From NCBI GenBank assembly GCA_039799965.1, contig JBDLRS010000111.1:60394-124393 (forward strand): DNA of 64,000 bases, in the 5' to 3' direction. Each line of letters begins with the position of its first letter. The first letter of the stretch is position 1. The position numbers and the translations under genes are program-made. Of the stretch, positions 1 to 64,000 are shown piece by piece. A model generated the notes under the pieces. It was not told the DNA's origin. It did not search any database and saw nothing but the letters and a program-made list of their open reading frames with translations. This DNA comes from Pseudomonadota bacterium (lineage in GTDB: Bacteria; Bdellovibrionota_C; UBA2361; OMII01).

Positions 1-60
1 AACTTTTTCCTGGAAGGGTGCGTCGTGGGCGGCGAAAGTTTCGGGGGCACGAAGATGCCC

Positions 61-498
61 CTACCCCTTCGCCCGCTTCACATACGATACACGCAGGGTG
101 TGGAGGACATCCTCAAGGAACTTCGTCTCCTCCTTTGAAAGATTGCCTCGGGTCTTCTGCTGAATCATCGCCAAAATATCGATCGTGCCTTTACCGGACT
201 CTACATCAATGGGGATCTCCATCCCTGGCGGGGGCGCCATCTGACCGAGCTGAACCATAGCCTGGGTGGCGAGCGACATCACGAATGATGAGAAATTGAC
301 CTCGGATTCGGGGGGGGCCTCTTCCATACGGAAGTTACCCGCGACCTCTTGAGCCGCACTTCGTTGAGACACTGAAGCGCCGGGGGACGTGACGGTCTCA
401 TGCTCATCCTCGCCGCGCTCATGCCCTGTGGCATCGAAGCGTCGCTTATCAACGACCTGAAAAGACTTTTTGTTCTCGCCGTTTTCGTTCTCAGCCAT
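61..498 (-). CDS. DUF1844-like small acidic protein
   Basis: ORF 61..504 (-). 'VNFSSFVMSLATQAMVQLG' and 'IDILAMIQQKTRGNLSKEE' resemble the DUF1844 signature as I remember it. ATG at 498 follows a GGGGTGG SD-like run; GTG at 504 is the alternative start. Confidence 0.65.
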   Translation of the reverse strand: MAENENGENKKSFQVVDKRRFDATGHERGEDEHETVTSPGASVSQRSAAQEVAGNFRMEEAPPESEVNFSSFVMSLATQAMVQLGQMAPPPGMEIPIDVESGKGTIDILAMIQQKTRGNLSKEETKFLEDVLHTLRVSYVKRAKG

Positions 499-696
499 AG
501 CCACCCCGATCGCCTCTTGTTAGGTACACCTTCTATACTTCGATCGTCTTCACCCAATTTTCAAGAGACAACTCACCGTTTTCAGCAGGAATATGGGTAC
601 TAAGGCTCTCAAAGCAAATAAGGACAACTTCCGGGGAGACATCTATGCTCTCCCATACTACACTCCGAGGGCGTTTTTTGCTGATAGATCGCTCCT

Positions 697-1473
697 ATGA
701 AATTCACCCTACTCGGCTCAGGCACCTCGACGGGAGTTCCCCTCCCCGGGTGTACGTGTAAGGTATGCACATCGAAGCACCCACGAAATCACAGAGATCG
801 AACCTCCGCGTGCTTCACCCTCGATGACGGAAGGGTTATCCTGATCGACGCGGGTCCCGATCTTCGTCACCAAGCGCTTAAGCACCAGGTCGGCCGTGTT
901 GACTCGGTGCTCTTCACCCACGCTCACGCGGACCACATCCTCGGCATTGACGATCTTCGCTCATTTAATTTCGCGTCACGAGCTAGGATCTCCTGCTACG
1001 GAAGCGACGAGACGATGGATGCAATCACCTCAAGCTTCTCTTACATTTTCAACCCGCGGTCCGGCTATGAAGGTGGGATGGTCGCGCAGCTCGATCCGCA
1101 TATTATCTCTAACGAGACAACGTGCGTGATTGAGGGGCTCTCCTTTGAGCTCTTTCCACTCATTCATGGCTCAATGACGGTAACCGGCTTCAGAGCGGGA
1201 GAGATCGGATACGCCACAGACTTCAATATGATAACCGAGCGAGCGGAGGCGGCACTGCAGGGAGTGAAGTACCTGTTCATCGATGGGCTTCGATACGAGC
1301 CGCACAAGACGCATGTAACGATTCCACAGGCGATCGAGATTGCGCAGCGCCTCAACGCGCAACAAACTTTCATCATCCACACAACACACTCGATCGACTA
1401 TGACGAGGTGAACGCCTCACTCCCCCCTGGCATCGAGCTTGGATACGATGGACTTACAATTCAATGTCCGTAA
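697..1473 (+). CDS. MBL-fold metallo-hydrolase (PhnP-like phosphodiesterase family)
   Basis: 258-aa ORF with N-terminal 'LLGSGTSTGVP', Cys cluster 'GCTCKVC' and metal motif 'HTHAHADH' (HxHxDH). Confidence 0.8.
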   Translation: MKFTLLGSGTSTGVPLPGCTCKVCTSKHPRNHRDRTSACFTLDDGRVILIDAGPDLRHQALKHQVGRVDSVLFTHAHADHILGIDDLRSFNFASRARISCYGSDETMDAITSSFSYIFNPRSGYEGGMVAQLDPHIISNETTCVIEGLSFELFPLIHGSMTVTGFRAGEIGYATDFNMITERAEAALQGVKYLFIDGLRYEPHKTHVTIPQAIEIAQRLNAQQTFIIHTTHSIDYDEVNASLPPGIELGYDGLTIQCP

Positions 1474-3151
1474 CGACGGGCTGGGGCGCGCTCTGAGGGA
1501 TTGAGAGATGCGCGTCGATCACTTTAAGCAGATCGCCGATACCCATTCGTTTCGCGGCGGAAACCGCCACTCCTGAGATCTCCGTCTTAAGCGCCTTGAC
1601 GGTTTCCGCGTCAGCAGCGTCTATCTTGTTCAACACCACGAGCTCCGGAGCATCGGCGAGATCCATCTGCATTAAGATCTTACGCACGGCGTTGTACTTG
1701 CCCACCGCGTCCTTGTCTGAGGCATCAACAACGTGCACTAAAAGCGAAGCTTCGTAGAGCTCCTCAAGGGTCGCTTGGAAAGCAGTTTCCAGCTCCTTGG
1801 GCAACTTGCGAATGAACCCTACCGTATCGCTGAGAATCACCGTGCGCCCTACCCCTCCATCCTCAAGGGCGATAGTCGGTGGAAGGTAGAGTCTCCGTTG
1901 GCTTGGGTCCAGGGTAGCGAAGAGCTTGTTCTCGGCCGTGACCGTGCTTCCGGTCAGAAGATTAAAGAGGGTCGATTTTCCAACGTTGGTGTATCCAACC
2001 ACAGAGACGAGTTGAAGCTGGTTCTCTCGACGACGCGTTCGTCTAAAGTCTCGCGCGCTTCGCACCTTCTCAATACGACGCTCAAGCTCGGCGATCTTGT
2101 CACGAATTCGACGCCGTCCGACCTCAAGCTTCGTCTCTCCAGGACCACGACCGCCGATACCTCCACTTAAGCGAGAGAGTCCGCTATCTTGGTCGGCTAG
2201 ACGAGGGAGGTTGTATTGTAACTGCGCGAGCTCAACCTGAAGACGTCCCTCGCTGCTTTGCGCTCGCTGCGCAAAGATATCGAGGATCAACATACTGCGA
2301 TCGAGCACCTTGAGTTCGGTTGAATGAGTAATCGAGCGCCACTGCGACGGCTTGAGCTCCGTATCGAAGATCAGCATATCCGCCCCGAGGCGAATGCACC
2401 GAATAACGAGCTCCTCAAGCTTACCACTCCCGATGTAGGTCTTCGGATCCGGTCGGCGCTTCTGAACAACAGCGTCAACGATCTTGACTCCCGCGGTGCG
2501 AGCTAACTCTCGAAGCTCAAGTTGCGAGACCTCGGGGTCGTCATCCGCTTTGTCATACACGCCAACGATAACTGCGCCGACCTGATCATCCGCATCAAGC
2601 TGCACGACCTCGGCGGAGAGGTTCTGCTCCACCGATGAGATAAATTCACGATAATCGAGTTCGAACGCTCCCAGATCGCTCACTACTTCCGTATGCGTTG
2701 TCGCGTTTTCGCTCTCGTTCGTTGGGATAAGGTAGGCATACGCCATCGAGACCCGATTCCGTGCGCTTCGGAGACCGACCACAGCGTCGAAGCGAAGGCG
2801 CTCAAGGTCGGTGTAGATATCGTACGGGATCGTAGCCTCGTTCCTATTGTTCGTAAGGTCAGTGAAGATAAGGCGCAGATTTCTTAGACGTCCACGACCA
2901 AGACGGTATCGTCCGAGGTCAGGAAGGAAGAGGATCTCTTTCGTACCGAGGATAACCTCCTCGATTCGTCCCTGTCGGTTGATCAGCACACCGATACGTC
3001 GGCGAAGTTGCTCGGCGAGCGTTACCATCTCTCGGGCAAGATCAAACGACACGATCTCATCCGGGGAGACCGAACGTTGAAACAACTTCGCGACAGCGCG
3101 AATCTCGGATGGGGCGAGCCCCTTGGTATTTCCCGCAACTACATTAGGCAT
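1454..3151 (-). CDS. hflX: GTPase HflX (long form with N-terminal extension)
   Basis: 565-aa ORF. G1 'GYTNVGKSTLFN', G3 'DTVGF', G4 'NKID'. HflX-type N-domain 'LILDIFAQRAQSSEGRLQVELAQLQY'. Its 3' end overlaps the convergent MBL gene by 20 nt. Confidence 0.9.
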   Translation of the reverse strand: MPNVVAGNTKGLAPSEIRAVAKLFQRSVSPDEIVSFDLAREMVTLAEQLRRRIGVLINRQGRIEEVILGTKEILFLPDLGRYRLGRGRLRNLRLIFTDLTNNRNEATIPYDIYTDLERLRFDAVVGLRSARNRVSMAYAYLIPTNESENATTHTEVVSDLGAFELDYREFISSVEQNLSAEVVQLDADDQVGAVIVGVYDKADDDPEVSQLELRELARTAGVKIVDAVVQKRRPDPKTYIGSGKLEELVIRCIRLGADMLIFDTELKPSQWRSITHSTELKVLDRSMLILDIFAQRAQSSEGRLQVELAQLQYNLPRLADQDSGLSRLSGGIGGRGPGETKLEVGRRRIRDKIAELERRIEKVRSARDFRRTRRRENQLQLVSVVGYTNVGKSTLFNLLTGSTVTAENKLFATLDPSQRRLYLPPTIALEDGGVGRTVILSDTVGFIRKLPKELETAFQATLEELYEASLLVHVVDASDKDAVGKYNAVRKILMQMDLADAPELVVLNKIDAADAETVKALKTEISGVAVSAAKRMGIGDLLKVIDAHLSIPQSAPQPVVTDIEL

Positions 3152-3292
3152 ACAGCACCAGGCTACACTTTTTGAAGCGGTTTTTCACTAATGCGGGCTG
3201 GAAATTGAGGGAACGGGTTCCCAGAGGGGTCGCACCAATGACAGGAGCCCTCCTCGACCGCTGCATGATTGTGTACAGGGGGATCGTTCGAC

Positions 3293-4513
3293 CTACTTCC
3301 GCCGCAATACCACAAGCTCAGCCGCGATATCTCCAGCGAGCTTCGAGCCACCCTTCATAAGTCCGGCGCTCTTTGCGTATCGCTCAACGATAGTTCCCTC
3401 AACTGCCCAGTACTGGGAGAGGTCCGGAAGAACCGAGGCGAGTGCCTCACGGTAGTTGACCGGCTTCACACCGAGACGTCCCCGACCGACGCGGACAACA
3501 GTTCGCCCGCCCTTACGAACGGTACGTGCGGTCTCAAGCAAGGTCTCATTAATATACCCGTTCCACTCATCGAGAGAGGACGGTTGTTGCTCCGGCTGAT
3601 ACTGGTCAACACCGAGAAACCAACTCCTGAGCCATGAACGTAATCCCTGCTCGGTCATACCGGGCTGATTCGGACATACCAGCGCGAGGTTGACAGAACC
3701 AGTTCGCACGGGAGCCATATCGTTCTCAGCGGCATGAAACACAGATCGTTCAAGGTCACGTGTCTGCAAAGTACGGGGAACACCATCACGAACAAGGGCG
3801 GCCGCTCTCTTGATGACACGAGCGCTCACGGCTCTATACGAGGGAACCTCACCACGCTTCCGATTGAGCGACGCTTGCTCCTTTGGAGCAGTCGCAGCGT
3901 GAGGCGAGGAGTAGCCGGAGAGATGTCCAACGGTGTGTCCATGCAGGATGGACGCGATGATAAGCTCGATGAATGCGTCGACATGGCTTGACCCGTTACG
4001 GAGCGCGGAACGAAGGTTCACGAGTTCACAAAACGTATCAACGTCGAAGTAGAGCGGGAACGGATCCTTAAATTCACGAACGTCAACGGGACGCTTTAGA
4101 TTGAGGAATTGAAGACGGAGAACAACTTCGGCGATATCAGCCGGCGAGAGCCTCGCCCGAGCGAGCTTCACAAGCGCTTTATCCTTGGCGCACCCTACGA
4201 AGTGACGACCAAGCAGAGCAGCTTCGACTCCTGTAGCGCCCGTGCCACACGAAACATCGAGAACCGTGTCCCCTTTATCAGAGAACCGATCGATGACGTA
4301 TCGAGCCACCGGCGATTGCCAGAGGTGTGTATATGAAAAAGCTTGTTGAAGGGAATGCCCGTCGCGCGAGTAACCAGCAGGGTCGACATCGACCTGCTCA
4401 TTGAATTGGGGCGCCTGTACGAGTTTTAAAACTGCTGCCATTGTTTTTCCAACCGCTACTACATCTATACGGTGAAAGGGGTCCCCGGGTCCGTGTTCAC
4501 CATAATTGAACAC
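3293..4513 (-). CDS. SAM-dependent methyltransferase-like protein (N4/N6 DNA- or RNA-MTase-like)
   Basis: 406-aa ORF. 'GDTVLDVSCGTGATGVEAALLGR' is a motif-I-type SAM loop in the context 'THLWQSPVARYVIDRFSDKGDTVLD'. Possible degenerate motif IV 'LVCPNQPG'. Start uncertain (GTG 4513 or ATG 4441). Confidence 0.5.
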   Translation of the reverse strand: MFNYGEHGPGDPFHRIDVVAVGKTMAAVLKLVQAPQFNEQVDVDPAGYSRDGHSLQQAFSYTHLWQSPVARYVIDRFSDKGDTVLDVSCGTGATGVEAALLGRHFVGCAKDKALVKLARARLSPADIAEVVLRLQFLNLKRPVDVREFKDPFPLYFDVDTFCELVNLRSALRNGSSHVDAFIELIIASILHGHTVGHLSGYSSPHAATAPKEQASLNRKRGEVPSYRAVSARVIKRAAALVRDGVPRTLQTRDLERSVFHAAENDMAPVRTGSVNLALVCPNQPGMTEQGLRSWLRSWFLGVDQYQPEQQPSSLDEWNGYINETLLETARTVRKGGRTVVRVGRGRLGVKPVNYREALASVLPDLSQYWAVEGTIVERYAKSAGLMKGGSKLAGDIAAELVVLRRK

Positions 4514-4917
4514 GCTTTTTCCGGATTAGGCCATATAAACCTTCACTACTTTCTGAAGCCTCAGCCCAATCACCCCCTCCTTAAGGGATCCGAAACGATC
4601 GTTCCAAACCCTGGAGGGTAAAGGTGAGTATGGGGAAGCGGCCCAGTTGGCACCATTGAAATTGTGACAAACGAAGTTCCTAGTACAAGAAATTTAAACT
4701 CCATAACTACCCATACTCATTGCGCAAAATACCCTATTTTTAATTTCTCACCCGAATCATTTTTTTGTGGAACGGTGTAATCTAGCCACACAAGTCAGCA
4801 ACAAACCGTTCCCTGCTAGGGCCGCAATTCGCTCCCCCGTGCCCGTGACGGTAGACCAAAGCCCCCAAACCCACGGTTTTCCATGACGGCTCCCCTACTC
4901 CCCCCTATACTTGAGGG

Positions 4918-6081
4918 ATGTCTCTTCCCTTTCTCTCCGCCTATTGGCGCAACCTTATCGTTATCAACTACGAGGTCGATCCGTCGGCCCTTCTTCCGGC
5001 CCTCCCCTTAGGTACCGAGCTCGATCTCTTCGAGAACAAAGCGCTCATCAGCGTTATAGCTTTCAATTTTGAGCGCATGAAGCTCTTTGGGGCGATCCCG
5101 ACGGTTCCAGTGACGGAATTCGAGGAGCTTAATCTCCGTTTTTATGTGCGTCGAATCGTTGGAGAGGATGTGCGTCGAGGTGTTGTGTTCGTGAAAGAGG
5201 TCGTTCCCTCAGCGATCATCGCGTCCACCGCTCGTATTCTGTACAACGAGCCATACGAGGCGCGCCCGATGAGCCACTCGTTCGCTGCATTCGATGAGAA
5301 TTCGGGGGGTACCCTTTCGTACGATATACAGGTCGGGACGAGCACCGTATCGGCGAAAGCTATAACCGAAGGAGAACTACGATCTCTTCGAGCTGGTTCG
5401 ATTGAGCACTTCATCCTTGAGCACTACTGGGGGTACACGAAGCAAAACGATGGAACGACCTCGGAGTATCGAGTTCAGCATGAACCTTGGAGGTATTGGC
5501 GAACAAAGCTGACCACACTCACGGGAGAGATCTCTACTCTCTATCCAGCGATTTTCCGCGAGGCCCTCACCAAAACACCGCACTCCACCTTTGTAGCGCG
5601 AGGATCGAGCGTGAAGGTGTTCGCTTACCGACGATTCTTTCCGACCTTTACCACCGCGGCGGTTTCACACAGCAACGCGCGTGGGCACCTCCTCTACGAC
5701 GGAGGATGCGGATTCTGCTCGTGGTGGGTATCCAAGATGACCGATCATCTGGCCAAGGTAGGCATCGCGGTTGCGCCCCTTCAAAGCCCCTGGGTAGCGA
5801 ACACCCTAAAACTACCGCCTGAAGAGCTCGTGGATGATATTCGACTACTCCTCGCGAACGGTACCCTTCTCAGCGGAGCACATGTCTACATAGCCCTTCT
5901 CAAACGGATGAGATGGACCCGACCGCTCGGTATCATTATCGGACTTCCCGTGCTGCGAAAGGTAACATGGAGGATCTATCGACTCATCAACCGAAACAGA
6001 TTCATGGTATCGCGGGTGTGTAAGCTCGAACCGCACCACGTCGAAACTGAAGTCTCAACATCGGCGCGCTGTCCCGACTAA
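4918..6081 (+). CDS. DUF2071 (YqjF-like) domain fused to a DCC/DUF393-type thiol-disulfide oxidoreductase domain
   Basis: 387-aa ORF. N-terminus 'LSAYWRNLIVINYEVDP' is DUF2071-like. C-terminal third has 'LLYDGGCGFCSWWV' (CxxC of the DCC family). Confidence 0.65.
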   Translation: MSLPFLSAYWRNLIVINYEVDPSALLPALPLGTELDLFENKALISVIAFNFERMKLFGAIPTVPVTEFEELNLRFYVRRIVGEDVRRGVVFVKEVVPSAIIASTARILYNEPYEARPMSHSFAAFDENSGGTLSYDIQVGTSTVSAKAITEGELRSLRAGSIEHFILEHYWGYTKQNDGTTSEYRVQHEPWRYWRTKLTTLTGEISTLYPAIFREALTKTPHSTFVARGSSVKVFAYRRFFPTFTTAAVSHSNARGHLLYDGGCGFCSWWVSKMTDHLAKVGIAVAPLQSPWVANTLKLPPEELVDDIRLLLANGTLLSGAHVYIALLKRMRWTRPLGIIIGLPVLRKVTWRIYRLINRNRFMVSRVCKLEPHHVETEVSTSARCPD

Positions 6082-6093
6082 ACGAGCTGCTAC

Positions 6094-7236
6094 CTATTCG
6101 TCGCCCACTGCATCAAGATTCTTGCGCGCGACCTCAAGGTCAGGATTCAAGCCAAGGGCGGTCTTGAACTCCTGACGGGCCTCCTCGCGCTTTCCTAACC
6201 GCTGAAGCAGCACTCCAAGATTGTTGTGGGCATAGGGGTTGCTGCCGTCAAGGATGATTGCGTGTCGCAGGTTGGACTCCGCTGGGCCCGTTTCCCCGAG
6301 CTCAAGTTGCGCTCGACCGAGCGCGCTCCACACACGGGAGTTCTTAGGCTCCAGAGCAGATGCTTTGTTCAAGGTTACGATCGCCTCGTGATATTGCTTA
6401 TTCTCAATGAGGAGCAGTCCGAGATTTACCTGCGCGATGAAGTTTTTCGGTGACATCTGCGCGACTCGACGTAACGAGGCCTCTGCGAGGTGACGCTCAC
6501 CGAGCTTCTCGTACACCTCCCCCAACGCGAGGTGGCCGCGGACGTCATCCGGTTTGATTTCAACCGCCGCTTGTAATGAGCGGCGAGCCTCCTCAATGCT
6601 ACCGAGACGAACCTGCATCATCCCCAGAAGATACCGAGACTCGAAATGTTTTGGATTAAGCTCAACCGCCTTACGATAGGAACTCGCCGCAGCGTCATAG
6701 AGTTGGAGCTTCTCTTGAAGAACTCCGAGATTGAAGAAGGTGAGGTGATTATCCGGATCAACAGCGGCGGCTTTCTGCAGCGTCGTAATAGCCTCCGGAA
6801 CTTTTTGCTGTTTCTCAAGGATCACGGCGAGCCCCTGAAACGCCGGAACGCTTTGACGATTCTGCTCTAAAACCTTCTCGAATTGCTCCTTGGACGCTGA
6901 CACCTCACCCTTCTGAAGAAGAACGCCAGCAAGTCCGACACGGAAGGTTTCATCATCCTTAATCTTGATCGCTTCTCGGAGTTTCGCCTCGGCGCCAGAG
7001 AAGTCACCTTTGCGCTGGAGAGCGAGCCCCATGTTGAAGTAGGCCTCAACCATGTGCGGGCAGATCTGAATCGCTTCGTTGTAAAGCGCGATCTCCGAGT
7101 CTGAACCGTCCCCGATCTGCACACCTTTCTTGACGAGTTCTACGGATTTTACACACGATTGATCGGTGTGAGCGATCGACGAAGACCCGATTAACACACC
7201 CACAATGAGGCATACATGAAGATAATATGTGCGCAC
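6094..7236 (-). CDS. secreted tetratricopeptide-repeat protein
   Basis: 380-aa ORF with a hydrophobic N-terminal signal-like segment. Consecutive 34-aa TPR units follow, e.g. 'AYFNMGLALQRKGDFSGAEAKLREAIKI' and 'FFNLGVLQEKLQLYDAAASSYRKAVELNP'. Confidence 0.85.
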   Translation of the reverse strand: MRTYYLHVCLIVGVLIGSSSIAHTDQSCVKSVELVKKGVQIGDGSDSEIALYNEAIQICPHMVEAYFNMGLALQRKGDFSGAEAKLREAIKIKDDETFRVGLAGVLLQKGEVSASKEQFEKVLEQNRQSVPAFQGLAVILEKQQKVPEAITTLQKAAAVDPDNHLTFFNLGVLQEKLQLYDAAASSYRKAVELNPKHFESRYLLGMMQVRLGSIEEARRSLQAAVEIKPDDVRGHLALGEVYEKLGERHLAEASLRRVAQMSPKNFIAQVNLGLLLIENKQYHEAIVTLNKASALEPKNSRVWSALGRAQLELGETGPAESNLRHAIILDGSNPYAHNNLGVLLQRLGKREEARQEFKTALGLNPDLEVARKNLDAVGDE

Positions 7237-7304
7237 CGCCCCGCCTTTAATCTAAACGTCCTATCAACTTCACAATAACTCGCTCTACCTCTATGACGTC
7301 AGCG

Positions 7305-8561
7305 TTACACGCCACTCAACTGAGTCAGTGCGGACACCACCTCGCGCATACGCTCCTCGGTAACAACAGCCGAGAACCGCACGTAGCTATCCCACGCCTC
7401 TCCGAATACGATCCCCGGCGTTACCAACACTCCGGTCCTCGCGAGCAAGTGGTTCGCCACTCGTACCGAAGCGCTTGCCGAAGCGTCTCCCACCGGAACA
7501 AGGGTGGTGGGATATCTTGCCCACAGACACGCGCCCGCTTGAGGATCGTGCACCTCCCATCCCAATTTTCTCAGGCCCGTGGCGAGGACGCGAAGACGAC
7601 GGTCATACGCCATCACGGTTGGACGCACGAGATCCTGAGGAGCGGTGAGAGCAACAGAGGCCGCATATTGAAGTGGCAGGAAGAGTCCGTAATCGGAGTG
7701 AGATTTCCAGCGCGCCACCGCTTGCACGGTTTGCGTATCCCCAACGAGAGCGCCGACCCGCCATCCTGGTACGTTGTATGCTTTCGAAAGGGAGTACACC
7801 TCAACGCATCGAACGCCGCGTTCGCGCACCTTGAGCGCGCTCACCGCGGGCTCACCCGCGAAGCACATCTCCCCATACACGAAGTCATTGATAACCGCCG
7901 CGCCGTAGCGCCAACATACATCAGCTATCGCAATCCACCACTCTTCCGACACCACGACACCGCTCGGGTTAGATGGGAAGTTGAGCAACACAACACGGGC
8001 ACGGGAGGACGCGAGGAGCCGATCCAGCGAGGCCGCTGCTTCATTTGGATCGTTACCACACCCCCATGGAATCACCGTACCGCCAGAGAGCGTGACCGAA
8101 GATACATGAGCTGGGTACGAGGGTGAGCTCACGACGACGGAGTCTCCGACTGAGATGAGGCTCTTAATCGCGTGGTAGGTGGCATCCTTGCTTCCGAGAC
8201 ACACGCAGATCTCGGTCTCAGGATTGAGGGTGACACCGAACGAAGAGGCATACTTGGCGGCGAAGGCCTCGCGCAACCGACGAACACCTCGAGATACCGC
8301 ATACCGATGATTGAGCGGCTTTGTAACGGATTCGAGGAGCCGATCGAGAACCGCTCGTGGAGGGGCGAGATCGGGATTCACCATCGAGAGATCGAAGACC
8401 TGTTTCCCTTCAACTAACATCTGATGCTGAAGGGTCTTAAGAGAACGAAGGTAGTCTCGTCCAAATACGGACTCTACGCTACTACGAGCTCCGCCAGTAG
8501 CCGCGGGATAGGGGATCTCAACTTCAACGGTCTCCGAGGTAGGAAGAATGTTCGACGACAT
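7305..8561 (-). CDS. PLP-dependent aminotransferase, class I/II
   Basis: ORF 7305..8606. 'YSLSKAYNVPGWRVG' is the PLP-lysine motif; 'LLNFPSNPSG' also present. Start uncertain (ATG 8561 or GTG 8606). Confidence 0.85.
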   Translation of the reverse strand: MSSNILPTSETVEVEIPYPAATGGARSSVESVFGRDYLRSLKTLQHQMLVEGKQVFDLSMVNPDLAPPRAVLDRLLESVTKPLNHRYAVSRGVRRLREAFAAKYASSFGVTLNPETEICVCLGSKDATYHAIKSLISVGDSVVVSSPSYPAHVSSVTLSGGTVIPWGCGNDPNEAAASLDRLLASSRARVVLLNFPSNPSGVVVSEEWWIAIADVCWRYGAAVINDFVYGEMCFAGEPAVSALKVRERGVRCVEVYSLSKAYNVPGWRVGALVGDTQTVQAVARWKSHSDYGLFLPLQYAASVALTAPQDLVRPTVMAYDRRLRVLATGLRKLGWEVHDPQAGACLWARYPTTLVPVGDASASASVRVANHLLARTGVLVTPGIVFGEAWDSYVRFSAVVTEERMREVVSALTQLSGV

Positions 8562-8905
8562 GTGGAGACTATACCGAGACAGGCACTCAAATTTGGAGTG
8601 CTGCACATCACAACGCCCCGCTGCATCAATACTACGGATGACCGCGGAAACGGAAGGGGTGAGAGGGGGTTACCCCCCTCTTTTCGCTGATAATCTGGTA
8701 TCGACGCCAACCTGCGCCCTCTCCATCAGCACGATGCCATTCGGGGTTTTTTGTTTGGCTAACGGGGAGCAAACAGAGAGCGGCTACCACAGGCACCGCG
8801 ACCTCACTTCTCTATCACCTGGATCTTCCTCCGTGGCCCCCCACGGATTCCATGTCCGTAGCGCACTCGTGATTCAAGGTTCGGTACGCTGCGGCGTGGA
8901 TCGGC

Positions 8906-9538
8906 CTACTGCTGAGACCGCGGCGCGATCAGGTTAAAGAGGTACACCGCTGGACCGATCTTTCCCTTAACTTTAATCTTGTCAGCCAGCATAGCGACCT
9001 GAGGGTTGAGGTCCCCGGAGCGAACCGCCATAAGGTTTTGCTCCGTCATAGATATTATTGAGTCCACCAAGGTCGCGTCGCCCTGATTCTCCGCGTTCAA
9101 GGTGAGTGCACCCGTAGCAGGAGCTACTTTCGGCTCCTCTCCTTTCCAGTCGAAGATAAATCGTTCACCGGAGCTGCTCAGCTCAAGCCCAAGCACACAG
9201 GTAAGGTGAGGTTTTAAGCGGAGCTTTGCGCGAGCGGCGCGGCTTGGAAGTTCTTCACACAATACATCCTTGCCATTTTGAATGACTTTACGGGTAACTG
9301 GCTGAACATCCTGTTCATCTTCCTCATCAAGCAGTTCATCATCGCCACCGTCCGCATCCTCGACGCCGCTTTTAGCGGGCTGGTTAGTCCAGGTCTCCTC
9401 ATCGTCATCACCATCAATCGGAATGCAACGGCGAGCCGCCGTCTCATCGCTCGGGTCTGTCGCCAAGCGTGTTGGCTCCAAAGAGGTTTCCTCAGAAGAG
9501 GTCTGTTCGCGCTGCTCGTTGTCTCTTGGATCCGACAT
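8906..9538 (-). CDS. SCP2 (sterol-carrier-like) domain protein with acidic N-terminal region
   Basis: 210-aa ORF with AAGGAG just upstream of ATG 9538. C-terminus 'MAVRSGDLNPQVAMLADKIKVKGKIGPAVYL' resembles the SCP2 signature. Confidence 0.6.
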   Translation of the reverse strand: MSDPRDNEQREQTSSEETSLEPTRLATDPSDETAARRCIPIDGDDDEETWTNQPAKSGVEDADGGDDELLDEEDEQDVQPVTRKVIQNGKDVLCEELPSRAARAKLRLKPHLTCVLGLELSSSGERFIFDWKGEEPKVAPATGALTLNAENQGDATLVDSIISMTEQNLMAVRSGDLNPQVAMLADKIKVKGKIGPAVYLFNLIAPRSQQ

Positions 9539-9567
9539 GGTGCTCCTTAGGTATCACTGTACGTCTA

Positions 9568-9774
9568 GCAGGATGGTGAAAAAGGTTCCATCGTGAGAAT
9601 TTTGAGAGTTTTGCCGAAACGAGGCGAAGATGACGAAAAAACCGGAGGCGTATCCAAGACTCAACTGAGCTCGCCGAGGTCTGAGATACGATGAGGATTT
9701 TTTCGGCAGCTCCAACTACGTTGCAGTCGAACTATCGAAATGCGCACCAGGAGATTAATTTTTCACCACCCTGC
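9568..9774 (+). mobile_element. MITE copy A (207 bp; carries a ~24-nt insertion in the central hairpin)
   Basis: Terminal inverted repeats 'GCAGGATGGTGAAAAA ... TTTTTCACCACCCTGC'. Collinear with the copies at 62470 and 63802. Flanked by TA (9566-67) and TC (9775-76). Lies in the intergenic region upstream of the SCP2-like gene. Confidence 0.8.
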
Positions 9775-9965
9775 TCGGTATTGTTCCATTAAGCGCACCG
9801 CACGTCAAAACTCTTTACGCTCCAAATCGATCGCCCCCCTGCGAAGTCCTCAAAGTCACTCAAGCTTACACAACTATTCGGAAAATCCCCCGATGACACA
9901 CTCACCGCTTTGCCTTCGGAATAGGCCGAAAGTAAGGAGGAGCTATCTCAGGAGGAAACCCCACT

Positions 9966-10865
9966 ATGAACATTCAAACACTCATGACCGCCCAACAATC
10001 CACCTACCGCCCCCTCGCTCAGGGGATGAGTAGAGAGGACAAAGCATCCTATCTTGCAGGCTCAGCCCTTCCCACCGCGGTACTGACCGGGCTACAGGCG
10101 CTTCACGCCCCCACAGGAGGAGCCTCCCTACCAACGGGGGCACTTCCAACCGTGGCTGGAAGGGTCGGAACAGCAGCCAACGTAGCTGGGGGGATTCTCG
10201 GTATCATGGAGCTCGCGATGAACTGGGGGCGCTCATCACCCGCCGCAGGAGCGAGCTCCGGCATGACGATCGGAGCCTCTATCGGCACACTATTCGCCCC
10301 CGGCATCGGCACCGCAATCGGTATCGGAGTCGGGGCTCTGGTCGGTGGACTCTTTGGTTCGATCACAGCCGGAAAGCACAAGGACCAAAAGATGCGCGAC
10401 TCTGTTCGTGACCTCCTCATTCAGGGAGGAATTCTCAACTCCGACTACCAACTTCAGCTCGCAGACGGCTCGCTCTACGACATGGGGAAGGACGGCGGGC
10501 CTCGCGCCGAGTTCGGTGATCGCAGACCGTATGAGATCGATTACTCGAATCCACTCGCGCAGTACGCGATCGGGTGGATGGATCCGATTATCGCCCTCCT
10601 GGCGCAAGGAAATACGAAAATTCAAACTGATTTCGTCGGCTACTTTACTAACGCGATCTTGAGCAACGCGAAAGATCTGAATGATGTGAGCGCGAATGTC
10701 GAGCTCTTTCTTTCGAAGTTCGGACTCACGAATGAACAGCTTGCGAACGCTGTCAGTCAGATGGCGAACGCGGGGATGATAGACCAAACAACAGCCCGTG
10801 GATGGATCGGTGGTATTCAGCAGAGGATGGATCGTTCGCTAGTAAGTGAGGTTGCATTAACCTAA
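9966..10865 (+). CDS. hypothetical protein with glycine-zipper segment
   Basis: 299-aa ORF with GGAGG about 10 nt upstream of the ATG. 'GASIGTLFAPGIGTAIGIGVGALVGGLFGSI' is a glycine-zipper-like stretch. No family recognised. Confidence 0.55.
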   Translation: MNIQTLMTAQQSTYRPLAQGMSREDKASYLAGSALPTAVLTGLQALHAPTGGASLPTGALPTVAGRVGTAANVAGGILGIMELAMNWGRSSPAAGASSGMTIGASIGTLFAPGIGTAIGIGVGALVGGLFGSITAGKHKDQKMRDSVRDLLIQGGILNSDYQLQLADGSLYDMGKDGGPRAEFGDRRPYEIDYSNPLAQYAIGWMDPIIALLAQGNTKIQTDFVGYFTNAILSNAKDLNDVSANVELFLSKFGLTNEQLANAVSQMANAGMIDQTTARGWIGGIQQRMDRSLVSEVALT

Positions 10866-10975
10866 CAGGGTATCGTATCCGGCGAAACTGAGTACATCAC
10901 ATCAAACGGGGCGAGACGGTATACGTTCTGAAAAACTACCGGGGCAGCGACGCGCTTGCCGCTGCCCCTCCTCCG

Positions 10976-12133
10976 TTACATGCAGAGGTCAAATGGTGTC
11001 GAGAGCGACACCAGATGCTGCCAGTCATTATTTCCGACAGCTCGATACTCAGCCGCGTAGTCGAGTAGTATAGACTTGATGAATGAGTCAGGATCCATAT
11101 CGTAACTTACACCAGCTCCCGCGGTCCACGCGTTGTACTTCGCGCTTCCTGTAAGCTCTCTAAGATCAGAGCGATCATAATCCCACGTAAAGTTTGAGGC
11201 GTACCGGTATCCCCCGCGGATCGCGATCCAATCGTCGAGATACTGTTCAAGACCAACACGAATGTTCATCGCGCGTCCCATAGAGTCACCACCAAAGGGG
11301 TACCCTGGATCGTTCGCCGAGGGGTCGTCGTTCCCATTATTTTGATAGAAGGTATAGTCAGCGCCGACAGCCATCGCTGTCCTATCCATGCGGTACTCAA
11401 GACCGGTCCCGATACCATACTGCATCTGCTTAACGGTTTGATCGTCAGCGAAGTGTCCTTTGTGGTCAAGATCGTGCTCCCCGTGGCCAATCGAGATCGT
11501 TGTGCCCCAGATAAGATCCTTCGCGGATCTCATCTGAAGACCGATCGTATGCAAAAAGGTCTCAGCGGAGTCGTAATCGTGAACGTCGGAATCGAGACTA
11601 TCTTTCTGATAGGTCAAACCGTATCCAAGACTCGCGTATTCATTGATCGCCTTGGCGTACGCGCCAGAAACCTGGTAGGTGCCTGAGTCGGTAGTATCTC
11701 GGTCGTAGGTCCAATCTCCCGAGCGCCCCCACCATCCTAATCCGAGGTTGCCACCATCAGGAAGACCATCCGCTGTTGGGTTTATGGGAGTTGCTCCATA
11801 GATCTGCCCGATATTTTGTTTGTCCTTCGCGTTAGAACCACTTGGGTATTCGTGTCCCGTTATCTCGTTGAAGCTATATGAGGCCGACATATCGCCGTAT
11901 CGCATGAGGCCAAGACCTCCCGGATTCTGTACTGTGGCAAGCGCATTCGCTGTTGTCAGGTTCGTGCTGCCCGACATTCCGAGCATTCGAGCGTCAAACG
12001 GCCTATCCACAAATCGTTGATTTTGCTCCTGGAAGTAGAAGTCACGCTGCTTTTCATCAGCGTGAGCCTGTGATGTAGACATAGCGATGCCGAGCGACAT
12101 TACAAGGGCCGCTCTCGTTAGTGTGGTCTTCAT
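10976..12133 (-). CDS. putative outer-membrane beta-barrel protein
   Basis: ORF 10976..12193. ATG 12133 is preceded by GGAGAG. Signal peptide 'MKTTLTRAALVMSLGIAMSTSQAHA'. Gly/aromatic-rich alternating sequence typical of OM barrels. Confidence 0.6.
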   Translation of the reverse strand: MKTTLTRAALVMSLGIAMSTSQAHADEKQRDFYFQEQNQRFVDRPFDARMLGMSGSTNLTTANALATVQNPGGLGLMRYGDMSASYSFNEITGHEYPSGSNAKDKQNIGQIYGATPINPTADGLPDGGNLGLGWWGRSGDWTYDRDTTDSGTYQVSGAYAKAINEYASLGYGLTYQKDSLDSDVHDYDSAETFLHTIGLQMRSAKDLIWGTTISIGHGEHDLDHKGHFADDQTVKQMQYGIGTGLEYRMDRTAMAVGADYTFYQNNGNDDPSANDPGYPFGGDSMGRAMNIRVGLEQYLDDWIAIRGGYRYASNFTWDYDRSDLRELTGSAKYNAWTAGAGVSYDMDPDSFIKSILLDYAAEYRAVGNNDWQHLVSLSTPFDLCM

Positions 12134-12473
12134 CTTCTCTCCTACTTTCTCAAAAGACTGTGGGACGTTGATCTGCCAAACGGTCCCCCGCACACTCCAT
12201 CAAGCGAGAACGGGAGTCATGCGCTCATTGAGATGAGCACGACGTTCGCCCGCCCTTCATCTCTCGTTTAGCCACATACCTCTATGATCACTATCATCGG
12301 TCTATTCAGGGTCGAGTGTGCATAACCCTGTTACTCGAGGAAGAGAGCGCGGGATACGGTGTTGCCCGCAGCAACTATCTTAAAGATATGCGGGGAGGAT
12401 AGATCGTCAGCCGTTCCTTCCTAGCCAACTTTCGCCCTTGATCTCACCCCCCTTGCGAGCGTAGAGTGTCGGT

Positions 12474-12524
12474 ATGAACGTACTCGGTACCACCTTTTAT
12501 TTTGTGTTTTCCCTTCGGCCCTAA
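12474..12524 (+). CDS. candidate aromatic-amino-acid leader peptide MNVLGTTFYFVFSLRP
   Basis: 16-codon ORF (ATG 12474, TAA 12522) with codons 8-12 = Phe-Tyr-Phe-Val-Phe. It lies 180 nt upstream of the pheA-type fusion and is followed by a terminator. No strong SD. Confidence 0.5.
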   Translation: MNVLGTTFYFVFSLRP

Positions 12525-12554
12525 GGGCAGAGTACTCGGCCATATCGGCTGAAG

Positions 12555-12587
12555 AAGGCTCTGCTTAACCGCGGGGCCTTTTTTTTT
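12555..12587 (+). terminator. intrinsic terminator / attenuator in the pheA-fusion leader
   Basis: Stem 12557-12564 'GGCTCTGC' pairs with 12571-12578 'GCGGGGCC' (8 bp including 2 G-U). Loop is TTAACC, followed by T9 (12579-12587). There is no upstream + strand gene for it to terminate. Confidence 0.55.
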
Positions 12588-12706
12588 GCTCAGCCTGTAC
12601 CGGCATCGGTCGGCTGAGCTCTATGCAACGCGAGGATCTTTGTGAGGGATCCAACGCGGTGGATAGGGATGCTTCGTTTCATAGTCGCTAAAGATAGGAA
12701 GTACGT

Positions 12707-14809
12707 ATGGCAACATCACCTCAATCAAACACGGACATCGCCGGCGCGCGACAAGAGATCGATACACTCGACAAGGAGCTCATGTCGCTCCTCGCACGGC
12801 GACGTGAGATAGCCGAGCGAGTCATTCAATCGAAAGCGGCGGCTAACACTCCGATTCGCGATGAGGCACGTGAGAAATCACTGTTGCGAGAGCGCATCGC
12901 TGAGGGGCGCACCCTCGGTCTTGATCCGCAGCTCGTCATGAAGCTCTTTCACGAGATCATCGCGGACTCGGTGCGACTCCAACAAGATATCCTTCAATCA
13001 AAACTCAATGGTGCTCCGGATCGAAAGCGTTTGGTTAAGGTCGCCTTTCAAGGTATCGATGGCTCATACTCCCACCTTATGGGGCGTTCACTCCTCTCCT
13101 CGACTGGAGCCTCGTCCCGACTGGCAGCGCACACCGCGGGAGCGCCTGAGTTCGTGGGATTCGCTTCATTCAAGGACGCGGTCGACGCGGTGGAGAGAGG
13201 AATCTGCGACCTCGGTATCCTTCCGATTGAAAACACGACCTCCGGTGGGATCAACGATGCGTACGATCTCCTCCTGAACTCACGGGTTACCATCGTTGGC
13301 GAGGAGAAATTCACGGTGAAGCACTGCCTCATCGGCTTGGCCGAGGTGCCGGTCTCGCACCTCCATACCGTGCACTGCAGTCAACTCGCGGTGTCGGAGT
13401 GCGCTAACTTCCTAGCCACTATCCCCTCATGCGTCGTGCAGTATGCGACAGACTCAGCGACCGCGCTCAAGGAACTCAAGGAGAGCGACGACAAGGGACG
13501 CGCGGCGATTGCGAGTGAGGAGGCGGCGGAGATGTTCGGCCTCAGGGTTCTGAAACGAAACATCGCGAATCACGAGGATAACGTCACCCGCTACGTGATC
13601 GTCTCAAAGAGCGCGGTTAAGGTAGATCCTCGAGTAACCAGCAAGGTATCACTCGCCATGAGCACCCTTAATCAACCGGGGGCTCTCGTTGAGACACTCC
13701 TTGTGTTCAAACAACACGGGATTAACCTCACTAAGCTTGAGAGTCGTCCGATCCCCGGCAACACCTGGGAGGAGATGTTCTATGTGGACTTCCTCGGAAA
13801 CCTTGACTCCCCAAATGTCAAGACTGCGCTGGGCGAGGTCACGAAACTTACCCGCTTCATCAAGGTCCTTGGGTGCTTTCCATCGTGCGACGTTTCACCA
13901 ACTGAGGTATCTCAGAAAGAGACCTCCGCGTGCGACAATGACTCGTGCTCAACAGCTTCAGTACGAATCGAGGTAAAAGATACACCAGCTCCTCAGAGCA
14001 GCGGAAAGGACAAGGGCTATAAACTCGTCAGTCGAGATCACAAGCCCGAGAATACTGTCATCGATGTCGGCGGCGTGAAGATCGGGGACGGCAACTTCCT
14101 AGTTATCGCGGGCCCCTGCTCCGTTGAGTCACGAGAGCAGATCGTAGCGTGCGCTCGTGAAGCGCGTGACAACGGAGCGAAGATCCTTCGGGGTGGCGTT
14201 TTCAAACCACGCACCTCACCCTACAGCTTCCAAGGCTTGGGATACGAGGGGCTCGATCTCTTAGTCGAGGCGGGTCGCGCTCACGGTATGCCGGTGATTA
14301 CCGAGGTTATGACAACCGAGGATGTAGAGCGCGTTGCCGAGAAGGCGGATATCATTCAGATAGGCGCGCGCAATATGCAAAACTATAGCCTACTCAAAGC
14401 GATCGGCGAGACCCGCTGCCCCGTGATGCTGAAACGTGGGCTAAGCGCTCCGATTGAGGAGCTCCTTCAAGCAACCGAGTACATCCTCGCCGGTGGAAAC
14501 CAACAGGTATTCCTATGCGAACGAGGAATTCGAACCTTTGAGACCGCGACCCGAGGCACCCTCGATATAAGCGCCGTGCCGGTGCTCAAAGCTCGAACCC
14601 ACCTTCCGGTGTTCATCGACCCCTCTCATGCGGCGGGAACGAGAGAGCTCGTCGCTCCGCTTGCGCTAGCAGCTAAGGCGGTAGGGGCGGATGGTATTAT
14701 CGTCGAGTTTCATCCTGAGCCGGAGAAAGCACTCAGCGATGGACCGCAAGCGCTTCGATTCCCTCAATTCGCCAAGCTCATGGCGGACCTTAAAAAGATT
14801 GAGGTTTAG
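12707..14809 (+). CDS. pheA: four-domain fusion: AroQ chorismate mutase + prephenate dehydratase + ACT + type I-beta DAHP synthase
   Basis: 700-aa ORF. CM: '[25 protein letters not shown]'. PDT: '[12 protein letters not shown]', '[12 protein letters not shown]', 'TRYVIVS'. ACT: '[28 protein letters not shown]'. DAHPS (aa ~440-700): '[15 protein letters not shown]', '[13 protein letters not shown]', 'IGARNMQN', 'FIDPSHA'. Confidence 0.85.
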
Positions 14810-14811
14810 TG

Positions 14812-15909
14812 ATGTACACCTTGGATGTAAACGTAGCGCGAACTGAGTCCCATTCGCGCCTGTGGGTTGATAGAGGAGTAATTGAGGACCTTCCGAACCT
14901 CATCACCCCTTCGAAATACTCCTCGATCGTCGTAGTGGCAGATGCTGGCGCATCCTCGGTGAGGGATCGGGTGTGCACCACACTCTCTATCCCACCCTTT
15001 CGAGTAAAGACGCTGAAAGGGGGAGAGTCGCAGAAGGACGTCCATGAACTAATGAACCTGTGGGAGTTCTTCGTTGAGCAAAAACTCGATAGAAAGTCCC
15101 TCGTGGTAACAATCGGTGGAGGAGCTACCAGCGATCTCGTTGGATTCGCCGCCGGAACCTATATGCGGGGGATACCCTTTCTGCACATCCCAAGCACCCT
15201 TCTCGCGCAAGTTGATGCAAGCATCGGCGGCAAAGCGGGGATCAACTTTCAGGGAGTCAAAAACCTGATCGGCTCAATCGCGCAGCCCGTGGGGATCGTG
15301 ATAGATATCGACGCGCTCGCGACCCTTCCGGAACGGGAGCTTCGCTCAGGGTTCGCCGAGGTGGTGAAGCACGGGCTCATCGCTGACCGGAGCTATTTCG
15401 ACAAGGTAACCTCGCGTGACTGCTCGCACTGGTCCCCTGAGGAGATGGTGGAGATCGTGCACCGCTCCTGCGAGATTAAGAAAGCGGTTGTCGAGTGCGA
15501 CGAGACCGAGCAGGGGCCTCGAAAAACCCTCAACTTCGGACACTCTATTGGACACGCGATTGAGTCCTTCGCTCTAGCGCATGGACCGGCGCTTACACAC
15601 GGAGAGGCGATATCGATTGGAATGTATGGCGAGGCTTATATCTCACACCGAGCGGGAAAGATCTCGGCTTCGGACCTCACGACCATCGACACCAGGCTCA
15701 AAGCGGCTGGACTACTGACTCGACTACCGCGAGCTATACCGATGGCCGAGCTTCGATCACTTATATCAAAAGACAAAAAAAACATCGGCGGGCAGATACG
15801 ATGGATCCTTCTTGAGCGGATCGGCTCCGCCGTCTTCGACGTTGTGGTGCCAGAGCAGCTTATCGTCGAGGCCCTCTCAGCAATACAACCGGGAGCAATC
15901 CTCGCATGA
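14812..15909 (+). CDS. aroB: 3-dehydroquinate synthase
   Basis: 'GGGATSDLVGFAAGTYMRGIPFLHIPSTLLAQVDASIGGK' and 'NFGHSIGHAIE'. ATG 14812 lies 6 nt after GAGGT (GTG 14809 alternative). Confidence 0.9.
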   Translation: MYTLDVNVARTESHSRLWVDRGVIEDLPNLITPSKYSSIVVVADAGASSVRDRVCTTLSIPPFRVKTLKGGESQKDVHELMNLWEFFVEQKLDRKSLVVTIGGGATSDLVGFAAGTYMRGIPFLHIPSTLLAQVDASIGGKAGINFQGVKNLIGSIAQPVGIVIDIDALATLPERELRSGFAEVVKHGLIADRSYFDKVTSRDCSHWSPEEMVEIVHRSCEIKKAVVECDETEQGPRKTLNFGHSIGHAIESFALAHGPALTHGEAISIGMYGEAYISHRAGKISASDLTTIDTRLKAAGLLTRLPRAIPMAELRSLISKDKKNIGGQIRWILLERIGSAVFDVVVPEQLIVEALSAIQPGAILA

Positions 15910-17207
15910 AGGCACTCAAGCTCACCCCCCCAGGTACCCCTATCTCGCACTCCTTTGAGGTCCTCGGCTCAAAGAGCTACACCAACCGTTCCCTGGTTAT
16001 CGCCGCGCTCGCCTCCGGTGTCTCGAATCTCTCAATGGCCTCGATCAGCGCCGATAGCGAGGCGATGATCCAGGCGCTTCGGTTGCTCGGCGTGTCGATC
16101 GAGGAGGAGACAGGCCCCTACGGAACAACCTTGATAGTTGAGGGTACGGGCGGAGCACTCAATCCCTACCACGGGGAGATCAACGTCGGTCCCGCTGGCA
16201 CCACAATGCGCTTCCTCACGGCTCTGTGCGCGGCGATACCCGGAATCGATGTCGTGCTCTCAGGAACGGAACGTATGCACGCTCGCCCCATTAAGGAGCT
16301 CGTCACTGTGCTCCGAAGCCTCGGAGCTGAGATCGACTACCTTGGCAGCGAAGGGTGCCCTCCCCTCCGTGTTCGCTCGAGGACGCACCTTAAAGGTGGA
16401 ACGATCCAGATGAACGGCACCGTCAGCAGTCAGTTTATATCGGCAGTTCTGCTCACGGCACCTCTCCACACAAACAAACTCATCGTGGAGATAGAGGGAG
16501 AGCAGATATCGAAGTCGTACATCGATATGACCCTCCAAAGCATTCAAGAATTCGGAGTTACGATTAATAACGATTCATACAGACGTTACGTATGCGCCGC
16601 AGGACAGAAGTATCAAAGCCGCGTTACTCAGATCGAGGGAGATGCCTCCGGCGCTTCCTATCTGTGGGGACTTGCGGCGATCTCGGGCGGAAAGGTCACC
16701 GTTAAGAACGTGAATCCTCAATCAGCTCAGGGCGACATCCACTTCCCGGAGGTCCTCATGCGGATGGGGTGCTCGGTGTCTTCAGACAGCCGCTCAATCA
16801 CCGTCGTCGGCTCCAAAGTACTCAAAGGGATCGAGATAGATATGTCGAATATGCCCGATGTCGCGCAGACCCTCGCGGTAATCGCCGCGTTCGCTCAGGG
16901 TGACACGATTATGCGTGGACTCAGCACGCTCCGAGTCAAGGAGACCGATCGTATCGCGGCGCTGCGCACCGAGCTTGAGAAGGTCGGCATTTCCAGCGAT
17001 TCGGGTCCGGACTATCTGATCGTTCATGGTGGGACTCCGCACGGCGCACGAATTGCGACGTATGAGGACCATCGCATGGCGATGTCCTTCGCGATGATGG
17101 GCGCTCGCGTGCCTGGGATCGAAATTGAGGAACCCAACGTTGTGGAGAAGTCGTTCCCAACATTTTGGGACGCTCTCGCAGAGAGCGGCATCACGGTGTC
17201 CCAGTAA
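15906..17207 (+). CDS. aroA: 3-phosphoshikimate 1-carboxyvinyltransferase (EPSP synthase)
   Basis: 'LGSKSYTNRSLVIAALA', 'GPAGTTMRFL', 'VKETDRIAAL'. The start overlaps the aroB stop (ATGA). Confidence 0.9.
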   Translation: MKALKLTPPGTPISHSFEVLGSKSYTNRSLVIAALASGVSNLSMASISADSEAMIQALRLLGVSIEEETGPYGTTLIVEGTGGALNPYHGEINVGPAGTTMRFLTALCAAIPGIDVVLSGTERMHARPIKELVTVLRSLGAEIDYLGSEGCPPLRVRSRTHLKGGTIQMNGTVSSQFISAVLLTAPLHTNKLIVEIEGEQISKSYIDMTLQSIQEFGVTINNDSYRRYVCAAGQKYQSRVTQIEGDASGASYLWGLAAISGGKVTVKNVNPQSAQGDIHFPEVLMRMGCSVSSDSRSITVVGSKVLKGIEIDMSNMPDVAQTLAVIAAFAQGDTIMRGLSTLRVKETDRIAALRTELEKVGISSDSGPDYLIVHGGTPHGARIATYEDHRMAMSFAMMGARVPGIEIEEPNVVEKSFPTFWDALAESGITVSQ

Positions 17208-17398
17208 TGCCGTAGCCCCTGTCCAAGGTCAGATCAAGGTCAGGGCGGCAAGCCCCAGCTCCGGTACAGTGTCCCGAAAATCTTGATCATCTGTTACAAC
17301 GCGCTTTTATAATCAAAAGCTAACACTTGATTACTTGAGTATAAACGGCTCCAGCGTCACCATAGTGTACACGTAAGTGCTACGCACTTTGGAGAGAT

Positions 17399-17911
17399 AT
17401 GACTGACTATATCAAATTAGCCGCTACCGGCCTCATCCTGATCCTCATCTTTGCCTGTTGCAAGCGACAACGGCGCTACTGGAGAGAGATGCAGACCAGC
17501 CGTCCGACCGGGTCGCTTAAGGCGGGATACGCCCTCGCTATAGCCACTGTATGTGTGTCTCTTCCGATCGCCTTCTATTCCAATACTCAGGCCGGTTGGC
17601 AGCTCTTCGTTAGTATCCTTCTCATGACGGTAGTATTCTGTGTGAAGATAACCTTTTCGCCAGCCGTCATCGCCGCGGTGCTTGGAATATGCACATTTCA
17701 ACTCTACACATACGATAGGTTCCCCTTCTTTGAGGTATGGGGAGCGGCGGTATCCGTCATCGCATGGAGGCTGCCGGAAGAGATACGAGTGGTATACACG
17801 ACACTCAGCTTCATCTGGGCGATGACAATTCTAATTGGGGGGAGCGCGCCTGAGGGCGAGAGCCCCACCGCTCTGGATGTGAGTGAAGCGACCAGCGCCT
17901 TTCCTTACTAG
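17399..17911 (+). CDS. hypothetical integral membrane protein
   Basis: 170-aa ORF with GGAGAG SD and about 5 hydrophobic segments. No family recognised. Confidence 0.5.
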   Translation: MTDYIKLAATGLILILIFACCKRQRRYWREMQTSRPTGSLKAGYALAIATVCVSLPIAFYSNTQAGWQLFVSILLMTVVFCVKITFSPAVIAAVLGICTFQLYTYDRFPFFEVWGAAVSVIAWRLPEEIRVVYTTLSFIWAMTILIGGSAPEGESPTALDVSEATSAFPY

Positions 17912-18032
17912 TAAGGCATTACTAGCGATTCGCTAACCCACGACTCACAATATCCTAACGCGCCTCTCGTTTCAGCAGTCCGTCAAAAGAGGTAAAATCT
18001 CGCTCAACAGACAGAAGAACCACAGAGATTAG

Positions 18033-18383
18033 ATGAAGACTAGCATCAAGCACATTGCCACCCTCCTCCTGTTCGCTGGAGTTGTCGTAACCCCAACCTT
18101 CGCCTTTGAACCAACCAGCCCTCCGGACATAGATCTCGTCGTCGGCACAGCAACTTCAAATCCCTCCTCCGCCTTACCTTTGACGGAGCTTCAGAAGATA
18201 GCGGCCCAGGTTAGAGGCTGGAACGTTGCCGATACGAATGCTACCAAAAGCGACGAGAACGGCGATTCAACGGCGTATGAGGAACACGACCGTGTTGAAG
18301 AGCCCCAGGAGATCAAGAAACTGGATAGCGTGTTCTTTGACTACGTTATGGCTAAATACATCGAGCGGGTTCGGCGGTCATAA
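18033..18383 (+). CDS. hypothetical secreted protein
   Basis: 116-aa ORF with signal peptide 'MKTSIKHIATLLLFAGVVVTPTFA'. Confidence 0.45.
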   Translation: MKTSIKHIATLLLFAGVVVTPTFAFEPTSPPDIDLVVGTATSNPSSALPLTELQKIAAQVRGWNVADTNATKSDENGDSTAYEEHDRVEEPQEIKKLDSVFFDYVMAKYIERVRRS

Positions 18384-18531
18384 CGCCTCAATAGCCAAGC
18401 GCAACCCCCTGTGTAATGCGTACCTTTCCAACGCGACCTATCGATATCCACTCAATACGATTCAGAACAAGATAGATCCATAACAGACCCCGTTTGAGTA
18501 GGGCACGGGCCACGTGTACACTCCGACCATT

Positions 18532-19233
18532 ATGAGACACCTTCTTCAAATCGCCAGATATTGCGCCCTCTCACTCGTCATTACCATCACTCTCGCTGGA
18601 TGTGGACAGGATGGCGAAGACGACAATCAGGTTAATCTTCGATTCATCAACGCAGTGTCTAATGTATCCAGCGTCAACTTCCTTGTTGATGGCGATGTGT
18701 GGTTTGAGGACCTAGAATACGTACAGGAAACCGGCTACTTCACCTTTGATACGGATCAACACCTCTTCCAGGTTGTGCCGTCTGACTCTCTGACACCAAT
18801 GAGCAATCTCCTCACGATGCTCTCCGATGACAAGGACTATACCTACATCGCGATAGGCTCAGCACTCGACGCGACCGCGCTTATGCTTGTAGACAATAAT
18901 GAGAAGGCTGGAGAGGGCTCCTTTAAGCTCCGGATCATCAACGGATGGCAATCAACTAAAAACCTGAACGTCTACGTCGTTGCTAGCGGCCAGAATTATC
19001 AAAACTCGGCACCGGCCGCGAAGAGTATTCGCTATAAGTCGGTAACAACCTACCTCACCGGAAAGGCTACCGCGTACGACATCGTTGTGACCAATGCCTC
19101 TACCGGCACCGTTCTCGCGAGCCTCTCTGACCAGGTTTTTGAGAGCGAAGAGGTGTACACGATGGTCATCGCGCAGAGCCCAACCCTTGAGAACGCCCCT
19201 ATTCTTCAGCTCATCGACGACTCAGAAGACTAA
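18532..19233 (+). CDS. DUF4397-like lipoprotein
   Basis: ORF 18514..19233. ATG 18532 gives 'MRHLLQIARYCALSLVITITLAGC' (lipobox LAGC). Repeated 'LRFINAVSN..VNFLVDGD' and 'KLRIINGW..LNVYV' motifs are DUF4397-like. Confidence 0.6.
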   Translation: MRHLLQIARYCALSLVITITLAGCGQDGEDDNQVNLRFINAVSNVSSVNFLVDGDVWFEDLEYVQETGYFTFDTDQHLFQVVPSDSLTPMSNLLTMLSDDKDYTYIAIGSALDATALMLVDNNEKAGEGSFKLRIINGWQSTKNLNVYVVASGQNYQNSAPAAKSIRYKSVTTYLTGKATAYDIVVTNASTGTVLASLSDQVFESEEVYTMVIAQSPTLENAPILQLIDDSED

Positions 19234-19274
19234 TCTCGCGGCGTGGAGCTTGCGGCTGCACGCCATGAGGCCCC

Positions 19275-20033
19275 CTACCAGGGAAGAATTGCGAAGAAGC
19301 CTCGGTCCGGTATATCCGCAAACCGATCCCGATTGAGCCCCTCGGCTATGATATCAGCCCAGGTATCGCAGATCTCACGGGCAGAGCTACTCAACGTGAG
19401 TCGGTTGACGTCCAATAATCGGGCCGGCGGAAATCGTCGATCAGCGAGGGTCGCTATCAATGTGCCACTTTGGGCGTCGTACACCTTTGCGGCGAAGGCA
19501 ACGTGTGGATCGGAGACGGTGTTGAATACTAACGAGGAGGCAGGGATCGGCACAAGCATAAAGCCAGCTTTCTGGATGGGATGCGAGAACTCAAGCTCGG
19601 TCAACGCGATATCGAAGATAAGTCCTCGTGGCTGAGCGGAGTCAACCACTGACATTACCCCATCTTTATAGTTTGCAACCTTCTCAATGAGTTCCTGCTT
19701 GAGGTAGTGGGCCAGCTCGTCGGCGAGCTTCTTGTATTCACTCTCCTTGGACAGAAGCGTTCCCTTGCTGGCGAGCCAGGCCTCCTTTGGTAGAGTATCC
19801 GCCGTTACCGTGCGAAACCACACGTTCGTGTACTGCTCCTCAGGAAGGGTTGGATCGATCCATGCGTGTTTAAAGGGAAGAGCTTTATCAACAACCGAAA
19901 CATCCCGCCCCTCAAGGTAGGTTTGCGGCAACGGATTGGTTCGCTCTTTCACCGCGCATCCGATAGCACCGCTTACCATAACGGGAAGGAGCACGAGATG
20001 ATACATACATCGAGACAAGGATGCGTTTCGCAT
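19275..20033 (-). CDS. hypothetical lipoprotein (possibly DUF3313-like)
   Basis: 252-aa ORF with lipobox 'VSGAIGC'. It is the only minus-strand gene interrupting the aro cluster. Confidence 0.55.
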   Translation of the reverse strand: MRNASLSRCMYHLVLLPVMVSGAIGCAVKERTNPLPQTYLEGRDVSVVDKALPFKHAWIDPTLPEEQYTNVWFRTVTADTLPKEAWLASKGTLLSKESEYKKLADELAHYLKQELIEKVANYKDGVMSVVDSAQPRGLIFDIALTELEFSHPIQKAGFMLVPIPASSLVFNTVSDPHVAFAAKVYDAQSGTLIATLADRRFPPARLLDVNRLTLSSSAREICDTWADIIAEGLNRDRFADIPDRGFFAILPW

Positions 20034-20152
20034 GGGGATCCTTTGAGGTTAAAGCTACAACCGGCCAGACGAGCCCCATGCTCACACCATCTGCCCCACT
20101 TTTTCAAGCCACATTGAATCCGGACCGGCGATGCGAGTATGATGCAACCGGG

Positions 20153-20662
20153 ATGGCATCACATAAGAAACTCGTTCTGATTGGGTTTATGGCGTCGGGC
20201 AAAAGCGCCGTAGCGTCGGCCCTAGCCTCAAAACTAAACCTGCCGCTCGTCCAAGTTGACGAGGAGATAGTGTCCCGTTCCGGATATCCGACCATTCCGG
20301 CGATCTTCGCGGACAAGGGAGAGGCTCATTTTCGAGCCCTTGAAGCCGAGGTCGCAGCCTCACTTAAGGATGCTCCCGACATCGTTATCTCGACCGGTGG
20401 AGGCATAATCACCCGCGACGCAAACATGACCAACCTCAAGGAGAACGGTGGAACGATCGTGTACCTTCGAACATCATTCGAGACCGTTACACAGCGCGCG
20501 GGAGACCTCTCTACTCGCCCCCTCTTCGCAAACAAAGCAAACGCCCTTGAACTATACGAACGAAGGCTCCCCATCTACGAACGCTACGCCGACATCATTA
20601 TCGATACCGATGGCCGCTCGATTGATGCAGTTTGCTCCGAGATTCTCACCAAGATAAGGTAG
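20153..20662 (+). CDS. aroK: shikimate kinase
   Basis: ORF 20021..20662. ATG 20153 gives 'MASHKKLVLIGFMASGKSAVASALASKL' (P-loop); 'STGGGII' also present. Confidence 0.85.
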   Translation: MASHKKLVLIGFMASGKSAVASALASKLNLPLVQVDEEIVSRSGYPTIPAIFADKGEAHFRALEAEVAASLKDAPDIVISTGGGIITRDANMTNLKENGGTIVYLRTSFETVTQRAGDLSTRPLFANKANALELYERRLPIYERYADIIIDTDGRSIDAVCSEILTKIR

Positions 20663-20667
20663 AGTAC

Positions 20668-21498
20668 ATGCAGGTAGAGATCTCAGCACGTTCATCACTC
20701 TGCCTCATTATTGGGGCCCCCGTAAGCCACAGTCTCTCTCCCGCCATGCACAATGCCGCCTATGCCGCGGCACACCTCCCCTTCATAATGGCCGGAGCGC
20801 ACGTTAGAGCGGAGAGCCTCCCAGACGCTATCAAGGGGATGCGAGCGCTCGGCATTCGGGGGCTCGCTGTCACCATGCCGCACAAGGTAGCGATCATGAA
20901 GCTGCTCGACGAAGTAGATCCGGTCGCCGCTACGATCGGAGCGGTAAATACGGTGGTCAACGAGAACGGAAAGCTCACCGGCTACAACACAGATTGGCTC
21001 GGCATCCTTCGCCCACTTGAACAACGAACCTCCCTTGAAGGAAAAAAAGTCGCTCTCCTCGGAGCCGGAGGTGCTGCCCAAGCGGCGCTGTACGCCTGTT
21101 CAACACATCGAGCCGCAGTCACGATCTTTAACCGCTCCATCGACAAAGCTGAATCGATCGCGGAACGATTTGGTGCGTCCGTTCTCCCTCTAGAGAGGAC
21201 AGAGGAGCTTTCAGCTTTTGACATCATCATCAATACAACCTCCGTCGGCATGGCGCCCGATGTGGACGCTTCGCCCGTGCCGGAGTCTGCCCTCGCAAAA
21301 GATCAGATCGTATTTGAAACGATCTACGCTCCCATCACCACCAAACTTTTACGTTTAAGCGCGCATGTTGGAGCGGATACCATCTCCGGACTCGACATGT
21401 TCCTTGAACAAGGCGTCGCCCAATTTCATCTTCATACCGGTGTCAAGGCTCCCCGAGCGGAAATGGAAAAGATTTTAAGAAACTCGCTTGGGGCGTGA
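20668..21498 (+). CDS. aroE: shikimate dehydrogenase
   Basis: ORF 20632..21498. ATG 20668 follows AAGGTAGAG. 'SHSLSPAMHNAAY', 'GAVNTV', 'GYNTDWLG', 'LLGAGGAAQA'. Confidence 0.85.
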   Translation: MQVEISARSSLCLIIGAPVSHSLSPAMHNAAYAAAHLPFIMAGAHVRAESLPDAIKGMRALGIRGLAVTMPHKVAIMKLLDEVDPVAATIGAVNTVVNENGKLTGYNTDWLGILRPLEQRTSLEGKKVALLGAGGAAQAALYACSTHRAAVTIFNRSIDKAESIAERFGASVLPLERTEELSAFDIIINTTSVGMAPDVDASPVPESALAKDQIVFETIYAPITTKLLRLSAHVGADTISGLDMFLEQGVAQFHLHTGVKAPRAEMEKILRNSLGA

Positions 21499-21669
21499 CC
21501 AATGTCATACTTTTTCGTATACTTTGCCCCCTTGAGTGAAGTTACGAAGACGTTACTCCACTGAGGTATTTTGAAGTGTATTTTCGCTATCCGCCGGTCG
21601 CTGCCTGAACTAGAAAAGCTCATCTCGGAGCGATAGTTCACAAGGTTCAATCGGTGAGGCTCTCCTGCT

Positions 21670-22362
21670 ATGTGCGCTCAACGAGTCGATAATAAGTACT
21701 GCCTCCCCATCATCAAACCTACCCGAGCTGAGGTCGAGGAGGTTCTCAAAAAGAATATCAATAAGTTTCGATACGCCGAGGTGTGGCTGGATTACGTCGA
21801 AGATATCGATCCAGGATTCGCCGCCTCTCTAGTCGGTCAATATCCGAACAGACTCGTGATGGTATTCCGTCGACGGAACCTCGGCGCGATGAAGATCAAC
21901 CCGGAGACCCGTTTTAAGATCATTAACACCCTGTCTCGCAAACAGGTGCTCGTTGACATGGATATCACCGTCCAGGCGGACGACATCAGTCGGCTTCAAG
22001 CCGCCCGAATTCCCGTGAAGAGCATCCTCTCCTACCATAACTTCTCGCAGACCCCCTCCGATACCGTGCTTCGCTCAATCGTGGCCCGCATGAAGGGGTG
22101 GAACGCGCATATCATCAAGATAGCGACCCACTGCTCAACTCAGCGAGACGCGCTTAGACTTCTCTCGCTTCTGATAGACCTTCGGGAGTCTGGTCACAAA
22201 AGCATCGTTCTCGGCATGGGCAAGAACGGGGTTATCACCCGTGTTTTCGGCTCAGTATGGGGTAACGAGATGGCGTTCGCTCCGATTGAGGCCGCTAACC
22301 GCTCCGCCGCAGGACAGATAACGGTCGACAAACTAGACTCGATCATGCAGGCGCTTGGGTGA
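21670..22362 (+). CDS. aroD: type I 3-dehydroquinate dehydratase
   Basis: 230-aa ORF. '[11 protein letters not shown]' and 'IIKIATH' (Schiff-base Lys context) are typical of type I DHQase. Confidence 0.75.
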
Positions 22363-22387
22363 TACACTTCTCCCCTCGGGAGGACGT

Positions 22388-23473
22388 ATGGCCGGAAATT
22401 CATTTGGAGAGCTCTTTAAGATAACTACCTTTGGGGAGTCGCATGGTGGAGCAGTCGGCGTTGTTGTCGATGGCTGCCCTCCAGGCCTCGAGATTTCAGA
22501 GGTAGATATTCAAGGGCAGCTCGACCGCCGTAAGCCCGGACAGAGCGATATCACCACTCCTCGCAAGGAGGAGGACACTATCCACATCTTGAGCGGCGTC
22601 TTTGAGGGGTACACAACCGGCACCCCGATCATGATGCTCGCGTATAATAAGGACCAACGCTCTGAGGACTACAACGATCTTCACAAAGCGTTTCGACCTT
22701 CGCACGCGGACTTCACCTACCTCTCAAAATACGGACTCCGCGATTGGCGCGGCAGTGGTCGAGCATCCGCGCGAGAAACTCTCGGACGGGTCGCCGCCGG
22801 TGCCATTGCGCGTAAGTTCTTACGCGAGAGCCTGGGTATCGAGATCCTAAGCTACGTTGAGCAGGTCGGCGCCATTCAATCGAACGTGAATCATGATGAG
22901 GTAACTCAGGAAGCGGTTGATGCAAACATTATCCGATGCCCTGACCAAAACGCCGCCACCAAAATGATCGATCTCGTGCGCGAAGTAATGGCGGATGGAG
23001 ACTCAATTGGCGGTATCATTCGATGCGTTATTCGCAACGTGCAGCCGGGACTTGGAGAACCGGTATTCGATAAACTTCACGCGGACCTCGGCAAAGCGAT
23101 GCTCAGCATCAACGCGGTGAAGGGCTTTGAGATCGGACTAGGCTTTAACGCGGTACACCTCCGTGGCAGCGAGCACAACGATCCCTTCGTAGTTGGAGAG
23201 GCCGGCGAAGTTACGACCGCTACAAACAACGCCGGTGGCGTGCTCGGTGGCATCTCGACCGGCAACACGATCACCTTCCGAGTCGCCTTCAAACCGGTCG
23301 CCACGATTGGTAAAGAGCAGGACACCGTGACCACCGATGGTCAACCAACAAAGCTCGCAGCGTCCGGACGTCACGACCCCTGCGTTCTTCCACGAGCGGT
23401 ACCGATTGTCGACGCGATGGCGGCATTAGTGCTTACGGACCATGTGTTGCGGGATAAGGCGCAGAATTTATAG
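22388..23473 (+). CDS. aroC: chorismate synthase
   Basis: ORF 22355..23473. ATG 22388 follows GGGAGG. '[33 protein letters not shown]', 'GRSSARET'-like 'GRASARET', 'GRHDPCV'. Confidence 0.9.
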
Positions 23474-23659
23474 GCAGCTTGGCTAACATGCGTTCGACGA
23501 GGGAACGACCACAGAAACACCTGCTTTTACTGAGAGAGGTATCGGTCCGCATTCCCGTTCGACCACGTTGAATAGCCAAACCCGCGATGATACCGTTCCC
23601 CCCATGCAAATCTCCGTCTCAACCCCGCAGAGCCTCGGTTATTCAACCCTTACTGTCTA

Positions 23660-24964
23660 TTGAAGATCTCTCTCATGACTAAACGCACCGCATTAATCGT
23701 TCTTGTCGCAGCCCTGGGATACTTCGTTGATGTCTTTGACCTCGTACTCTTTAGTGTGGTTCGGTCTCAAAGCCTCAAAGACCTTGGAATCTCGGGAGAC
23801 GGTCTCCTCACCGAGGGCGTTACGCTCCTCAACGCGCAGATGTTCGGCATGATCCTCGGTGGTGTTATTTGGGGCATACTTGGTGACAAAATTGGTCGCG
23901 TTCAAGCCCTTTTCGGCTCGATCCTTACCTACGCTTTGGCGAACATAGCGAACGGTTTCGTCACAAACGTGGAGCAGTATGAGGCGCTTCGCTTCATATC
24001 AGGGTTAGGACTCGCTGGTGAGATCGGAGGGGCGATAACCCTTGTAGGAGAGGTCTTGTCCAAGGAACGACGAGGTATCGGTATGGCCCTTGTTTTAACG
24101 GCCGGAGCTCTCGGAGCCGTAGTCGCAAGTTACTCAACGCACCTCTTTCATTGGCGCACTATGTATTACATCGGCGGAGGTCTCGGCCTAGTCCTCCTTG
24201 CGCTACGCATGGCGGTATCGGAATCCTCAATCTTCGCCTCGATCAAGAGCGATGAGACGATCAAACGGGGTAGCCTCGCCCTTCTCTTCACCAACCGGGA
24301 CCGTGTGGCTCGATTCATCGCTCTCGTGTTGATTGGTGCTCCCTATATGTTCTCATGGACGATTATCGTCACATTTTCCCCAGAGATAGCTCAAGGCACA
24401 TCCGGCTTCGTCGGTTTGAGTAGCGCAGTTCCGATCTCCCTTTTCGCTATCGGCGCTACGGTTGGCGATATCGCCTCAAGCCTTACCAGCCAATACTTTA
24501 AGAGCAGGAAGGCAGTATTGACGTACTTTCTTGTCGCGCAAAGCGCGTGCATCCTGGGAATTGTGCACCTCAACTTCGGGCAACCCTGGATATTTAACGC
24601 GTGGTTTTTCCCGATAGGATTCTTCGGTGGTTTCTGGGCGGTATTAGTGACCACAGCCTCTGAACAGTATGGGACGAATCTCCGCACAACCGTGACGTGT
24701 ATGATCCCCAACTTCATCCGCGGAACCACCGTCGTCTTGAGCTGGAGCTTTCTCGCGCTCAAGACATCTGTTGGAATTTTAAGCGCGATTCACATCATGA
24801 CCGGCGCTCTGACCCTCATCGCATTGCTAGGCGTCCGAACGATCCGAGAGAGCTTTGGCATACACCTCGCCTTCGTCGAGGTTCAAGAAGGGCAAAAAAC
24901 TAACGATCAAGTCATCGCTGCTCAGCGTGTCGAAGGTGAATTTAAACAAGTGAACGGCCGGTAA
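23660..24964 (+). CDS. MFS transporter
   Basis: 434-aa ORF with about 12 hydrophobic segments. 'GDKIGR' loop after TM2 is typical of MFS. Start is TTG 23660 or ATG 23675. Confidence 0.8.
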   Translation: MKISLMTKRTALIVLVAALGYFVDVFDLVLFSVVRSQSLKDLGISGDGLLTEGVTLLNAQMFGMILGGVIWGILGDKIGRVQALFGSILTYALANIANGFVTNVEQYEALRFISGLGLAGEIGGAITLVGEVLSKERRGIGMALVLTAGALGAVVASYSTHLFHWRTMYYIGGGLGLVLLALRMAVSESSIFASIKSDETIKRGSLALLFTNRDRVARFIALVLIGAPYMFSWTIIVTFSPEIAQGTSGFVGLSSAVPISLFAIGATVGDIASSLTSQYFKSRKAVLTYFLVAQSACILGIVHLNFGQPWIFNAWFFPIGFFGGFWAVLVTTASEQYGTNLRTTVTCMIPNFIRGTTVVLSWSFLALKTSVGILSAIHIMTGALTLIALLGVRTIRESFGIHLAFVEVQEGQKTNDQVIAAQRVEGEFKQVNGR

Positions 24965-25000
24965 GCTAATAAAACGAAAAACTGACCCAGGTAAAGAGGG

Positions 25001-25400
25001 TCCGCACCAGAGAGAGGTCGAGCGGTAAGCGGGATTCTGTTCAGAGTCCTTGTGGGACCGTGTGATCATTCATCTCGGCTTACCGTTGCCGATAAGCTCT
25101 AGCGACGCTACCCGAAGGCTCGTCGCGGGTCGCGACGTTCCACGTTGCCGTAAAAAGCCTTCCTATTCGGTCTTGCTTCAGCTGGGGTTTACCAAGCCAC
25201 GGAGTCACCCCCGTGCTGGTGAGCTCTTACCTCACCGTTTCACCGTATCCTACCCTCTCAGGTAGGTCGTCTTCTTTTCTGTGGCACTTTCCGCCGATCA
25301 CTCGGCGCCGCCGTTAACGGCCAACTTACCCTATGAAGTCCCGACTTTCCTCTCAGGTGTTACCCCAAGCGATCACGCACTCAACCTCTCTCTGCTGGGG
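25001..25400 (-). ncRNA. rnpB: RNase P RNA (bacterial type A)
   Basis: On the minus strand: 'GAGGAAAGTCGGGAC' (rc of 25338-25352) and 'ACAGAATCCCGCTTACCG' (rc of 25023-25040) are the two P4 strands. 'GGTGAAACGGTG' is present. P1 pairs rc(25380-25398) with rc(25005-25022). Confidence 0.9.
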
Positions 25401-25433
25401 ACCTTTTGATGGGAGTCCCTTGAAGATAGTCCC

Positions 25434-26159
25434 CTACTCTGCCGCTAATCGCAGAATTCGTCCACAGCCGGGGCATTTTACCACATCTTGGCGGGAAACC
25501 TGCACTATCACCTGCGGGCCTAATTTCATGAAACATCCTGAGCAGCTATCTCTATGTGCCACCTCAACCACTGGATTTGAAGGAAATCTATCGCGGATGC
25601 GATTGTAGGCGATCAGAACGGTTTGTCCAGCGAGCTGCGCGGCGTGTTCCGTTCGCTCTTTAGTGAGGGCCATCACGTGCTCCTCAAGTGCTTTGATCGT
25701 CTCCGATGACTCTTTGTGCAGTGCGGAGAATTCATCGTTGAGACCGTTAATAACACCGGTCATATCAGCGACCTCCTTTTCAAGGGTCTCTATCTCCCGC
25801 ATCAGTCCAAGCAGGAGATCTTCGCGTTGTCCGATCTGCTTGGCGGTATAGTCGATCTCTCGCTCCGCGGCCTGTTGCAACTTGTAATTGTTGAGGGTGT
25901 TAAGCGCGGCGCGACGTTCGTTGATCTTATCACGCTCAGCTTTGACGCTCTTTTCCTCCTTGGCGCACAGGGTCTTCTTGTCAGCAAGCACCCTCTCACG
26001 CATCCCTTTCTTCGCATCATGCGAGGCGATGGCCTGTTTCCTGCTTTCAAGATCGCTCTCCAACTTTTTCTTGCGGGCTGACATCGTCGCTATTTGAACA
26101 TCGAGTTTGCTAAGCTGGATGATGATCGAAAGAGCGGCAGGAGCTGGAGCGTCTGACAT
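25434..26159 (-). CDS. coiled-coil protein with C-terminal C4 zinc ribbon (COG1579-like)
   Basis: ORF 25434..26225; ATG 26159 is likely. Long heptad-rich region, then 'CSGCFMKL......KCPGCGRIL'. Confidence 0.75.
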   Translation of the reverse strand: MSDAPAPAALSIIIQLSKLDVQIATMSARKKKLESDLESRKQAIASHDAKKGMRERVLADKKTLCAKEEKSVKAERDKINERRAALNTLNNYKLQQAAEREIDYTAKQIGQREDLLLGLMREIETLEKEVADMTGVINGLNDEFSALHKESSETIKALEEHVMALTKERTEHAAQLAGQTVLIAYNRIRDRFPSNPVVEVAHRDSCSGCFMKLGPQVIVQVSRQDVVKCPGCGRILRLAAE

Positions 26160-26327
26160 GTGACCTCTATCACGGGGGTGGTCCCTTGATACTATGAGTA
26201 AAGAACCCATAGTATCAATTACCAAGATGACTTAGGGGAGAGAAAGGACGCAGAATATACCCAAGATTCAGACGTAAGGGTTGCACGCCCCGAGGGTTAA
26301 GTTGTACAACAGCATTCTCTTTCGTAT

Positions 26328-26360
26328 GGCCCTATAGCTCAGTTGGTTAGAGCGGCCGGC
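26328..26360 (+). pseudogene. orphan duplicate of the 5' 33 nt of the downstream tRNA(CAU) gene
   Basis: 26328-26360 is identical to 26452-26484 (acceptor 5' strand, D-arm, 5' anticodon stem). No matching 3' half follows. Confidence 0.8.
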
Positions 26361-26451
26361 GATTATTCCCTCCGGGGGCTTTTCCTCTCGGAAAAGGAGC
26401 CGGCCCAGTAGCAAACAGCTGAGGCCTACGATACACTTTGGATTCTCTCGT

Positions 26452-26528
<77 letters not shown>

Positions 26529-26622
26529 ATTAGTTCGCGGAGTTGCCCGCTCCTTACAAACTCGGCGATGGAGGAATGTTCCAAAAATGTTCCATCCCAT
26601 CGCCATTCGTAAGGAGATTTAC

Positions 26623-27714
26623 ATGGCGAGCTACAGAAAGCGGAAGAACAAGGACGGTACCTTTAGTCATCAGTTCAGGATTCGAAGAAAGGGGTATCCA
26701 TTGGTCACGAAGACCTTCGAGCGGAAGACCGACGGCGAGGCCTGGGTACAAGAGACCGAGACATCCATGCGAGCCGGAAAGTTCAACTTCGACTCCTTCT
26801 CCTCCGAGATAACCGTAGCCGAGCTGATTACTCTCTACGTCAGCTCTCCCGACTTCCAGAAGCGAAAGTCCAAGCACTCACCTATCCAGACTCTTGACTG
26901 GTGGAAGCAGAAACTCGGGGCCCTCCCAGTGAAGAACCTGTGCCGCCCCGTCATTAAGAGGCAGTGGATGGAGCTTGAAAGAACCCCATCAGCGAGAACC
27001 GGGAGGCCACTAACTAACCGCACCTTGAACTCGTATCTTGAGACGTTCTCTGCCTGCCTCTCCCATGCTGTAGCGGAAGAGTTACTCGACGAGAACCCAG
27101 TGCTCAAGATACGGCGTAGACCGCTGGATAACGCTCGCGAGCGCGTCCTGTCGTCCGATGAGCTAAGACGTCTTCTCGATGCCGCCTCCCAATCCTCGAA
27201 CCGCTACCTGAAGACAGCAATACTGATGAGCCTTTCCACTGGAGGACGTCGAGGCGAAGTCATGGGCCTAACGTGGAGCGACGTAAGCCTCGAAACGGGA
27301 GAAGTAAGGTTCCGCCTAACCAAGTCGGGGAAACGCCGCGTGGTCGTTCTCGGAAGCTCCGCTCTTCAAGCTTTGCGCGAACACTCGAAGCTTCGCTCTC
27401 TGACCAGTCCGCTCATTTTTCCGCCTCTCAAGGTACGACGTATGGGAACGAAACACGTCCCCTGGGAAGACCTTAAGGCGCCCTTTTATCGGGCGTGTAA
27501 GCAGGCGGGGATCAGTGACTTTCGCTGGCACGACCTCCGCCACAGCGCCGCATCTTTCCTCATCATGTCGGGAGCGACTATTGAGGAGGCGATGAAGGTT
27601 CTCGGCCATCAAAGTGCGGCGATGTCGTGGCGCTACGCGCATCTCGACACCAGAAGAAACGCCGAGCTGGCGAGTCGCGTGGACGATAACTTCTTGGCCC
27701 AAGCTGTAGCGTAA
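26623..27714 (+). CDS. int: tyrosine-type integrase
   Basis: ORF 26587..27714. ATG 26623 lies 7 nt after AAGGAG. Catalytic signature 'GGRRGEV', 'HDLRHSAASF', 'LGHQSAAMSWRYAH'. Confidence 0.9.
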   Translation: MASYRKRKNKDGTFSHQFRIRRKGYPLVTKTFERKTDGEAWVQETETSMRAGKFNFDSFSSEITVAELITLYVSSPDFQKRKSKHSPIQTLDWWKQKLGALPVKNLCRPVIKRQWMELERTPSARTGRPLTNRTLNSYLETFSACLSHAVAEELLDENPVLKIRRRPLDNARERVLSSDELRRLLDAASQSSNRYLKTAILMSLSTGGRRGEVMGLTWSDVSLETGEVRFRLTKSGKRRVVVLGSSALQALREHSKLRSLTSPLIFPPLKVRRMGTKHVPWEDLKAPFYRACKQAGISDFRWHDLRHSAASFLIMSGATIEEAMKVLGHQSAAMSWRYAHLDTRRNAELASRVDDNFLAQAVA

Positions 27715-27718
27715 TTGT

Positions 27719-28669
27719 ATGAACTTCGCTGATGACCTCGACCGCTATGAAACCATAAAAGAGGTCATCAGCGATCAGCTCTATCGAAAGCGAATTTTTT
27801 CCAGCAACCTTCTCGGCCCGACCCTTCCGCTCACGGAAATGACCTCTGATCCGACCAACCAATTTATTCGGGCGGTCGAGGACTTCTTGATCAACGATGT
27901 CACCTGGATACTATTCCGACAATGCCGCGAGCTTCTAGTTGGTGACAAAGCTCCGACAGGTGTCATTCTCGCGGCGTGCCGCGATATTCTGATCAACTTA
28001 TCCCCAAGCAAAAAGAAGGACCTTGCTAGAAGATCCTATGATCCAGAGCACAGTTTTGACGAGGAGACCGAGGGCGACTCCGACAAGCTGATCAAAAGCC
28101 ACCGTTACTCGCGCCTTATTCGTGCGATTGAGAACCAACAAGAACTGCCCAAGGTTGACTCCAACGGATTTCCCCACATCGCCCTACCCGAGCAACTTAG
28201 GACAGGAGCAACTGTTTACGAACTTGCAGAGTTTGAGTTTGATTGTTGGCTGCTCTCTGCTTTACCGTCGGCGATCGACCACCTTCCCAAACTCGATTAT
28301 TTTAGCCACGGGAAACTACGACCAGGAGAAGCCTCCAGCGCCATAAACCAACTATTAAGCGAGGCACGTCGCCCTCTCGCAGATACCGTAAAGGAGAGCC
28401 TTTCAGCGGTCAAAGTGGTCTCGAAGCGCAGCCCTTCGCAAAGAAATAAAAACAACAAAGCGGCCTGGGAGAAGATCTTCAAGGCCTATGACAAAAACAA
28501 AAGCGGCCAGAAACCCCAGTCCGCACGGTTGTTTTATCGACGCGTGGCAGTTCCAATAATCGAAGATTGCGGGGCGCAGCTATCCGAGGCAACGGTGTGC
28601 AATCGCCTGGCAGAACGAGAAACGAAGAAGAGAAGACAGTTTACTCCTAAGCAGAGTAAACGCAGGTAG
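27719..28669 (+). CDS. island hypothetical protein (316 aa, Lys/Arg-rich C-terminus)
   Basis: Long ORF starting 4 nt after the int stop. No recognisable motif. An 8-bp perfect hairpin at 28704-28723 follows it. Confidence 0.55.
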   Translation: MNFADDLDRYETIKEVISDQLYRKRIFSSNLLGPTLPLTEMTSDPTNQFIRAVEDFLINDVTWILFRQCRELLVGDKAPTGVILAACRDILINLSPSKKKDLARRSYDPEHSFDEETEGDSDKLIKSHRYSRLIRAIENQQELPKVDSNGFPHIALPEQLRTGATVYELAEFEFDCWLLSALPSAIDHLPKLDYFSHGKLRPGEASSAINQLLSEARRPLADTVKESLSAVKVVSKRSPSQRNKNNKAAWEKIFKAYDKNKSGQKPQSARLFYRRVAVPIIEDCGAQLSEATVCNRLAERETKKRRQFTPKQSKRR

Positions 28670-28896
28670 CCCCCACCTCTCGCCCCATAATTCTACTGTG
28701 ATCTAGGGCTCCTATGAGCCCTATAAAAATACCTATTACTCACGTCTCGGAGTAAATCGACGACCGCCTAGCTTCGTGATGATCCTACCCCCCATCGAGG
28801 AGCGGGCAACTCCCCGTGCGTTCTCCGATGGGCTAGCGACTACCTCGTTATCCGTGCGGAGGACGCCATTTTCTCTTCATTACGTCGAGGAGCGTT

Positions 28897-29142
28897 ATGA
28901 ACCACCAGCGAAACTATCTGAGTTTTAACCAAGTAATTGAGTTGTACCCAATCTCACGCGGAGCACTGCGGCGATATCTTTTGAACCGGGAGCAGAACGG
29001 GCTCGCGTCCGCAATCATAAGACCCCGGCGAAAGCTGATCATTCATCGGAAGCGATTTGAAGCTTGGCTCGAATCGTTCTCGGAACGGACTTGCAGCACG
29101 ACCCAAACGGTGAACAAATCTTCCAAGGGGGGCAAGCGATGA
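28897..29142 (+). CDS. small HTH DNA-binding protein (AlpA/excisionase-like)
   Basis: 81-aa ORF. 'LSFNQVIELYPISRGALRRYL......RKLIIHRKRFEAWL' fits the Xis/AlpA-type winged-HTH pattern. Its stop overlaps the next start (ATGA at 29139-29142). Confidence 0.55.
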   Translation: MNHQRNYLSFNQVIELYPISRGALRRYLLNREQNGLASAIIRPRRKLIIHRKRFEAWLESFSERTCSTTQTVNKSSKGGKR

Positions 29143-30212
29143 GCAAAACACGACGCCTCCAGTTACAATACGAAGAACGGCTAAGGCTTCTCCCGGTCCC
29201 AGGATACGGAAGAGGCTTTCATCAGCAGATTCTCGGAGTAGCAAACCTCGCGAGAAATCTTCGCCTTCCTCCTAGCAGGGTGTTTGCGGACATTAGCCGA
29301 GTGGCGAATCAGGCCGAAGGACTCGCCTCCCGCAACATTGAAGCCGAAATATGTCAGGCGATCGACAAGGCCTACGGGTTCGAGGTTCCCGGCACGCGGA
29401 CAGTTCCAGGCGTACACAGAGCGACAGCAGCGAAGCTTGCCCGACCCAACAGGCCCAAAGCACGAGCGGCAACAGTTGGTGTCGATCCTGAGGAACAAGC
29501 GGCTCGGAGAGCCGAGATTCACCAGGGAAAGGTGGTGTCTGAAGAACTTTTAGCGGCGTTGTCGCCGGTGTCAGTACCGGCACCCGGGGGGACCATCAAT
29601 GAGCAGGCACTGACCCTGTTTGCGGAGATCTTCAAACCCGACGACCACGTATTCATCGGATGCGATCGAGATTCCTACTCACCGTTCACGGTGCTGCAGC
29701 TGACTCGCGCATTCCGCAAGAAACCAAACGTAGCGAACCGCTTTCCTTTCGTCATTCCGAATGTGCTGACGGGTAGCGTCGGTGAGACCAAAAACGGAAG
29801 GCAATCCTATCGAGCCGACAGCTGTGTCGAGCATGCCCACATCATGTGTGTGGAGTTCGACGGAGTGTCGCTGGCAGAACAGCGGTCATTCTTCGCCTGC
29901 GTGTCTCTACCAATCGTTGCGTTGATCTACTCCGGATCGAAAAGCATTCACGCATGGGTGGACCTCAAACGGGCCGGTCGAAGCCAACGGGGGTTGACCT
30001 ATCTCGAATGGGAGGAGGTCGTGACGAACGGCTACAAGCCACTGCTGGTTGCTTTTGGAGCGGATCCGCAAACCTTTAACCGTAGTCGGCTATCGCGGCT
30101 GCCTGGTCACTTCCGCTATGAGAAAGGTCAGTATCAGCGGTTGCTTTATCTCGACCCGAAACCCAATGGTGCTCCCATTATCTTACGAACGAACGGAGGC
30201 TCTCATGTGTAG
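29139..30212 (+). CDS. primase-like replication protein (AEP/RepB'-like, tentative)
   Basis: ORF 29064..30212; ATG 29139 is coupled to the upstream stop. 'IMCVEFDGVS', 'YSGSKSIHAWVDL' and 'NRSRLSRLPGHF' resemble AEP-type primase motifs I/II and the R-x-PG motif. Confidence 0.45.
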   Translation: MSKTRRLQLQYEERLRLLPVPGYGRGFHQQILGVANLARNLRLPPSRVFADISRVANQAEGLASRNIEAEICQAIDKAYGFEVPGTRTVPGVHRATAAKLARPNRPKARAATVGVDPEEQAARRAEIHQGKVVSEELLAALSPVSVPAPGGTINEQALTLFAEIFKPDDHVFIGCDRDSYSPFTVLQLTRAFRKKPNVANRFPFVIPNVLTGSVGETKNGRQSYRADSCVEHAHIMCVEFDGVSLAEQRSFFACVSLPIVALIYSGSKSIHAWVDLKRAGRSQRGLTYLEWEEVVTNGYKPLLVAFGADPQTFNRSRLSRLPGHFRYEKGQYQRLLYLDPKPNGAPIILRTNGGSHV

Positions 30213-31338
30213 CAACAAACTTAGAGCAACAGCAACGACACAAGAACAACTTGAGGAGATGGACGCCGCTTTTCGTCAGGAAGAGAGCAGCGATTTACCT
30301 CCAGCGGTCCCTCTGTCCGAATTTCTATCAGGCCACTTCGAGCCAGATGTTCCTGCGGTGACCGGTCTCTTCGATCTCGGGCGAAAGGTAATGATCGTAG
30401 GCAAGGCAAAACTGGGTAAGACCCACTTCGCCCTATCGCTTGCGCTTCGCCTAGCCGAAGGCCGGGACCTATGTGAGCTGAAGATACCCTCTTCACTACG
30501 GGTGCTCTACATCAACTACGAGCTACACCGGAACGCCCTAAGGAAGAGGTTGGACGCCCTAATGGCGACTGAGTGGCTCGACCGTTCCGGTCCGGTAGCG
30601 AGGCAAGTAACCTTTCTCAACCTACGAGGGTATTCGTATCCGCCCGATACTATAGTCGAGCATATTATCGATCAGGCCAACCAGCATCAAAGTCAGGTCA
30701 TCATATTGGACCCGCTTTATCTGCTCGTAGACGGTAATGAAAATGATAGCGAAGCAATCCTCGCATTGGTTAAGTCTATCGACCGAATCATTCGAGATAC
30801 GCAGGCCGCGTTCATTTACGTACACCACGATATCAAAGGCACTTATCCTGGAGAACGCTTGAACGTGGACAGAGGGAGTGGCTCTGGATTGCTGGGTCGG
30901 CACTGGGATGCCCAGATAGCTTTGACAGAACATGCAGAGTCGGAACGAGCCGTGGTCTTTGAATTTGGCAGTCGGGAGTATGCCCCTCCCCCGCCGATGA
31001 CAATGGAGAGGACGAACGGCTGTCTCGTGTGCTCTTCCCTTACGCCTTTTAAGCGTACAAAAAATAGCGACCGACGAAACGAGCCAACGAGGGAGGAGAA
31101 AGCTGAGATGATTCGAGAAGCAGCCAGCTACGCCGCGGAACTCATCACCCTCATGGATAAGGCGAAAACTACGGAAGTGAAGAACTTCCTGCAAGGCCGG
31201 TATCCTGCGATCGGGGAGCGCGGAGCCCGTCGGCTGACGTATCAGCTGGACGGAGTTGAAGTGCGACCACAAACAAAACTCAGGTTAATTCGAACGAAGA
31301 ACAACCACGACCACTTTGTAACGGACTCGCCCCCTTAA
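30205..31338 (+). CDS. RecA-fold P-loop ATPase (AAA_25/RepA-helicase-like)
   Basis: ORF 30049..31338. ATG 30205 follows GGAGGC and overlaps the upstream stop by 8 nt. Walker A 'GKAKLGKT'. Walker B 'VIILDPLYLL'. Confidence 0.7.
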   Translation: MCSNKLRATATTQEQLEEMDAAFRQEESSDLPPAVPLSEFLSGHFEPDVPAVTGLFDLGRKVMIVGKAKLGKTHFALSLALRLAEGRDLCELKIPSSLRVLYINYELHRNALRKRLDALMATEWLDRSGPVARQVTFLNLRGYSYPPDTIVEHIIDQANQHQSQVIILDPLYLLVDGNENDSEAILALVKSIDRIIRDTQAAFIYVHHDIKGTYPGERLNVDRGSGSGLLGRHWDAQIALTEHAESERAVVFEFGSREYAPPPPMTMERTNGCLVCSSLTPFKRTKNSDRRNEPTREEKAEMIREAASYAAELITLMDKAKTTEVKNFLQGRYPAIGERGARRLTYQLDGVEVRPQTKLRLIRTKNNHDHFVTDSPP

Positions 31339-31750
31339 TCGCCAACCTGGTCGTGTGTCGCATGCCGCATTACAAGTGTGCCGCACGCCCAGATCCACCT
31401 CTCCTGTATGCACACTCCTCTTTAGGAGTGTGCGACAGAGAGAGCATACGCGATCCACCGGTAATAATGGCCCAAAAATGAGTCACTCGGCGGAGGGGCG
31501 GAGGAGGGCCGAAGGCTACATGTCAGACACACTAAATAGCGTGCGATGCCGGAGTTCTCTGGTGTCAAACATCGCGTAGACGGAGGGCACTCATGCCGTC
31601 TCAACACGCAGTTACGGGATATCTTGAGAAGCTAGCTAAATGCGAAGCCTAACACAGGCAACGACACCCACAGATTCAGAGGTCGAGAGGGTACCCCCTT
31701 CGCATAAACCGTCGAGAGCGCCCGGCGGCCCGACACTATTGGTAACGCGG

Positions 31751-32386
31751 TTACCTTCCGTGAGCTGTCGCAGAGCAGCGCCATCCCTTAATACGAGACG
31801 CCTTCGGAATGTAGTCCGGAGCAGTAGCGAGCACTTGAGCAACGTGCTCCCCTGCTGTAGCGTTACACTGGGCAACCGAAGAGAGCGCCTTGATAAAGAC
31901 AGAATATTCGTTTACGTCCTGGGGATTATCCAACTCTAACGTCAAGTGCACCCCCTCCACCTTGGCGTATTGCGTCCTTCCCTCCCACCACCAAAGGGCA
32001 TAGGCGGAAGTCCCCATGAGGACAAGCTCAACAAGTAGACACAGGATCACCCAAAACTTGACTATACTATCAACCTTTCCCCCTGCCTGCCGAGAAGCTT
32101 CCTTGAGCGTACTGGTAAAGAGAAGGCTCACCACCGTGATACCTAGAATCACCCACCAAAGCCCGGGAAGTGGTGTCAGCCAGAGCGAATAAAGAGCGCT
32201 CAACGAAAGAACAGATGCCAACAGCCCCGAGCCAGGAAACATAGCCCCTCCCAAATAACTCCAATTCGTTAGGGCACCCGCGAATGTCGTTTTACGGGGT
32301 CCCTGCCAATTGTTTGCTAACCGTATCCGAATATAGCAAACTATCCGGAAAAGGATAGCTGGTTTAACTACCTTCTTCCTCCTCAT
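31751..32386 (-). CDS. hypothetical 3-TM membrane protein
   Basis: ORF 31751..32425. Three hydrophobic segments ('GLLASVLSLSALYSLWL', 'LWWVILGITVVSLLF', 'FWVILCLLVELVLMGTSAYALWWW') precede a soluble C-terminus. Start ambiguous (32386 or 32242). Confidence 0.5.
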   Translation of the reverse strand: MRRKKVVKPAILFRIVCYIRIRLANNWQGPRKTTFAGALTNWSYLGGAMFPGSGLLASVLSLSALYSLWLTPLPGLWWVILGITVVSLLFTSTLKEASRQAGGKVDSIVKFWVILCLLVELVLMGTSAYALWWWEGRTQYAKVEGVHLTLELDNPQDVNEYSVFIKALSSVAQCNATAGEHVAQVLATAPDYIPKASRIKGWRCSATAHGR

Positions 32387-32597
32387 GAGGAAGTTGCCGG
32401 GTAAATTGGAGCGCACGTTTGCCAAGAGGCTGAAAGAGCTTCGGGGGGAAACGTCTCAGCTTCAGTTTTCAAAGCGACTCCAGATTGCTCAATCGACGCT
32501 TAATCGCCTTGAGAATCTTGAGCAGAGCGCCAGCTTGCATATCGTGGAACGTATCGCCGAACGATTAAAGGTTCCGGTCGAGAAGTTGTTGTTTTAG
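32385..32597 (+). CDS. XRE-family HTH transcriptional regulator
   Basis: 70-aa ORF. 'FAKRLKELRGETSQLQFSKRLQIAQSTLNRLENLEQS' is a classic Cro/C1-type HTH. Confidence 0.75.
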   Translation: MRKLPGKLERTFAKRLKELRGETSQLQFSKRLQIAQSTLNRLENLEQSASLHIVERIAERLKVPVEKLLF

Positions 32598-32614
32598 CGC
32601 GCTTGGAGGACTCC

Positions 32615-33262
32615 ATGAGATTCGCAATAGCTTTGTCGCTATTAGCCACCATTACTTTGTTTGCTCGCCCTGCCCATGCAGCTCCGGCCCGCGTACCTAC
32701 GCTCAAGCTTTGTTTAGGTCCGGGCGGCACCATCAATATCCGGCAGAGATGCACCAAGACAGAGACCACGGCCAATTTGGCCGGACTTCGTCCGGTATCG
32801 GTGAAGGGTGACCAAGGAGCACAAGGGCCACAGGGCCCCCAAGGTGCACCTGGCCTAATGGGTCCGATCGGACCGCAGGGTCCCGAAGGCGCACCCGGAG
32901 CACCGGGCCTGATGGGGCCGCAAGGGCTTCAAGGAGCAACTGGCGTTCAGGGGGCAAAGGGTGATTCCGGCCTGAATGGGGCGGACGGATTGAACGGCGT
33001 TTTTGACACCTCTCTGTGTTACTCTCGAACCACATCGTCTAGTAGCTCCTTCAGCGCCACCGCTAGTTGTTTGAATCCCTCGGGGGAGTTCATGCTGAAT
33101 TGGGGCATCGAGCCAAGTTTTACATTCAGCTCCGAGCTCGTTCTGAACCGAGCAGAGATTCAGCGGACCGGAAACACGCCCACTGGAATCAATGTTCGGA
33201 TGATGACTCTCGACGGGTCGGTGGAGTATTTCACAGTCAGAATTATCTGCTGCCCCGGCTAA
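32615..33262 (+). CDS. secreted collagen-like triple-helix-repeat protein
   Basis: ORF 32603..33262. ATG 32615 follows GGAGGA. Signal peptide 'MRFAIALSLLATITLFARPAHA'. 21 uninterrupted G-X-Y triplets (32807-32995). About 90-aa Cys-containing C-terminal domain. Confidence 0.8.
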   Translation: MRFAIALSLLATITLFARPAHAAPARVPTLKLCLGPGGTINIRQRCTKTETTANLAGLRPVSVKGDQGAQGPQGPQGAPGLMGPIGPQGPEGAPGAPGLMGPQGLQGATGVQGAKGDSGLNGADGLNGVFDTSLCYSRTTSSSSSFSATASCLNPSGEFMLNWGIEPSFTFSSELVLNRAEIQRTGNTPTGINVRMMTLDGSVEYFTVRIICCPG

Positions 33263-33380
33263 ACCTCAGAGGGTCTGGCACTACCGGGCGCTCCCTCACA
33301 ACCGTCCTGTCACCCCGGGCAGGGCTAATGGGAAACAGATTGAGGGAATAGGCTATACCCTGGCCGAAACGGAACAAGAC

Positions 33381-33426
33381 AAAAAAAATCCTGCCTATCT
33401 CAGAGGTCAACCTAGCCTTCGGCAGG
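33381..33426 (-). terminator. possible intrinsic terminator for the minus-strand island transcript
   Basis: On the minus strand: CCTGCC (rc 33421-33426), a 25-nt loop, GGCAGG (rc 33390-33395), then A + T8 (rc 33381-33389). It lies just downstream of the 109-aa ORF. The long loop weakens the call. Confidence 0.35.
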
Positions 33427-33433
33427 CCTTATC

Positions 33434-33763
33434 TTACTTCTTTCGTCCGATGACATTTCCCATCACATCGAACTCCAGTGAAGAAATGTCAATGTCCTCC
33501 GTAACCGGCGCTTGCATCTTCTCCACGGCATTCAAGGCCGTCGTCAAGGCCAGTAAACCACCTCCCAGCCGTTGCAAAGAAACTGCGTCATCCGGCGATG
33601 CAGTGCGAATGGCCCGATTCAGCAATCGTTGAAAACTCGCTGCCGATGAGGCCAACTTCTCGGCGCTTCCCTTCAGATCCTTTGCTGCCATGACAAGCTC
33701 CTTTGCTCTCCGCCGAAATAGAAAGCGCATCCCTTTATTCAGTGATCCTTTTGGACGTGCCAT
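33434..33763 (-). CDS. hypothetical small helical protein (109 aa)
   Basis: ATG-initiated ORF downstream of the giant gene on the same strand. Basic N-terminus 'ARPKGSLNKG'. No SD. Followed by the candidate terminator. Confidence 0.4.
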   Translation of the reverse strand: MARPKGSLNKGMRFLFRRRAKELVMAAKDLKGSAEKLASSAASFQRLLNRAIRTASPDDAVSLQRLGGGLLALTTALNAVEKMQAPVTEDIDISSLEFDVMGNVIGRKK

Positions 33764-34368
33764 TGAGCTGCATAATATCGCAATTTAACACTACTAGAGA
33801 ACAACCTTTCTTACCGGTTTTCATGCCTAGTATCGTCATCTGGACAAAAGATAGCGTTCCCAAGCTGTATCAAATCGTCACCACAGGTGCGGGCGATTGC
33901 AACAAATCCCATCAGTGCGGAAATCGGGGGACATTTCATCTCGATAAAGAGGAACTGAAGGCCACCTTAAAGTCTTGCGTTGACGTCCGATAATTCCTCC
34001 CGCTACATCGCAGTCGAGGCTTTCAATATCGGGAGCATCATTATCGTCGGGCTGCGAAGGCTTTCCGTTGATACGGCGAGCCCAGCTCATAACCGGTGCG
34101 GGCTCACCGTCTCGTCCGCAGGCGCAGAACGAATAGCCTTTTCCAATCACTTTCGATAATTTTTCGCTGCACTATTAAGCTATACCACTCCAGTGGTCGT
34201 TATTGTCCATGTCATAAGTTTGTCTCGCGCTCTCCTCGTTATCAAAAAGCGGTGGTCCTTATTGACGGATCCGATCGGTCGCCCCATACTCGTCGCACTG
34301 CGCCATAGTCCCCACCTAAGGTGCTCTACATTATCCGCCTGCCAAGGCAGAGACGGCGTGACGTCAAC

Positions 34369-37300
34369 CTACCGCAAGCCTTCTCGAAAGCCCGTCATTG
34401 TCGCCCACCGTTCAATCGCCCGCCGCATAGAGTTCTGTCGACCGAAATTCGCCAAAGGTAGGGCATCACAGGCCTTCGACAGTGTGCCATATACCCACGC
34501 CTTATTCCTACTTCGAGTTGCCGCCTCCAACGCGTCGTCTGCCAGCTTCATGCGCTGATTGAAATCTATGAATCTGCCAAATAAGTCAAAAAGGAAGCCC
34601 GCAATGACAGGTATGCCGGAATCGTAAGTAGTAGGCTCATCAAGCATCGAACACGTTTGACGAAACGCAAAGGAAGATGTCCAGCCCGACCTCTCGGCTA
34701 GTTCGAGAAGGACATTTTTATCAACACGAACGTAGAAATAGTTGAGCGAGCAAAGCGTTGCGCGACCAGAAACTAACTCTTCATCTGACAGCACGCCCTT
34801 GTCGCGACCGTAAAGCATCAGAGCCTCTGACCATACCGTCTTAACGCCGAGCGCGTTTGCCCCCTGGGCTCGCGTGCACAGGTCATCCGTGTACAGAACG
34901 GCTTTATGTCTCTTACTGATTAAAATAGCTTCGGCTGCACATCGTCCGAGTCGCTGCTCCAGTTGCTGTCGAAAATTTCTGTCCATCTCAAGATATTCGT
35001 CACAAGGCACGACAGAACAGTGCTCCCGCAACCAGCTTAGCCCCTCCACCAGGAATTCAGCATCGAAGGCAATTGATTCTTTTGTCACCTGATGCCAGAC
35101 CGTTTCCTCGCCGACCTTACTCATGATCGCGTATCCGGCCGCCTTGGGGCCCCGCCTTACAAAAATCATGCTCTCTATCTCATCAATGACCGACTGCGGC
35201 ACTATTGGCTGAGAGCACAGGGACATTAGTGAACGGCGTGCCTCTGGAACTGCCTGCAACGCCATCGCGGATGAAAGATCGAGGACAACCTTCCCGCTAA
35301 TGCGAATGTTTTCACGCCCTGAACTTATCTCTTCGTCCGTTCCATCGGAGCAAAGAATCCGTCTATCCGCAGCTGTACCGAAGCATCGCCACACGTCGTA
35401 GTAGTCCGCCGTCGAAGCTTCGGAAAGCTGCTCCAAAGTGATTTGAACGGCTGCATACGCCACTTCAAGTTTAATTCCCACATTCCTCCTTTCTAGGAGG
35501 TCTGCTTCGATTTCTTTACGAACTTCCTCGGGGTCCGAAGACTTAATAGCCTCTACTGCGATTGTCGGGAGGCATTCTCGGTAGCAGAGTACATACTTCG
35601 ATATGACCTCTCGCACTGTGAACCTTTCGGTAACGAACCGATTAGGCGCCTCAACCACATCCTCCTTCTTGCAGCCAATTACGCGGTGGAAGAACGGATC
35701 GTCCAGCGAGATTTCATTCTTCTCCTCCGCTGGATGAGGCCCTGATTCGACGATTAGCCACCGACGACCTCCGTCCGTCCCTTCAATCAAGAATGCAGAG
35801 TCGGCACCAATTCTGTCGACGTCTAGCCAAGGAATACTTCCATCCTTTGGGATATTGAAAAATGTAGCGGCGTAGAGTCTATCGAGCTCGACTGCACTCC
35901 GATATCGCCGCGCATTATAGACAACGATTAGGGCACCTATCGGTCTACGCCTTGCGAGATACAGTCGTGACGTCAAGGCAACATCTGATGAATCCAAAGT
36001 TTGAGCATCGATCTTCGAGTCTAAGAAACTATCCACAGCATCAACTCGACCTTGGCGAAGATGTGTGAATGCCAATCGAATCTCCAACGATTGCCTGTGC
36101 TCGGTTTGCTCTAAACACTCCTCGTAGCAATTAGCAGCCGCGAGCAGATCATGTACCTCGGTAAAAATTGATGCGAGCAGCGAATTATAAAAGACAGGGT
36201 TTTTAGAATTCTTCAATACAGATTCACATAGCGTCCGGGCACGACCGAGATTTCCTGCTTGATACAATAGGCAGGCTGCTCGACGCGTGAGGACTCCGTC
36301 TTCGGACAAATTGCTAACCTGTTCTAGCAGTCGCACTCCTTCCATGGGTAAGTCCAGATTTGCATACTCCTCCGTCATCTGCAGGATTCTCTTTACGGAC
36401 GGGGCCTTGGTTTCAAGGGTCTGTAGTACGGACTGAGCCTTCTTCCTATCTCCTTTTAAACGTGACAATTGGGCCGAAAGAAGTAAATTGTCGACATCAT
36501 CTCCAGCAACTTGCATGAGGCGCTTCATGATTCTCTCGGCGGATCGAAGTCGCCCGTGCTCAGCTTGGTGCGAAAACACCATGCGAAGAGCCGCTACCCG
36601 AACAGAATCTTCTGCGTGGCGAAGTAGTTGCTTAACGGCGTCTCGATAAACCTTCTTGTTGGAGAGGTGGTGCGCAACGTCCCCTAACAAGATCAACAGT
36701 TCAAAGTCGCTTGGCGCAGAGATTGTAGAGAAATGCTCAAGAGCTTTTTTTAGATTGCCCCTCTCAATTTCGAGCAGGCCTGCCGCCTTGCGTATCTGCT
36801 CACCACCCGTTTTCTGTTCAAGGTATGCATCGGTTTTGTCATAGGCGTACTGCCGTCGGTCCCTAGCGAGTGAAAGCCTGGACGCAAAGATAATGTTTAC
36901 CAGAACAGGCTCAAATTGGTCGGCGTAGGGAGTGTCCCCCACAATGTTCCAAGCAGTAGTAAGCAGCTCCCAAGATTCATCTATCAAACGTTTCGTCTTT
37001 TCAGCGGCGATACCGAAAATAATTTGCTCATGCTCACGCGCTGCGAGGCGCAACAGAACTTCACCAAGTTGCACACCCAACTTAATTCCGACGGAGGATG
37101 AGTGAGTTCTCGATTCCTCGAAACATTTGCGTGCTAATTCAAGCTCACCGGACTCTTTAGCTCTACAACCGAGCGCATAGCATACCTCTTCTGACTGTCG
37201 AAGCCGAGTTGGGATCTGAGCAAGAACCTCGTCCATCGGTACGTTCGGACCGGTAGCCGCAATTAGGCACGCGTATGCGGCGGCACTATCAGGCTCCTTG

Positions 37301-38670
37301 GCAATGGCCGCCCTCGCGTACGTTTCAGCCTGTGCGAGGTCCTCTCTAAGTATGTATGCGTAAGAGGCATTGCAGAGGGCCTTGACATTATCGGGTTGAA
37401 ATCGGAGAGCCTCCAGCAAATGAGTAGTAGCGTGTGGGAAATTCCCTTCAAGTTCAAACGCTGCTCCGTAATTCGTGTGCCATCGAAAGCGCAGAGTCGA
37501 GTTGTTCGTAGTAGCGACTAACTCTCTAATCTCATCCAGCAAACCCTTTGCCTCCTTCGGGTTCAAGGCTTCAAGTCGTTCCTTTGCTTTGCTGATAATC
37601 GCGCTCAGTTGTTGGGTCGCTTCGTCGAGAAACGTCCAACTTACCGTTTCCACCTGCAAAACCATTCCGGTTTGTAAGGTTGGGGTCGTTAGGACCCCGG
37701 GCTGCGATTTTAGGAAATAGCTGGAGACCTGATATCGGCTATCGGATATTGGCTTAAGCCCAACAAATTCTTCCCTGGACGGATCAGCCTGTTCGACAGT
37801 CTTTAAAGGCTCAAAGGTTCGGCGTGCTAGGACGGAATGAATCCCCTCTTGTAGTAGATCCTCCATTCTTGCGCGATCAAAGCGTTTGATTTCGTATAGC
37901 CAATGCGTTGTGCGATTTTTTGCGTCAGGAACGAAGATAGAGAACTCCTGTCGACCGTGACGAATGGTAGCATCAATCGCTTCTCGAAATGGAATCAGCA
38001 GGTGCTCGGCTAGGAGCTCGATTTCATCTATGCTAAGTCGCCGCTCTTTAACCTTAGGCAGCACCTTGAGTTGGTTGACCGTTTCGTACTTCTCATAGTC
38101 GAGCGCCGGCCCTTGATGTAGATGAAACTTGCTAAGCAGAAGAATTAAGTTGGCACTCGTATATGAGGAGAATTGGGGATCCTCTCTGAATTCTTTAACT
38201 GTTTCATCTACCCAGAGGGATACTGAGTCAGGTAACGCTGCTCCGATCTTAAGATGCTCATGGCAGCTGGTCAGAATATAGGAGAGGTTCGTTGCGGTTT
38301 TACTCTCTTCGTAAAACCCAAGGCTTGATAAAAGCCCGAAACGCTGAAATTGCCCTGGCAATTGCAAGTCAGAAAGAGCCGAATTTTTGATGGTCTTTTT
38401 GACCTTCGGAGAATTGGCCTTGAGTGGAGGTTTGCCGGGCTTGCCAGACGCCACCTGGATCAGTCCTATCCAGTCCTCTTTGTAGCTTTGTACCAAAATG
38501 TCATCGTGTAGTTCACAGTAAACCTGAGCATATTCGGGCGCATCACCGAGCGTCCGAAGAGCGTACTGTAAGGCGATATGAGCCTGATAAGTGTACCTGC
38601 TTGACGTGTCCGAGCCCGCTTCACAACGGGGCGCATGCTTCTGATGTGTAATTCCGGTCTTGTCACCCAC
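34369..38670 (-). CDS. 1433-aa multidomain protein: Cap4/DUF4297-like nuclease N-terminus + TPR array + GreA/B-C-like domain + PIN-like C-terminus
   Basis: Domain motifs read from the translation. N-terminus aa ~20-80: 'RYTYQAHIALQYAL..YCELHDDILV..LIQVASGK'. TPR-like helices aa ~395-900. aa ~950-1026: 'EISLDDPFFHRVIGCKKEDVVEAP..FTVREV' (GreA C-domain-like). aa ~1126-1285: 'VVLDLSS', 'VIDEIE', 'VLYTDDLCTRA' (PIN-like). Confidence 0.75.
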   Translation of the reverse strand: MGDKTGITHQKHAPRCEAGSDTSSRYTYQAHIALQYALRTLGDAPEYAQVYCELHDDILVQSYKEDWIGLIQVASGKPGKPPLKANSPKVKKTIKNSALSDLQLPGQFQRFGLLSSLGFYEESKTATNLSYILTSCHEHLKIGAALPDSVSLWVDETVKEFREDPQFSSYTSANLILLLSKFHLHQGPALDYEKYETVNQLKVLPKVKERRLSIDEIELLAEHLLIPFREAIDATIRHGRQEFSIFVPDAKNRTTHWLYEIKRFDRARMEDLLQEGIHSVLARRTFEPLKTVEQADPSREEFVGLKPISDSRYQVSSYFLKSQPGVLTTPTLQTGMVLQVETVSWTFLDEATQQLSAIISKAKERLEALNPKEAKGLLDEIRELVATTNNSTLRFRWHTNYGAAFELEGNFPHATTHLLEALRFQPDNVKALCNASYAYILREDLAQAETYARAAIAKEPDSAAAYACLIAATGPNVPMDEVLAQIPTRLRQSEEVCYALGCRAKESGELELARKCFEESRTHSSSVGIKLGVQLGEVLLRLAAREHEQIIFGIAAEKTKRLIDESWELLTTAWNIVGDTPYADQFEPVLVNIIFASRLSLARDRRQYAYDKTDAYLEQKTGGEQIRKAAGLLEIERGNLKKALEHFSTISAPSDFELLILLGDVAHHLSNKKVYRDAVKQLLRHAEDSVRVAALRMVFSHQAEHGRLRSAERIMKRLMQVAGDDVDNLLLSAQLSRLKGDRKKAQSVLQTLETKAPSVKRILQMTEEYANLDLPMEGVRLLEQVSNLSEDGVLTRRAACLLYQAGNLGRARTLCESVLKNSKNPVFYNSLLASIFTEVHDLLAAANCYEECLEQTEHRQSLEIRLAFTHLRQGRVDAVDSFLDSKIDAQTLDSSDVALTSRLYLARRRPIGALIVVYNARRYRSAVELDRLYAATFFNIPKDGSIPWLDVDRIGADSAFLIEGTDGGRRWLIVESGPHPAEEKNEISLDDPFFHRVIGCKKEDVVEAPNRFVTERFTVREVISKYVLCYRECLPTIAVEAIKSSDPEEVRKEIEADLLERRNVGIKLEVAYAAVQITLEQLSEASTADYYDVWRCFGTAADRRILCSDGTDEEISSGRENIRISGKVVLDLSSAMALQAVPEARRSLMSLCSQPIVPQSVIDEIESMIFVRRGPKAAGYAIMSKVGEETVWHQVTKESIAFDAEFLVEGLSWLREHCSVVPCDEYLEMDRNFRQQLEQRLGRCAAEAILISKRHKAVLYTDDLCTRAQGANALGVKTVWSEALMLYGRDKGVLSDEELVSGRATLCSLNYFYVRVDKNVLLELAERSGWTSSFAFRQTCSMLDEPTTYDSGIPVIAGFLFDLFGRFIDFNQRMKLADDALEAATRSRNKAWVYGTLSKACDALPLANFGRQNSMRRAIERWATMTGFREGLR

Positions 38671-39108
38671 CCTAAAACCTTCTCCAATCCCTAATCTTCT
38701 GATCGCCCTGTTGGCGATCCGTGGTAATACTCTAGCTCAACTGTGGTTGGCCTAGAACTACAAAGGCACTTGTACAACAGTACCTGTATAACGAAAGGGA
38801 ATCCGCGCGTTTAGTGTACCCGGGAGATCGGGGGGGGAGGGCATTTGGAGCGGGGCAGAATCCCGCCTGCGACAAGGGATTCCTTTTTATGCCCAATAAT
38901 GCCGTCGTCGTTGAAATCTTGTTGACCTCTGGCCGGTACGATGATCATCCGAACTCTCTACGAATCTAAGCTTTAGCTGCAGTTCGTGTCCCACTTTGTT
39001 CCAATCTTGATGAACATTCGTGGTTAACACTGAGCACTCCCGAGCAACTAAATCATTGAATGTTCTGCTCAGTAATGCTACCAACAGCTCAGGAGCGAGC
39101 ACTTTCAG

Positions 39109-39153
39109 CGGCTCATAACCGGTAGGTCCCTGGTTCAAGTCCAGGTGGGGCCA
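39109..39153 (+). repeat. attR core (copy of the tRNA 3' 45 nt)
   Basis: Identical to 26481-26525. Identity stops on both sides (39108 g vs c; 39154 t vs c). Confidence 0.85.
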
Positions 39154-39199
39154 TTCCCTTTTCTCCGAGTAATACAAGAAACCCACCTGGACTTGAACC
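39132..39199. repeat. 18-bp perfect inverted repeat built from the tRNA T-arm sequence
   Basis: 39132-39149 'GGTTCAAGTCCAGGTGGG' and 39182-39199 'CCCACCTGGACTTGAACC' are exact reverse complements, separated by a 32-nt spacer. Confidence 0.8.
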
Positions 39200-39244
39200 A
39201 AAAAGACACAGCAAGTCCATAAGGACTCCATCGCGAAGCGAGGG

Positions 39245-39264
39245 AGTCCAGGTGGGGCCATTCC
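39245..39264 (+). repeat. second copy of the 20-nt attR-junction sequence
   Basis: 'AGTCCAGGTGGGGCCATTCC' at 39245-39264 equals 39138-39157. This includes 4 nt (TTCC) beyond the tRNA identity. Confidence 0.75.
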
Positions 39265-39361
39265 TTTGACGCTGCCGTAGGTGATGCGAGGCTTTTCAGC
39301 GACCGAGGACGGTCGCCCTCCCGTTATCGCGAGTTCGAACCAGCGAGCCCGCGACAATCGC

Positions 39362-40132
39362 CTAATTAAACCTCGCCCTCGGTGCGGCGCCTTTTACGAA
39401 ATTCAAAACCGAGGCTGCTTGAAGGTTTGTGTTATCACTTGCTCCCCCACTGACTCGGCACGCCGATGGCCCCGCGCGAACGATCGCCACGATGCCAGGC
39501 TGTCCATTATTTCCATCCAAGAGGAGAGCCCCGCCGGAGTCCCCCTGACACGTATCACCACTTCCGTCACTCAGCGAGTCTACTGAAAAGTCAGACACTC
39601 CGATTACTTCGAGTGTCGTGGCTTTGAGTGGGGCTTCACCACTTTCGATCCGGCTCACAAAGGTTTCGTCGTTCTGATCGAGACCAAATCCGTAGGTCAC
39701 CACACTATCCCCTGTCGCCACACCTCGTGAGGTGTTAATCGGAACGGGATTTACCGGCGCGTTCTGACCGATCGTCACAATAGCGACATCATTTTGATCA
39801 GAGGGAACGTACGGATTGAAACTGGGATGAACCTGCACCCGAGTTGAGCTGTACGAAAAATACTGCGATAGGATCGTCGCTGAGGTTCTACCATCCGCGA
39901 AGCAATGACCGGCGGTGAGGACCTGATTAGCGGTGATAAAGGTTCCGCTGCAGTATCCAGCCGAGGTACCAACAACCACTATCTGGTTCGGCCCGTCTGA
40001 ACATTCGGCCCCTCCGGCGATCTTTAACGTAGAGCATATACTTGAGTCGGTGTCGGAGCCGCCCCCTCCTCCACATCCCATACCAACAATCGAAACCGCG
40101 ATCATACAGATGAGTGAAAGCTTCACACGCAT
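39362..40132 (-). CDS. trypsin-like (S1) serine protease lipoprotein
   Basis: 256-aa ORF. Lipobox 'VGMGC' followed by a Gly run. Catalytic triad contexts 'LTAGHC', 'NDVAIV', 'CQGDSGGAL'. Confidence 0.9.
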   Translation of the reverse strand: MRVKLSLICMIAVSIVGMGCGGGGGSDTDSSICSTLKIAGGAECSDGPNQIVVVGTSAGYCSGTFITANQVLTAGHCFADGRTSATILSQYFSYSSTRVQVHPSFNPYVPSDQNDVAIVTIGQNAPVNPVPINTSRGVATGDSVVTYGFGLDQNDETFVSRIESGEAPLKATTLEVIGVSDFSVDSLSDGSGDTCQGDSGGALLLDGNNGQPGIVAIVRAGPSACRVSGGASDNTNLQAASVLNFVKGAAPRARFN

Positions 40133-40412
40133 ACCTATTTCCTTTCTGATAACGAGCTCACTCGGATAGTCGTTGGAACGACACTCAACTCGCGGCCTGT
40201 AGGTCGACCGATACCTGATTTACCGGTCCTTTGAAAGCCAATTTATCGCGCCGCCTCAGTCAAAACGGGGAGTTAAATGGACTAAATCGGCCTCGCCGTT
40301 GATATCCCGCGGTGCGCATGATACCAACTACCCACCGAGCGGCTGTGTTTCACCTCATACAGATGCGGTTGTCGCGCCCTCTCATCTCTCTATCTTAGGC
40401 AAAGGAAACCTC

Positions 40413-41537
40413 ATGGGATTTACGTGTGGTATCGTTGGACTTCCCAACGTTGGCAAATCGACAATCTTCAACGCGCTCACCTCCGCTAAAGCTGCCGCAG
40501 CGAACTTCCCTTTCTGCACGATTGAGCCGAATACCGGTGCGGTTCCTGTTCCCGACCCTCGCCTTGAGATCCTGGCAAACATCGCAAAGTCAGCGAAGTT
40601 AATCCCCGCTCAGATGACCTTCGTTGATATCGCGGGACTTATCCGTGGCGCCTCAAAGGGCGAAGGTCTCGGCAACCAATTCCTTGGCCACATTCGAAGC
40701 GTCGACGCCATCGCTCACGTAGTGCGGTGTTTCGACGACGAAAACATCGTGCACGTTGACGGTGGAGTAAATCCCCGTCGGGACGTAGAGACCATCGACA
40801 CGGAGCTCATCCTCTCTGACCTCGATGCTGTTCAGAAGGCGAAGCTTAAGCTTGAGAAGGTCGCCAAATCTGGAGACAAAGGGGCCAAGGCTCGCGTTAC
40901 CCTCCTTGAGGGATTAGAGTCATGGCTCAACCAAGGAAAGCCAGCTCGAGCCTTTAAGACATCTCCACAGTTCGGTGGAAGTGAGGAGGATTGGAGCGAG
41001 GTCTCTAGTAATCTCCTCACCTCAAAACCCGTACTCTTCGTGGCGAACGTTCATGAGAAGGACCTCCTTCACGTTCCAACCCCGGGAGGCGCTCACCCAA
41101 TCGACGAGCTCGCGGCATACGCGGCCGAACACAACTCGCCGCTCGTGACCATCTCAGGTCAGGTTGAAGCTGAGATCGCGGAGCTCAACGCCGTTGAGCG
41201 CAAGGAGTTCCTCGCCTCCATGGGTGTAGAGCAATCCGGTCTCGATCGTCTTACGATCGCTGGATACAAGCTGCTCGACCTCATCACCTTCTTCACCATC
41301 GGACCGAAAGAGGCTCACGCGTGGACCGCGAAAGCCGGCAGCACCGGCCCACAATGCGCTGGAAAAATTCACTCTGACTTCGAGCGAGGATATATCCGAG
41401 CCGAGGTGATTTCGTACGGAGATTACGTCGCGGCGGGCTCTGAAGTTAAAGCTAAAGAGAATGGAAAGATGCGCACTGAGGGCAAAGAGTACATCATGCA
41501 GGACGGTGACATCGTGCATTTCCGTTTCAACGTCTAA
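40413..41537 (+). CDS. ychF: ribosome-binding ATPase YchF
   Basis: ORF 40299..41537. ATG 40413 gives 'MGFTCGIVGLPNVGKSTIFNALT'. 'FVDIAGLIRGASKGEGLGNQFL'. C-terminus 'MQDGDIVHFRFNV'. Confidence 0.9.
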   Translation: MGFTCGIVGLPNVGKSTIFNALTSAKAAAANFPFCTIEPNTGAVPVPDPRLEILANIAKSAKLIPAQMTFVDIAGLIRGASKGEGLGNQFLGHIRSVDAIAHVVRCFDDENIVHVDGGVNPRRDVETIDTELILSDLDAVQKAKLKLEKVAKSGDKGAKARVTLLEGLESWLNQGKPARAFKTSPQFGGSEEDWSEVSSNLLTSKPVLFVANVHEKDLLHVPTPGGAHPIDELAAYAAEHNSPLVTISGQVEAEIAELNAVERKEFLASMGVEQSGLDRLTIAGYKLLDLITFFTIGPKEAHAWTAKAGSTGPQCAGKIHSDFERGYIRAEVISYGDYVAAGSEVKAKENGKMRTEGKEYIMQDGDIVHFRFNV

Positions 41538-41564
41538 CGGGAGAGCGTGTTCTGCAGCCCCTAG

Positions 41565-41600
41565 CACAAATCTTGGCGCAGCCAAGTTTGTGTAGGAAAA
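41565..41600 (+). repeat. 36-bp hairpin repeat, copy 1
   Basis: 'CACAAATCTTGGCGCAGCCAAGTTTGTGTAGGAAAA' is identical to 41693-41728. It is internally self-complementary (CACAAATCTTGGC / GCCAAGTTTGTG). Confidence 0.8.
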
Positions 41601-41692
41601 CGGTTCGCGTAGGAAAAGAACCGCGCCAGAGATGAACCCAGGGAGTCCTAACCTAGGGGGGGTCCCTAGGGGCAGCAGCCCCTAGGCCGTCA

Positions 41693-41728
41693 CACAAATC
41701 TTGGCGCAGCCAAGTTTGTGTAGGAAAA
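41693..41728 (+). repeat. 36-bp hairpin repeat, copy 2
   Basis: Identical to 41565-41600. Both copies are preceded by GCAGCCCCTAG. Confidence 0.8.
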
Positions 41729-41733
41729 AAAAC

Positions 41734-41806
<73 letters not shown>

Positions 41807-41896
41807 ACAACGCTGTGAACGAGCCAACTATACGGAATTATAACGAGCTTGTCACCACTCGGGGGGCACCGATACACCCCATGGAGTCTAAATCCC

Positions 41897-42445
41897 TCAA
41901 AAATCACCCCCAGAGGCCGCTGAAGCCGAAAAAACTTCCAGGAACCGGGCCAAAACCTCCTCGGGATCGGCTACGTCGTTGAGGAGTCGTGGACCGACGC
42001 TCGGAGGTTGGAAGTTAGCCCGTATCATGGTGGCGTATTCCGCGGAGACCGCATTCCCCCGAGCCTGCAGACGCTGGGTAATAAGCTCGTCCGGAGCATC
42101 GACCCACACCAAGGCCACTCCGGGATGCTCTGAAGCCACAAAGGCGCGGTGACGCTCCTTGTACGCTGCTTGCATAACCAGAACCTTAGGGTAGGTTTCT
42201 TTGAGATGTCTAATTCTATCACTCACGATGGTGAAGAACTCATCACGCATCTCATCGGTGAAGGGTCGTCCCTCCGCAATAGCGGCTCGCATAGCGGCGG
42301 TGCAATCGGCATCGAGATCGTAACAGTGATAACCCAGGCGTGCTGAAATCAGATTCCCGCAGAAGGTCTTGCCGGCACCGGCGAGGCCAAAAAAGAAAAG
42401 GAGGGGGGGAAGGTTGTTCCCCGATATCTGTTGGGCCGGGACCAT
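41897..42445 (-). CDS. P-loop kinase-like protein (gluconokinase/AAA_33-like)
   Basis: 182-aa ORF. Walker A 'GLAGAGKTF' followed by 'YHCYDLDAD'. Confidence 0.55.
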   Translation of the reverse strand: MVPAQQISGNNLPPLLFFFGLAGAGKTFCGNLISARLGYHCYDLDADCTAAMRAAIAEGRPFTDEMRDEFFTIVSDRIRHLKETYPKVLVMQAAYKERHRAFVASEHPGVALVWVDAPDELITQRLQARGNAVSAEYATMIRANFQPPSVGPRLLNDVADPEEVLARFLEVFSASAASGGDF

Positions 42446-42561
42446 AGAGGGTGGACTCTAAGACGTATTAGCTCCCGTTTCCATACAGGCACCCGACTAT
42501 CTGACAAAAAATCGGACTCTAAACGGTACCAGGGTATCTTGTCCGACTAGATCCGGACACG

Positions 42562-43023
42562 TTATCTGTGAGGGTTTCCGAAGGGAACGCAGTTGGCGCA
42601 CTCGGCGGTGAATTCCATAGAATCCGAGGTGAGAACGACCATCGGAAAGGTCACGCTGTAGTCACCGACCTCCCCCGGTACCAACACGGCCTTGCCCGAT
42701 AACTGCAACGGGACGCCACGAAACTTTCCCATCACGACGATCCCCTGGGCGGTTTGTTCCCCCCGGTTTTTAATTTTGAGCTGAACTCCCTTTAGACGGG
42801 TTATCGAGCCATCCTCCCACGTTTTCACAGGCCCCATGATCACATCAAGATCGGCAAGCTGAGAAACGCTCGCGGGTTGTTGCGGCGCGGATGTAAAAGA
42901 AGACCCCAGGGCTATGACTATAAGAACGAAGATCCCCAAGGCAGCAATAACGAAGGTCTGCAGATTGTTTTCCACCCACGAGGGCAAGCCAGCCCTCTTT
43001 TTTTTCGGCAAATATGAATTCAC
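42562..43023 (-). CDS. hypothetical single-pass membrane protein
   Basis: 153-aa ORF with one TM ('FVIAALGIFVLIVIALG') and a beta-rich C-terminus. Confidence 0.45.
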   Translation of the reverse strand: MNSYLPKKKRAGLPSWVENNLQTFVIAALGIFVLIVIALGSSFTSAPQQPASVSQLADLDVIMGPVKTWEDGSITRLKGVQLKIKNRGEQTAQGIVVMGKFRGVPLQLSGKAVLVPGEVGDYSVTFPMVVLTSDSMEFTAECANCVPFGNPHR

Positions 43024-43261
43024 GTTTCGTTACTCCTCGACCCGTATCGTCCAGTAAATAGTACCGTCATACTCAGCCCCCCGAAAAGACTGAAATAAAA
43101 GTCCGCTAAAAACCTCGTTCCATAGCTCCGCCCCGTGCCGCGGCGAGCCGCGCACAAAACAGATGCGATATCCTCGATCACCAGCTCAGGTTCGAGATGG
43201 TCTCTCATTTGAAAAATCACCCTTAATCTGAGATAGTCCGACCACACATCGTACCGGAATC

Positions 43262-44227
43262 ATGAACACCAAAAGCCTCATCAAGCTCGCTCTCAGCATC
43301 CTCATGGCGGGAATCGTGCTCAGATCGGTCGACTTGAAAAACCTGCGGACGACCTTCCTGACGATGTCTCCGGGCGCGGTGATTTTGGTCGTGGTCGGCT
43401 ACACGATCGGTCAACTGATCAGCTCTGTGAAGTGGTGGACCATTGCTCGTTCGGGCGGAATCACCACCGCCTACCCCTCCGCGCTCAAAGCATACTTTAT
43501 CGGAATGTTCCTCAACTGCTTTAGCTTCGGGATGTTGGGAGGCGATGCCGCTCGGGGAATTCTTGTGGCGCAGGGCCAACCGAAGAAGACCGAAGGGCTA
43601 GCGTCCGTTGTAGCAGATCGAGTTCACGGCCTTATCGTACTGAGCTGCATCGCCCTTCTGACGAGCGTGATCATGGGACGGGACCGTGTCGCCCCTGATC
43701 TTATTCAGCTCCTCCTGCTCCTCGTGATTGGATGTACCGCGGGATGGCTTATCGGTCCTTGGATCCTCCCCCGACTACCATTCATGAGGACAACTAGGAT
43801 CGGTCTAAAACTACAGCAGGTGATGACGATATTTCCCAGAGATTTGAAGACACTCACCGTCATTACGAGCCTTTCAGTGGCCTTTCATCTTCTGCAGATC
43901 TCCCTTCATTGGGTAATGGCGTATGGGATGGGAATAACTATCTCCTTCACCACACTCCTCATGGTCATTCCGTTCGTAAATATCGTGTGCAGCTTGCCGA
44001 TTAGTTGGAACGGACTTGGTGTACGGGAAAAAGCCTACACATACTTTTTAGCAACCGCACCGGCGATCGTTACCTATGAACAAGCCGTTGCGTTCGGGGC
44101 TATCTGGCTCCTCGCCGTCACGGTATCGAGCGCTATCGGAGGAATCGTGGCTATGATGTCAGAAGATATGCGAAATCTCAAAGCTCAACCAAGAGCCGAA
44201 CGAAGCTCCGCCGAAACTGCTCTATAG
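43262..44227 (+). CDS. flippase-like / lysylphosphatidylglycerol-synthase-TM-domain (UPF0104) membrane protein
   Basis: 321-aa polytopic ORF. The N-terminus 'LIKLALSILMAGIVLRSVDLKNL' is typical of this family as I recall it. Confidence 0.65.
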   Translation: MNTKSLIKLALSILMAGIVLRSVDLKNLRTTFLTMSPGAVILVVVGYTIGQLISSVKWWTIARSGGITTAYPSALKAYFIGMFLNCFSFGMLGGDAARGILVAQGQPKKTEGLASVVADRVHGLIVLSCIALLTSVIMGRDRVAPDLIQLLLLLVIGCTAGWLIGPWILPRLPFMRTTRIGLKLQQVMTIFPRDLKTLTVITSLSVAFHLLQISLHWVMAYGMGITISFTTLLMVIPFVNIVCSLPISWNGLGVREKAYTYFLATAPAIVTYEQAVAFGAIWLLAVTVSSAIGGIVAMMSEDMRNLKAQPRAERSSAETAL

Positions 44228-44278
44228 GGCCTAGGATCCCCAGGGCCTAGGATCCCCAGGGCCTAGGATCCCCAGGGC
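44227..44278 (+). repeat. tandem repeat, 16-bp unit GGGCCTAGGATCCCCA x 3.25
   Basis: Units at 44227, 44243 and 44259, plus a partial GGGC. The array starts at the last base of the preceding stop codon. Confidence 0.9.
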
Positions 44279-44419
44279 TGACGATACCCAAGGTCCTCAT
44301 GTGGGCGGGGGCTTTCCGAAATACAAAGGCGCATAGTGCGCGTTTACTGGGCATATGGAGCGCGCGCATGTACGTCTGCGACTCCGATGATGCGTAACGC
44401 GTGGAAGGGACCTCTGCCA

Positions 44420-45436
44420 CTACGAGAGCCACACACCCTCAAATACATCGCTGTGGTCGAGGCATTTTCCCGCACCTTCAGCGACAACACCGAGAGGATC
44501 CGCTGGAACGGTAACCTCAAGCTCAAGCTCCTCTGAGAGTCGCTTTCCAAGCCCTCGCACCAAGGCACCGCCGCCGGCGAGCGCAAGACCGCGATGGATA
44601 ATATCACCGGCTAATTCTGGCGGGGTATTTTCAAGGGTCTGCCGAATAGCGAGCACTATCGAACCGATTACCTCGCTCATCGCCTCACGTACCTCTCGGC
44701 CACTAATCAGAAGAGCGGTTGGCGTGCCGTGAATGAGCGAACGGCCTCGAACCTCCATCACCTCATCATCGTAATCCGGATGGGCGGTCCCGATCGATTT
44801 CTTTATCTGTTCGGCGGTCGCCTCCCCTATCAGAACGTGGTGACGACGGCGCATATAATTCACGATCGCTTCATCAAGCGCGTCTCCACCCTGGCGGAGG
44901 GAGGCTGAGCACACCATATCCTTCATGCTGATGATCGCGATATCGGTTGTTCCTCCACCGATGTCAACAACGAGACTTCCAACCGGCTCCGTTACAGGGA
45001 GATCACAACCAATAGCGGCGGCCATAGCCTCATCGATCAATCGCACCTCTCGAGCCTGCCCCTCAACTGCCTCACGAATCGCCCGCTTCTCAACTTCGGT
45101 GATACCGCAGGGAACACCCACCATGATGCGTGGTTTGGAGATAGACCACCACGTGGCCCGCACACGCGATATGAAATGCCGAAGCATCAAGCTCGCAACC
45201 TCGAAGTCCGCGATGACACCGGTGCGAACAGGACGAATCACAACAACCCCTTCCGGCGTCTTTCCGAGCATCGTCTTCGCTTCAGAGCCGTACGCCACCG
45301 GGATACGTTTTCCGTTCACCTCTTTGAGCGCGACCATAGAGGGCTCATTGAGAAGAATCCCTACGCCCTTCTCGTAGATGAGGGTATTGGCTGTTCCTAA
45401 ATCAATCGCGAGATCTCGACCAAAGACGCGCTTCAT
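44420..45436 (-). CDS. mreB: rod-shape-determining protein MreB
   Basis: 'DLAIDLGTANTLIY', 'LVVDIGGGTTDIA', 'LAGGGALVRGL'. Start is ATG 45436 (GTG 45445 alternative). Confidence 0.9.
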   Translation of the reverse strand: MKRVFGRDLAIDLGTANTLIYEKGVGILLNEPSMVALKEVNGKRIPVAYGSEAKTMLGKTPEGVVVIRPVRTGVIADFEVASLMLRHFISRVRATWWSISKPRIMVGVPCGITEVEKRAIREAVEGQAREVRLIDEAMAAAIGCDLPVTEPVGSLVVDIGGGTTDIAIISMKDMVCSASLRQGGDALDEAIVNYMRRRHHVLIGEATAEQIKKSIGTAHPDYDDEVMEVRGRSLIHGTPTALLISGREVREAMSEVIGSIVLAIRQTLENTPPELAGDIIHRGLALAGGGALVRGLGKRLSEELELEVTVPADPLGVVAEGAGKCLDHSDVFEGVWLS

Positions 45437-45578
45437 ATCCCACACTATGCACTACAACGATTACTCTCTTGTCTCAGGCACCATAAAGGGCCGAATATCG
45501 ATATGGTGGCACATTTCATTTACGATGTACAAATGCCCAGGACCGCTCCTTAGACCGGTCCACACGAGAGAAGAAGCT

Positions 45579-46430
45579 ATGAAAGATATCAAAACTGTTG
45601 GGATTGTTGGGGCCGGTCAGATGGGCGCTGGAATAGCGCAGGTTATCGCAGCGGCGGGCTACACGACGATCCTATGGGATGCCGCCCCCCAAGCGATTGA
45701 GCAAGGTATCGCGGGGATAGACGCTCGCCTATTCAAGGCTGTCGAAAAAGGCACGATTGACTCCTCGCAACGAACCGCCACCCTCTCCCGGCTTTCTAAG
45801 GGGACTACGATCGCGGACCTCTCAGCCTGCGACCTCGTTATCGAGGCGGTGATTGAGCAATTCGAGGCTAAGGCTGCGCTTTTTAAAGAGGTCGACAGGG
45901 TGCTCCCTGTCGACTCGTTGCTCGTGAGCAATACCTCCTCAATCTCAATCACCCGGCTCGCGGCCGCCACCAAACGGCCCGAGCAGGTTATGGGCGTTCA
46001 CTTCATGAATCCTGTGCCGGTGATGAAGTTAGTGGAGCTCATTCGAGGGCTGCAAACGAGCGATGCAACGTACAACACACTTGAGTCGTTCTGCGCCGCG
46101 ATTCAAAAAACAACGGTCCTCGCGATTGATGCTCCGGGGTTCGTTGTAAATCGCATTCTCTGTCCGATGCTTAATGAGGCGATCTTCCTCGTGCAAGAGG
46201 GCGTAAGGCCAGAAGACATCGACACCGCGATGAAGCTCGGCACCAACCAGCCGATGGGGCCACTTACCCTAGCGGACTTTGTGGGGCTCGATACCCTTCT
46301 CTATATTCTTCAGGTGCTTCATCGAGAGCTCGGAGAGGACAAGTATCGTCCATGTCCACTACTCATCAAATATGTTGAAGCTGGGTGGTTCGGCAAAAAG
46401 AGCGGTCGCGGATTCTACACATATTCGTAG
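45579..46430 (+). CDS. 3-hydroxyacyl/3-hydroxybutyryl-CoA dehydrogenase
   Basis: ORF 45378..46430. ATG 45579 gives 'MKDIKTVGIVGAGQMGAGIAQV' (Rossmann). 'HFMNPVPVMKLVELI'. 'GKKSGRGFYTY'. Confidence 0.85.
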   Translation: MKDIKTVGIVGAGQMGAGIAQVIAAAGYTTILWDAAPQAIEQGIAGIDARLFKAVEKGTIDSSQRTATLSRLSKGTTIADLSACDLVIEAVIEQFEAKAALFKEVDRVLPVDSLLVSNTSSISITRLAAATKRPEQVMGVHFMNPVPVMKLVELIRGLQTSDATYNTLESFCAAIQKTTVLAIDAPGFVVNRILCPMLNEAIFLVQEGVRPEDIDTAMKLGTNQPMGPLTLADFVGLDTLLYILQVLHRELGEDKYRPCPLLIKYVEAGWFGKKSGRGFYTYS

Positions 46431-46589
46431 ATCGCGTAGGCGACACCACTCTTCCCGCCGCGGATTACGAGCCATGCCTCGTTCTCATGAGATCATTAAA
46501 GACACTTCGAATATAGTCTCTCGCGCGCATCGTTACCCCTCCTCCTCAACTAAGACCGTATTGAAAAACCCATCGCCATACACGTAAGC

Positions 46590-47135
46590 CTATGAGGTGA
46601 TGTCTCGAGGGATCACTCGAAACACGCCGTAGTCCTGAATCGAGCGATGGTGCGACGCGGCGTCTATCATATCCTCGCTGAGAAGAATCAAGGCCCGTTC
46701 ATTTTCCTCGGCTTGGGAGAGCATCCCCTCTAGCGACAGCACCGCATCCTCCTCCTCAAGAGCGTCAGCAAACGAGCGCGTCAACTCATAGCTACTCTTC
46801 TCAAAGTGCGTCACCTGACGCAGAGTGGTCATAATAGCGAGATCTATCACCCGCTCATCTCCACGTACCTCAGAGAGCGCGATCGCTTGACGTGTCAGCG
46901 CCTCCATGACGCCACATCGCTCACCACCAAGGTTCTCAAGGACGATCTTTGAGATCCCCTCAAGCCGCTCACACCGCTCCTCGACCTGAAGCTGATACTC
47001 TCGAACAAGGGACTTAACTTCTCTAGCCGACAGGCCCTGAAGTATCTTCGGTAATGACTTAGAGAGCTGATGTTCCCCTGAATACATCAGTCTGAGCTGT
47101 TGCATGAAGAGCCCGCGAAGAGTTTGAAGAGCCAT
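46590..47135 (-). CDS. ferritin-like DUF892 (YciE/YciF-like) protein
   Basis: ORF 46590..47261; ATG 47135 is likely. 'LRLMYSGEHQLSKSLPKIL' resembles the DUF892 N-terminal motif. Confidence 0.55.
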   Translation of the reverse strand: MALQTLRGLFMQQLRLMYSGEHQLSKSLPKILQGLSAREVKSLVREYQLQVEERCERLEGISKIVLENLGGERCGVMEALTRQAIALSEVRGDERVIDLAIMTTLRQVTHFEKSSYELTRSFADALEEEDAVLSLEGMLSQAEENERALILLSEDMIDAASHHRSIQDYGVFRVIPRDITS

Positions 47136-47375
47136 AGCCAGTACCTCGTGAAAAGCCACATCAAGACCTTCCACGCCGAGAGTGGAAAGTGCGATGGGGC
47201 TGAGTTCGGGAAAATTCCGTGTGAACCGCTCTTGGATTCGGAGAGGGTTCACACAGGTCACCTTACGGTTCCCGAGTGTGCCCCTACTCTTCAGATCGAT
47301 GCATGAGCGGAGTCACCTTTTGACGTTGAAACGATTTATTGCCGGCTTGCGTGAGACCATTTAGACTTGGTCGAG

Positions 47376-48440
47376 ATGAAACTCCAGAGCTCTCCACCAT
47401 CCGGAAATTGCGCTCCCGCCAAACCACGCGGACGAGCGCCAAGATCTCGCGGCATGGCTCTGATCATGATTGTGTTCATGATCGCTCTCGCGTCCGCCAT
47501 CCTGATCTCTTTAACCGATTCAACCTATGTGGCGATGAGACTCAACGGTGCGGCGGAGCAACGAATTAAAGCTGAGTACATCCTCAAGTCGGCCGTGAAT
47601 GTGGCTCAGGTGCTCATCAAAAGTGACCTCACTAATTTCGATGACCCGACCCAGGACGCGTGGATGATATTCGTTGAGGGACGAGAGGTACCGGGAGAGC
47701 TACTCGCGATTCCCGAACCGAACATCCGAGTATCGCTGCTGATCTCATCAACAAACGCGAAGATACCTATTCTGAAGACCTATTCATCGGGAGCTGTGCA
47801 ACAGGAATGGAAAGCGATCCTTCTGCGATTGTTCGTTCAGTTAGGATTTGACCAACCTCTTCCCATGAATCAGGCGCCTGACGGCTCTCCACTTCCAGAG
47901 GCCAAACAACTAGTGGCAAACCTCATCGATTACCTCGACACCGATGAGAACAATTTTCCAGGAGACTCACTCATCCCCCCCGGCATCGAGGAAACCCTTC
48001 CCGACCAGAGAAAATTTCCGAATTCTGGCGGCATCGACTCCCTCGCGAACGAGCTTCCCGCAATTCCAGGTTTCTCAGCGGGACGCATTCAACGCCTCCT
48101 TCCCTACGTTACCGGCCGTCGAACCTCATATATCAATGTCAACGCAGCGCCGATGGAGGTTCTCTCCGCGGTTGTAACCGACCCCTCGGCAGCCGCCAGC
48201 ATCGAGCAGTGCAGGAATCCAGCCGCCGGCGGAGGTCCGATTCAGAATCCGTCAACTGACCTCCTCGCTCGATGTGGGGTAAGCGACCCGAACTCCAGCC
48301 TATTTCGGGGACAGGGACAGTGGTTTGATATTATCGCCAAGGTTGAATACGGAACCTCGATGTTCATGGCGAGCGCGGAATTGGACAATACGAGCGGCGG
48401 CGGAAGACTTCCAAAGATCGAGAGTTTCCAGATGTATTAG
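47376..48440 (+). CDS. GspK-like type II secretion minor pseudopilin
   Basis: ORF 47367..48440. 'RGMALIMIVFMIALASAIL' hydrophobic N-terminus. 'LIDYLDTDEN'. 'INVNAAPMEVLSAV'. No other T2SS or pilus genes are adjacent. Confidence 0.6.
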   Translation: MKLQSSPPSGNCAPAKPRGRAPRSRGMALIMIVFMIALASAILISLTDSTYVAMRLNGAAEQRIKAEYILKSAVNVAQVLIKSDLTNFDDPTQDAWMIFVEGREVPGELLAIPEPNIRVSLLISSTNAKIPILKTYSSGAVQQEWKAILLRLFVQLGFDQPLPMNQAPDGSPLPEAKQLVANLIDYLDTDENNFPGDSLIPPGIEETLPDQRKFPNSGGIDSLANELPAIPGFSAGRIQRLLPYVTGRRTSYINVNAAPMEVLSAVVTDPSAAASIEQCRNPAAGGGPIQNPSTDLLARCGVSDPNSSLFRGQGQWFDIIAKVEYGTSMFMASAELDNTSGGGRLPKIESFQMY

Positions 48441-48574
48441 GGACCATCAAGGCCCCATAAACCTTATAGATATCATACAGTTAGACAATACATCTGCGAT
48501 TGCGGGCTAATCTTTGACAATGTACCCAGGAATATATAAGGTTTGCGGGAATTTTTAACCCTGCGAGAAGTACT

Positions 48575-48817
48575 ATGGCACGTCGTTGTGATATCTCTGG
48601 TGTAACTCATCAAAATGGTAACCGTGTTAGCCACGCTAACAACAAGACTCACCACAAGTTCGAGTCGAACCTTCAGTCGAAGCGATTGTTCGTTCCAGAG
48701 TTGGGCAAGACCGTTCGCGTGCGTGTATCGACCCGCATCCTTCGCACGATCGACAAGCTCGGCTTCACCGGCGCTCTCAAAAAGTTCAATCTTACGATCG
48801 CGGACGTAGCCAAGTAA
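48575..48817 (+). CDS. rpmB: 50S ribosomal protein L28
   Basis: 'MARRCDISGVTHQNGNRVSHANNKTHHKFESNLQ'. Confidence 0.9.
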   Translation: MARRCDISGVTHQNGNRVSHANNKTHHKFESNLQSKRLFVPELGKTVRVRVSTRILRTIDKLGFTGALKKFNLTIADVAK

Positions 48818-48871
48818 GGAGGTCAGCGCATGGCGCTGGCTCACGTACCTACCCCTTTTATCCACGTGCAT

Positions 48872-49207
48872 TTAGTGTAAGCAGCCCTTCCTCAGGGCGT
48901 TAAGTTTCTCTGCGCTCAGTTTCACAGCGGCTATACCGCTCATAATCGCCTCGCCGCTATCGGTGCTATCCTTCTCAACAGCTCCGCGCAGAGCCTCGTT
49001 GTCGAGCACTCCGAGACGCTGCGTTGCAGGTACGAAGATCTCCTTACACTCGCGGCATTGCACCACGACGATGATCCCTTGGTAGGTCACCTTCGTAAGT
49101 TCAGTTGTGAAATTTTCATCATCCGCGCCCACTACGCCACAGCATGGGCAGGTAATTGAATCAACGAATGTCTCGGCGAGTCCCTTCAATCGAAATTTAA
49201 GAGCCAT
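48872..49207 (-). CDS. hypothetical zinc-ribbon protein
   Basis: ORF 48872..49231. ATG 49207 is preceded by GGAGG. 'CPCCG ... CRECKE' is a four-Cys pattern. It overlaps the upstream kinase gene's stop by 11 nt. Confidence 0.55.
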   Translation of the reverse strand: MALKFRLKGLAETFVDSITCPCCGVVGADDENFTTELTKVTYQGIIVVVQCRECKEIFVPATQRLGVLDNEALRGAVEKDSTDSGEAIMSGIAAVKLSAEKLNALRKGCLH

Positions 49208-50141
49208 AGTCCTCCGTGCTTTTTCGCTCATGCAACCGCTTCATCAGGGTTACCACTGAACCGTTCCTATCAAACCGCACTTCATCAACCGCGCTCGACA
49301 TTAACGCCAATCCCCTGCCCGAGCACGCGAGGGAATCCAATCTTCCATTAGCCTGCACCACGTGCGCGTTGAGGAATCCCATGCCCTCATCACGCACCGT
49401 TATCTCAAGACAACCATCGCTGAACGCCAGATCCACATACACGAAGCGGTCGGCGTATCGTGGGTCCGCCAATCTCTGTCTCCGAACAGAGGAGAACCGA
49501 TCGCTGCCATCCGCTTCTATCTCCTCCTTCCACTGAGAATCCAACTCCAAATTGCCATGCTCGAGGCCATTTAAAACCGCCTCCTGTACTGCCAATCGAA
49601 TCTTGAGAGCGTCGGTTTGCGACAACATGCCGCTCTCAGCGAGACGACCGACAAGCGGCAATGAGATCGAGGAGAGCCGTGCTAAATCAGCGCACGAGAA
49701 ACGCATCTCAGCGCGCTCACTTGTGACGAATCGATAGGTCGCGCGCTCACGTTCATCGTTGCGACGAGAGAACACGATCTGCTGGACGATCCGCTCCAAC
49801 CAACTAAAATCAACGGGACGGGCGAGAAGGTCGGTCGCCCCACTACGAAACATCTTCAGAGCGTCTTCATAAGTTGCGTTCGGACTAACCGCGATTATCG
49901 CTTGCGATGGATGCTTCGCAAGAATGTCTCGCAACACGCCCGCGGCGTCCTGCCCGGACAACTCAACGTCAGCGATGATGATGTCGTACGTCCCCTTCTC
50001 AAGAGCTCCCGCCATCGCGGAGCTATCAGGAACAACCTCGTACGACCACCCTCGGCCCGCGAAGAAGCTACCAAACATCTCACGGCTCTGTTCGTTGCCG
50101 TCCGCGAGTAGTATGCATGGAGGGTTAGCGCCCACGCTCAT
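49197..50141 (-). CDS. response-regulator receiver fused to an RsbW/SpoIIAB-like HATPase (anti-sigma-type Ser kinase) domain
   Basis: REC: 'ILLADGNEQ...DIIIADVELSGQD...IAVS'. HATPase_c_2-like: 'AVQEAVLNGLEHGN', 'ITVRDEGMGF', 'GRGLALM'. Confidence 0.7.
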   Translation of the reverse strand: MSVGANPPCILLADGNEQSREMFGSFFAGRGWSYEVVPDSSAMAGALEKGTYDIIIADVELSGQDAAGVLRDILAKHPSQAIIAVSPNATYEDALKMFRSGATDLLARPVDFSWLERIVQQIVFSRRNDERERATYRFVTSERAEMRFSCADLARLSSISLPLVGRLAESGMLSQTDALKIRLAVQEAVLNGLEHGNLELDSQWKEEIEADGSDRFSSVRRQRLADPRYADRFVYVDLAFSDGCLEITVRDEGMGFLNAHVVQANGRLDSLACSGRGLALMSSAVDEVRFDRNGSVVTLMKRLHERKSTEDYGS

Positions 50142-50188
50142 GAATCCCTTCTTATGCTCCGATAACGTTTCGCATCGAATTCCTCTTG

Positions 50189-50509
50189 CTATTGGCTAGT
50201 TGAGTCATCGATAGGAAGCAACTTATCCAACATCAAAAGCTCGAACGTTTCCTTTACAAATCCATCGAGGGGCTTCACCATCAGCACTCCGTTCTCGGCC
50301 TTGAGCCGTTTGTAGCACATGAGCACCTTGCCAATGCCGTAGCTGTTGATGATTTGCGCGCCCGAAAGATCGAGGATGACGGTACGTTTTCCCTGCTCGT
50401 AGACCTCGTTAAACGCCGAACGCAATGCCTCTCCAGCGGTCTCTGTATCGAGATCACTTGTCACTCTGATATAGGCCTTGTCTCCGATGACCTTGGTCGG
50501 AAATTCCAT
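50189..50509 (-). CDS. STAS-domain anti-sigma-factor antagonist (SpoIIAA/RsbV-like)
   Basis: 106-aa ORF with AGGAG SD. 'VILDLSGAQIINSYGIGKVL' carries the candidate phospho-Ser. Confidence 0.75.
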   Translation of the reverse strand: MEFPTKVIGDKAYIRVTSDLDTETAGEALRSAFNEVYEQGKRTVILDLSGAQIINSYGIGKVLMCYKRLKAENGVLMVKPLDGFVKETFELLMLDKLLPIDDSTSQ

Positions 50510-50799
50510 GCGCTACTCCTGCCCTTAAAAGTCGTTACCCACCAAAGCTATCGACCGCTCGTCCGCAAAGCTGAAAGGAAAAGCGCTCCTTGGTGTACAT
50601 ACCTCCCAATAGTCAAACTATACCTCTGGAATCACTCGGCAATTTAATGATCCTCCAGGGCCGCACCACGTCAGGCCCCCGTGAGCATCGGAGGCGGTGG
50701 CTCGCCTTGCTTTTATGTGAGTTAAACCACTATAATCCCAGCCGTTTTTAGGAATTCACCGTGGCCGCCTGGCCACGTCACCGTCTTACGAGGATAGTC

Positions 50800-51564
50800 A
50801 TGTCGCCTTTGGCGGAGTACACCCCGAATCCGATGGATATCCCTGCGACCTCAGAACTCACCGAGAACGCGGATCTTCACGCCTCCTCTGATGAATACGC
50901 AGCCCGATTCGGAGATGCCGTTGGTCAATGGATGCTGCACGTTCAAGAAGATGCTCTGTTTCAACTTTTGGACAGTGCGTGCGCGACGGTCCTCGACGTG
51001 GGCGGAGGACACGGTCAGGTTGCAATCCCCCTTGCACAGCGTGAGCGTTCGGTGACGGTAGTAGGAAGTTCACACCTCTGTGCGCAACGACTCGCGCCCT
51101 TCATCGAGAGTGGAACTATCTCTTTCAAGGTCGCTAACCTAATCGATCTCCCCTATCAAGACAGGTCATTCGCCCTCGCCACAAGCTTCCGATTGATGAG
51201 TCATTGCACTCGGTGGCGCACCTTAGTGGCCGAGTTGTGTCGGGTCTCAGAACACGCGGTGATAATCGACTATCCCGTATGGATGAGCGTTAACATCCTG
51301 GCCCCCTTCCTCTTTTTTGTGAAGCGTACGATCGAGGGGAACACACGAACATATCGAATGTTCTCTACCCGAGAGCTCCAGCGCGAATTCAAGAAGCACG
51401 GCTTCCGACTTGAATGCGCGAAGAAGCAATTCGTGTGGCCGATGGCTCTCCACCGAATGCTCGAAAGCATTCCGCTCTCGAAAAATCTTGAGGTGCCGAT
51501 GCGCTGGCTCGGTATTACCCGTTTCTTCGGTTCGCCCGTTGTGGCTAAATTTGTTCGAGAGTGA
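50800..51564 (+). CDS. class I SAM-dependent methyltransferase
   Basis: ORF 50761..51564; ATG 50800. Motif I 'VLDVGGGHGQ'. Confidence 0.7.
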   Translation: MSPLAEYTPNPMDIPATSELTENADLHASSDEYAARFGDAVGQWMLHVQEDALFQLLDSACATVLDVGGGHGQVAIPLAQRERSVTVVGSSHLCAQRLAPFIESGTISFKVANLIDLPYQDRSFALATSFRLMSHCTRWRTLVAELCRVSEHAVIIDYPVWMSVNILAPFLFFVKRTIEGNTRTYRMFSTRELQREFKKHGFRLECAKKQFVWPMALHRMLESIPLSKNLEVPMRWLGITRFFGSPVVAKFVRE

Positions 51565-53126
51565 AATTAACGATGACATCGGCAGTCGATCCATCAGGAG
51601 AGAACCAATCCGCTCCACGACGAGGGAAACCAGCCTCGCTGCGAGTGCTTCCTGAGATGACTCCGTATATGCGGCTTCGCGAGGGCGGTTGTTTTAATGA
51701 GCCCCTCGAATGGACTGAGGATCGGGACGACAAAACCCCTCGCGCCTTGCGCGGTCTCGCGAAGATCATCGACGGTGGGCTGTGTCACCGGTGCGGTTCG
51801 TGCGTCGGCATCTGCCCAACCGGAGTCCTGGGCCTCGACAACGAGGATTACCCAGCGGTCCATAACCTCTCAGCGTGCACCGACTGCGACCTGTGTGTGA
51901 AGGTATGCCCAGGTGACGAGTTTGATCTTCATGAGGCGTACACAAAAACCCTTGGTGTAGAAGCGGACGTCACGTCGACACATGGGCACTTCATTGATTC
52001 CTTCATCTCCTACTCCACCGATCCGATGATTCGAGAACGCTCGACGAGCGGTGGATTGGTAACGGGGATCCTTCTCAATATGCTTCGACGTCATGAGATC
52101 GATGGAGCTGTCGTGATCGTCTCCGACGACAAAGAGATCTGGAAGGGCAAGCCGATAGTAGCGCGCACGGAGGAGGAGATCCTCTCTGCCATGAAATCGA
52201 AGTACGCTATCTGTCCCACAAACTCGGTGTTCGGAGAGATACGAAACATCCCCGGCCGCTACGCGCTCGTTGGACTCCCCTGCCAAATTCATGGATTCAC
52301 TAAAGCGGCGGAGCTCGACCAACGACTCAAGGAGCGCGTCGTCCTCACCATCGGCCTTTTTTGTCACGCCGCTGTGGAGCACGAGGCGCTGCGCATCATT
52401 TGGGGAGGTCTCGGTGACAAGGTAAAGAACGCCACGAAGTATATCTCTCGTGTGGGTAAACACCCCGGGACCCCACACCTTGAGATGAAGGATGGCTCCC
52501 TCTATCCGGTGTACTTCGGCGAAAAAGAGGGATATCGCCCCTCGTCGATGGAGATCATCAACATCGTCTACCGCCTCTACACCCCAGCTCGGTGTCTCAC
52601 CTGCTTTGACGCGAGCGCTGAATTCGCTGATATCGCGGTGGGAGATCCGTGGATGGCTCCGCCTCACAGCGGCGTGGATTTCTACAAGGGATGGAGCTTT
52701 GGGCTTACGCGCTCCGCTCGCGGAAAGGCGGCGACGGATCAAGCGGCGGCCGATGGTGCGATAGTCAATGAGCCGGTCACCCGCAAAGAGGCGCTTGCGT
52801 GCAACCGTATGATGGGCACCGAGAAACGGTGGAGAGCATTCCGTGTTATTGAAACCCTTCGGCGTCAAGGCAAACCGGTACCGGCCTACGGCCCGCATGG
52901 ATTCCGCTTTCCTCGACAATCAGGGAAACAGTTCGTCAAGACAGAGATCCACATGTTCACCCATATCTTCTGTCATCTTCCTCGGCTTCGGGGCTACGTG
53001 CTGCACCTGACCCTCTCGTCGTGGGGATACGGATTGCTATGGCTCAATAGCCAACGGCGAAAGCTCCGATTCTTTGTCAGAGACAACATGGCGCGCGTTA
53101 AGAACTCACTCTTTGGACGAAGGTAA
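51561..53126 (+). CDS. FrhB-like (coenzyme F420 hydrogenase/dehydrogenase beta-like) 2x[4Fe-4S] protein
   Basis: 'CHRCGSCVGICP' and 'CTDCDLCVKVCP' ferredoxin motifs precede an FrhB-like body. The start (GTG 51561 / ATG 51573) overlaps the upstream stop. Confidence 0.6.
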   Translation: MKLTMTSAVDPSGENQSAPRRGKPASLRVLPEMTPYMRLREGGCFNEPLEWTEDRDDKTPRALRGLAKIIDGGLCHRCGSCVGICPTGVLGLDNEDYPAVHNLSACTDCDLCVKVCPGDEFDLHEAYTKTLGVEADVTSTHGHFIDSFISYSTDPMIRERSTSGGLVTGILLNMLRRHEIDGAVVIVSDDKEIWKGKPIVARTEEEILSAMKSKYAICPTNSVFGEIRNIPGRYALVGLPCQIHGFTKAAELDQRLKERVVLTIGLFCHAAVEHEALRIIWGGLGDKVKNATKYISRVGKHPGTPHLEMKDGSLYPVYFGEKEGYRPSSMEIINIVYRLYTPARCLTCFDASAEFADIAVGDPWMAPPHSGVDFYKGWSFGLTRSARGKAATDQAAADGAIVNEPVTRKEALACNRMMGTEKRWRAFRVIETLRRQGKPVPAYGPHGFRFPRQSGKQFVKTEIHMFTHIFCHLPRLRGYVLHLTLSSWGYGLLWLNSQRRKLRFFVRDNMARVKNSLFGRR

Positions 53127-53127
53127 G

Positions 53128-54366
53128 ATGAAGGTCCTATTTCTAGCGCCCCAACCCTTCTACCAAGAGCGTGGCACACCGATCGCCGTGAAGCTCGCTC
53201 TTGAGACCCTCGCTAAAAAACTGACTCGCGCTGAGCCAACTGAACCGGTGATAGATGTGCTGTGCTACGCTGAGGGAGAGGACGTTCAGATACCAGGAGT
53301 ACGGGTCTATCGTACTCCGAGCCCACGGTGCCTCATGGGCATACGCCCGGGGATATCGCTCAAGAAGCTTTTGTGTGACGTTATCTTCCTCTTCTCCACA
53401 CTCGCTCTCGTTATCAAAGCCCGCAAAGACCAGTACTCGGTGATTCACGCGGTCGAGGAATCTGTGTTCATCGCGTGGCTGGTCAAAAAGGCTTGGGGAA
53501 TTCCCTACATCTACGACATGGACTCCTCCCTCTCCCTTCAAGTGACCGAGAAATGGTGGTGGAGCAAACCACTCTATCCGATCATGAACTTCTTTGAGGG
53601 CATAGCTGTCCGCGGAAGTGTCGCGGTAGCACCGGTATGCGACGCGCTCTCAGCTATCGCCATCAAACACGGATCTCCTCACACCGTGATGCTCAGAGAT
53701 GTTTCACTTTTGCCCCTCTCAACTGAACGAAACGAGTGTCGTAATCGCGCTCTGGGTTTGAGCCTAACTGACAGGCAGCCGGTCATCCTGTACGTCGGCA
53801 ATCTCGAGTTTTACCAAGGGATCGACCTGCTCGTTGAGGCGTTCTCTCACGTTCGCAACCATGAGAGCCAGCCACACCTCGTCATCGTCGGCGGCACACC
53901 TGACTCGATTGAGAAGTATCAAAACAAGTCCACTCATCTGGGGTGTGGCTCGATGGTGAGCTTCTTAGGCCCCCGCCCGATCTCTCAGTTACAGGACTAC
54001 CTCTCAGCAGCCGACATTGTGGTATCTCCGCGCGTGAAGGGAAACAATACCCCGATGAAGATCTACTCCTACCTTCACTCAGGTAAAGCTCTTCTCGCTA
54101 CAGATCTCCCTACCCATCGACAGGTGCTTGATGAGGAGATCTCGGTGCTCGCTCCAGCGGATCCTGTCGGCTTCGCAGAGGGTCTGCGCGTCCTTCTCGA
54201 TAATCCAAGCCTGCGGGACGCGATCGGGAATACGGCCCGACGTCGCGCAGAGGCCCTCTATACTCTCACCGCATTTGAGACCCAGCTCACGGCGCTCTAT
54301 GACGAGGTGCGCGCAAGGGTTTCGGTGGGAAGTCCTCACGATGTTGTCGTACAAGAGGAAGGGTAA
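53128..54366 (+). CDS. glycosyltransferase (GT-B fold, family 4-like)
   Basis: ORF 53074..54366. ATG 53128 gives 'MKVLFLAPQPFYQERGTPIAV'. C-terminal 'VSPR..GNNTPMKIYSYLHSGKALLATD' (E/K-x7-E-like region). Confidence 0.75.
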   Translation: MKVLFLAPQPFYQERGTPIAVKLALETLAKKLTRAEPTEPVIDVLCYAEGEDVQIPGVRVYRTPSPRCLMGIRPGISLKKLLCDVIFLFSTLALVIKARKDQYSVIHAVEESVFIAWLVKKAWGIPYIYDMDSSLSLQVTEKWWWSKPLYPIMNFFEGIAVRGSVAVAPVCDALSAIAIKHGSPHTVMLRDVSLLPLSTERNECRNRALGLSLTDRQPVILYVGNLEFYQGIDLLVEAFSHVRNHESQPHLVIVGGTPDSIEKYQNKSTHLGCGSMVSFLGPRPISQLQDYLSAADIVVSPRVKGNNTPMKIYSYLHSGKALLATDLPTHRQVLDEEISVLAPADPVGFAEGLRVLLDNPSLRDAIGNTARRRAEALYTLTAFETQLTALYDEVRARVSVGSPHDVVVQEEG

Positions 54367-54371
54367 AATCA

Positions 54372-55439
54372 ATGCGATCATTTCTGATTACGCTCGCGAT
54401 GACAACGTTCGGAATCGTTGTGGCACTTGGTTTTGTCGAGGTGGGCGTACGAGCCCTCGCTCCATCCGCGCCAAAAGGGCCAAAGTGGAGCGATCGTCCG
54501 GTATTCTATTTCCGCGCTCCCGGAGCACCAACGATGCAAAACTACCCGTACAACCCACAAAAGCCTGCGGGCACCTTTCGAGTGGCGGTAGTGGGAGATT
54601 CCTTCACCTTCGCTCCCTTTATGCAGTTCACCGATACGTTCTCCTATAAGCTTCAACAGATGCTCAAGGTGAGTGGCAGCCCGAGAGAGGTCGAGGTGAT
54701 AAACTACGGCGTGCCCGCGTACTCGACCTCACATGAGATCGACACAACGAAGCAAGCTATCACCGAGGGCGCGGACCTCATTATCCTCCAAATCACCCTT
54801 AACGATCCGGAGATCAAGGCGCACAGACCGACCGGCCTCACTGAGAATATGGAGGACCGATTCGGTCCGTTGCGACTCAAAGGGTCTATGAAACATCTCG
54901 CACGGCACTGGAAGACCCTCGGGTTTATCCTGACACGCCTCCATAACTCTCGCACACATCAGGCGTATACCGATTACTTTACCAGCCTCTTCATGGAGGA
55001 GAAAACGTGGACGCCGTTTACGGAATCGATGGGCCGACTTGTGGGATTGGCGAGGGAATCAAAGGTCCCGATCGTGTCGGTCGTGTTCCCTCTTTTCGGG
55101 ATGCCGATGGATGACAAGTACCCCTTCTACCCTATCCACACTAAGGTGAAGAACCTCATGACCTCCCTCGAAGTTCCGATCCTTGATGTCTCAGATATCT
55201 ATAAGGGGATTCCTCTTGAGCACCTTCAGGTTATTCCCGGTGTAGACCGCCATCCGAACGAGATCGCACACCGCATGGCGGCGGAGCATATCTATCTGTG
55301 GCTTGAGGGACAGAGCAGGATTCCTGAGGAGTTTGTGATCAAAGAGAAGTTCGCGACCCGACTCGGAGTAAATCGACAACGGCCGTGGGTTTCACCACAA
55401 ACACCTGTCGCCACCCCCTCAAGGGTCTCAGCTCAATAA
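54372..55439 (+). CDS. SGNH/GDSL-family hydrolase
   Basis: N-terminal TM, block I 'RVAVVGDSFTFA', and a distal 'DRHPN' (D-x-x-H-like). Confidence 0.65.
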   Translation: MRSFLITLAMTTFGIVVALGFVEVGVRALAPSAPKGPKWSDRPVFYFRAPGAPTMQNYPYNPQKPAGTFRVAVVGDSFTFAPFMQFTDTFSYKLQQMLKVSGSPREVEVINYGVPAYSTSHEIDTTKQAITEGADLIILQITLNDPEIKAHRPTGLTENMEDRFGPLRLKGSMKHLARHWKTLGFILTRLHNSRTHQAYTDYFTSLFMEEKTWTPFTESMGRLVGLARESKVPIVSVVFPLFGMPMDDKYPFYPIHTKVKNLMTSLEVPILDVSDIYKGIPLEHLQVIPGVDRHPNEIAHRMAAEHIYLWLEGQSRIPEEFVIKEKFATRLGVNRQRPWVSPQTPVATPSRVSAQ

Positions 55440-55768
55440 CGCCTCACGAGAGAAAAGACACTCGGCAGGCTGGGCACCTTAGATGCCGGTTCCTACCGAG
55501 TGGATTCGCGAAATCAGGCGCACAAATGTCGTCGCAAGCGCCTTTTTTAACGAGATATATTCACCTCGCCAGCTATCATGTTTTTTCTGTAAAAATCTAC
55601 GAATTGCTAGTGTTGCTTCTCGCAAAAGTCATTAGACTAGAGCTAGCTGTGCTTGGTGAAGTTAATACAAGTGTGGGGAGAGATGTTCGCTCTCACAGCT
55701 CCGATATGAGAAACATACAACCTTCTCCGACGCTCTTCGACAATGCGTTGGGACAAACACGAGGAACC

Positions 55769-56245
55769 ATGAAAAAGATACTACGAGCCCTCTCAGTAAC
55801 CTTGGCGGCCCTCTCCTTCGGAGTAGCGGCACAGGCGCAAACAATCGCCTCCTGCACCACCGTGAAGAGCCTTCCATCAAAGAATTTCATCTACAAGAAC
55901 TCGGCTCCGCTGCGCAGCGGGGGACCTGGAACACCACTGATCGGATTCCGACGACAACCAACTCTGATCATGAATAAGTCATACACACGCTCAGGCACGC
56001 GGGTATATGACTCTCAGGACAACCTCCTCGTGAGTTGTCCATGGGCGACAGCTCACGGGCACGCTGGAGGCCGTTTCCGGTGCACTAATTCAACTGCACT
56101 CATGCGAAGAAAAGCGATTAAGAACACAGGCTCCCCTTCCGTGTTCTTCGTAACGAATCCTCGCACGAAGTCCTGCGCGCGAGTTCCAGACGCTGGGCGA
56201 TGCTACGGCAGTGTCAAGGGAGAGTGCAACCAGCTCATCAAGTAG
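55769..56245 (+). CDS. hypothetical secreted Cys-rich protein
   Basis: ORF 55385..56245. ATG 55769 follows GAGGAA and gives the signal peptide 'MKKILRALSVTLAALSFGVAAQA'. Confidence 0.5.
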   Translation: MKKILRALSVTLAALSFGVAAQAQTIASCTTVKSLPSKNFIYKNSAPLRSGGPGTPLIGFRRQPTLIMNKSYTRSGTRVYDSQDNLLVSCPWATAHGHAGGRFRCTNSTALMRRKAIKNTGSPSVFFVTNPRTKSCARVPDAGRCYGSVKGECNQLIK

Positions 56246-56324
56246 CTTTGAGGCAACCGGAACTACTCCTGAAGATGTTGGGCGAATCTGTTCGCCCAGC
56301 ATCTTTTGTTGTTCATTATGTCCA

Positions 56325-57089
56325 TCAAAGGACCGAGGACAGGAACCGTCGAGCGGCCCTCAGGGGCGAGTTACGAGTACCCCACTGCGAGATAGTTCCC
56401 GCTGAAAGGATCGCATCCTGAAGACTGCTCCAGGCGCTCACGACCTCATCAACTGGGCGTGTCACTACGAGCTCGACCCCGAAACTCCCCACAAGCTCCT
56501 CGTCGCTCTTCGTAGGGAGGGGATCGGTGCCGTAAAGGAGCTTAAATCCCCTACTCCTCGCGTACCGAAGCAGGTACGACGGAGGCCCAAGTTGCGATCG
56601 TATTGAGATATCTCCGGCGATAAGGGCCCTTGAGGCGGTAGTATCCAGAAGGGTACGAACCACCTTCCCCCGACTGCCCAACCACTTTCCCGGCGACCAC
56701 GGAAGGCATGCCAAGCCCCCAAGCTCACCGATGCGAGAGATATACTCAGCGGCCGAGGAGCCGTCTGGAGAAGAACGCTGTACGCCTAGTCCAAGAACCT
56801 CAAGCCGTTCACTCGTCACGTACTGCACCCCTTGAACGATCACCAGCGAGCCGTCGCCAAGGCGCGCGATACCCGCCTGACCATCCCACAGATCATTCCA
56901 GTCGCCGAACGACGGCACCTCACGGCGAAGACGAGCAAGGGAATCCTGCCCCTCTCGATCCACCACGAATACCACCGAGGCACAATCACCACCCCCTCCG
57001 AGATTTCGAACAGCAGCCTCGCACCATTCCTTGACAGAGTACGAGTCATACAGATGCGCATGCGTATCAATTCGTAGAAGGGCTCTCAT
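56325..57089 (-). CDS. hypothetical metal-dependent-hydrolase-like protein
   Basis: 254-aa ORF. The N-terminal 'IDTHAHLYD' motif (amidohydrolase/PHP-like) is the only clue. Confidence 0.4.
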   Translation of the reverse strand: MRALLRIDTHAHLYDSYSVKEWCEAAVRNLGGGGDCASVVFVVDREGQDSLARLRREVPSFGDWNDLWDGQAGIARLGDGSLVIVQGVQYVTSERLEVLGLGVQRSSPDGSSAAEYISRIGELGGLACLPWSPGKWLGSRGKVVRTLLDTTASRALIAGDISIRSQLGPPSYLLRYARSRGFKLLYGTDPLPTKSDEELVGSFGVELVVTRPVDEVVSAWSSLQDAILSAGTISQWGTRNSPLRAARRFLSSVL

Positions 57090-57098
57090 GCGCGGGTC

Positions 57099-57965
57099 CT
57101 ACATAGAGTCTATCAGCGTGAACAGCTCATCTCGAATACCTGGCTGCACGATGATTATGGGATTATTAGGCTCAATCTTCCAATCATGGAGCGGAATCCG
57201 GCGACCGAGCGGATCCAACCATACCTCTAGCCCAGCCTCTGCGGCGAGCAGCGTCGCTGAGAAATCCCACGGCTTCGCGGCGAACTGAACGCTCATCTGC
57301 TCAAATCCCTGGGCGAGTCGAGCACAGTCGTTAGCAAATCCCCCGAATCGGTACATATTCTCAATCGCGTTATGGTTCTTCAGGTGTTGCATGACCCGTG
57401 TCTCGCCGTGATGCCCCACAAAGAAAAGCACCCCTGCCTGCACGAGCGCCGAGCATCCGGGAGGCGAGAGCCGCTCCCGCGAACCGACCTGACCGACTGA
57501 GAAATCGGGGGTAGAGATGTAGGTTCCATACCCCTTCACCGCGGTGAGCAATCGGCTGTGCGGAACGCTAAAGAATGACGCGACCGCGAGTTGTCCCTCG
57601 TACACATAGCCAACGAGGGGCCCGTACCCGACATGGCCACCCTTTTGGCCGAAGAAGCGTTTGCACGAGGTTGTGCCATCAAGGGGGTCAACAAGGAAAT
57701 AACTACCGGCGGAATGGATGAGCCCATGAGAGCTTTCGTCCTCCTCAGCCACCACGGGATGTCCCGCCGGAAGATTGGAGAGGACCCGACGCTGACTTTC
57801 AACGTCTATGTTCATGACAAGGGTATGGTCACCTTTTACAGTGACTTCAAGCGCCGCCCCAGAGCGGCCCGCTTCATCGAGATATCGGCCAGCGTCCAAG
57901 ACAGCGGCCTCAACGGTGTCAACGATCGAACGGAACGGACTAGCGATAAAAGGGTCGTTTTGCAT
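57099..57965 (-). CDS. inositol monophosphatase-family phosphatase
   Basis: 'VVAEEDES', 'LVDPLDGTTS', 'WDFSATLLAAEAG'. Confidence 0.8.
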   Translation of the reverse strand: MQNDPFIASPFRSIVDTVEAAVLDAGRYLDEAGRSGAALEVTVKGDHTLVMNIDVESQRRVLSNLPAGHPVVAEEDESSHGLIHSAGSYFLVDPLDGTTSCKRFFGQKGGHVGYGPLVGYVYEGQLAVASFFSVPHSRLLTAVKGYGTYISTPDFSVGQVGSRERLSPPGCSALVQAGVLFFVGHHGETRVMQHLKNHNAIENMYRFGGFANDCARLAQGFEQMSVQFAAKPWDFSATLLAAEAGLEVWLDPLGRRIPLHDWKIEPNNPIIIVQPGIRDELFTLIDSM

Positions 57966-58079
57966 ACCCGAAGTCTAGTCCTTTATCCGCCTCTTTGCCA
58001 CGGCCACAGCCACGGCCTCGCTCAGCCCCCAAATCCCCCGCTAGCGACCTCTTAGCCTGATACCGTACACTGGATAGGT

Positions 58080-59096
58080 ATGACCAAGGATGTCGCGGAC
58101 CTCTTCGCGGAAGCCCGCCCCGACAAAAAAGTAGCTACACTTCCCCTCGGCTCTATCGTGACCGAGTACCTTAGGTTTTACGCCGAGGGCCGAGGCCATA
58201 CCGCAAGAGCTAAACAGCTTGACACGGATAAGTTCCTTGAGTTCTTAAAACGCTTCAAACGCAAAAAGGAGATAGACGACCTCTCGGTTGAGGATTGGGA
58301 CCTCTCCTCGACACAACGCTTCATTGACGAGGCCCTACGGGTTGGCGAGGCGCCCGCGACCGTCTCAAGACGGCTTGCAACTCTTAAACACATGGGGCGG
58401 GTTCTCTCAGAGCGGATCCCCGGATTTGTGAACCCAGCTCGTGATGTGAAGCCACCCCGACTTCAGACCCGCCGACCAAAATCTATCAATGCCCATGAGG
58501 TTGCAGAGGTCAAAGCCAAGGCGGCTTCAGCGCGAAGCGAAAAGAACTCCTTTAATCGGTTGCGCAATGAGACCCTGCTCAAGCTGCTCCTCGATACCGG
58601 ACTCCGCGCCGAAGAGATCCGAACGATCAAGATGAATCAATTGAGCGACAAACTTGACTGGATTCGACAGGTGCGAACGAAGGGACGAAATTTCAGAGAT
58701 GTCTACATCACCTCCGAGATGCGGGCGCCCCTCCAAGTCTACCTCAATCAGCGCGCGCATGAGTTAGCTCGTTTTTTCCCTAAGATGAGCGCCTCGGTCG
58801 ACGCGACCCTTCCCCTCTTTATCAGCTCTTATGGAGCCTCGGCGAGCGACCTGCAAAGTTTTGAGTTGAGCCCAAAGAGTGTCTGGCGCGCGATCCGCTC
58901 CTTCTCCGTTGACACCAAGCTTCACCCGCATCTTCTCCGGCACACCTACGCCACCAACCTCTTGAACGATTCCCGAGATATTCGATTGGTCGCTCAAGCG
59001 CTTGGCCACAGTGATGTCCGGGTCACCATGCGTTACACTGAGCGTGGAAACGAGGAGGTCGCGGAGGCGTTAGAGAGGGTACGCAAGAATAAATGA
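58080..59096 (+). CDS. tyrosine site-specific recombinase (XerC/D-like or integrase)
   Basis: 'DTGLRAEEI', 'HLLRHTYATNLL', 'LGHSDVRVTMRYT'. Confidence 0.85.
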   Translation: MTKDVADLFAEARPDKKVATLPLGSIVTEYLRFYAEGRGHTARAKQLDTDKFLEFLKRFKRKKEIDDLSVEDWDLSSTQRFIDEALRVGEAPATVSRRLATLKHMGRVLSERIPGFVNPARDVKPPRLQTRRPKSINAHEVAEVKAKAASARSEKNSFNRLRNETLLKLLLDTGLRAEEIRTIKMNQLSDKLDWIRQVRTKGRNFRDVYITSEMRAPLQVYLNQRAHELARFFPKMSASVDATLPLFISSYGASASDLQSFELSPKSVWRAIRSFSVDTKLHPHLLRHTYATNLLNDSRDIRLVAQALGHSDVRVTMRYTERGNEEVAEALERVRKNK

Positions 59097-59109
59097 ATGT
59101 CGCGAGCAG

Positions 59110-60846
59110 TTAAGGCCTTGTGGCTAGTTCATCGAAGAATTTCGGTGGGATCGATGGGGCTTTATTTTTTAGGTAGTCTATCACTCGGTTAACCTGTTCT
59201 GCGGTGAGCTCCATTTTTTTGTCAAAATAGTTTGTCATTGTCGTACCACTGCCCTGCGGAACAGCCGTTGGGTCGATGATTTTTAGAATTGAGTGGGCAG
59301 TCAATTCTCCTGCTGCCCTTATGGATAGAAGGAATTCGCGCAACGTAACCCTGTGCTCAGGCGTACGCTCCTGCTGGCCGTGCTCGTTTTCTGCTGCCGT
59401 GAATAGTTGCATTCCAAGATTGAATACGGCTTTAGCTAGAGGACGCAAAGCTTTTACTGATAGTGGTGCAGCGTCCATCCTAGTTTCAGCAATATCATCC
59501 TGTATCGCATTCCTAACAACTGTCCGGTAGGGTTCCGGCAAAGAGTTTATGATCAGGTCTGTGTATATTCGCAGACCGACCGCAACGACATTTCTTTCGC
59601 CAATTTCCGCATTCTGATCATATCCGAACGCTCGTTTTATGTCCTCAGAGACCAGGTTCTTCCATCTGCCGGACAGTAGCTCCGTAAAAAAAGACCGATA
59701 ATCGCCATCTGTTTCCTGGCGATTAGAGCCGACCGTGGGGTTTGGGCGCTTGTGTCTCGATAAATCTTTCTGTATCTCGTTAAAATCCCTCCTCCAAACA
59801 CCAGACCATCCCTGTTTAAGAAACGATGTATAAAGCTCGCGGTCAAAAAAAAGGCCGTACATACTAAGAGTCAATGCGGCTGATGCTGTTGAGGGATCTT
59901 TTAAGTCCAGTTCGGAATATCTAGTAAGCAGACGGTATACCACGAGAGCTTTTTGACCAATTAAATCCTCAGTGGCAACTTTTGCGATTGGCTTGACTTC
60001 TTCGGAAATTAATGGGCTTTTTGCCTCAATGAGGGCTGCTTGCATAAATCGCGAGGCTAAAATGCCACGCGCTTGCGTAGCTTGTGCCTGAAGCGATTGT
60101 TCTTGCTTTTGAGATGCTTTTTTCTCTTTTTTTGACAGCGGTAGCGCCAACTCGCAGTGATCATCATCAGAATCCACGCTTTCAATTTGCGCTAGATTCT
60201 CTCTGACCATCCTTGCTAGTCTGTGAGGAAATCGATCGATTGGATCATTAATTTTTACATAATCGGTTGGTTTTTTTCTACTTTTACCCACTGCAGGTAG
60301 TGGTATCGCTTCGTCATTGTCATAGAAAAGAATCGTTGTCGTGCTTCCGTCCGGATCATTCGACGAAGTACAATTCAACATAACTACATCGGAAGATGGG
60401 CACTCCCTGATTTTTATTGTTATCGTCCCATCGCGGGGATCAAAAGCTGGCGATAAAGACCCTGTGCTGACTGCTTTTGTGTGATTGGAACCATGATGAC
60501 CTGAGGATGGCTGACATGTGATCTCTAAATTTTCGCCAGCTATCTGTCTGAGGGAAACAACATTTGGGGCGGACCTCTCACGGAGGATTTTTAGCGCCAC
60601 CCGCGCATAGATCACTGCAAGCTGATTTCTGACGACCTCTTCTGAACTGCTCTCACGAAACGAAAGACCCGGTAAATTAGCTGAATCAGGCTCAGTGACT
60701 AGGGTCCTAGTGAAATCCCCCAAATCATGTATAAAAGATCTATTCTCGTTTGGATTTTCAGGATCCTTAAACCTTGATTGAAAAAAATCTCTGAACACTT
60801 TAGATGGAGTGGTCGTTGTTTGCCGTCGCATATCTTGTGAAAACAT
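59110..60846 (-). CDS. orphan hypothetical protein (578 aa), lower G+C
   Basis: ORF 59110..60915. ATG 60846 is preceded by AGGAGGG. No motif recognised. Spot G+C is 27/60 at 60301-60360. Confidence 0.6.
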   Translation of the reverse strand: MFSQDMRRQTTTTPSKVFRDFFQSRFKDPENPNENRSFIHDLGDFTRTLVTEPDSANLPGLSFRESSSEEVVRNQLAVIYARVALKILRERSAPNVVSLRQIAGENLEITCQPSSGHHGSNHTKAVSTGSLSPAFDPRDGTITIKIRECPSSDVVMLNCTSSNDPDGSTTTILFYDNDEAIPLPAVGKSRKKPTDYVKINDPIDRFPHRLARMVRENLAQIESVDSDDDHCELALPLSKKEKKASQKQEQSLQAQATQARGILASRFMQAALIEAKSPLISEEVKPIAKVATEDLIGQKALVVYRLLTRYSELDLKDPSTASAALTLSMYGLFFDRELYTSFLKQGWSGVWRRDFNEIQKDLSRHKRPNPTVGSNRQETDGDYRSFFTELLSGRWKNLVSEDIKRAFGYDQNAEIGERNVVAVGLRIYTDLIINSLPEPYRTVVRNAIQDDIAETRMDAAPLSVKALRPLAKAVFNLGMQLFTAAENEHGQQERTPEHRVTLREFLLSIRAAGELTAHSILKIIDPTAVPQGSGTTMTNYFDKKMELTAEQVNRVIDYLKNKAPSIPPKFFDELATRP

Positions 60847-61228
60847 AAAAGCCCTCCTATCCCCCGCCAATTCATTCGAGGTGCTAAACACATGGAAGCT
60901 CCTGCCCAACCTCAAACTTAGAATATAAAACGGCTTTTAACTACAAGACGGGCGCGATATTTACACCACCCAAGCGCCGCCTTCCGGGGGCTTAAATACC
61001 CAGTGCTTTTAGATGCCTACGCCATTTCTGCCTCCAATAAGTCCTCGCATAAGAAAATGACATGCTGGTAAGCGTTACGAGGGAGCGGGCAGTAAGGGCA
61101 TTTCAGGGGCATTTCAGGGGCATCTCGCATCCTTGGTCGGTCGAAGCTTCAATTTGTGGGGTTTTATCAATCAAAGAAACGACTTATCAGTGGATGTCGT
61201 ATCGGGGTATCTGGTATCATGCTCGGCT

Positions 61229-62470
61229 ATGACACTCGATCCCCTACTCATCCGCTCGCTCGCTACGCAATTTCACACCCCACTCTACGTCTTTGAGGAG
61301 TCGGTGGTTCGCAAGCGGTGTCGAGAGCTTAAAGCCGCGATAACCTACCCAAATCTCGTCATTCGGTACGCCTGCAAGGCGCTCACGTTGCGAGTGATCC
61401 TCTCTATCGTCAAAGAGGAAGGCATCTGGATAGATGCGTCATCGCTCAATGAAGCGAAGAGAGCGATCCTTGCCGGCTACGCGCCTGAGCAGGTCGCCTA
61501 CACCGGTGAGAGCGCATCACATTCGGTATTCAACGAGCTGCTTGAGATGAACGTCACCATGAATTGCAGCTCGCTCGATCAGATGCGAATCCTCGGCCAG
61601 GTCCGACCTGGAGCGAGGCTCTCTGTCAGGATAAATCCCGGTGAGGGTCACGGCGCAAACAATAAGATTAATACCGGAGGCCCAGCGAGCAAGCACGGCA
61701 TTTACGTCGACCAGCTCGATGAGGTCCGCGCGATCGTAAAGGAATATGACCTTAAACTCGATGGCATTCACGCGCACATCGGTTCTGGGACCGATCTCGC
61801 TCATTGGTTACGTATCAAGGACCTTACGCTCGACATCGGCCGACAGTTTGACGACCTCTCCTTTGTAAACTTAGGTGGGGGTATTCCCGTCGTGTACAAC
61901 CCGGAGACCGATAAGCCGATGCCTCTTGCTGAGTGGGGAGAGCGTCTGACCGATAGCTTTGAGCGATTCTCAAAGGAATACGGCAAGCCCATCCAACTTC
62001 AGATAGAGCCGGGGCGGTTTATAGTCGCTGAGTGTGGACACCTCATCGCTGAGGTGCAAAACGTCAAGCGCACCCCGGCCTATAACTTCGCGCTCCTTAA
62101 CACCGGTTTCAATCACAATCCTCGCCCAGCGATGTATGGAAGCTACCATCCCCTCACCCTCGTTGCTGGAGACGGTCGAGAGCTTGCCGGCTCTAAGGAA
62201 TATGTCATCGGCGGCTACCTCTGCGAGTCGGGAGATATCTTCACTCAGGGAGAGGATGGAGAGCTCAAGCCTCGGGTGTTTCCGGAGATAAAGGTGGGAG
62301 ACCTGATAGTAACCGAACTGGTCGGCGCCTACAGCCACGCAATGAAGAACGAGTACAACTCGATGAACCTCCCAGCCTCAGTGCTTCTTCAAACAAACGG
62401 AACCGCGAAGATTATCGAGCGACGGGGAACCCTTGAGGATGTGATTCGACGAGAGGTTGAGGCGTTCTAG
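61229..62470 (+). CDS. lysA: diaminopimelate decarboxylase
   Basis: ORF 61133..62470; ATG 61229. 'RYACKAL' (PLP Lys), 'HAHIGSG', 'NLGGGIPV', 'GGYLCESGD'. Confidence 0.8.
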   Translation: MTLDPLLIRSLATQFHTPLYVFEESVVRKRCRELKAAITYPNLVIRYACKALTLRVILSIVKEEGIWIDASSLNEAKRAILAGYAPEQVAYTGESASHSVFNELLEMNVTMNCSSLDQMRILGQVRPGARLSVRINPGEGHGANNKINTGGPASKHGIYVDQLDEVRAIVKEYDLKLDGIHAHIGSGTDLAHWLRIKDLTLDIGRQFDDLSFVNLGGGIPVVYNPETDKPMPLAEWGERLTDSFERFSKEYGKPIQLQIEPGRFIVAECGHLIAEVQNVKRTPAYNFALLNTGFNHNPRPAMYGSYHPLTLVAGDGRELAGSKEYVIGGYLCESGDIFTQGEDGELKPRVFPEIKVGDLIVTELVGAYSHAMKNEYNSMNLPASVLLQTNGTAKIIERRGTLEDVIRREVEAF

Positions 62471-62652
62471 CAGGGTGGTGAAAAATGGTTCCGTCGTGAG
62501 CATTTTGAGAGTTTTGACGAAACGAGGCGGAGACGATGAAAAAACCGGAGGCGTATCCACTGAGATACGTTGAGGATTTTTTCAGCGGCTCCAACGAAGT
62601 TGCAGTCAAACTATCGAAATGCGCAACAGGAAATCATTTTTCGCCACCCTGC
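62470..62652 (+). mobile_element. MITE copy B (183 bp)
   Basis: TIRs 'GCAGGGTGGTGAAAAA ... TTTTTCGCCACCCTGC' flanked by TA/TA (62468-69 and 62653-54). It shows 5 mismatches to the reverse complement of copy C by manual alignment. Confidence 0.85.
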
Positions 62653-63413
62653 TAGCGCGACGTTCCCCGAAGGCGGCAGACCTCATCGTACGCCTGTTGG
62701 AGCTTCTGAAACGCTCGAAGGTGCGCCCGGATCTCTTCCGGACGCACGGCGCACGAGGAGTGCTTGTCAGGATGAAGCTTGAGCGCGAGCTTTCGGTAGG
62801 CTCGCTTAATCGTCTCGTCGGTATCGTACTCCGTACAACCGAGATAATCGTAGCTCCAGTGAGAACGGTGTGGTTGCGGTCGCTCTACGCGAACCTTCGC
62901 TCCTCGCGGTCCCCATGATCTGCGAGTCGAACCATCCCCTCTTCTTTTTGTAGATGTTTGTCCGACCGAAGCTCGTGGAGAGGCTTTGGGCCACACCGGC
63001 CTCTGAGCTTTGCGCGTCGATACGACTACCTGGAGCAGATCCTCAATCACCTTGAGCGCCTCTCCCTCATCTGACGAGAGCGGACCATCGCACACCGCGA
63101 ACTCGAGGAGCCTGGCCAGAAGCTCTCGCCGCTCACGGAGAGATGGCCGACATCCCATGAGAAATGACCTGATCTTTCGAGCCAGGGCTTCCCGTGACGG
63201 GACGGTTGCGACTTGAGAAACGCCGCACTCGCGTCGCATAAAAGCCACCTCGAGCACGGAGAGTTCGCCATCAGATCCTCCGAGATAGAGGTAACACCCT
63301 AGCCTGGTTTCATTGAGAATACGTGTTCGCACGACCTGGCGGCTCTCCATGCGCCGCGCTCGTGCCCGTTCCCGTTGTTCCTTGGTTAGTTTTGCAAATC
63401 CTTTTGTGGCCAT
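62652..63413 (-). CDS. J-domain protein with TerB-like middle region (DjlA-like, no TM)
   Basis: C-terminal J domain 'YDYLGCTEYDTDETIKRAYRKLALKLHPDKH' (HPD). Middle 'LLARLLEFAVCDGPLSSDEGEALKVIEDLL' is TerB-like. Confidence 0.7.
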   Translation of the reverse strand: MATKGFAKLTKEQRERARARRMESRQVVRTRILNETRLGCYLYLGGSDGELSVLEVAFMRRECGVSQVATVPSREALARKIRSFLMGCRPSLRERRELLARLLEFAVCDGPLSSDEGEALKVIEDLLQVVVSTRKAQRPVWPKASPRASVGQTSTKRRGDGSTRRSWGPRGAKVRVERPQPHRSHWSYDYLGCTEYDTDETIKRAYRKLALKLHPDKHSSCAVRPEEIRAHLRAFQKLQQAYDEVCRLRGTSR

Positions 63414-63424
63414 GCGTGAGGCGA

Positions 63425-63796
63425 CGACGATATCCTACCGATAGTTCGGCGGCTACCGCTTTTTTGTTGCTACAAAACAGATCGATGTAAGGGGGATCCG
63501 ATATGTAAGCACACCAACAACAAAGATACTCTCGCTCGTCCCGATAACGACGCTTCTATCCTTTATCGGTATCAACAAACATGGAGTAGGAATAGACCTC
63601 TCGAAGCTCTGAATAATGGAGCACAAGGATCCCCTCGATAATAACAACATCCAAACGAGACGTTCGCCTTATCGTAATAGTAAGAATCGAGAGGAATAAC
63701 TTGCACCCTTTATGGCCCGCCGACCCTGCAGCGATCGTGCCCAAGGGTGGTTTTGCCACTGGCGGTTCCACCAGCGACTGAAATGATTCGAGCCAT
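63425..63796 (-). pseudogene. decayed uridine kinase (udk-like) pseudogene
   Basis: Fragments lie in three frames: 'MARIISVAGGTASGKTTL', 'ARSLQGRRAIKGA', 'VIPLDSYYYDKANVS', 'VVIIEGILVLHYSELREVYSYSMFVDTD', 'KRRYRDERE'. There are at least 3 frameshifts and about 55 aa missing between the DSYY and IEG motifs. Confidence 0.65.
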
Positions 63797-63801
63797 ACCT
63801 A

Positions 63802-63984
63802 ACAGGGTGGTGAAAATTGATTTCCTGTTGCGCATTTCGATAGTTTGACTGCAACTTCGTTGGAGCCGCCGAAAAAATCCTTAACGTATCTCAGTGGATA
63901 CGCCTCCGGTTTTTTCGTCGTCTCCGCCTCGTTTCGTCAAAACTCTCAAAATGCTCACGACGGAACCATTTTTCACCACCCTGC
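63802..63984 (-). mobile_element. MITE copy C (183 bp, inverted relative to copy B)
   Basis: 'ACAGGGTGGTGAAAAT ... TTTTTCACCACCCTGC' flanked by TA/TA (63800-01 and 63985-86). Its end lies 5 nt upstream of the udk-pseudogene ATG. Confidence 0.85.
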
Positions 63985-64000
63985 TAAGAGTTATCCAATT

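Follow-up and report, generated by a model that had tools for sequence, protein, structure and literature searches.

The locus raises the question of what one very long gene does on a small genomic island, and whether its domain layout is new. Within the window (the whole analysed stretch of 64,000 nucleotides), the gene is the largest open reading frame, as the preliminary description had stated:

34369..38670, reverse strand: whole gene, encoding a 1433-aa Cap4-TPR-GreAB-C-PIN (TGP-family) protein, read from a GTG at 38670 to a stop codon at 34369–34371

The 4.3-kb reading frame was fully open, and an SD-like GGAGAAGG lies 8–15 nt upstream of the GTG. Public gene calls place a TTG start at 38496, which gives 1375 aa; however, the Cap4/LmuA homology starts already at aa ~15 of the longer protein. 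We consider it rather probable that the gene encodes a stand-alone TGP anti-phage or anti-mobile-element protein, carried as cargo by an island with an integrase and a primase/helicase in a tRNA-Met gene.

Profiles, predicted structures and relatives verified the four domains that had been read from the translation, and a C-terminal extension was added to them:

37777..38628, reverse strand: Cap4/LmuA-like PD-(D/E)xK nuclease module (aa ~15–298, nuclease core plus helical subdomain), from PF14130, PADLOC LmuA and Foldseek
35866..37488, reverse strand: TPR/alpha-solenoid array (aa ~395–935), from Pfam TPR families, NCBIfam and the C-terminal model
35581..35844, reverse strand: GreA/GreB C-terminal-like domain (aa ~943–1030), from a profile against PDB sequences, Foldseek and PF01272 in relatives
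34801..35295, reverse strand: PIN domain of a TGP-specific family (aa ~1126–1290), from PF20698, Foldseek and an 11-sequence alignment
34372..34800, reverse strand: C-terminal all-helical extension (aa ~1291–1433), from an alignment with P0002 and P0004–P0008 and from helices in the model

The helical extension was kept in the TGP relatives of that alignment. The AF2 models were confident for aa 1–400 (pLDDT 79) and aa 881–1433 (pLDDT 83). A pattern scan and Pfam searches of the protein found no P-loop, Walker A pattern or NTPase match, in agreement with the earlier remark that it is not an NTPase, and a STAND/Avs NTPase sensor was ruled out on these grounds.

The PIN domain matched the Pfam family PF20698, 'PIN-TPR-GreABC', at aa 1129–1268 (E 1.1e-16; 61.8 bits, cut-off 27.8), a family named after the TGP system. 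The C-terminal AF2 model gave Foldseek matches to VapC/PIN structures (5h4g, 1ye5, 5ecw, and 1y82) with TM(target) values of 0.56–0.65, and the acidic residues D1131, E1164, E1247, D1262, and D1263 were intact, as judged from conservation in the 11-sequence alignment. The PIN-like motifs noticed at first thus belong to a recognizable PIN domain. A VapBC toxin-antitoxin system was ruled out, as the PIN lies within the 1433-aa protein and the small ORFs flanking the gene had no family matches.

Several Pfam TPR families (TPR_2, TPR_19, TPR_14, and others) matched between aa ~400 and 880, as the early reading of a TPR array implied. NCBIfam TPR-protein matches were also obtained, and the last TPR-like helices were visible at the start of the C-terminal AF2 model. 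The array is presumed to be a sensor or scaffold. In the same model, the helices preceding the GreA/B-C domain belong to this array. PF01272 was below the Pfam threshold on the 1433-aa protein alone, and it was present at the aligned position in relatives P0007, P0008, and P0117. A profile (A4) made from this segment of the protein and 10 relatives was run against PDB sequences and matched E. coli GreA 1grj (E 7.9e-7), Gfh1 (8.5e-7), GreB (1.8e-3), and Rnk (3.5e-3); the matches to Gre factors were confined to their C-terminal domain (residues ~81–156). The top 14 Foldseek matches for aa 881–1433 were all from the Gre family (GreA, GreB, Gfh1, and Rnk; prob 1.00), with alignments that run over ~150 Gre-chain columns, but at an rmsd of 12–18 A. 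Both searches support the GreA/B-C-like domain proposed earlier, and by analogy with the Gre factors it is predicted to be an RNA-polymerase docking module. A Gre transcript-cleavage factor was ruled out, given the absence of the antiparallel N-terminal coiled coil with its acidic tip and a length of 1433 aa against ~160 aa.

This order of domains is already known. The TGP (TPR-GreA/B-C-PIN) conflict system was defined by Kaur, Iyer, Burroughs and Aravind (Kaur et al., 2021; eLife 10:e70394; PMC8195603). Their source table holds ~1400 proteins, ~517 of them REase-fused; about one third of the members are labelled REase+TPR+GreAB-C+PIN, the commonest fused architecture in the catalogue (PMC8195603). 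The N-terminal effector or adaptor varies (REase, HNH, TIR, SIR2, PNPase, EAD10, and others), and the genes are mostly stand-alone, lack conserved neighbours and occur in mobile or defence settings (PMC8195603). In the 1433-aa protein, a long TPR array, a GreA/B-C domain between TPR and PIN, and a C-terminal PF20698 PIN follow an N-terminal effector of the variable type, here with a Cap4/LmuA-type REase fold, and the gene stands alone on its island. Judged by sequence, it is a new, very divergent member of this already catalogued family of single-gene bacterial anti-phage candidates. The hint in the preliminary description that the Cap4 fusion was new did not hold, since the architecture had been published and Cap4-type fusions recur in no fewer than three further clusters of proteins (P0013, P0048, and P0117, with exactly the Cap4+TPR+GreAB-C+PIN layout). 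In several further relatives, a short Mrr_cat_2-like REase takes the place of Cap4.

The genes of the TGP relatives sit in unrelated contexts: P0048 has AbiEii, HEPN-Toprim, VapC, and AbiTii genes as neighbours, a clear defence island, and P0013 adjoins a serine recombinase. The protein shares at most ~25% identity with any relative found. A search of 185,579 species-representative genomes did not recover it, and only one sequence variant occurs in public data. About 10 distant relatives were recovered, and how far the C-terminal half is conserved was estimated from this small set. No automated tool calls the gene a defence system, because PADLOC v2 has no model for TGP.

At the N-terminus, the Cap4/DUF4297-like character suspected earlier was confirmed. 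PF14130 matched at aa 18–131 (E 3.7e-12; 47.3 bits, cut-off 26.2), and the PADLOC LmuA profile PDLC03848 matched at aa 17–252. The top Foldseek matches of the aa 1–400 model were Cap4 (6vm5 and 6wam; E 6e-7 for 6vm5), HamA (8zue), and LmuA (9hr5 and 9nxx). At E<=1e-3 the module matched 179 representative clusters, for the most part LmuA-like proteins of ~420 aa aligning to aa ~15–290, with a best E of 3e-21 for the N-terminal ~300 aa, and the short proteins closest to it are genuine LmuA effectors of Lamassu. A CBASS Cap4 effector was ruled out, since the protein had no SAVED match and the island no cyclase gene; Lamassu (LmuA-LmuB-LmuC) was likewise ruled out, since no SMC or AAA_23 gene lies nearby. 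Relative P0011, unlike the 1433-aa gene, has an adjacent SMC/AAA_23-type gene.

The sole unusual trait of the protein, as far as the alignments indicate, is a nuclease domain without its catalytic lysine:

38449..38451, reverse strand: codon GCG, Ala74, at the catalytic Lys position of the D...QxK motif, from the alignment with relatives

The 'QVA' first read in place of the Q-x-K lysine was correct, as position 74 is Lys in 41/41 aligned relatives, and among the 42 aligned Cap4/LmuA sequences the lysine is missing solely here. The GCG codon was the same in three independent metagenome contigs. A complete E...D...Q-x-K motif was not found in the protein: E53, D57, and Q72 of the Cap4 active site are kept, and the Lys is absent. 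T75S, F97S, and N116S also deviate, at positions 93–100% conserved in the aligned relatives. In LmuA, K57A abolishes Lamassu defence and is catalytically dead (PMC12663957); from its position in the motif, we infer that K57 is equivalent to position 74. DNA cleavage by the Cap4 module is probably lost or strongly weakened, because the Lys at position 74 has become Ala and three other nearly invariant positions differ as well.

The loss of this lysine could signal a gene that is decaying rather than functional. The locus may then hold an inactive relic, a once functional Cap4-TGP gene whose effector was disabled (K74A, F97S, N116S), which now protects little or not at all, and which persists only because the island is young. 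The concentration of these near-invariant losses in this one sequence favours such a relic, and with a single public variant, purifying selection cannot be demonstrated. However, the frame is open over its full length, the metal-binding E53, D57, and Q72 are kept, as is every acidic residue of the PIN, and the AF2 models of both halves are confident. We regard decay as unlikely.

The preliminary description placed the gene on a tRNA-integrated island; this is substantiated by the direct repeats, the integrase and a related MAG in which the site is empty:

26481..26525, forward strand: attL, a 45-nt direct repeat (exact) equal to the 3′ part of tRNA-Met (gene 26452–26528)
26587..27714, forward strand: island tyrosine integrase (PF00589, E 4.5e-29; phrog_1 integrase, E 1.7e-58)
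29301..31338, forward strand: island replication module of two genes, one primase-like and one for an AAA_25 primase/helicase (PF13481; phrog_2597 DNA primase, E 6e-12 and 3.7e-38)
39109..39153, forward strand: attR, the identical 45-nt repeat (exact), closing the 12.6-kb island

In the related MAG (locus L004), tRNA-Met is followed directly by the trypsin-like and YchF genes. The island is mobile. It also codes for an HTH regulator and a collagen-like tail-fibre-type protein, and no defence-type neighbours of the 1433-aa gene were found on it.

Together with the integrase and the primase/helicase, these two genes form a satellite-like set, and PIN domains are classic toxin modules. The PIN and Cap4 domains might thus serve the island rather than host immunity, as a maintenance (addiction) factor or in satellite-versus-helper interference; killing cells that lose the island or manipulating helper-phage transcription would be examples. 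Yet no antitoxin-like partner or conserved neighbour of the gene was found, other TGP members stand alone in varied, non-satellite contexts (including those in PMC8195603), and the sole tested TGP is a phage defence (bioRxiv 10.1101/2024.11.07.622273), so we hold this explanation to be improbable. A Gre-like housekeeping factor for transcription or RNA quality control, rescuing or clearing stalled RNA polymerase during normal growth, would fit the GreA/B-C fold, with which Gre factors, Gfh1, and Rnk dock on RNAP, but is very hard to reconcile with a gene that is missing in the nearest relative (empty tRNA-Met site), lies within a mobile island, is extremely divergent and was not found in the species-representative genomes, and whose product, which has no Gre coiled-coil finger, contains two fused nuclease domains of a kind typical for conflict systems.

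For the anti-phage TGP protein that we prefer, the function is inferred from what is known of the family. A self-contained sensor-effector that docks on RNA polymerase, as the preliminary description suggested, is a hypothesis already published for TGP (Kaur et al., 2021; PMC8195603), for which experiments on Agp provide partial support (bioRxiv 10.1101/2024.11.07.622273). The GreA/B-C domain would dock on the beta′ rim helices at the secondary channel of the polymerase, as Gre factors do. The TPR array would sense or transmit an infection-dependent change in the transcription machinery, probably via the oligomeric state, and the PIN domain would then cut RNA on the polymerase or close to it. 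The N-terminal Cap4 DNase of canonical relatives would act as a second, cell-killing (abortive infection) effector, activated by oligomerisation like Cap4 and LmuA. In the present copy, PIN may be left as the working nuclease because Cap4 DNA cleavage is probably lost or strongly weakened; the Cap4 module would serve as a scaffold that binds DNA or oligomerises.

Within the family, experimental evidence exists for Agp alone: together with its partner Bab, this TGP forms the Bab/Agp abortive-infection system of E. coli ECOR25 and protects E. coli from phage T5 (bioRxiv 10.1101/2024.11.07.622273). Resistance is lost with S628L or L634P in GreA/B-C and with D762N in PIN (bioRxiv 10.1101/2024.11.07.622273). 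The RNase role of PIN is put forward as a hypothesis, because Bab/Agp gave no effector-independent (PIN-only) protection and the PIN mutant was unstable (bioRxiv 10.1101/2024.11.07.622273). By domain description, Agp and the 1433-aa protein have the TPR-GreA/B-C-PIN core in common. However, Agp signals via an N-terminal amyloid motif to Bab, a separate membrane-targeting effector, and the 1433-aa protein has neither amyloid motif nor partner gene; in their place, a Cap4-like nuclease is fused to it.

Other known systems share single modules with the protein. It contains the C-terminal globular domain of the RNA-polymerase secondary-channel factors GreA, GreB, Gfh1, and Rnk, as profile and fold matches indicate. 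The N-terminal coiled coil, the finger with which Gre factors reach the active site, is missing here, and the domain is embedded in a multidomain protein of 1433 aa that a mobile island encodes. VapC-type toxins have the same PIN fold and conserved acidic residues, but they are small and adjoin an antitoxin gene, whereas this PIN is one domain of a large protein without a VapB-like gene and belongs to a separate Pfam family confined to the TGP context. LmuA (Lamassu) and Cap4 (CBASS) resemble the N-terminal ~300 aa in sequence and fold, including the active-site acidic and Gln residues. In contrast to them, the protein lacks the LmuB/LmuC (SMC) partners, the SAVED domain, the LmuA C-terminal domain and the catalytic Lys, and its Cap4-like domain is joined to a TGP sensor. 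With the TGP proteins it has in common an identical order of the C-terminal core (TPR array, GreA/B-C, PF20698-type PIN, and helical tail), the variable N-terminal REase-fold effector and a stand-alone gene on mobile DNA. It stands apart by its great divergence, by a long Cap4/LmuA-type REase (~300 aa, PF14130) where several relatives have the short type, and by the alanine in place of the nuclease lysine.

The reading frame at 34369-38670 on the reverse strand was open for 1433 codons and was by far the largest in the region, as the preliminary description had stated. In Pfam, the Cap4_nuclease family (PF14130) matched aa 18-131 (E 3.7e-12), several TPR families matched between aa 400 and 880, and PF20698, the 'PIN domain associated with the TPR-GreAB-C-PIN system', matched aa 1129-1268 (E 1.1e-16); the nuclease and PIN matches were both above the curated cut-offs. 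PADLOC recognised the N-terminus alone, as LmuA-like (LmuA is the Cap4-nuclease effector of Lamassu), and NCBIfam returned generic TPR similarity only. The Walker A motif was absent and no NTPase match was found in the protein, in agreement with the earlier reading. All four segments recognised by eye (nuclease, TPR, Gre-like and PIN) were borne out by profiles and models, and it is almost certain that the protein belongs to the TPR-GreA/B-C-PIN (TGP) family. The first interpretation of the protein was essentially right.

The Gre-like segment was examined with a profile, built from an alignment of aa ~943-1030 and the corresponding part of ten relatives and searched against all PDB sequences. 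The profile matched the RNAP-binding factors E. coli GreA (1grj, E 7.9e-7), Gfh1 (8.5e-7), GreB (1.8e-3) and Rnk (3.5e-3), in each case confined to the C-terminal domain. The AlphaFold2 model of aa 881-1433 had a mean pLDDT of 83, and its top 14 Foldseek matches in the PDB were Gre-family proteins (GreA, GreB, Gfh1 and Rnk). VapC-type PIN domains came next, at target TM-scores of 0.56-0.65. The Pfam GreA_GreB model was below threshold on the protein alone, and PF01272 was found at the aligned position in three relatives (P0007, P0008 and P0117). The PDB profile matches, the Foldseek results and PF01272 in these relatives together indicated that the alignment with GreA made by eye was correct.

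In public gene calls the protein (P0001, 1375 aa) starts at TTG 38496, corresponding to residue 59 of the frame. That start drops 58 residues with the first nuclease helix and strand, E53, D57 and half of the Cap4 core, which explains the lack of PF14130 in the precomputed annotation. TTG 38496 was rejected as the likely start because it is downstream of sequence homologous to Cap4/LmuA, the invariant E53 and D57 included. The homology begins at about residue 15, GGAGAAGG sits 8-15 nt upstream of GTG 38670, and no SD-like sequence was found before TTG 38496. We infer that translation starts at GTG 38670. Scans for promoters and terminators near the gene performed no better than shuffled controls.

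The AlphaFold2 model of aa 1-400 had a pLDDT of 79, with values >90 across most of aa 20-230, and Foldseek matched it with a probability of 1.00 to Cap4 (6vm5, 6wam, 6vm6), Hachiman HamA (8zue) and LmuA (9hr5, 9nxx, 9hqx). Direct sequence searches of both halves of the protein against the PDB gave nothing useful, nor did the N-terminal profile. With aa 1-395 as the query, exhaustive searching of 1.8 billion representative proteins by HMMER yielded 179 clusters at E<=1e-3. The majority were ~420-aa proteins aligned to aa ~15-290, which scored as LmuA in PADLOC; P0011, one relative that was checked, was located in a typical Lamassu operon in the order of LmuA, small ORF and AAA_23 (SMC-like). 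The same Cap4 module was fused elsewhere to SAVED, NACHT, NB-ARC+WD40, AAA+TPR and HEAT sensors, indicating that it is a portable effector.

Residue conservation in the Cap4 domain was assessed in two alignments, with 11 and with 41 relatives. E53, D57 and Q72 were invariant in both. The lysine of the Q-x-K motif, whose loss had been suspected from the translation, was indeed present in every aligned relative and replaced by Ala74 in this protein, which also departed at three more near-invariant positions (T75S, F97S and N116S). The GCG codon of Ala74 was the same in three independent metagenome contigs, and thus it was no assembly error. In V. cholerae Lamassu, the Cap4-domain lysine mutant K57A serves as a catalytically dead control (PMC12663957). 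K57 of LmuA would correspond to position 74 according to the invariant QxK motif and the strand position in the model, which were used in place of a residue-level alignment because the PDB searches gave no usable LmuA alignment. The Cap4 domain of this protein is more probably dead than active. By contrast, none of the five acidic residues conserved in the PIN domain (D1131, E1164, E1247, D1262 and D1263) had been lost.

The preliminary description had implied that the Cap4 fusion was new, and this did not hold. Cap4_nuclease, TPR and PIN-TPR-GreABC were found in the same layout in P0013 (1465 aa), P0048 (1411 aa) and P0117 (1390 aa), among the best 150 N-terminal clusters; P0117 additionally carried PF01272, and the catalytic lysine was kept in all three. 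In locus L085 (1-7842), P0048 occupied one end of a densely packed defence island with AbiEii, HEPN_Toprim_N, DUF6996/6997/7226, DUF7380, AbiTii and a pair of HTH_17 and VapC PIN genes. P0013 adjoined a large serine recombinase gene, and P0117 was surrounded by metabolic genes. Among relatives of the C-terminal core, P0003, P0006 and P0007 carried a short Mrr_cat_2-like REase and P0004 carried SIR2. Word-indexed protein searches recovered this family poorly: the full-length query gave seven matches, the C-terminal half gave one, and a profile of eight C-terminal sequences gave none. When species-representative genome contigs were scanned with the whole protein, no relative was found; tblastn found no match in phages and only two weak matches, annotated as hypothetical, in plasmids. 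The protein is a divergent member of a described family, and its architecture is not new.

The gene was carried by an island inserted at a tRNA gene. An exact 45-nt direct repeat was found as the 3' part of tRNA-Met (attL, 26481-26525) and again at the far end (attR, 39109-39153). The features concerned were as follows:

25010-25388, reverse strand, RNase P RNA of bacterial class A (276.6 bits), closely upstream of the island's insertion point at tRNA-Met
26481-39153, integrative island of 12.6 kb at tRNA-Met, with exact 45-nt direct repeats at both ends
32615-33262, forward strand, collagen triple-helix repeat gene with many phage tail-fibre PHROG matches

The island contained a tyrosine integrase, a primase-like protein, an AAA_25 primase/helicase, an HTH regulator, the collagen-repeat protein, the large gene and several ORFs without matches. 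This gene set is phage-satellite-like. The tail-fibre-like collagen gene is an odd cargo for an island with no other structural genes. PADLOC found no defence model in the other island genes, save weak matches to the HTH regulator. An identical island was present in the JGI metagenomes 3300047564, 3300043427 and 3300047510. In the nearest genome found, the MAG 'uncultured delta proteobacterium Loclat_bin-13748' (YchF 91% identical), tRNA-Met was directly followed by the trypsin-like and YchF genes. This empty site indicated that the large gene is accessory and mobile.

Three neighbouring genes were considered as partners and rejected. The two small downstream ORFs (33434-33763 and 33878-34150) had no family matches and were not found beside other TGP genes. 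A trypsin-like serine protease gene (39362-40132, reverse strand), directly outside attR, matched PADLOC protease-effector models, and 'Trypsin' is listed beside some TGP genes in the source table of Kaur et al. (PMC8195603). It was rejected on account of its position beyond attR and its presence at the relative's empty site, and is a core gene that neighbours the island coincidentally.

Several other repeats were observed. The att/tRNA 3' end recurred in part, as a 23-nt copy 107 nt past attR (39245-39267, 96% identical to 39138-39160), possibly a scar left by an integration that took place there earlier. The 5' half of tRNA-Met was repeated exactly over 34 nt (26327-26360), 124 nt upstream of the real gene. 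The same arrangement in the related MAG (L004 1214-1247) indicated that this copy is older than the island. Between ychF and tRNA-Lys, a 45-nt element occurred in two copies, 91% identical (41556-41600 and 41684-41728), containing the palindrome ACAAATCTTGGCGCAGCCAAGTTTGT; this could represent a repeated terminator or a REP-like element. At 7794-7883 (reverse strand), ARAGORN called a 'tRNA-???' of 90 nt whose anticodon had two bases, where Rfam at gathering threshold gave no tRNA, and this is probably a false call. The G+C content was 0.46 at ~59000-61000 against a window average of ~0.54, and this stretch may be another foreign segment.

The TGP system was defined in eLife in 2021 by Kaur, Iyer, Burroughs and Aravind (PMC8195603). 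Its C-terminal region is constant, evolves rapidly and combines TPR repeats with a GreA/B-C domain and a PIN domain of a new version, and the genes stand alone for the most part. Their source table holds the string TPR+GreAB-C+PIN 2835 times and REase+TPR+GreAB-C+PIN 1034 times, where the 'REase' label may or may not include the Cap4 type; at two occurrences per protein, these correspond to ~1400 TGP proteins and ~517 REase-fused ones. In their model, GreA/B-C was proposed to engage the beta' coiled coil of a virus-hijacked RNA polymerase and the PIN domain to cut the transcript, with the N-terminal effector as a fallback suicide arm (PMC8195603). In E. coli, the TGP protein Agp and its partner Bab protect against T5 by abortive infection (2024 preprint, 10.1101/2024.11.07.622273). 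Agp GreA/B-C mutations modelled on GreA-RNAP contact mutants abolished both resistance and signalling; the PIN active-site mutant lost resistance too, but the protein was unstable, and no activity of Agp independent of Bab was detected (10.1101/2024.11.07.622273). A literature search for PF20698 or the system name gave nothing beyond these two sources. The TGP proteins are widespread, and they have been studied almost wholly by computation, with a member tested in one preprint.

A defence or conflict role is likely for the protein described here. From Gre-factor biology and the published model, its GreA/B-C domain would dock on the rim of the RNAP secondary channel, the TPR array would sense infection or oligomerise on infection, and the PIN domain would cleave RNA; the docking and RNase steps are only tentative. 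Cap4 and LmuA cut DNA only in the oligomerised state, and by analogy the N-terminal domain of canonical relatives may be switched on by sensor-driven clustering. In this protein, that domain probably no longer cuts. It is conceivable, though unlikely, that the DNase arm has become a non-cutting DNA-binding or oligomerisation module and that protection comes from the GreA/B-C-guided PIN RNase alone. If so, the protein would be a natural separation-of-function variant and could serve to test the proposed 'first-line', transcript-cleaving and non-suicidal TGP arm, which was undetectable in Bab/Agp.

As a divergent family member, the protein leaves the overall TGP picture unchanged. It adds a clean example on a small, precisely delimited island with a matching empty site, and evidence that a Lamassu/CBASS-type Cap4 nuclease is among the interchangeable TGP effectors. 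It also illustrates how public gene calls can hide a domain, here Cap4, from precomputed annotation. As a natural variant with the PIN domain intact and the DNase probably dead, it is possibly a handy construct for dissecting the two proposed outputs. Its one particular feature is the lysine-less Cap4 arm beside the intact PIN: it has the same Cap4-TGP layout as P0013, P0048 and P0117, whereas it alone among them lacks the lysine.
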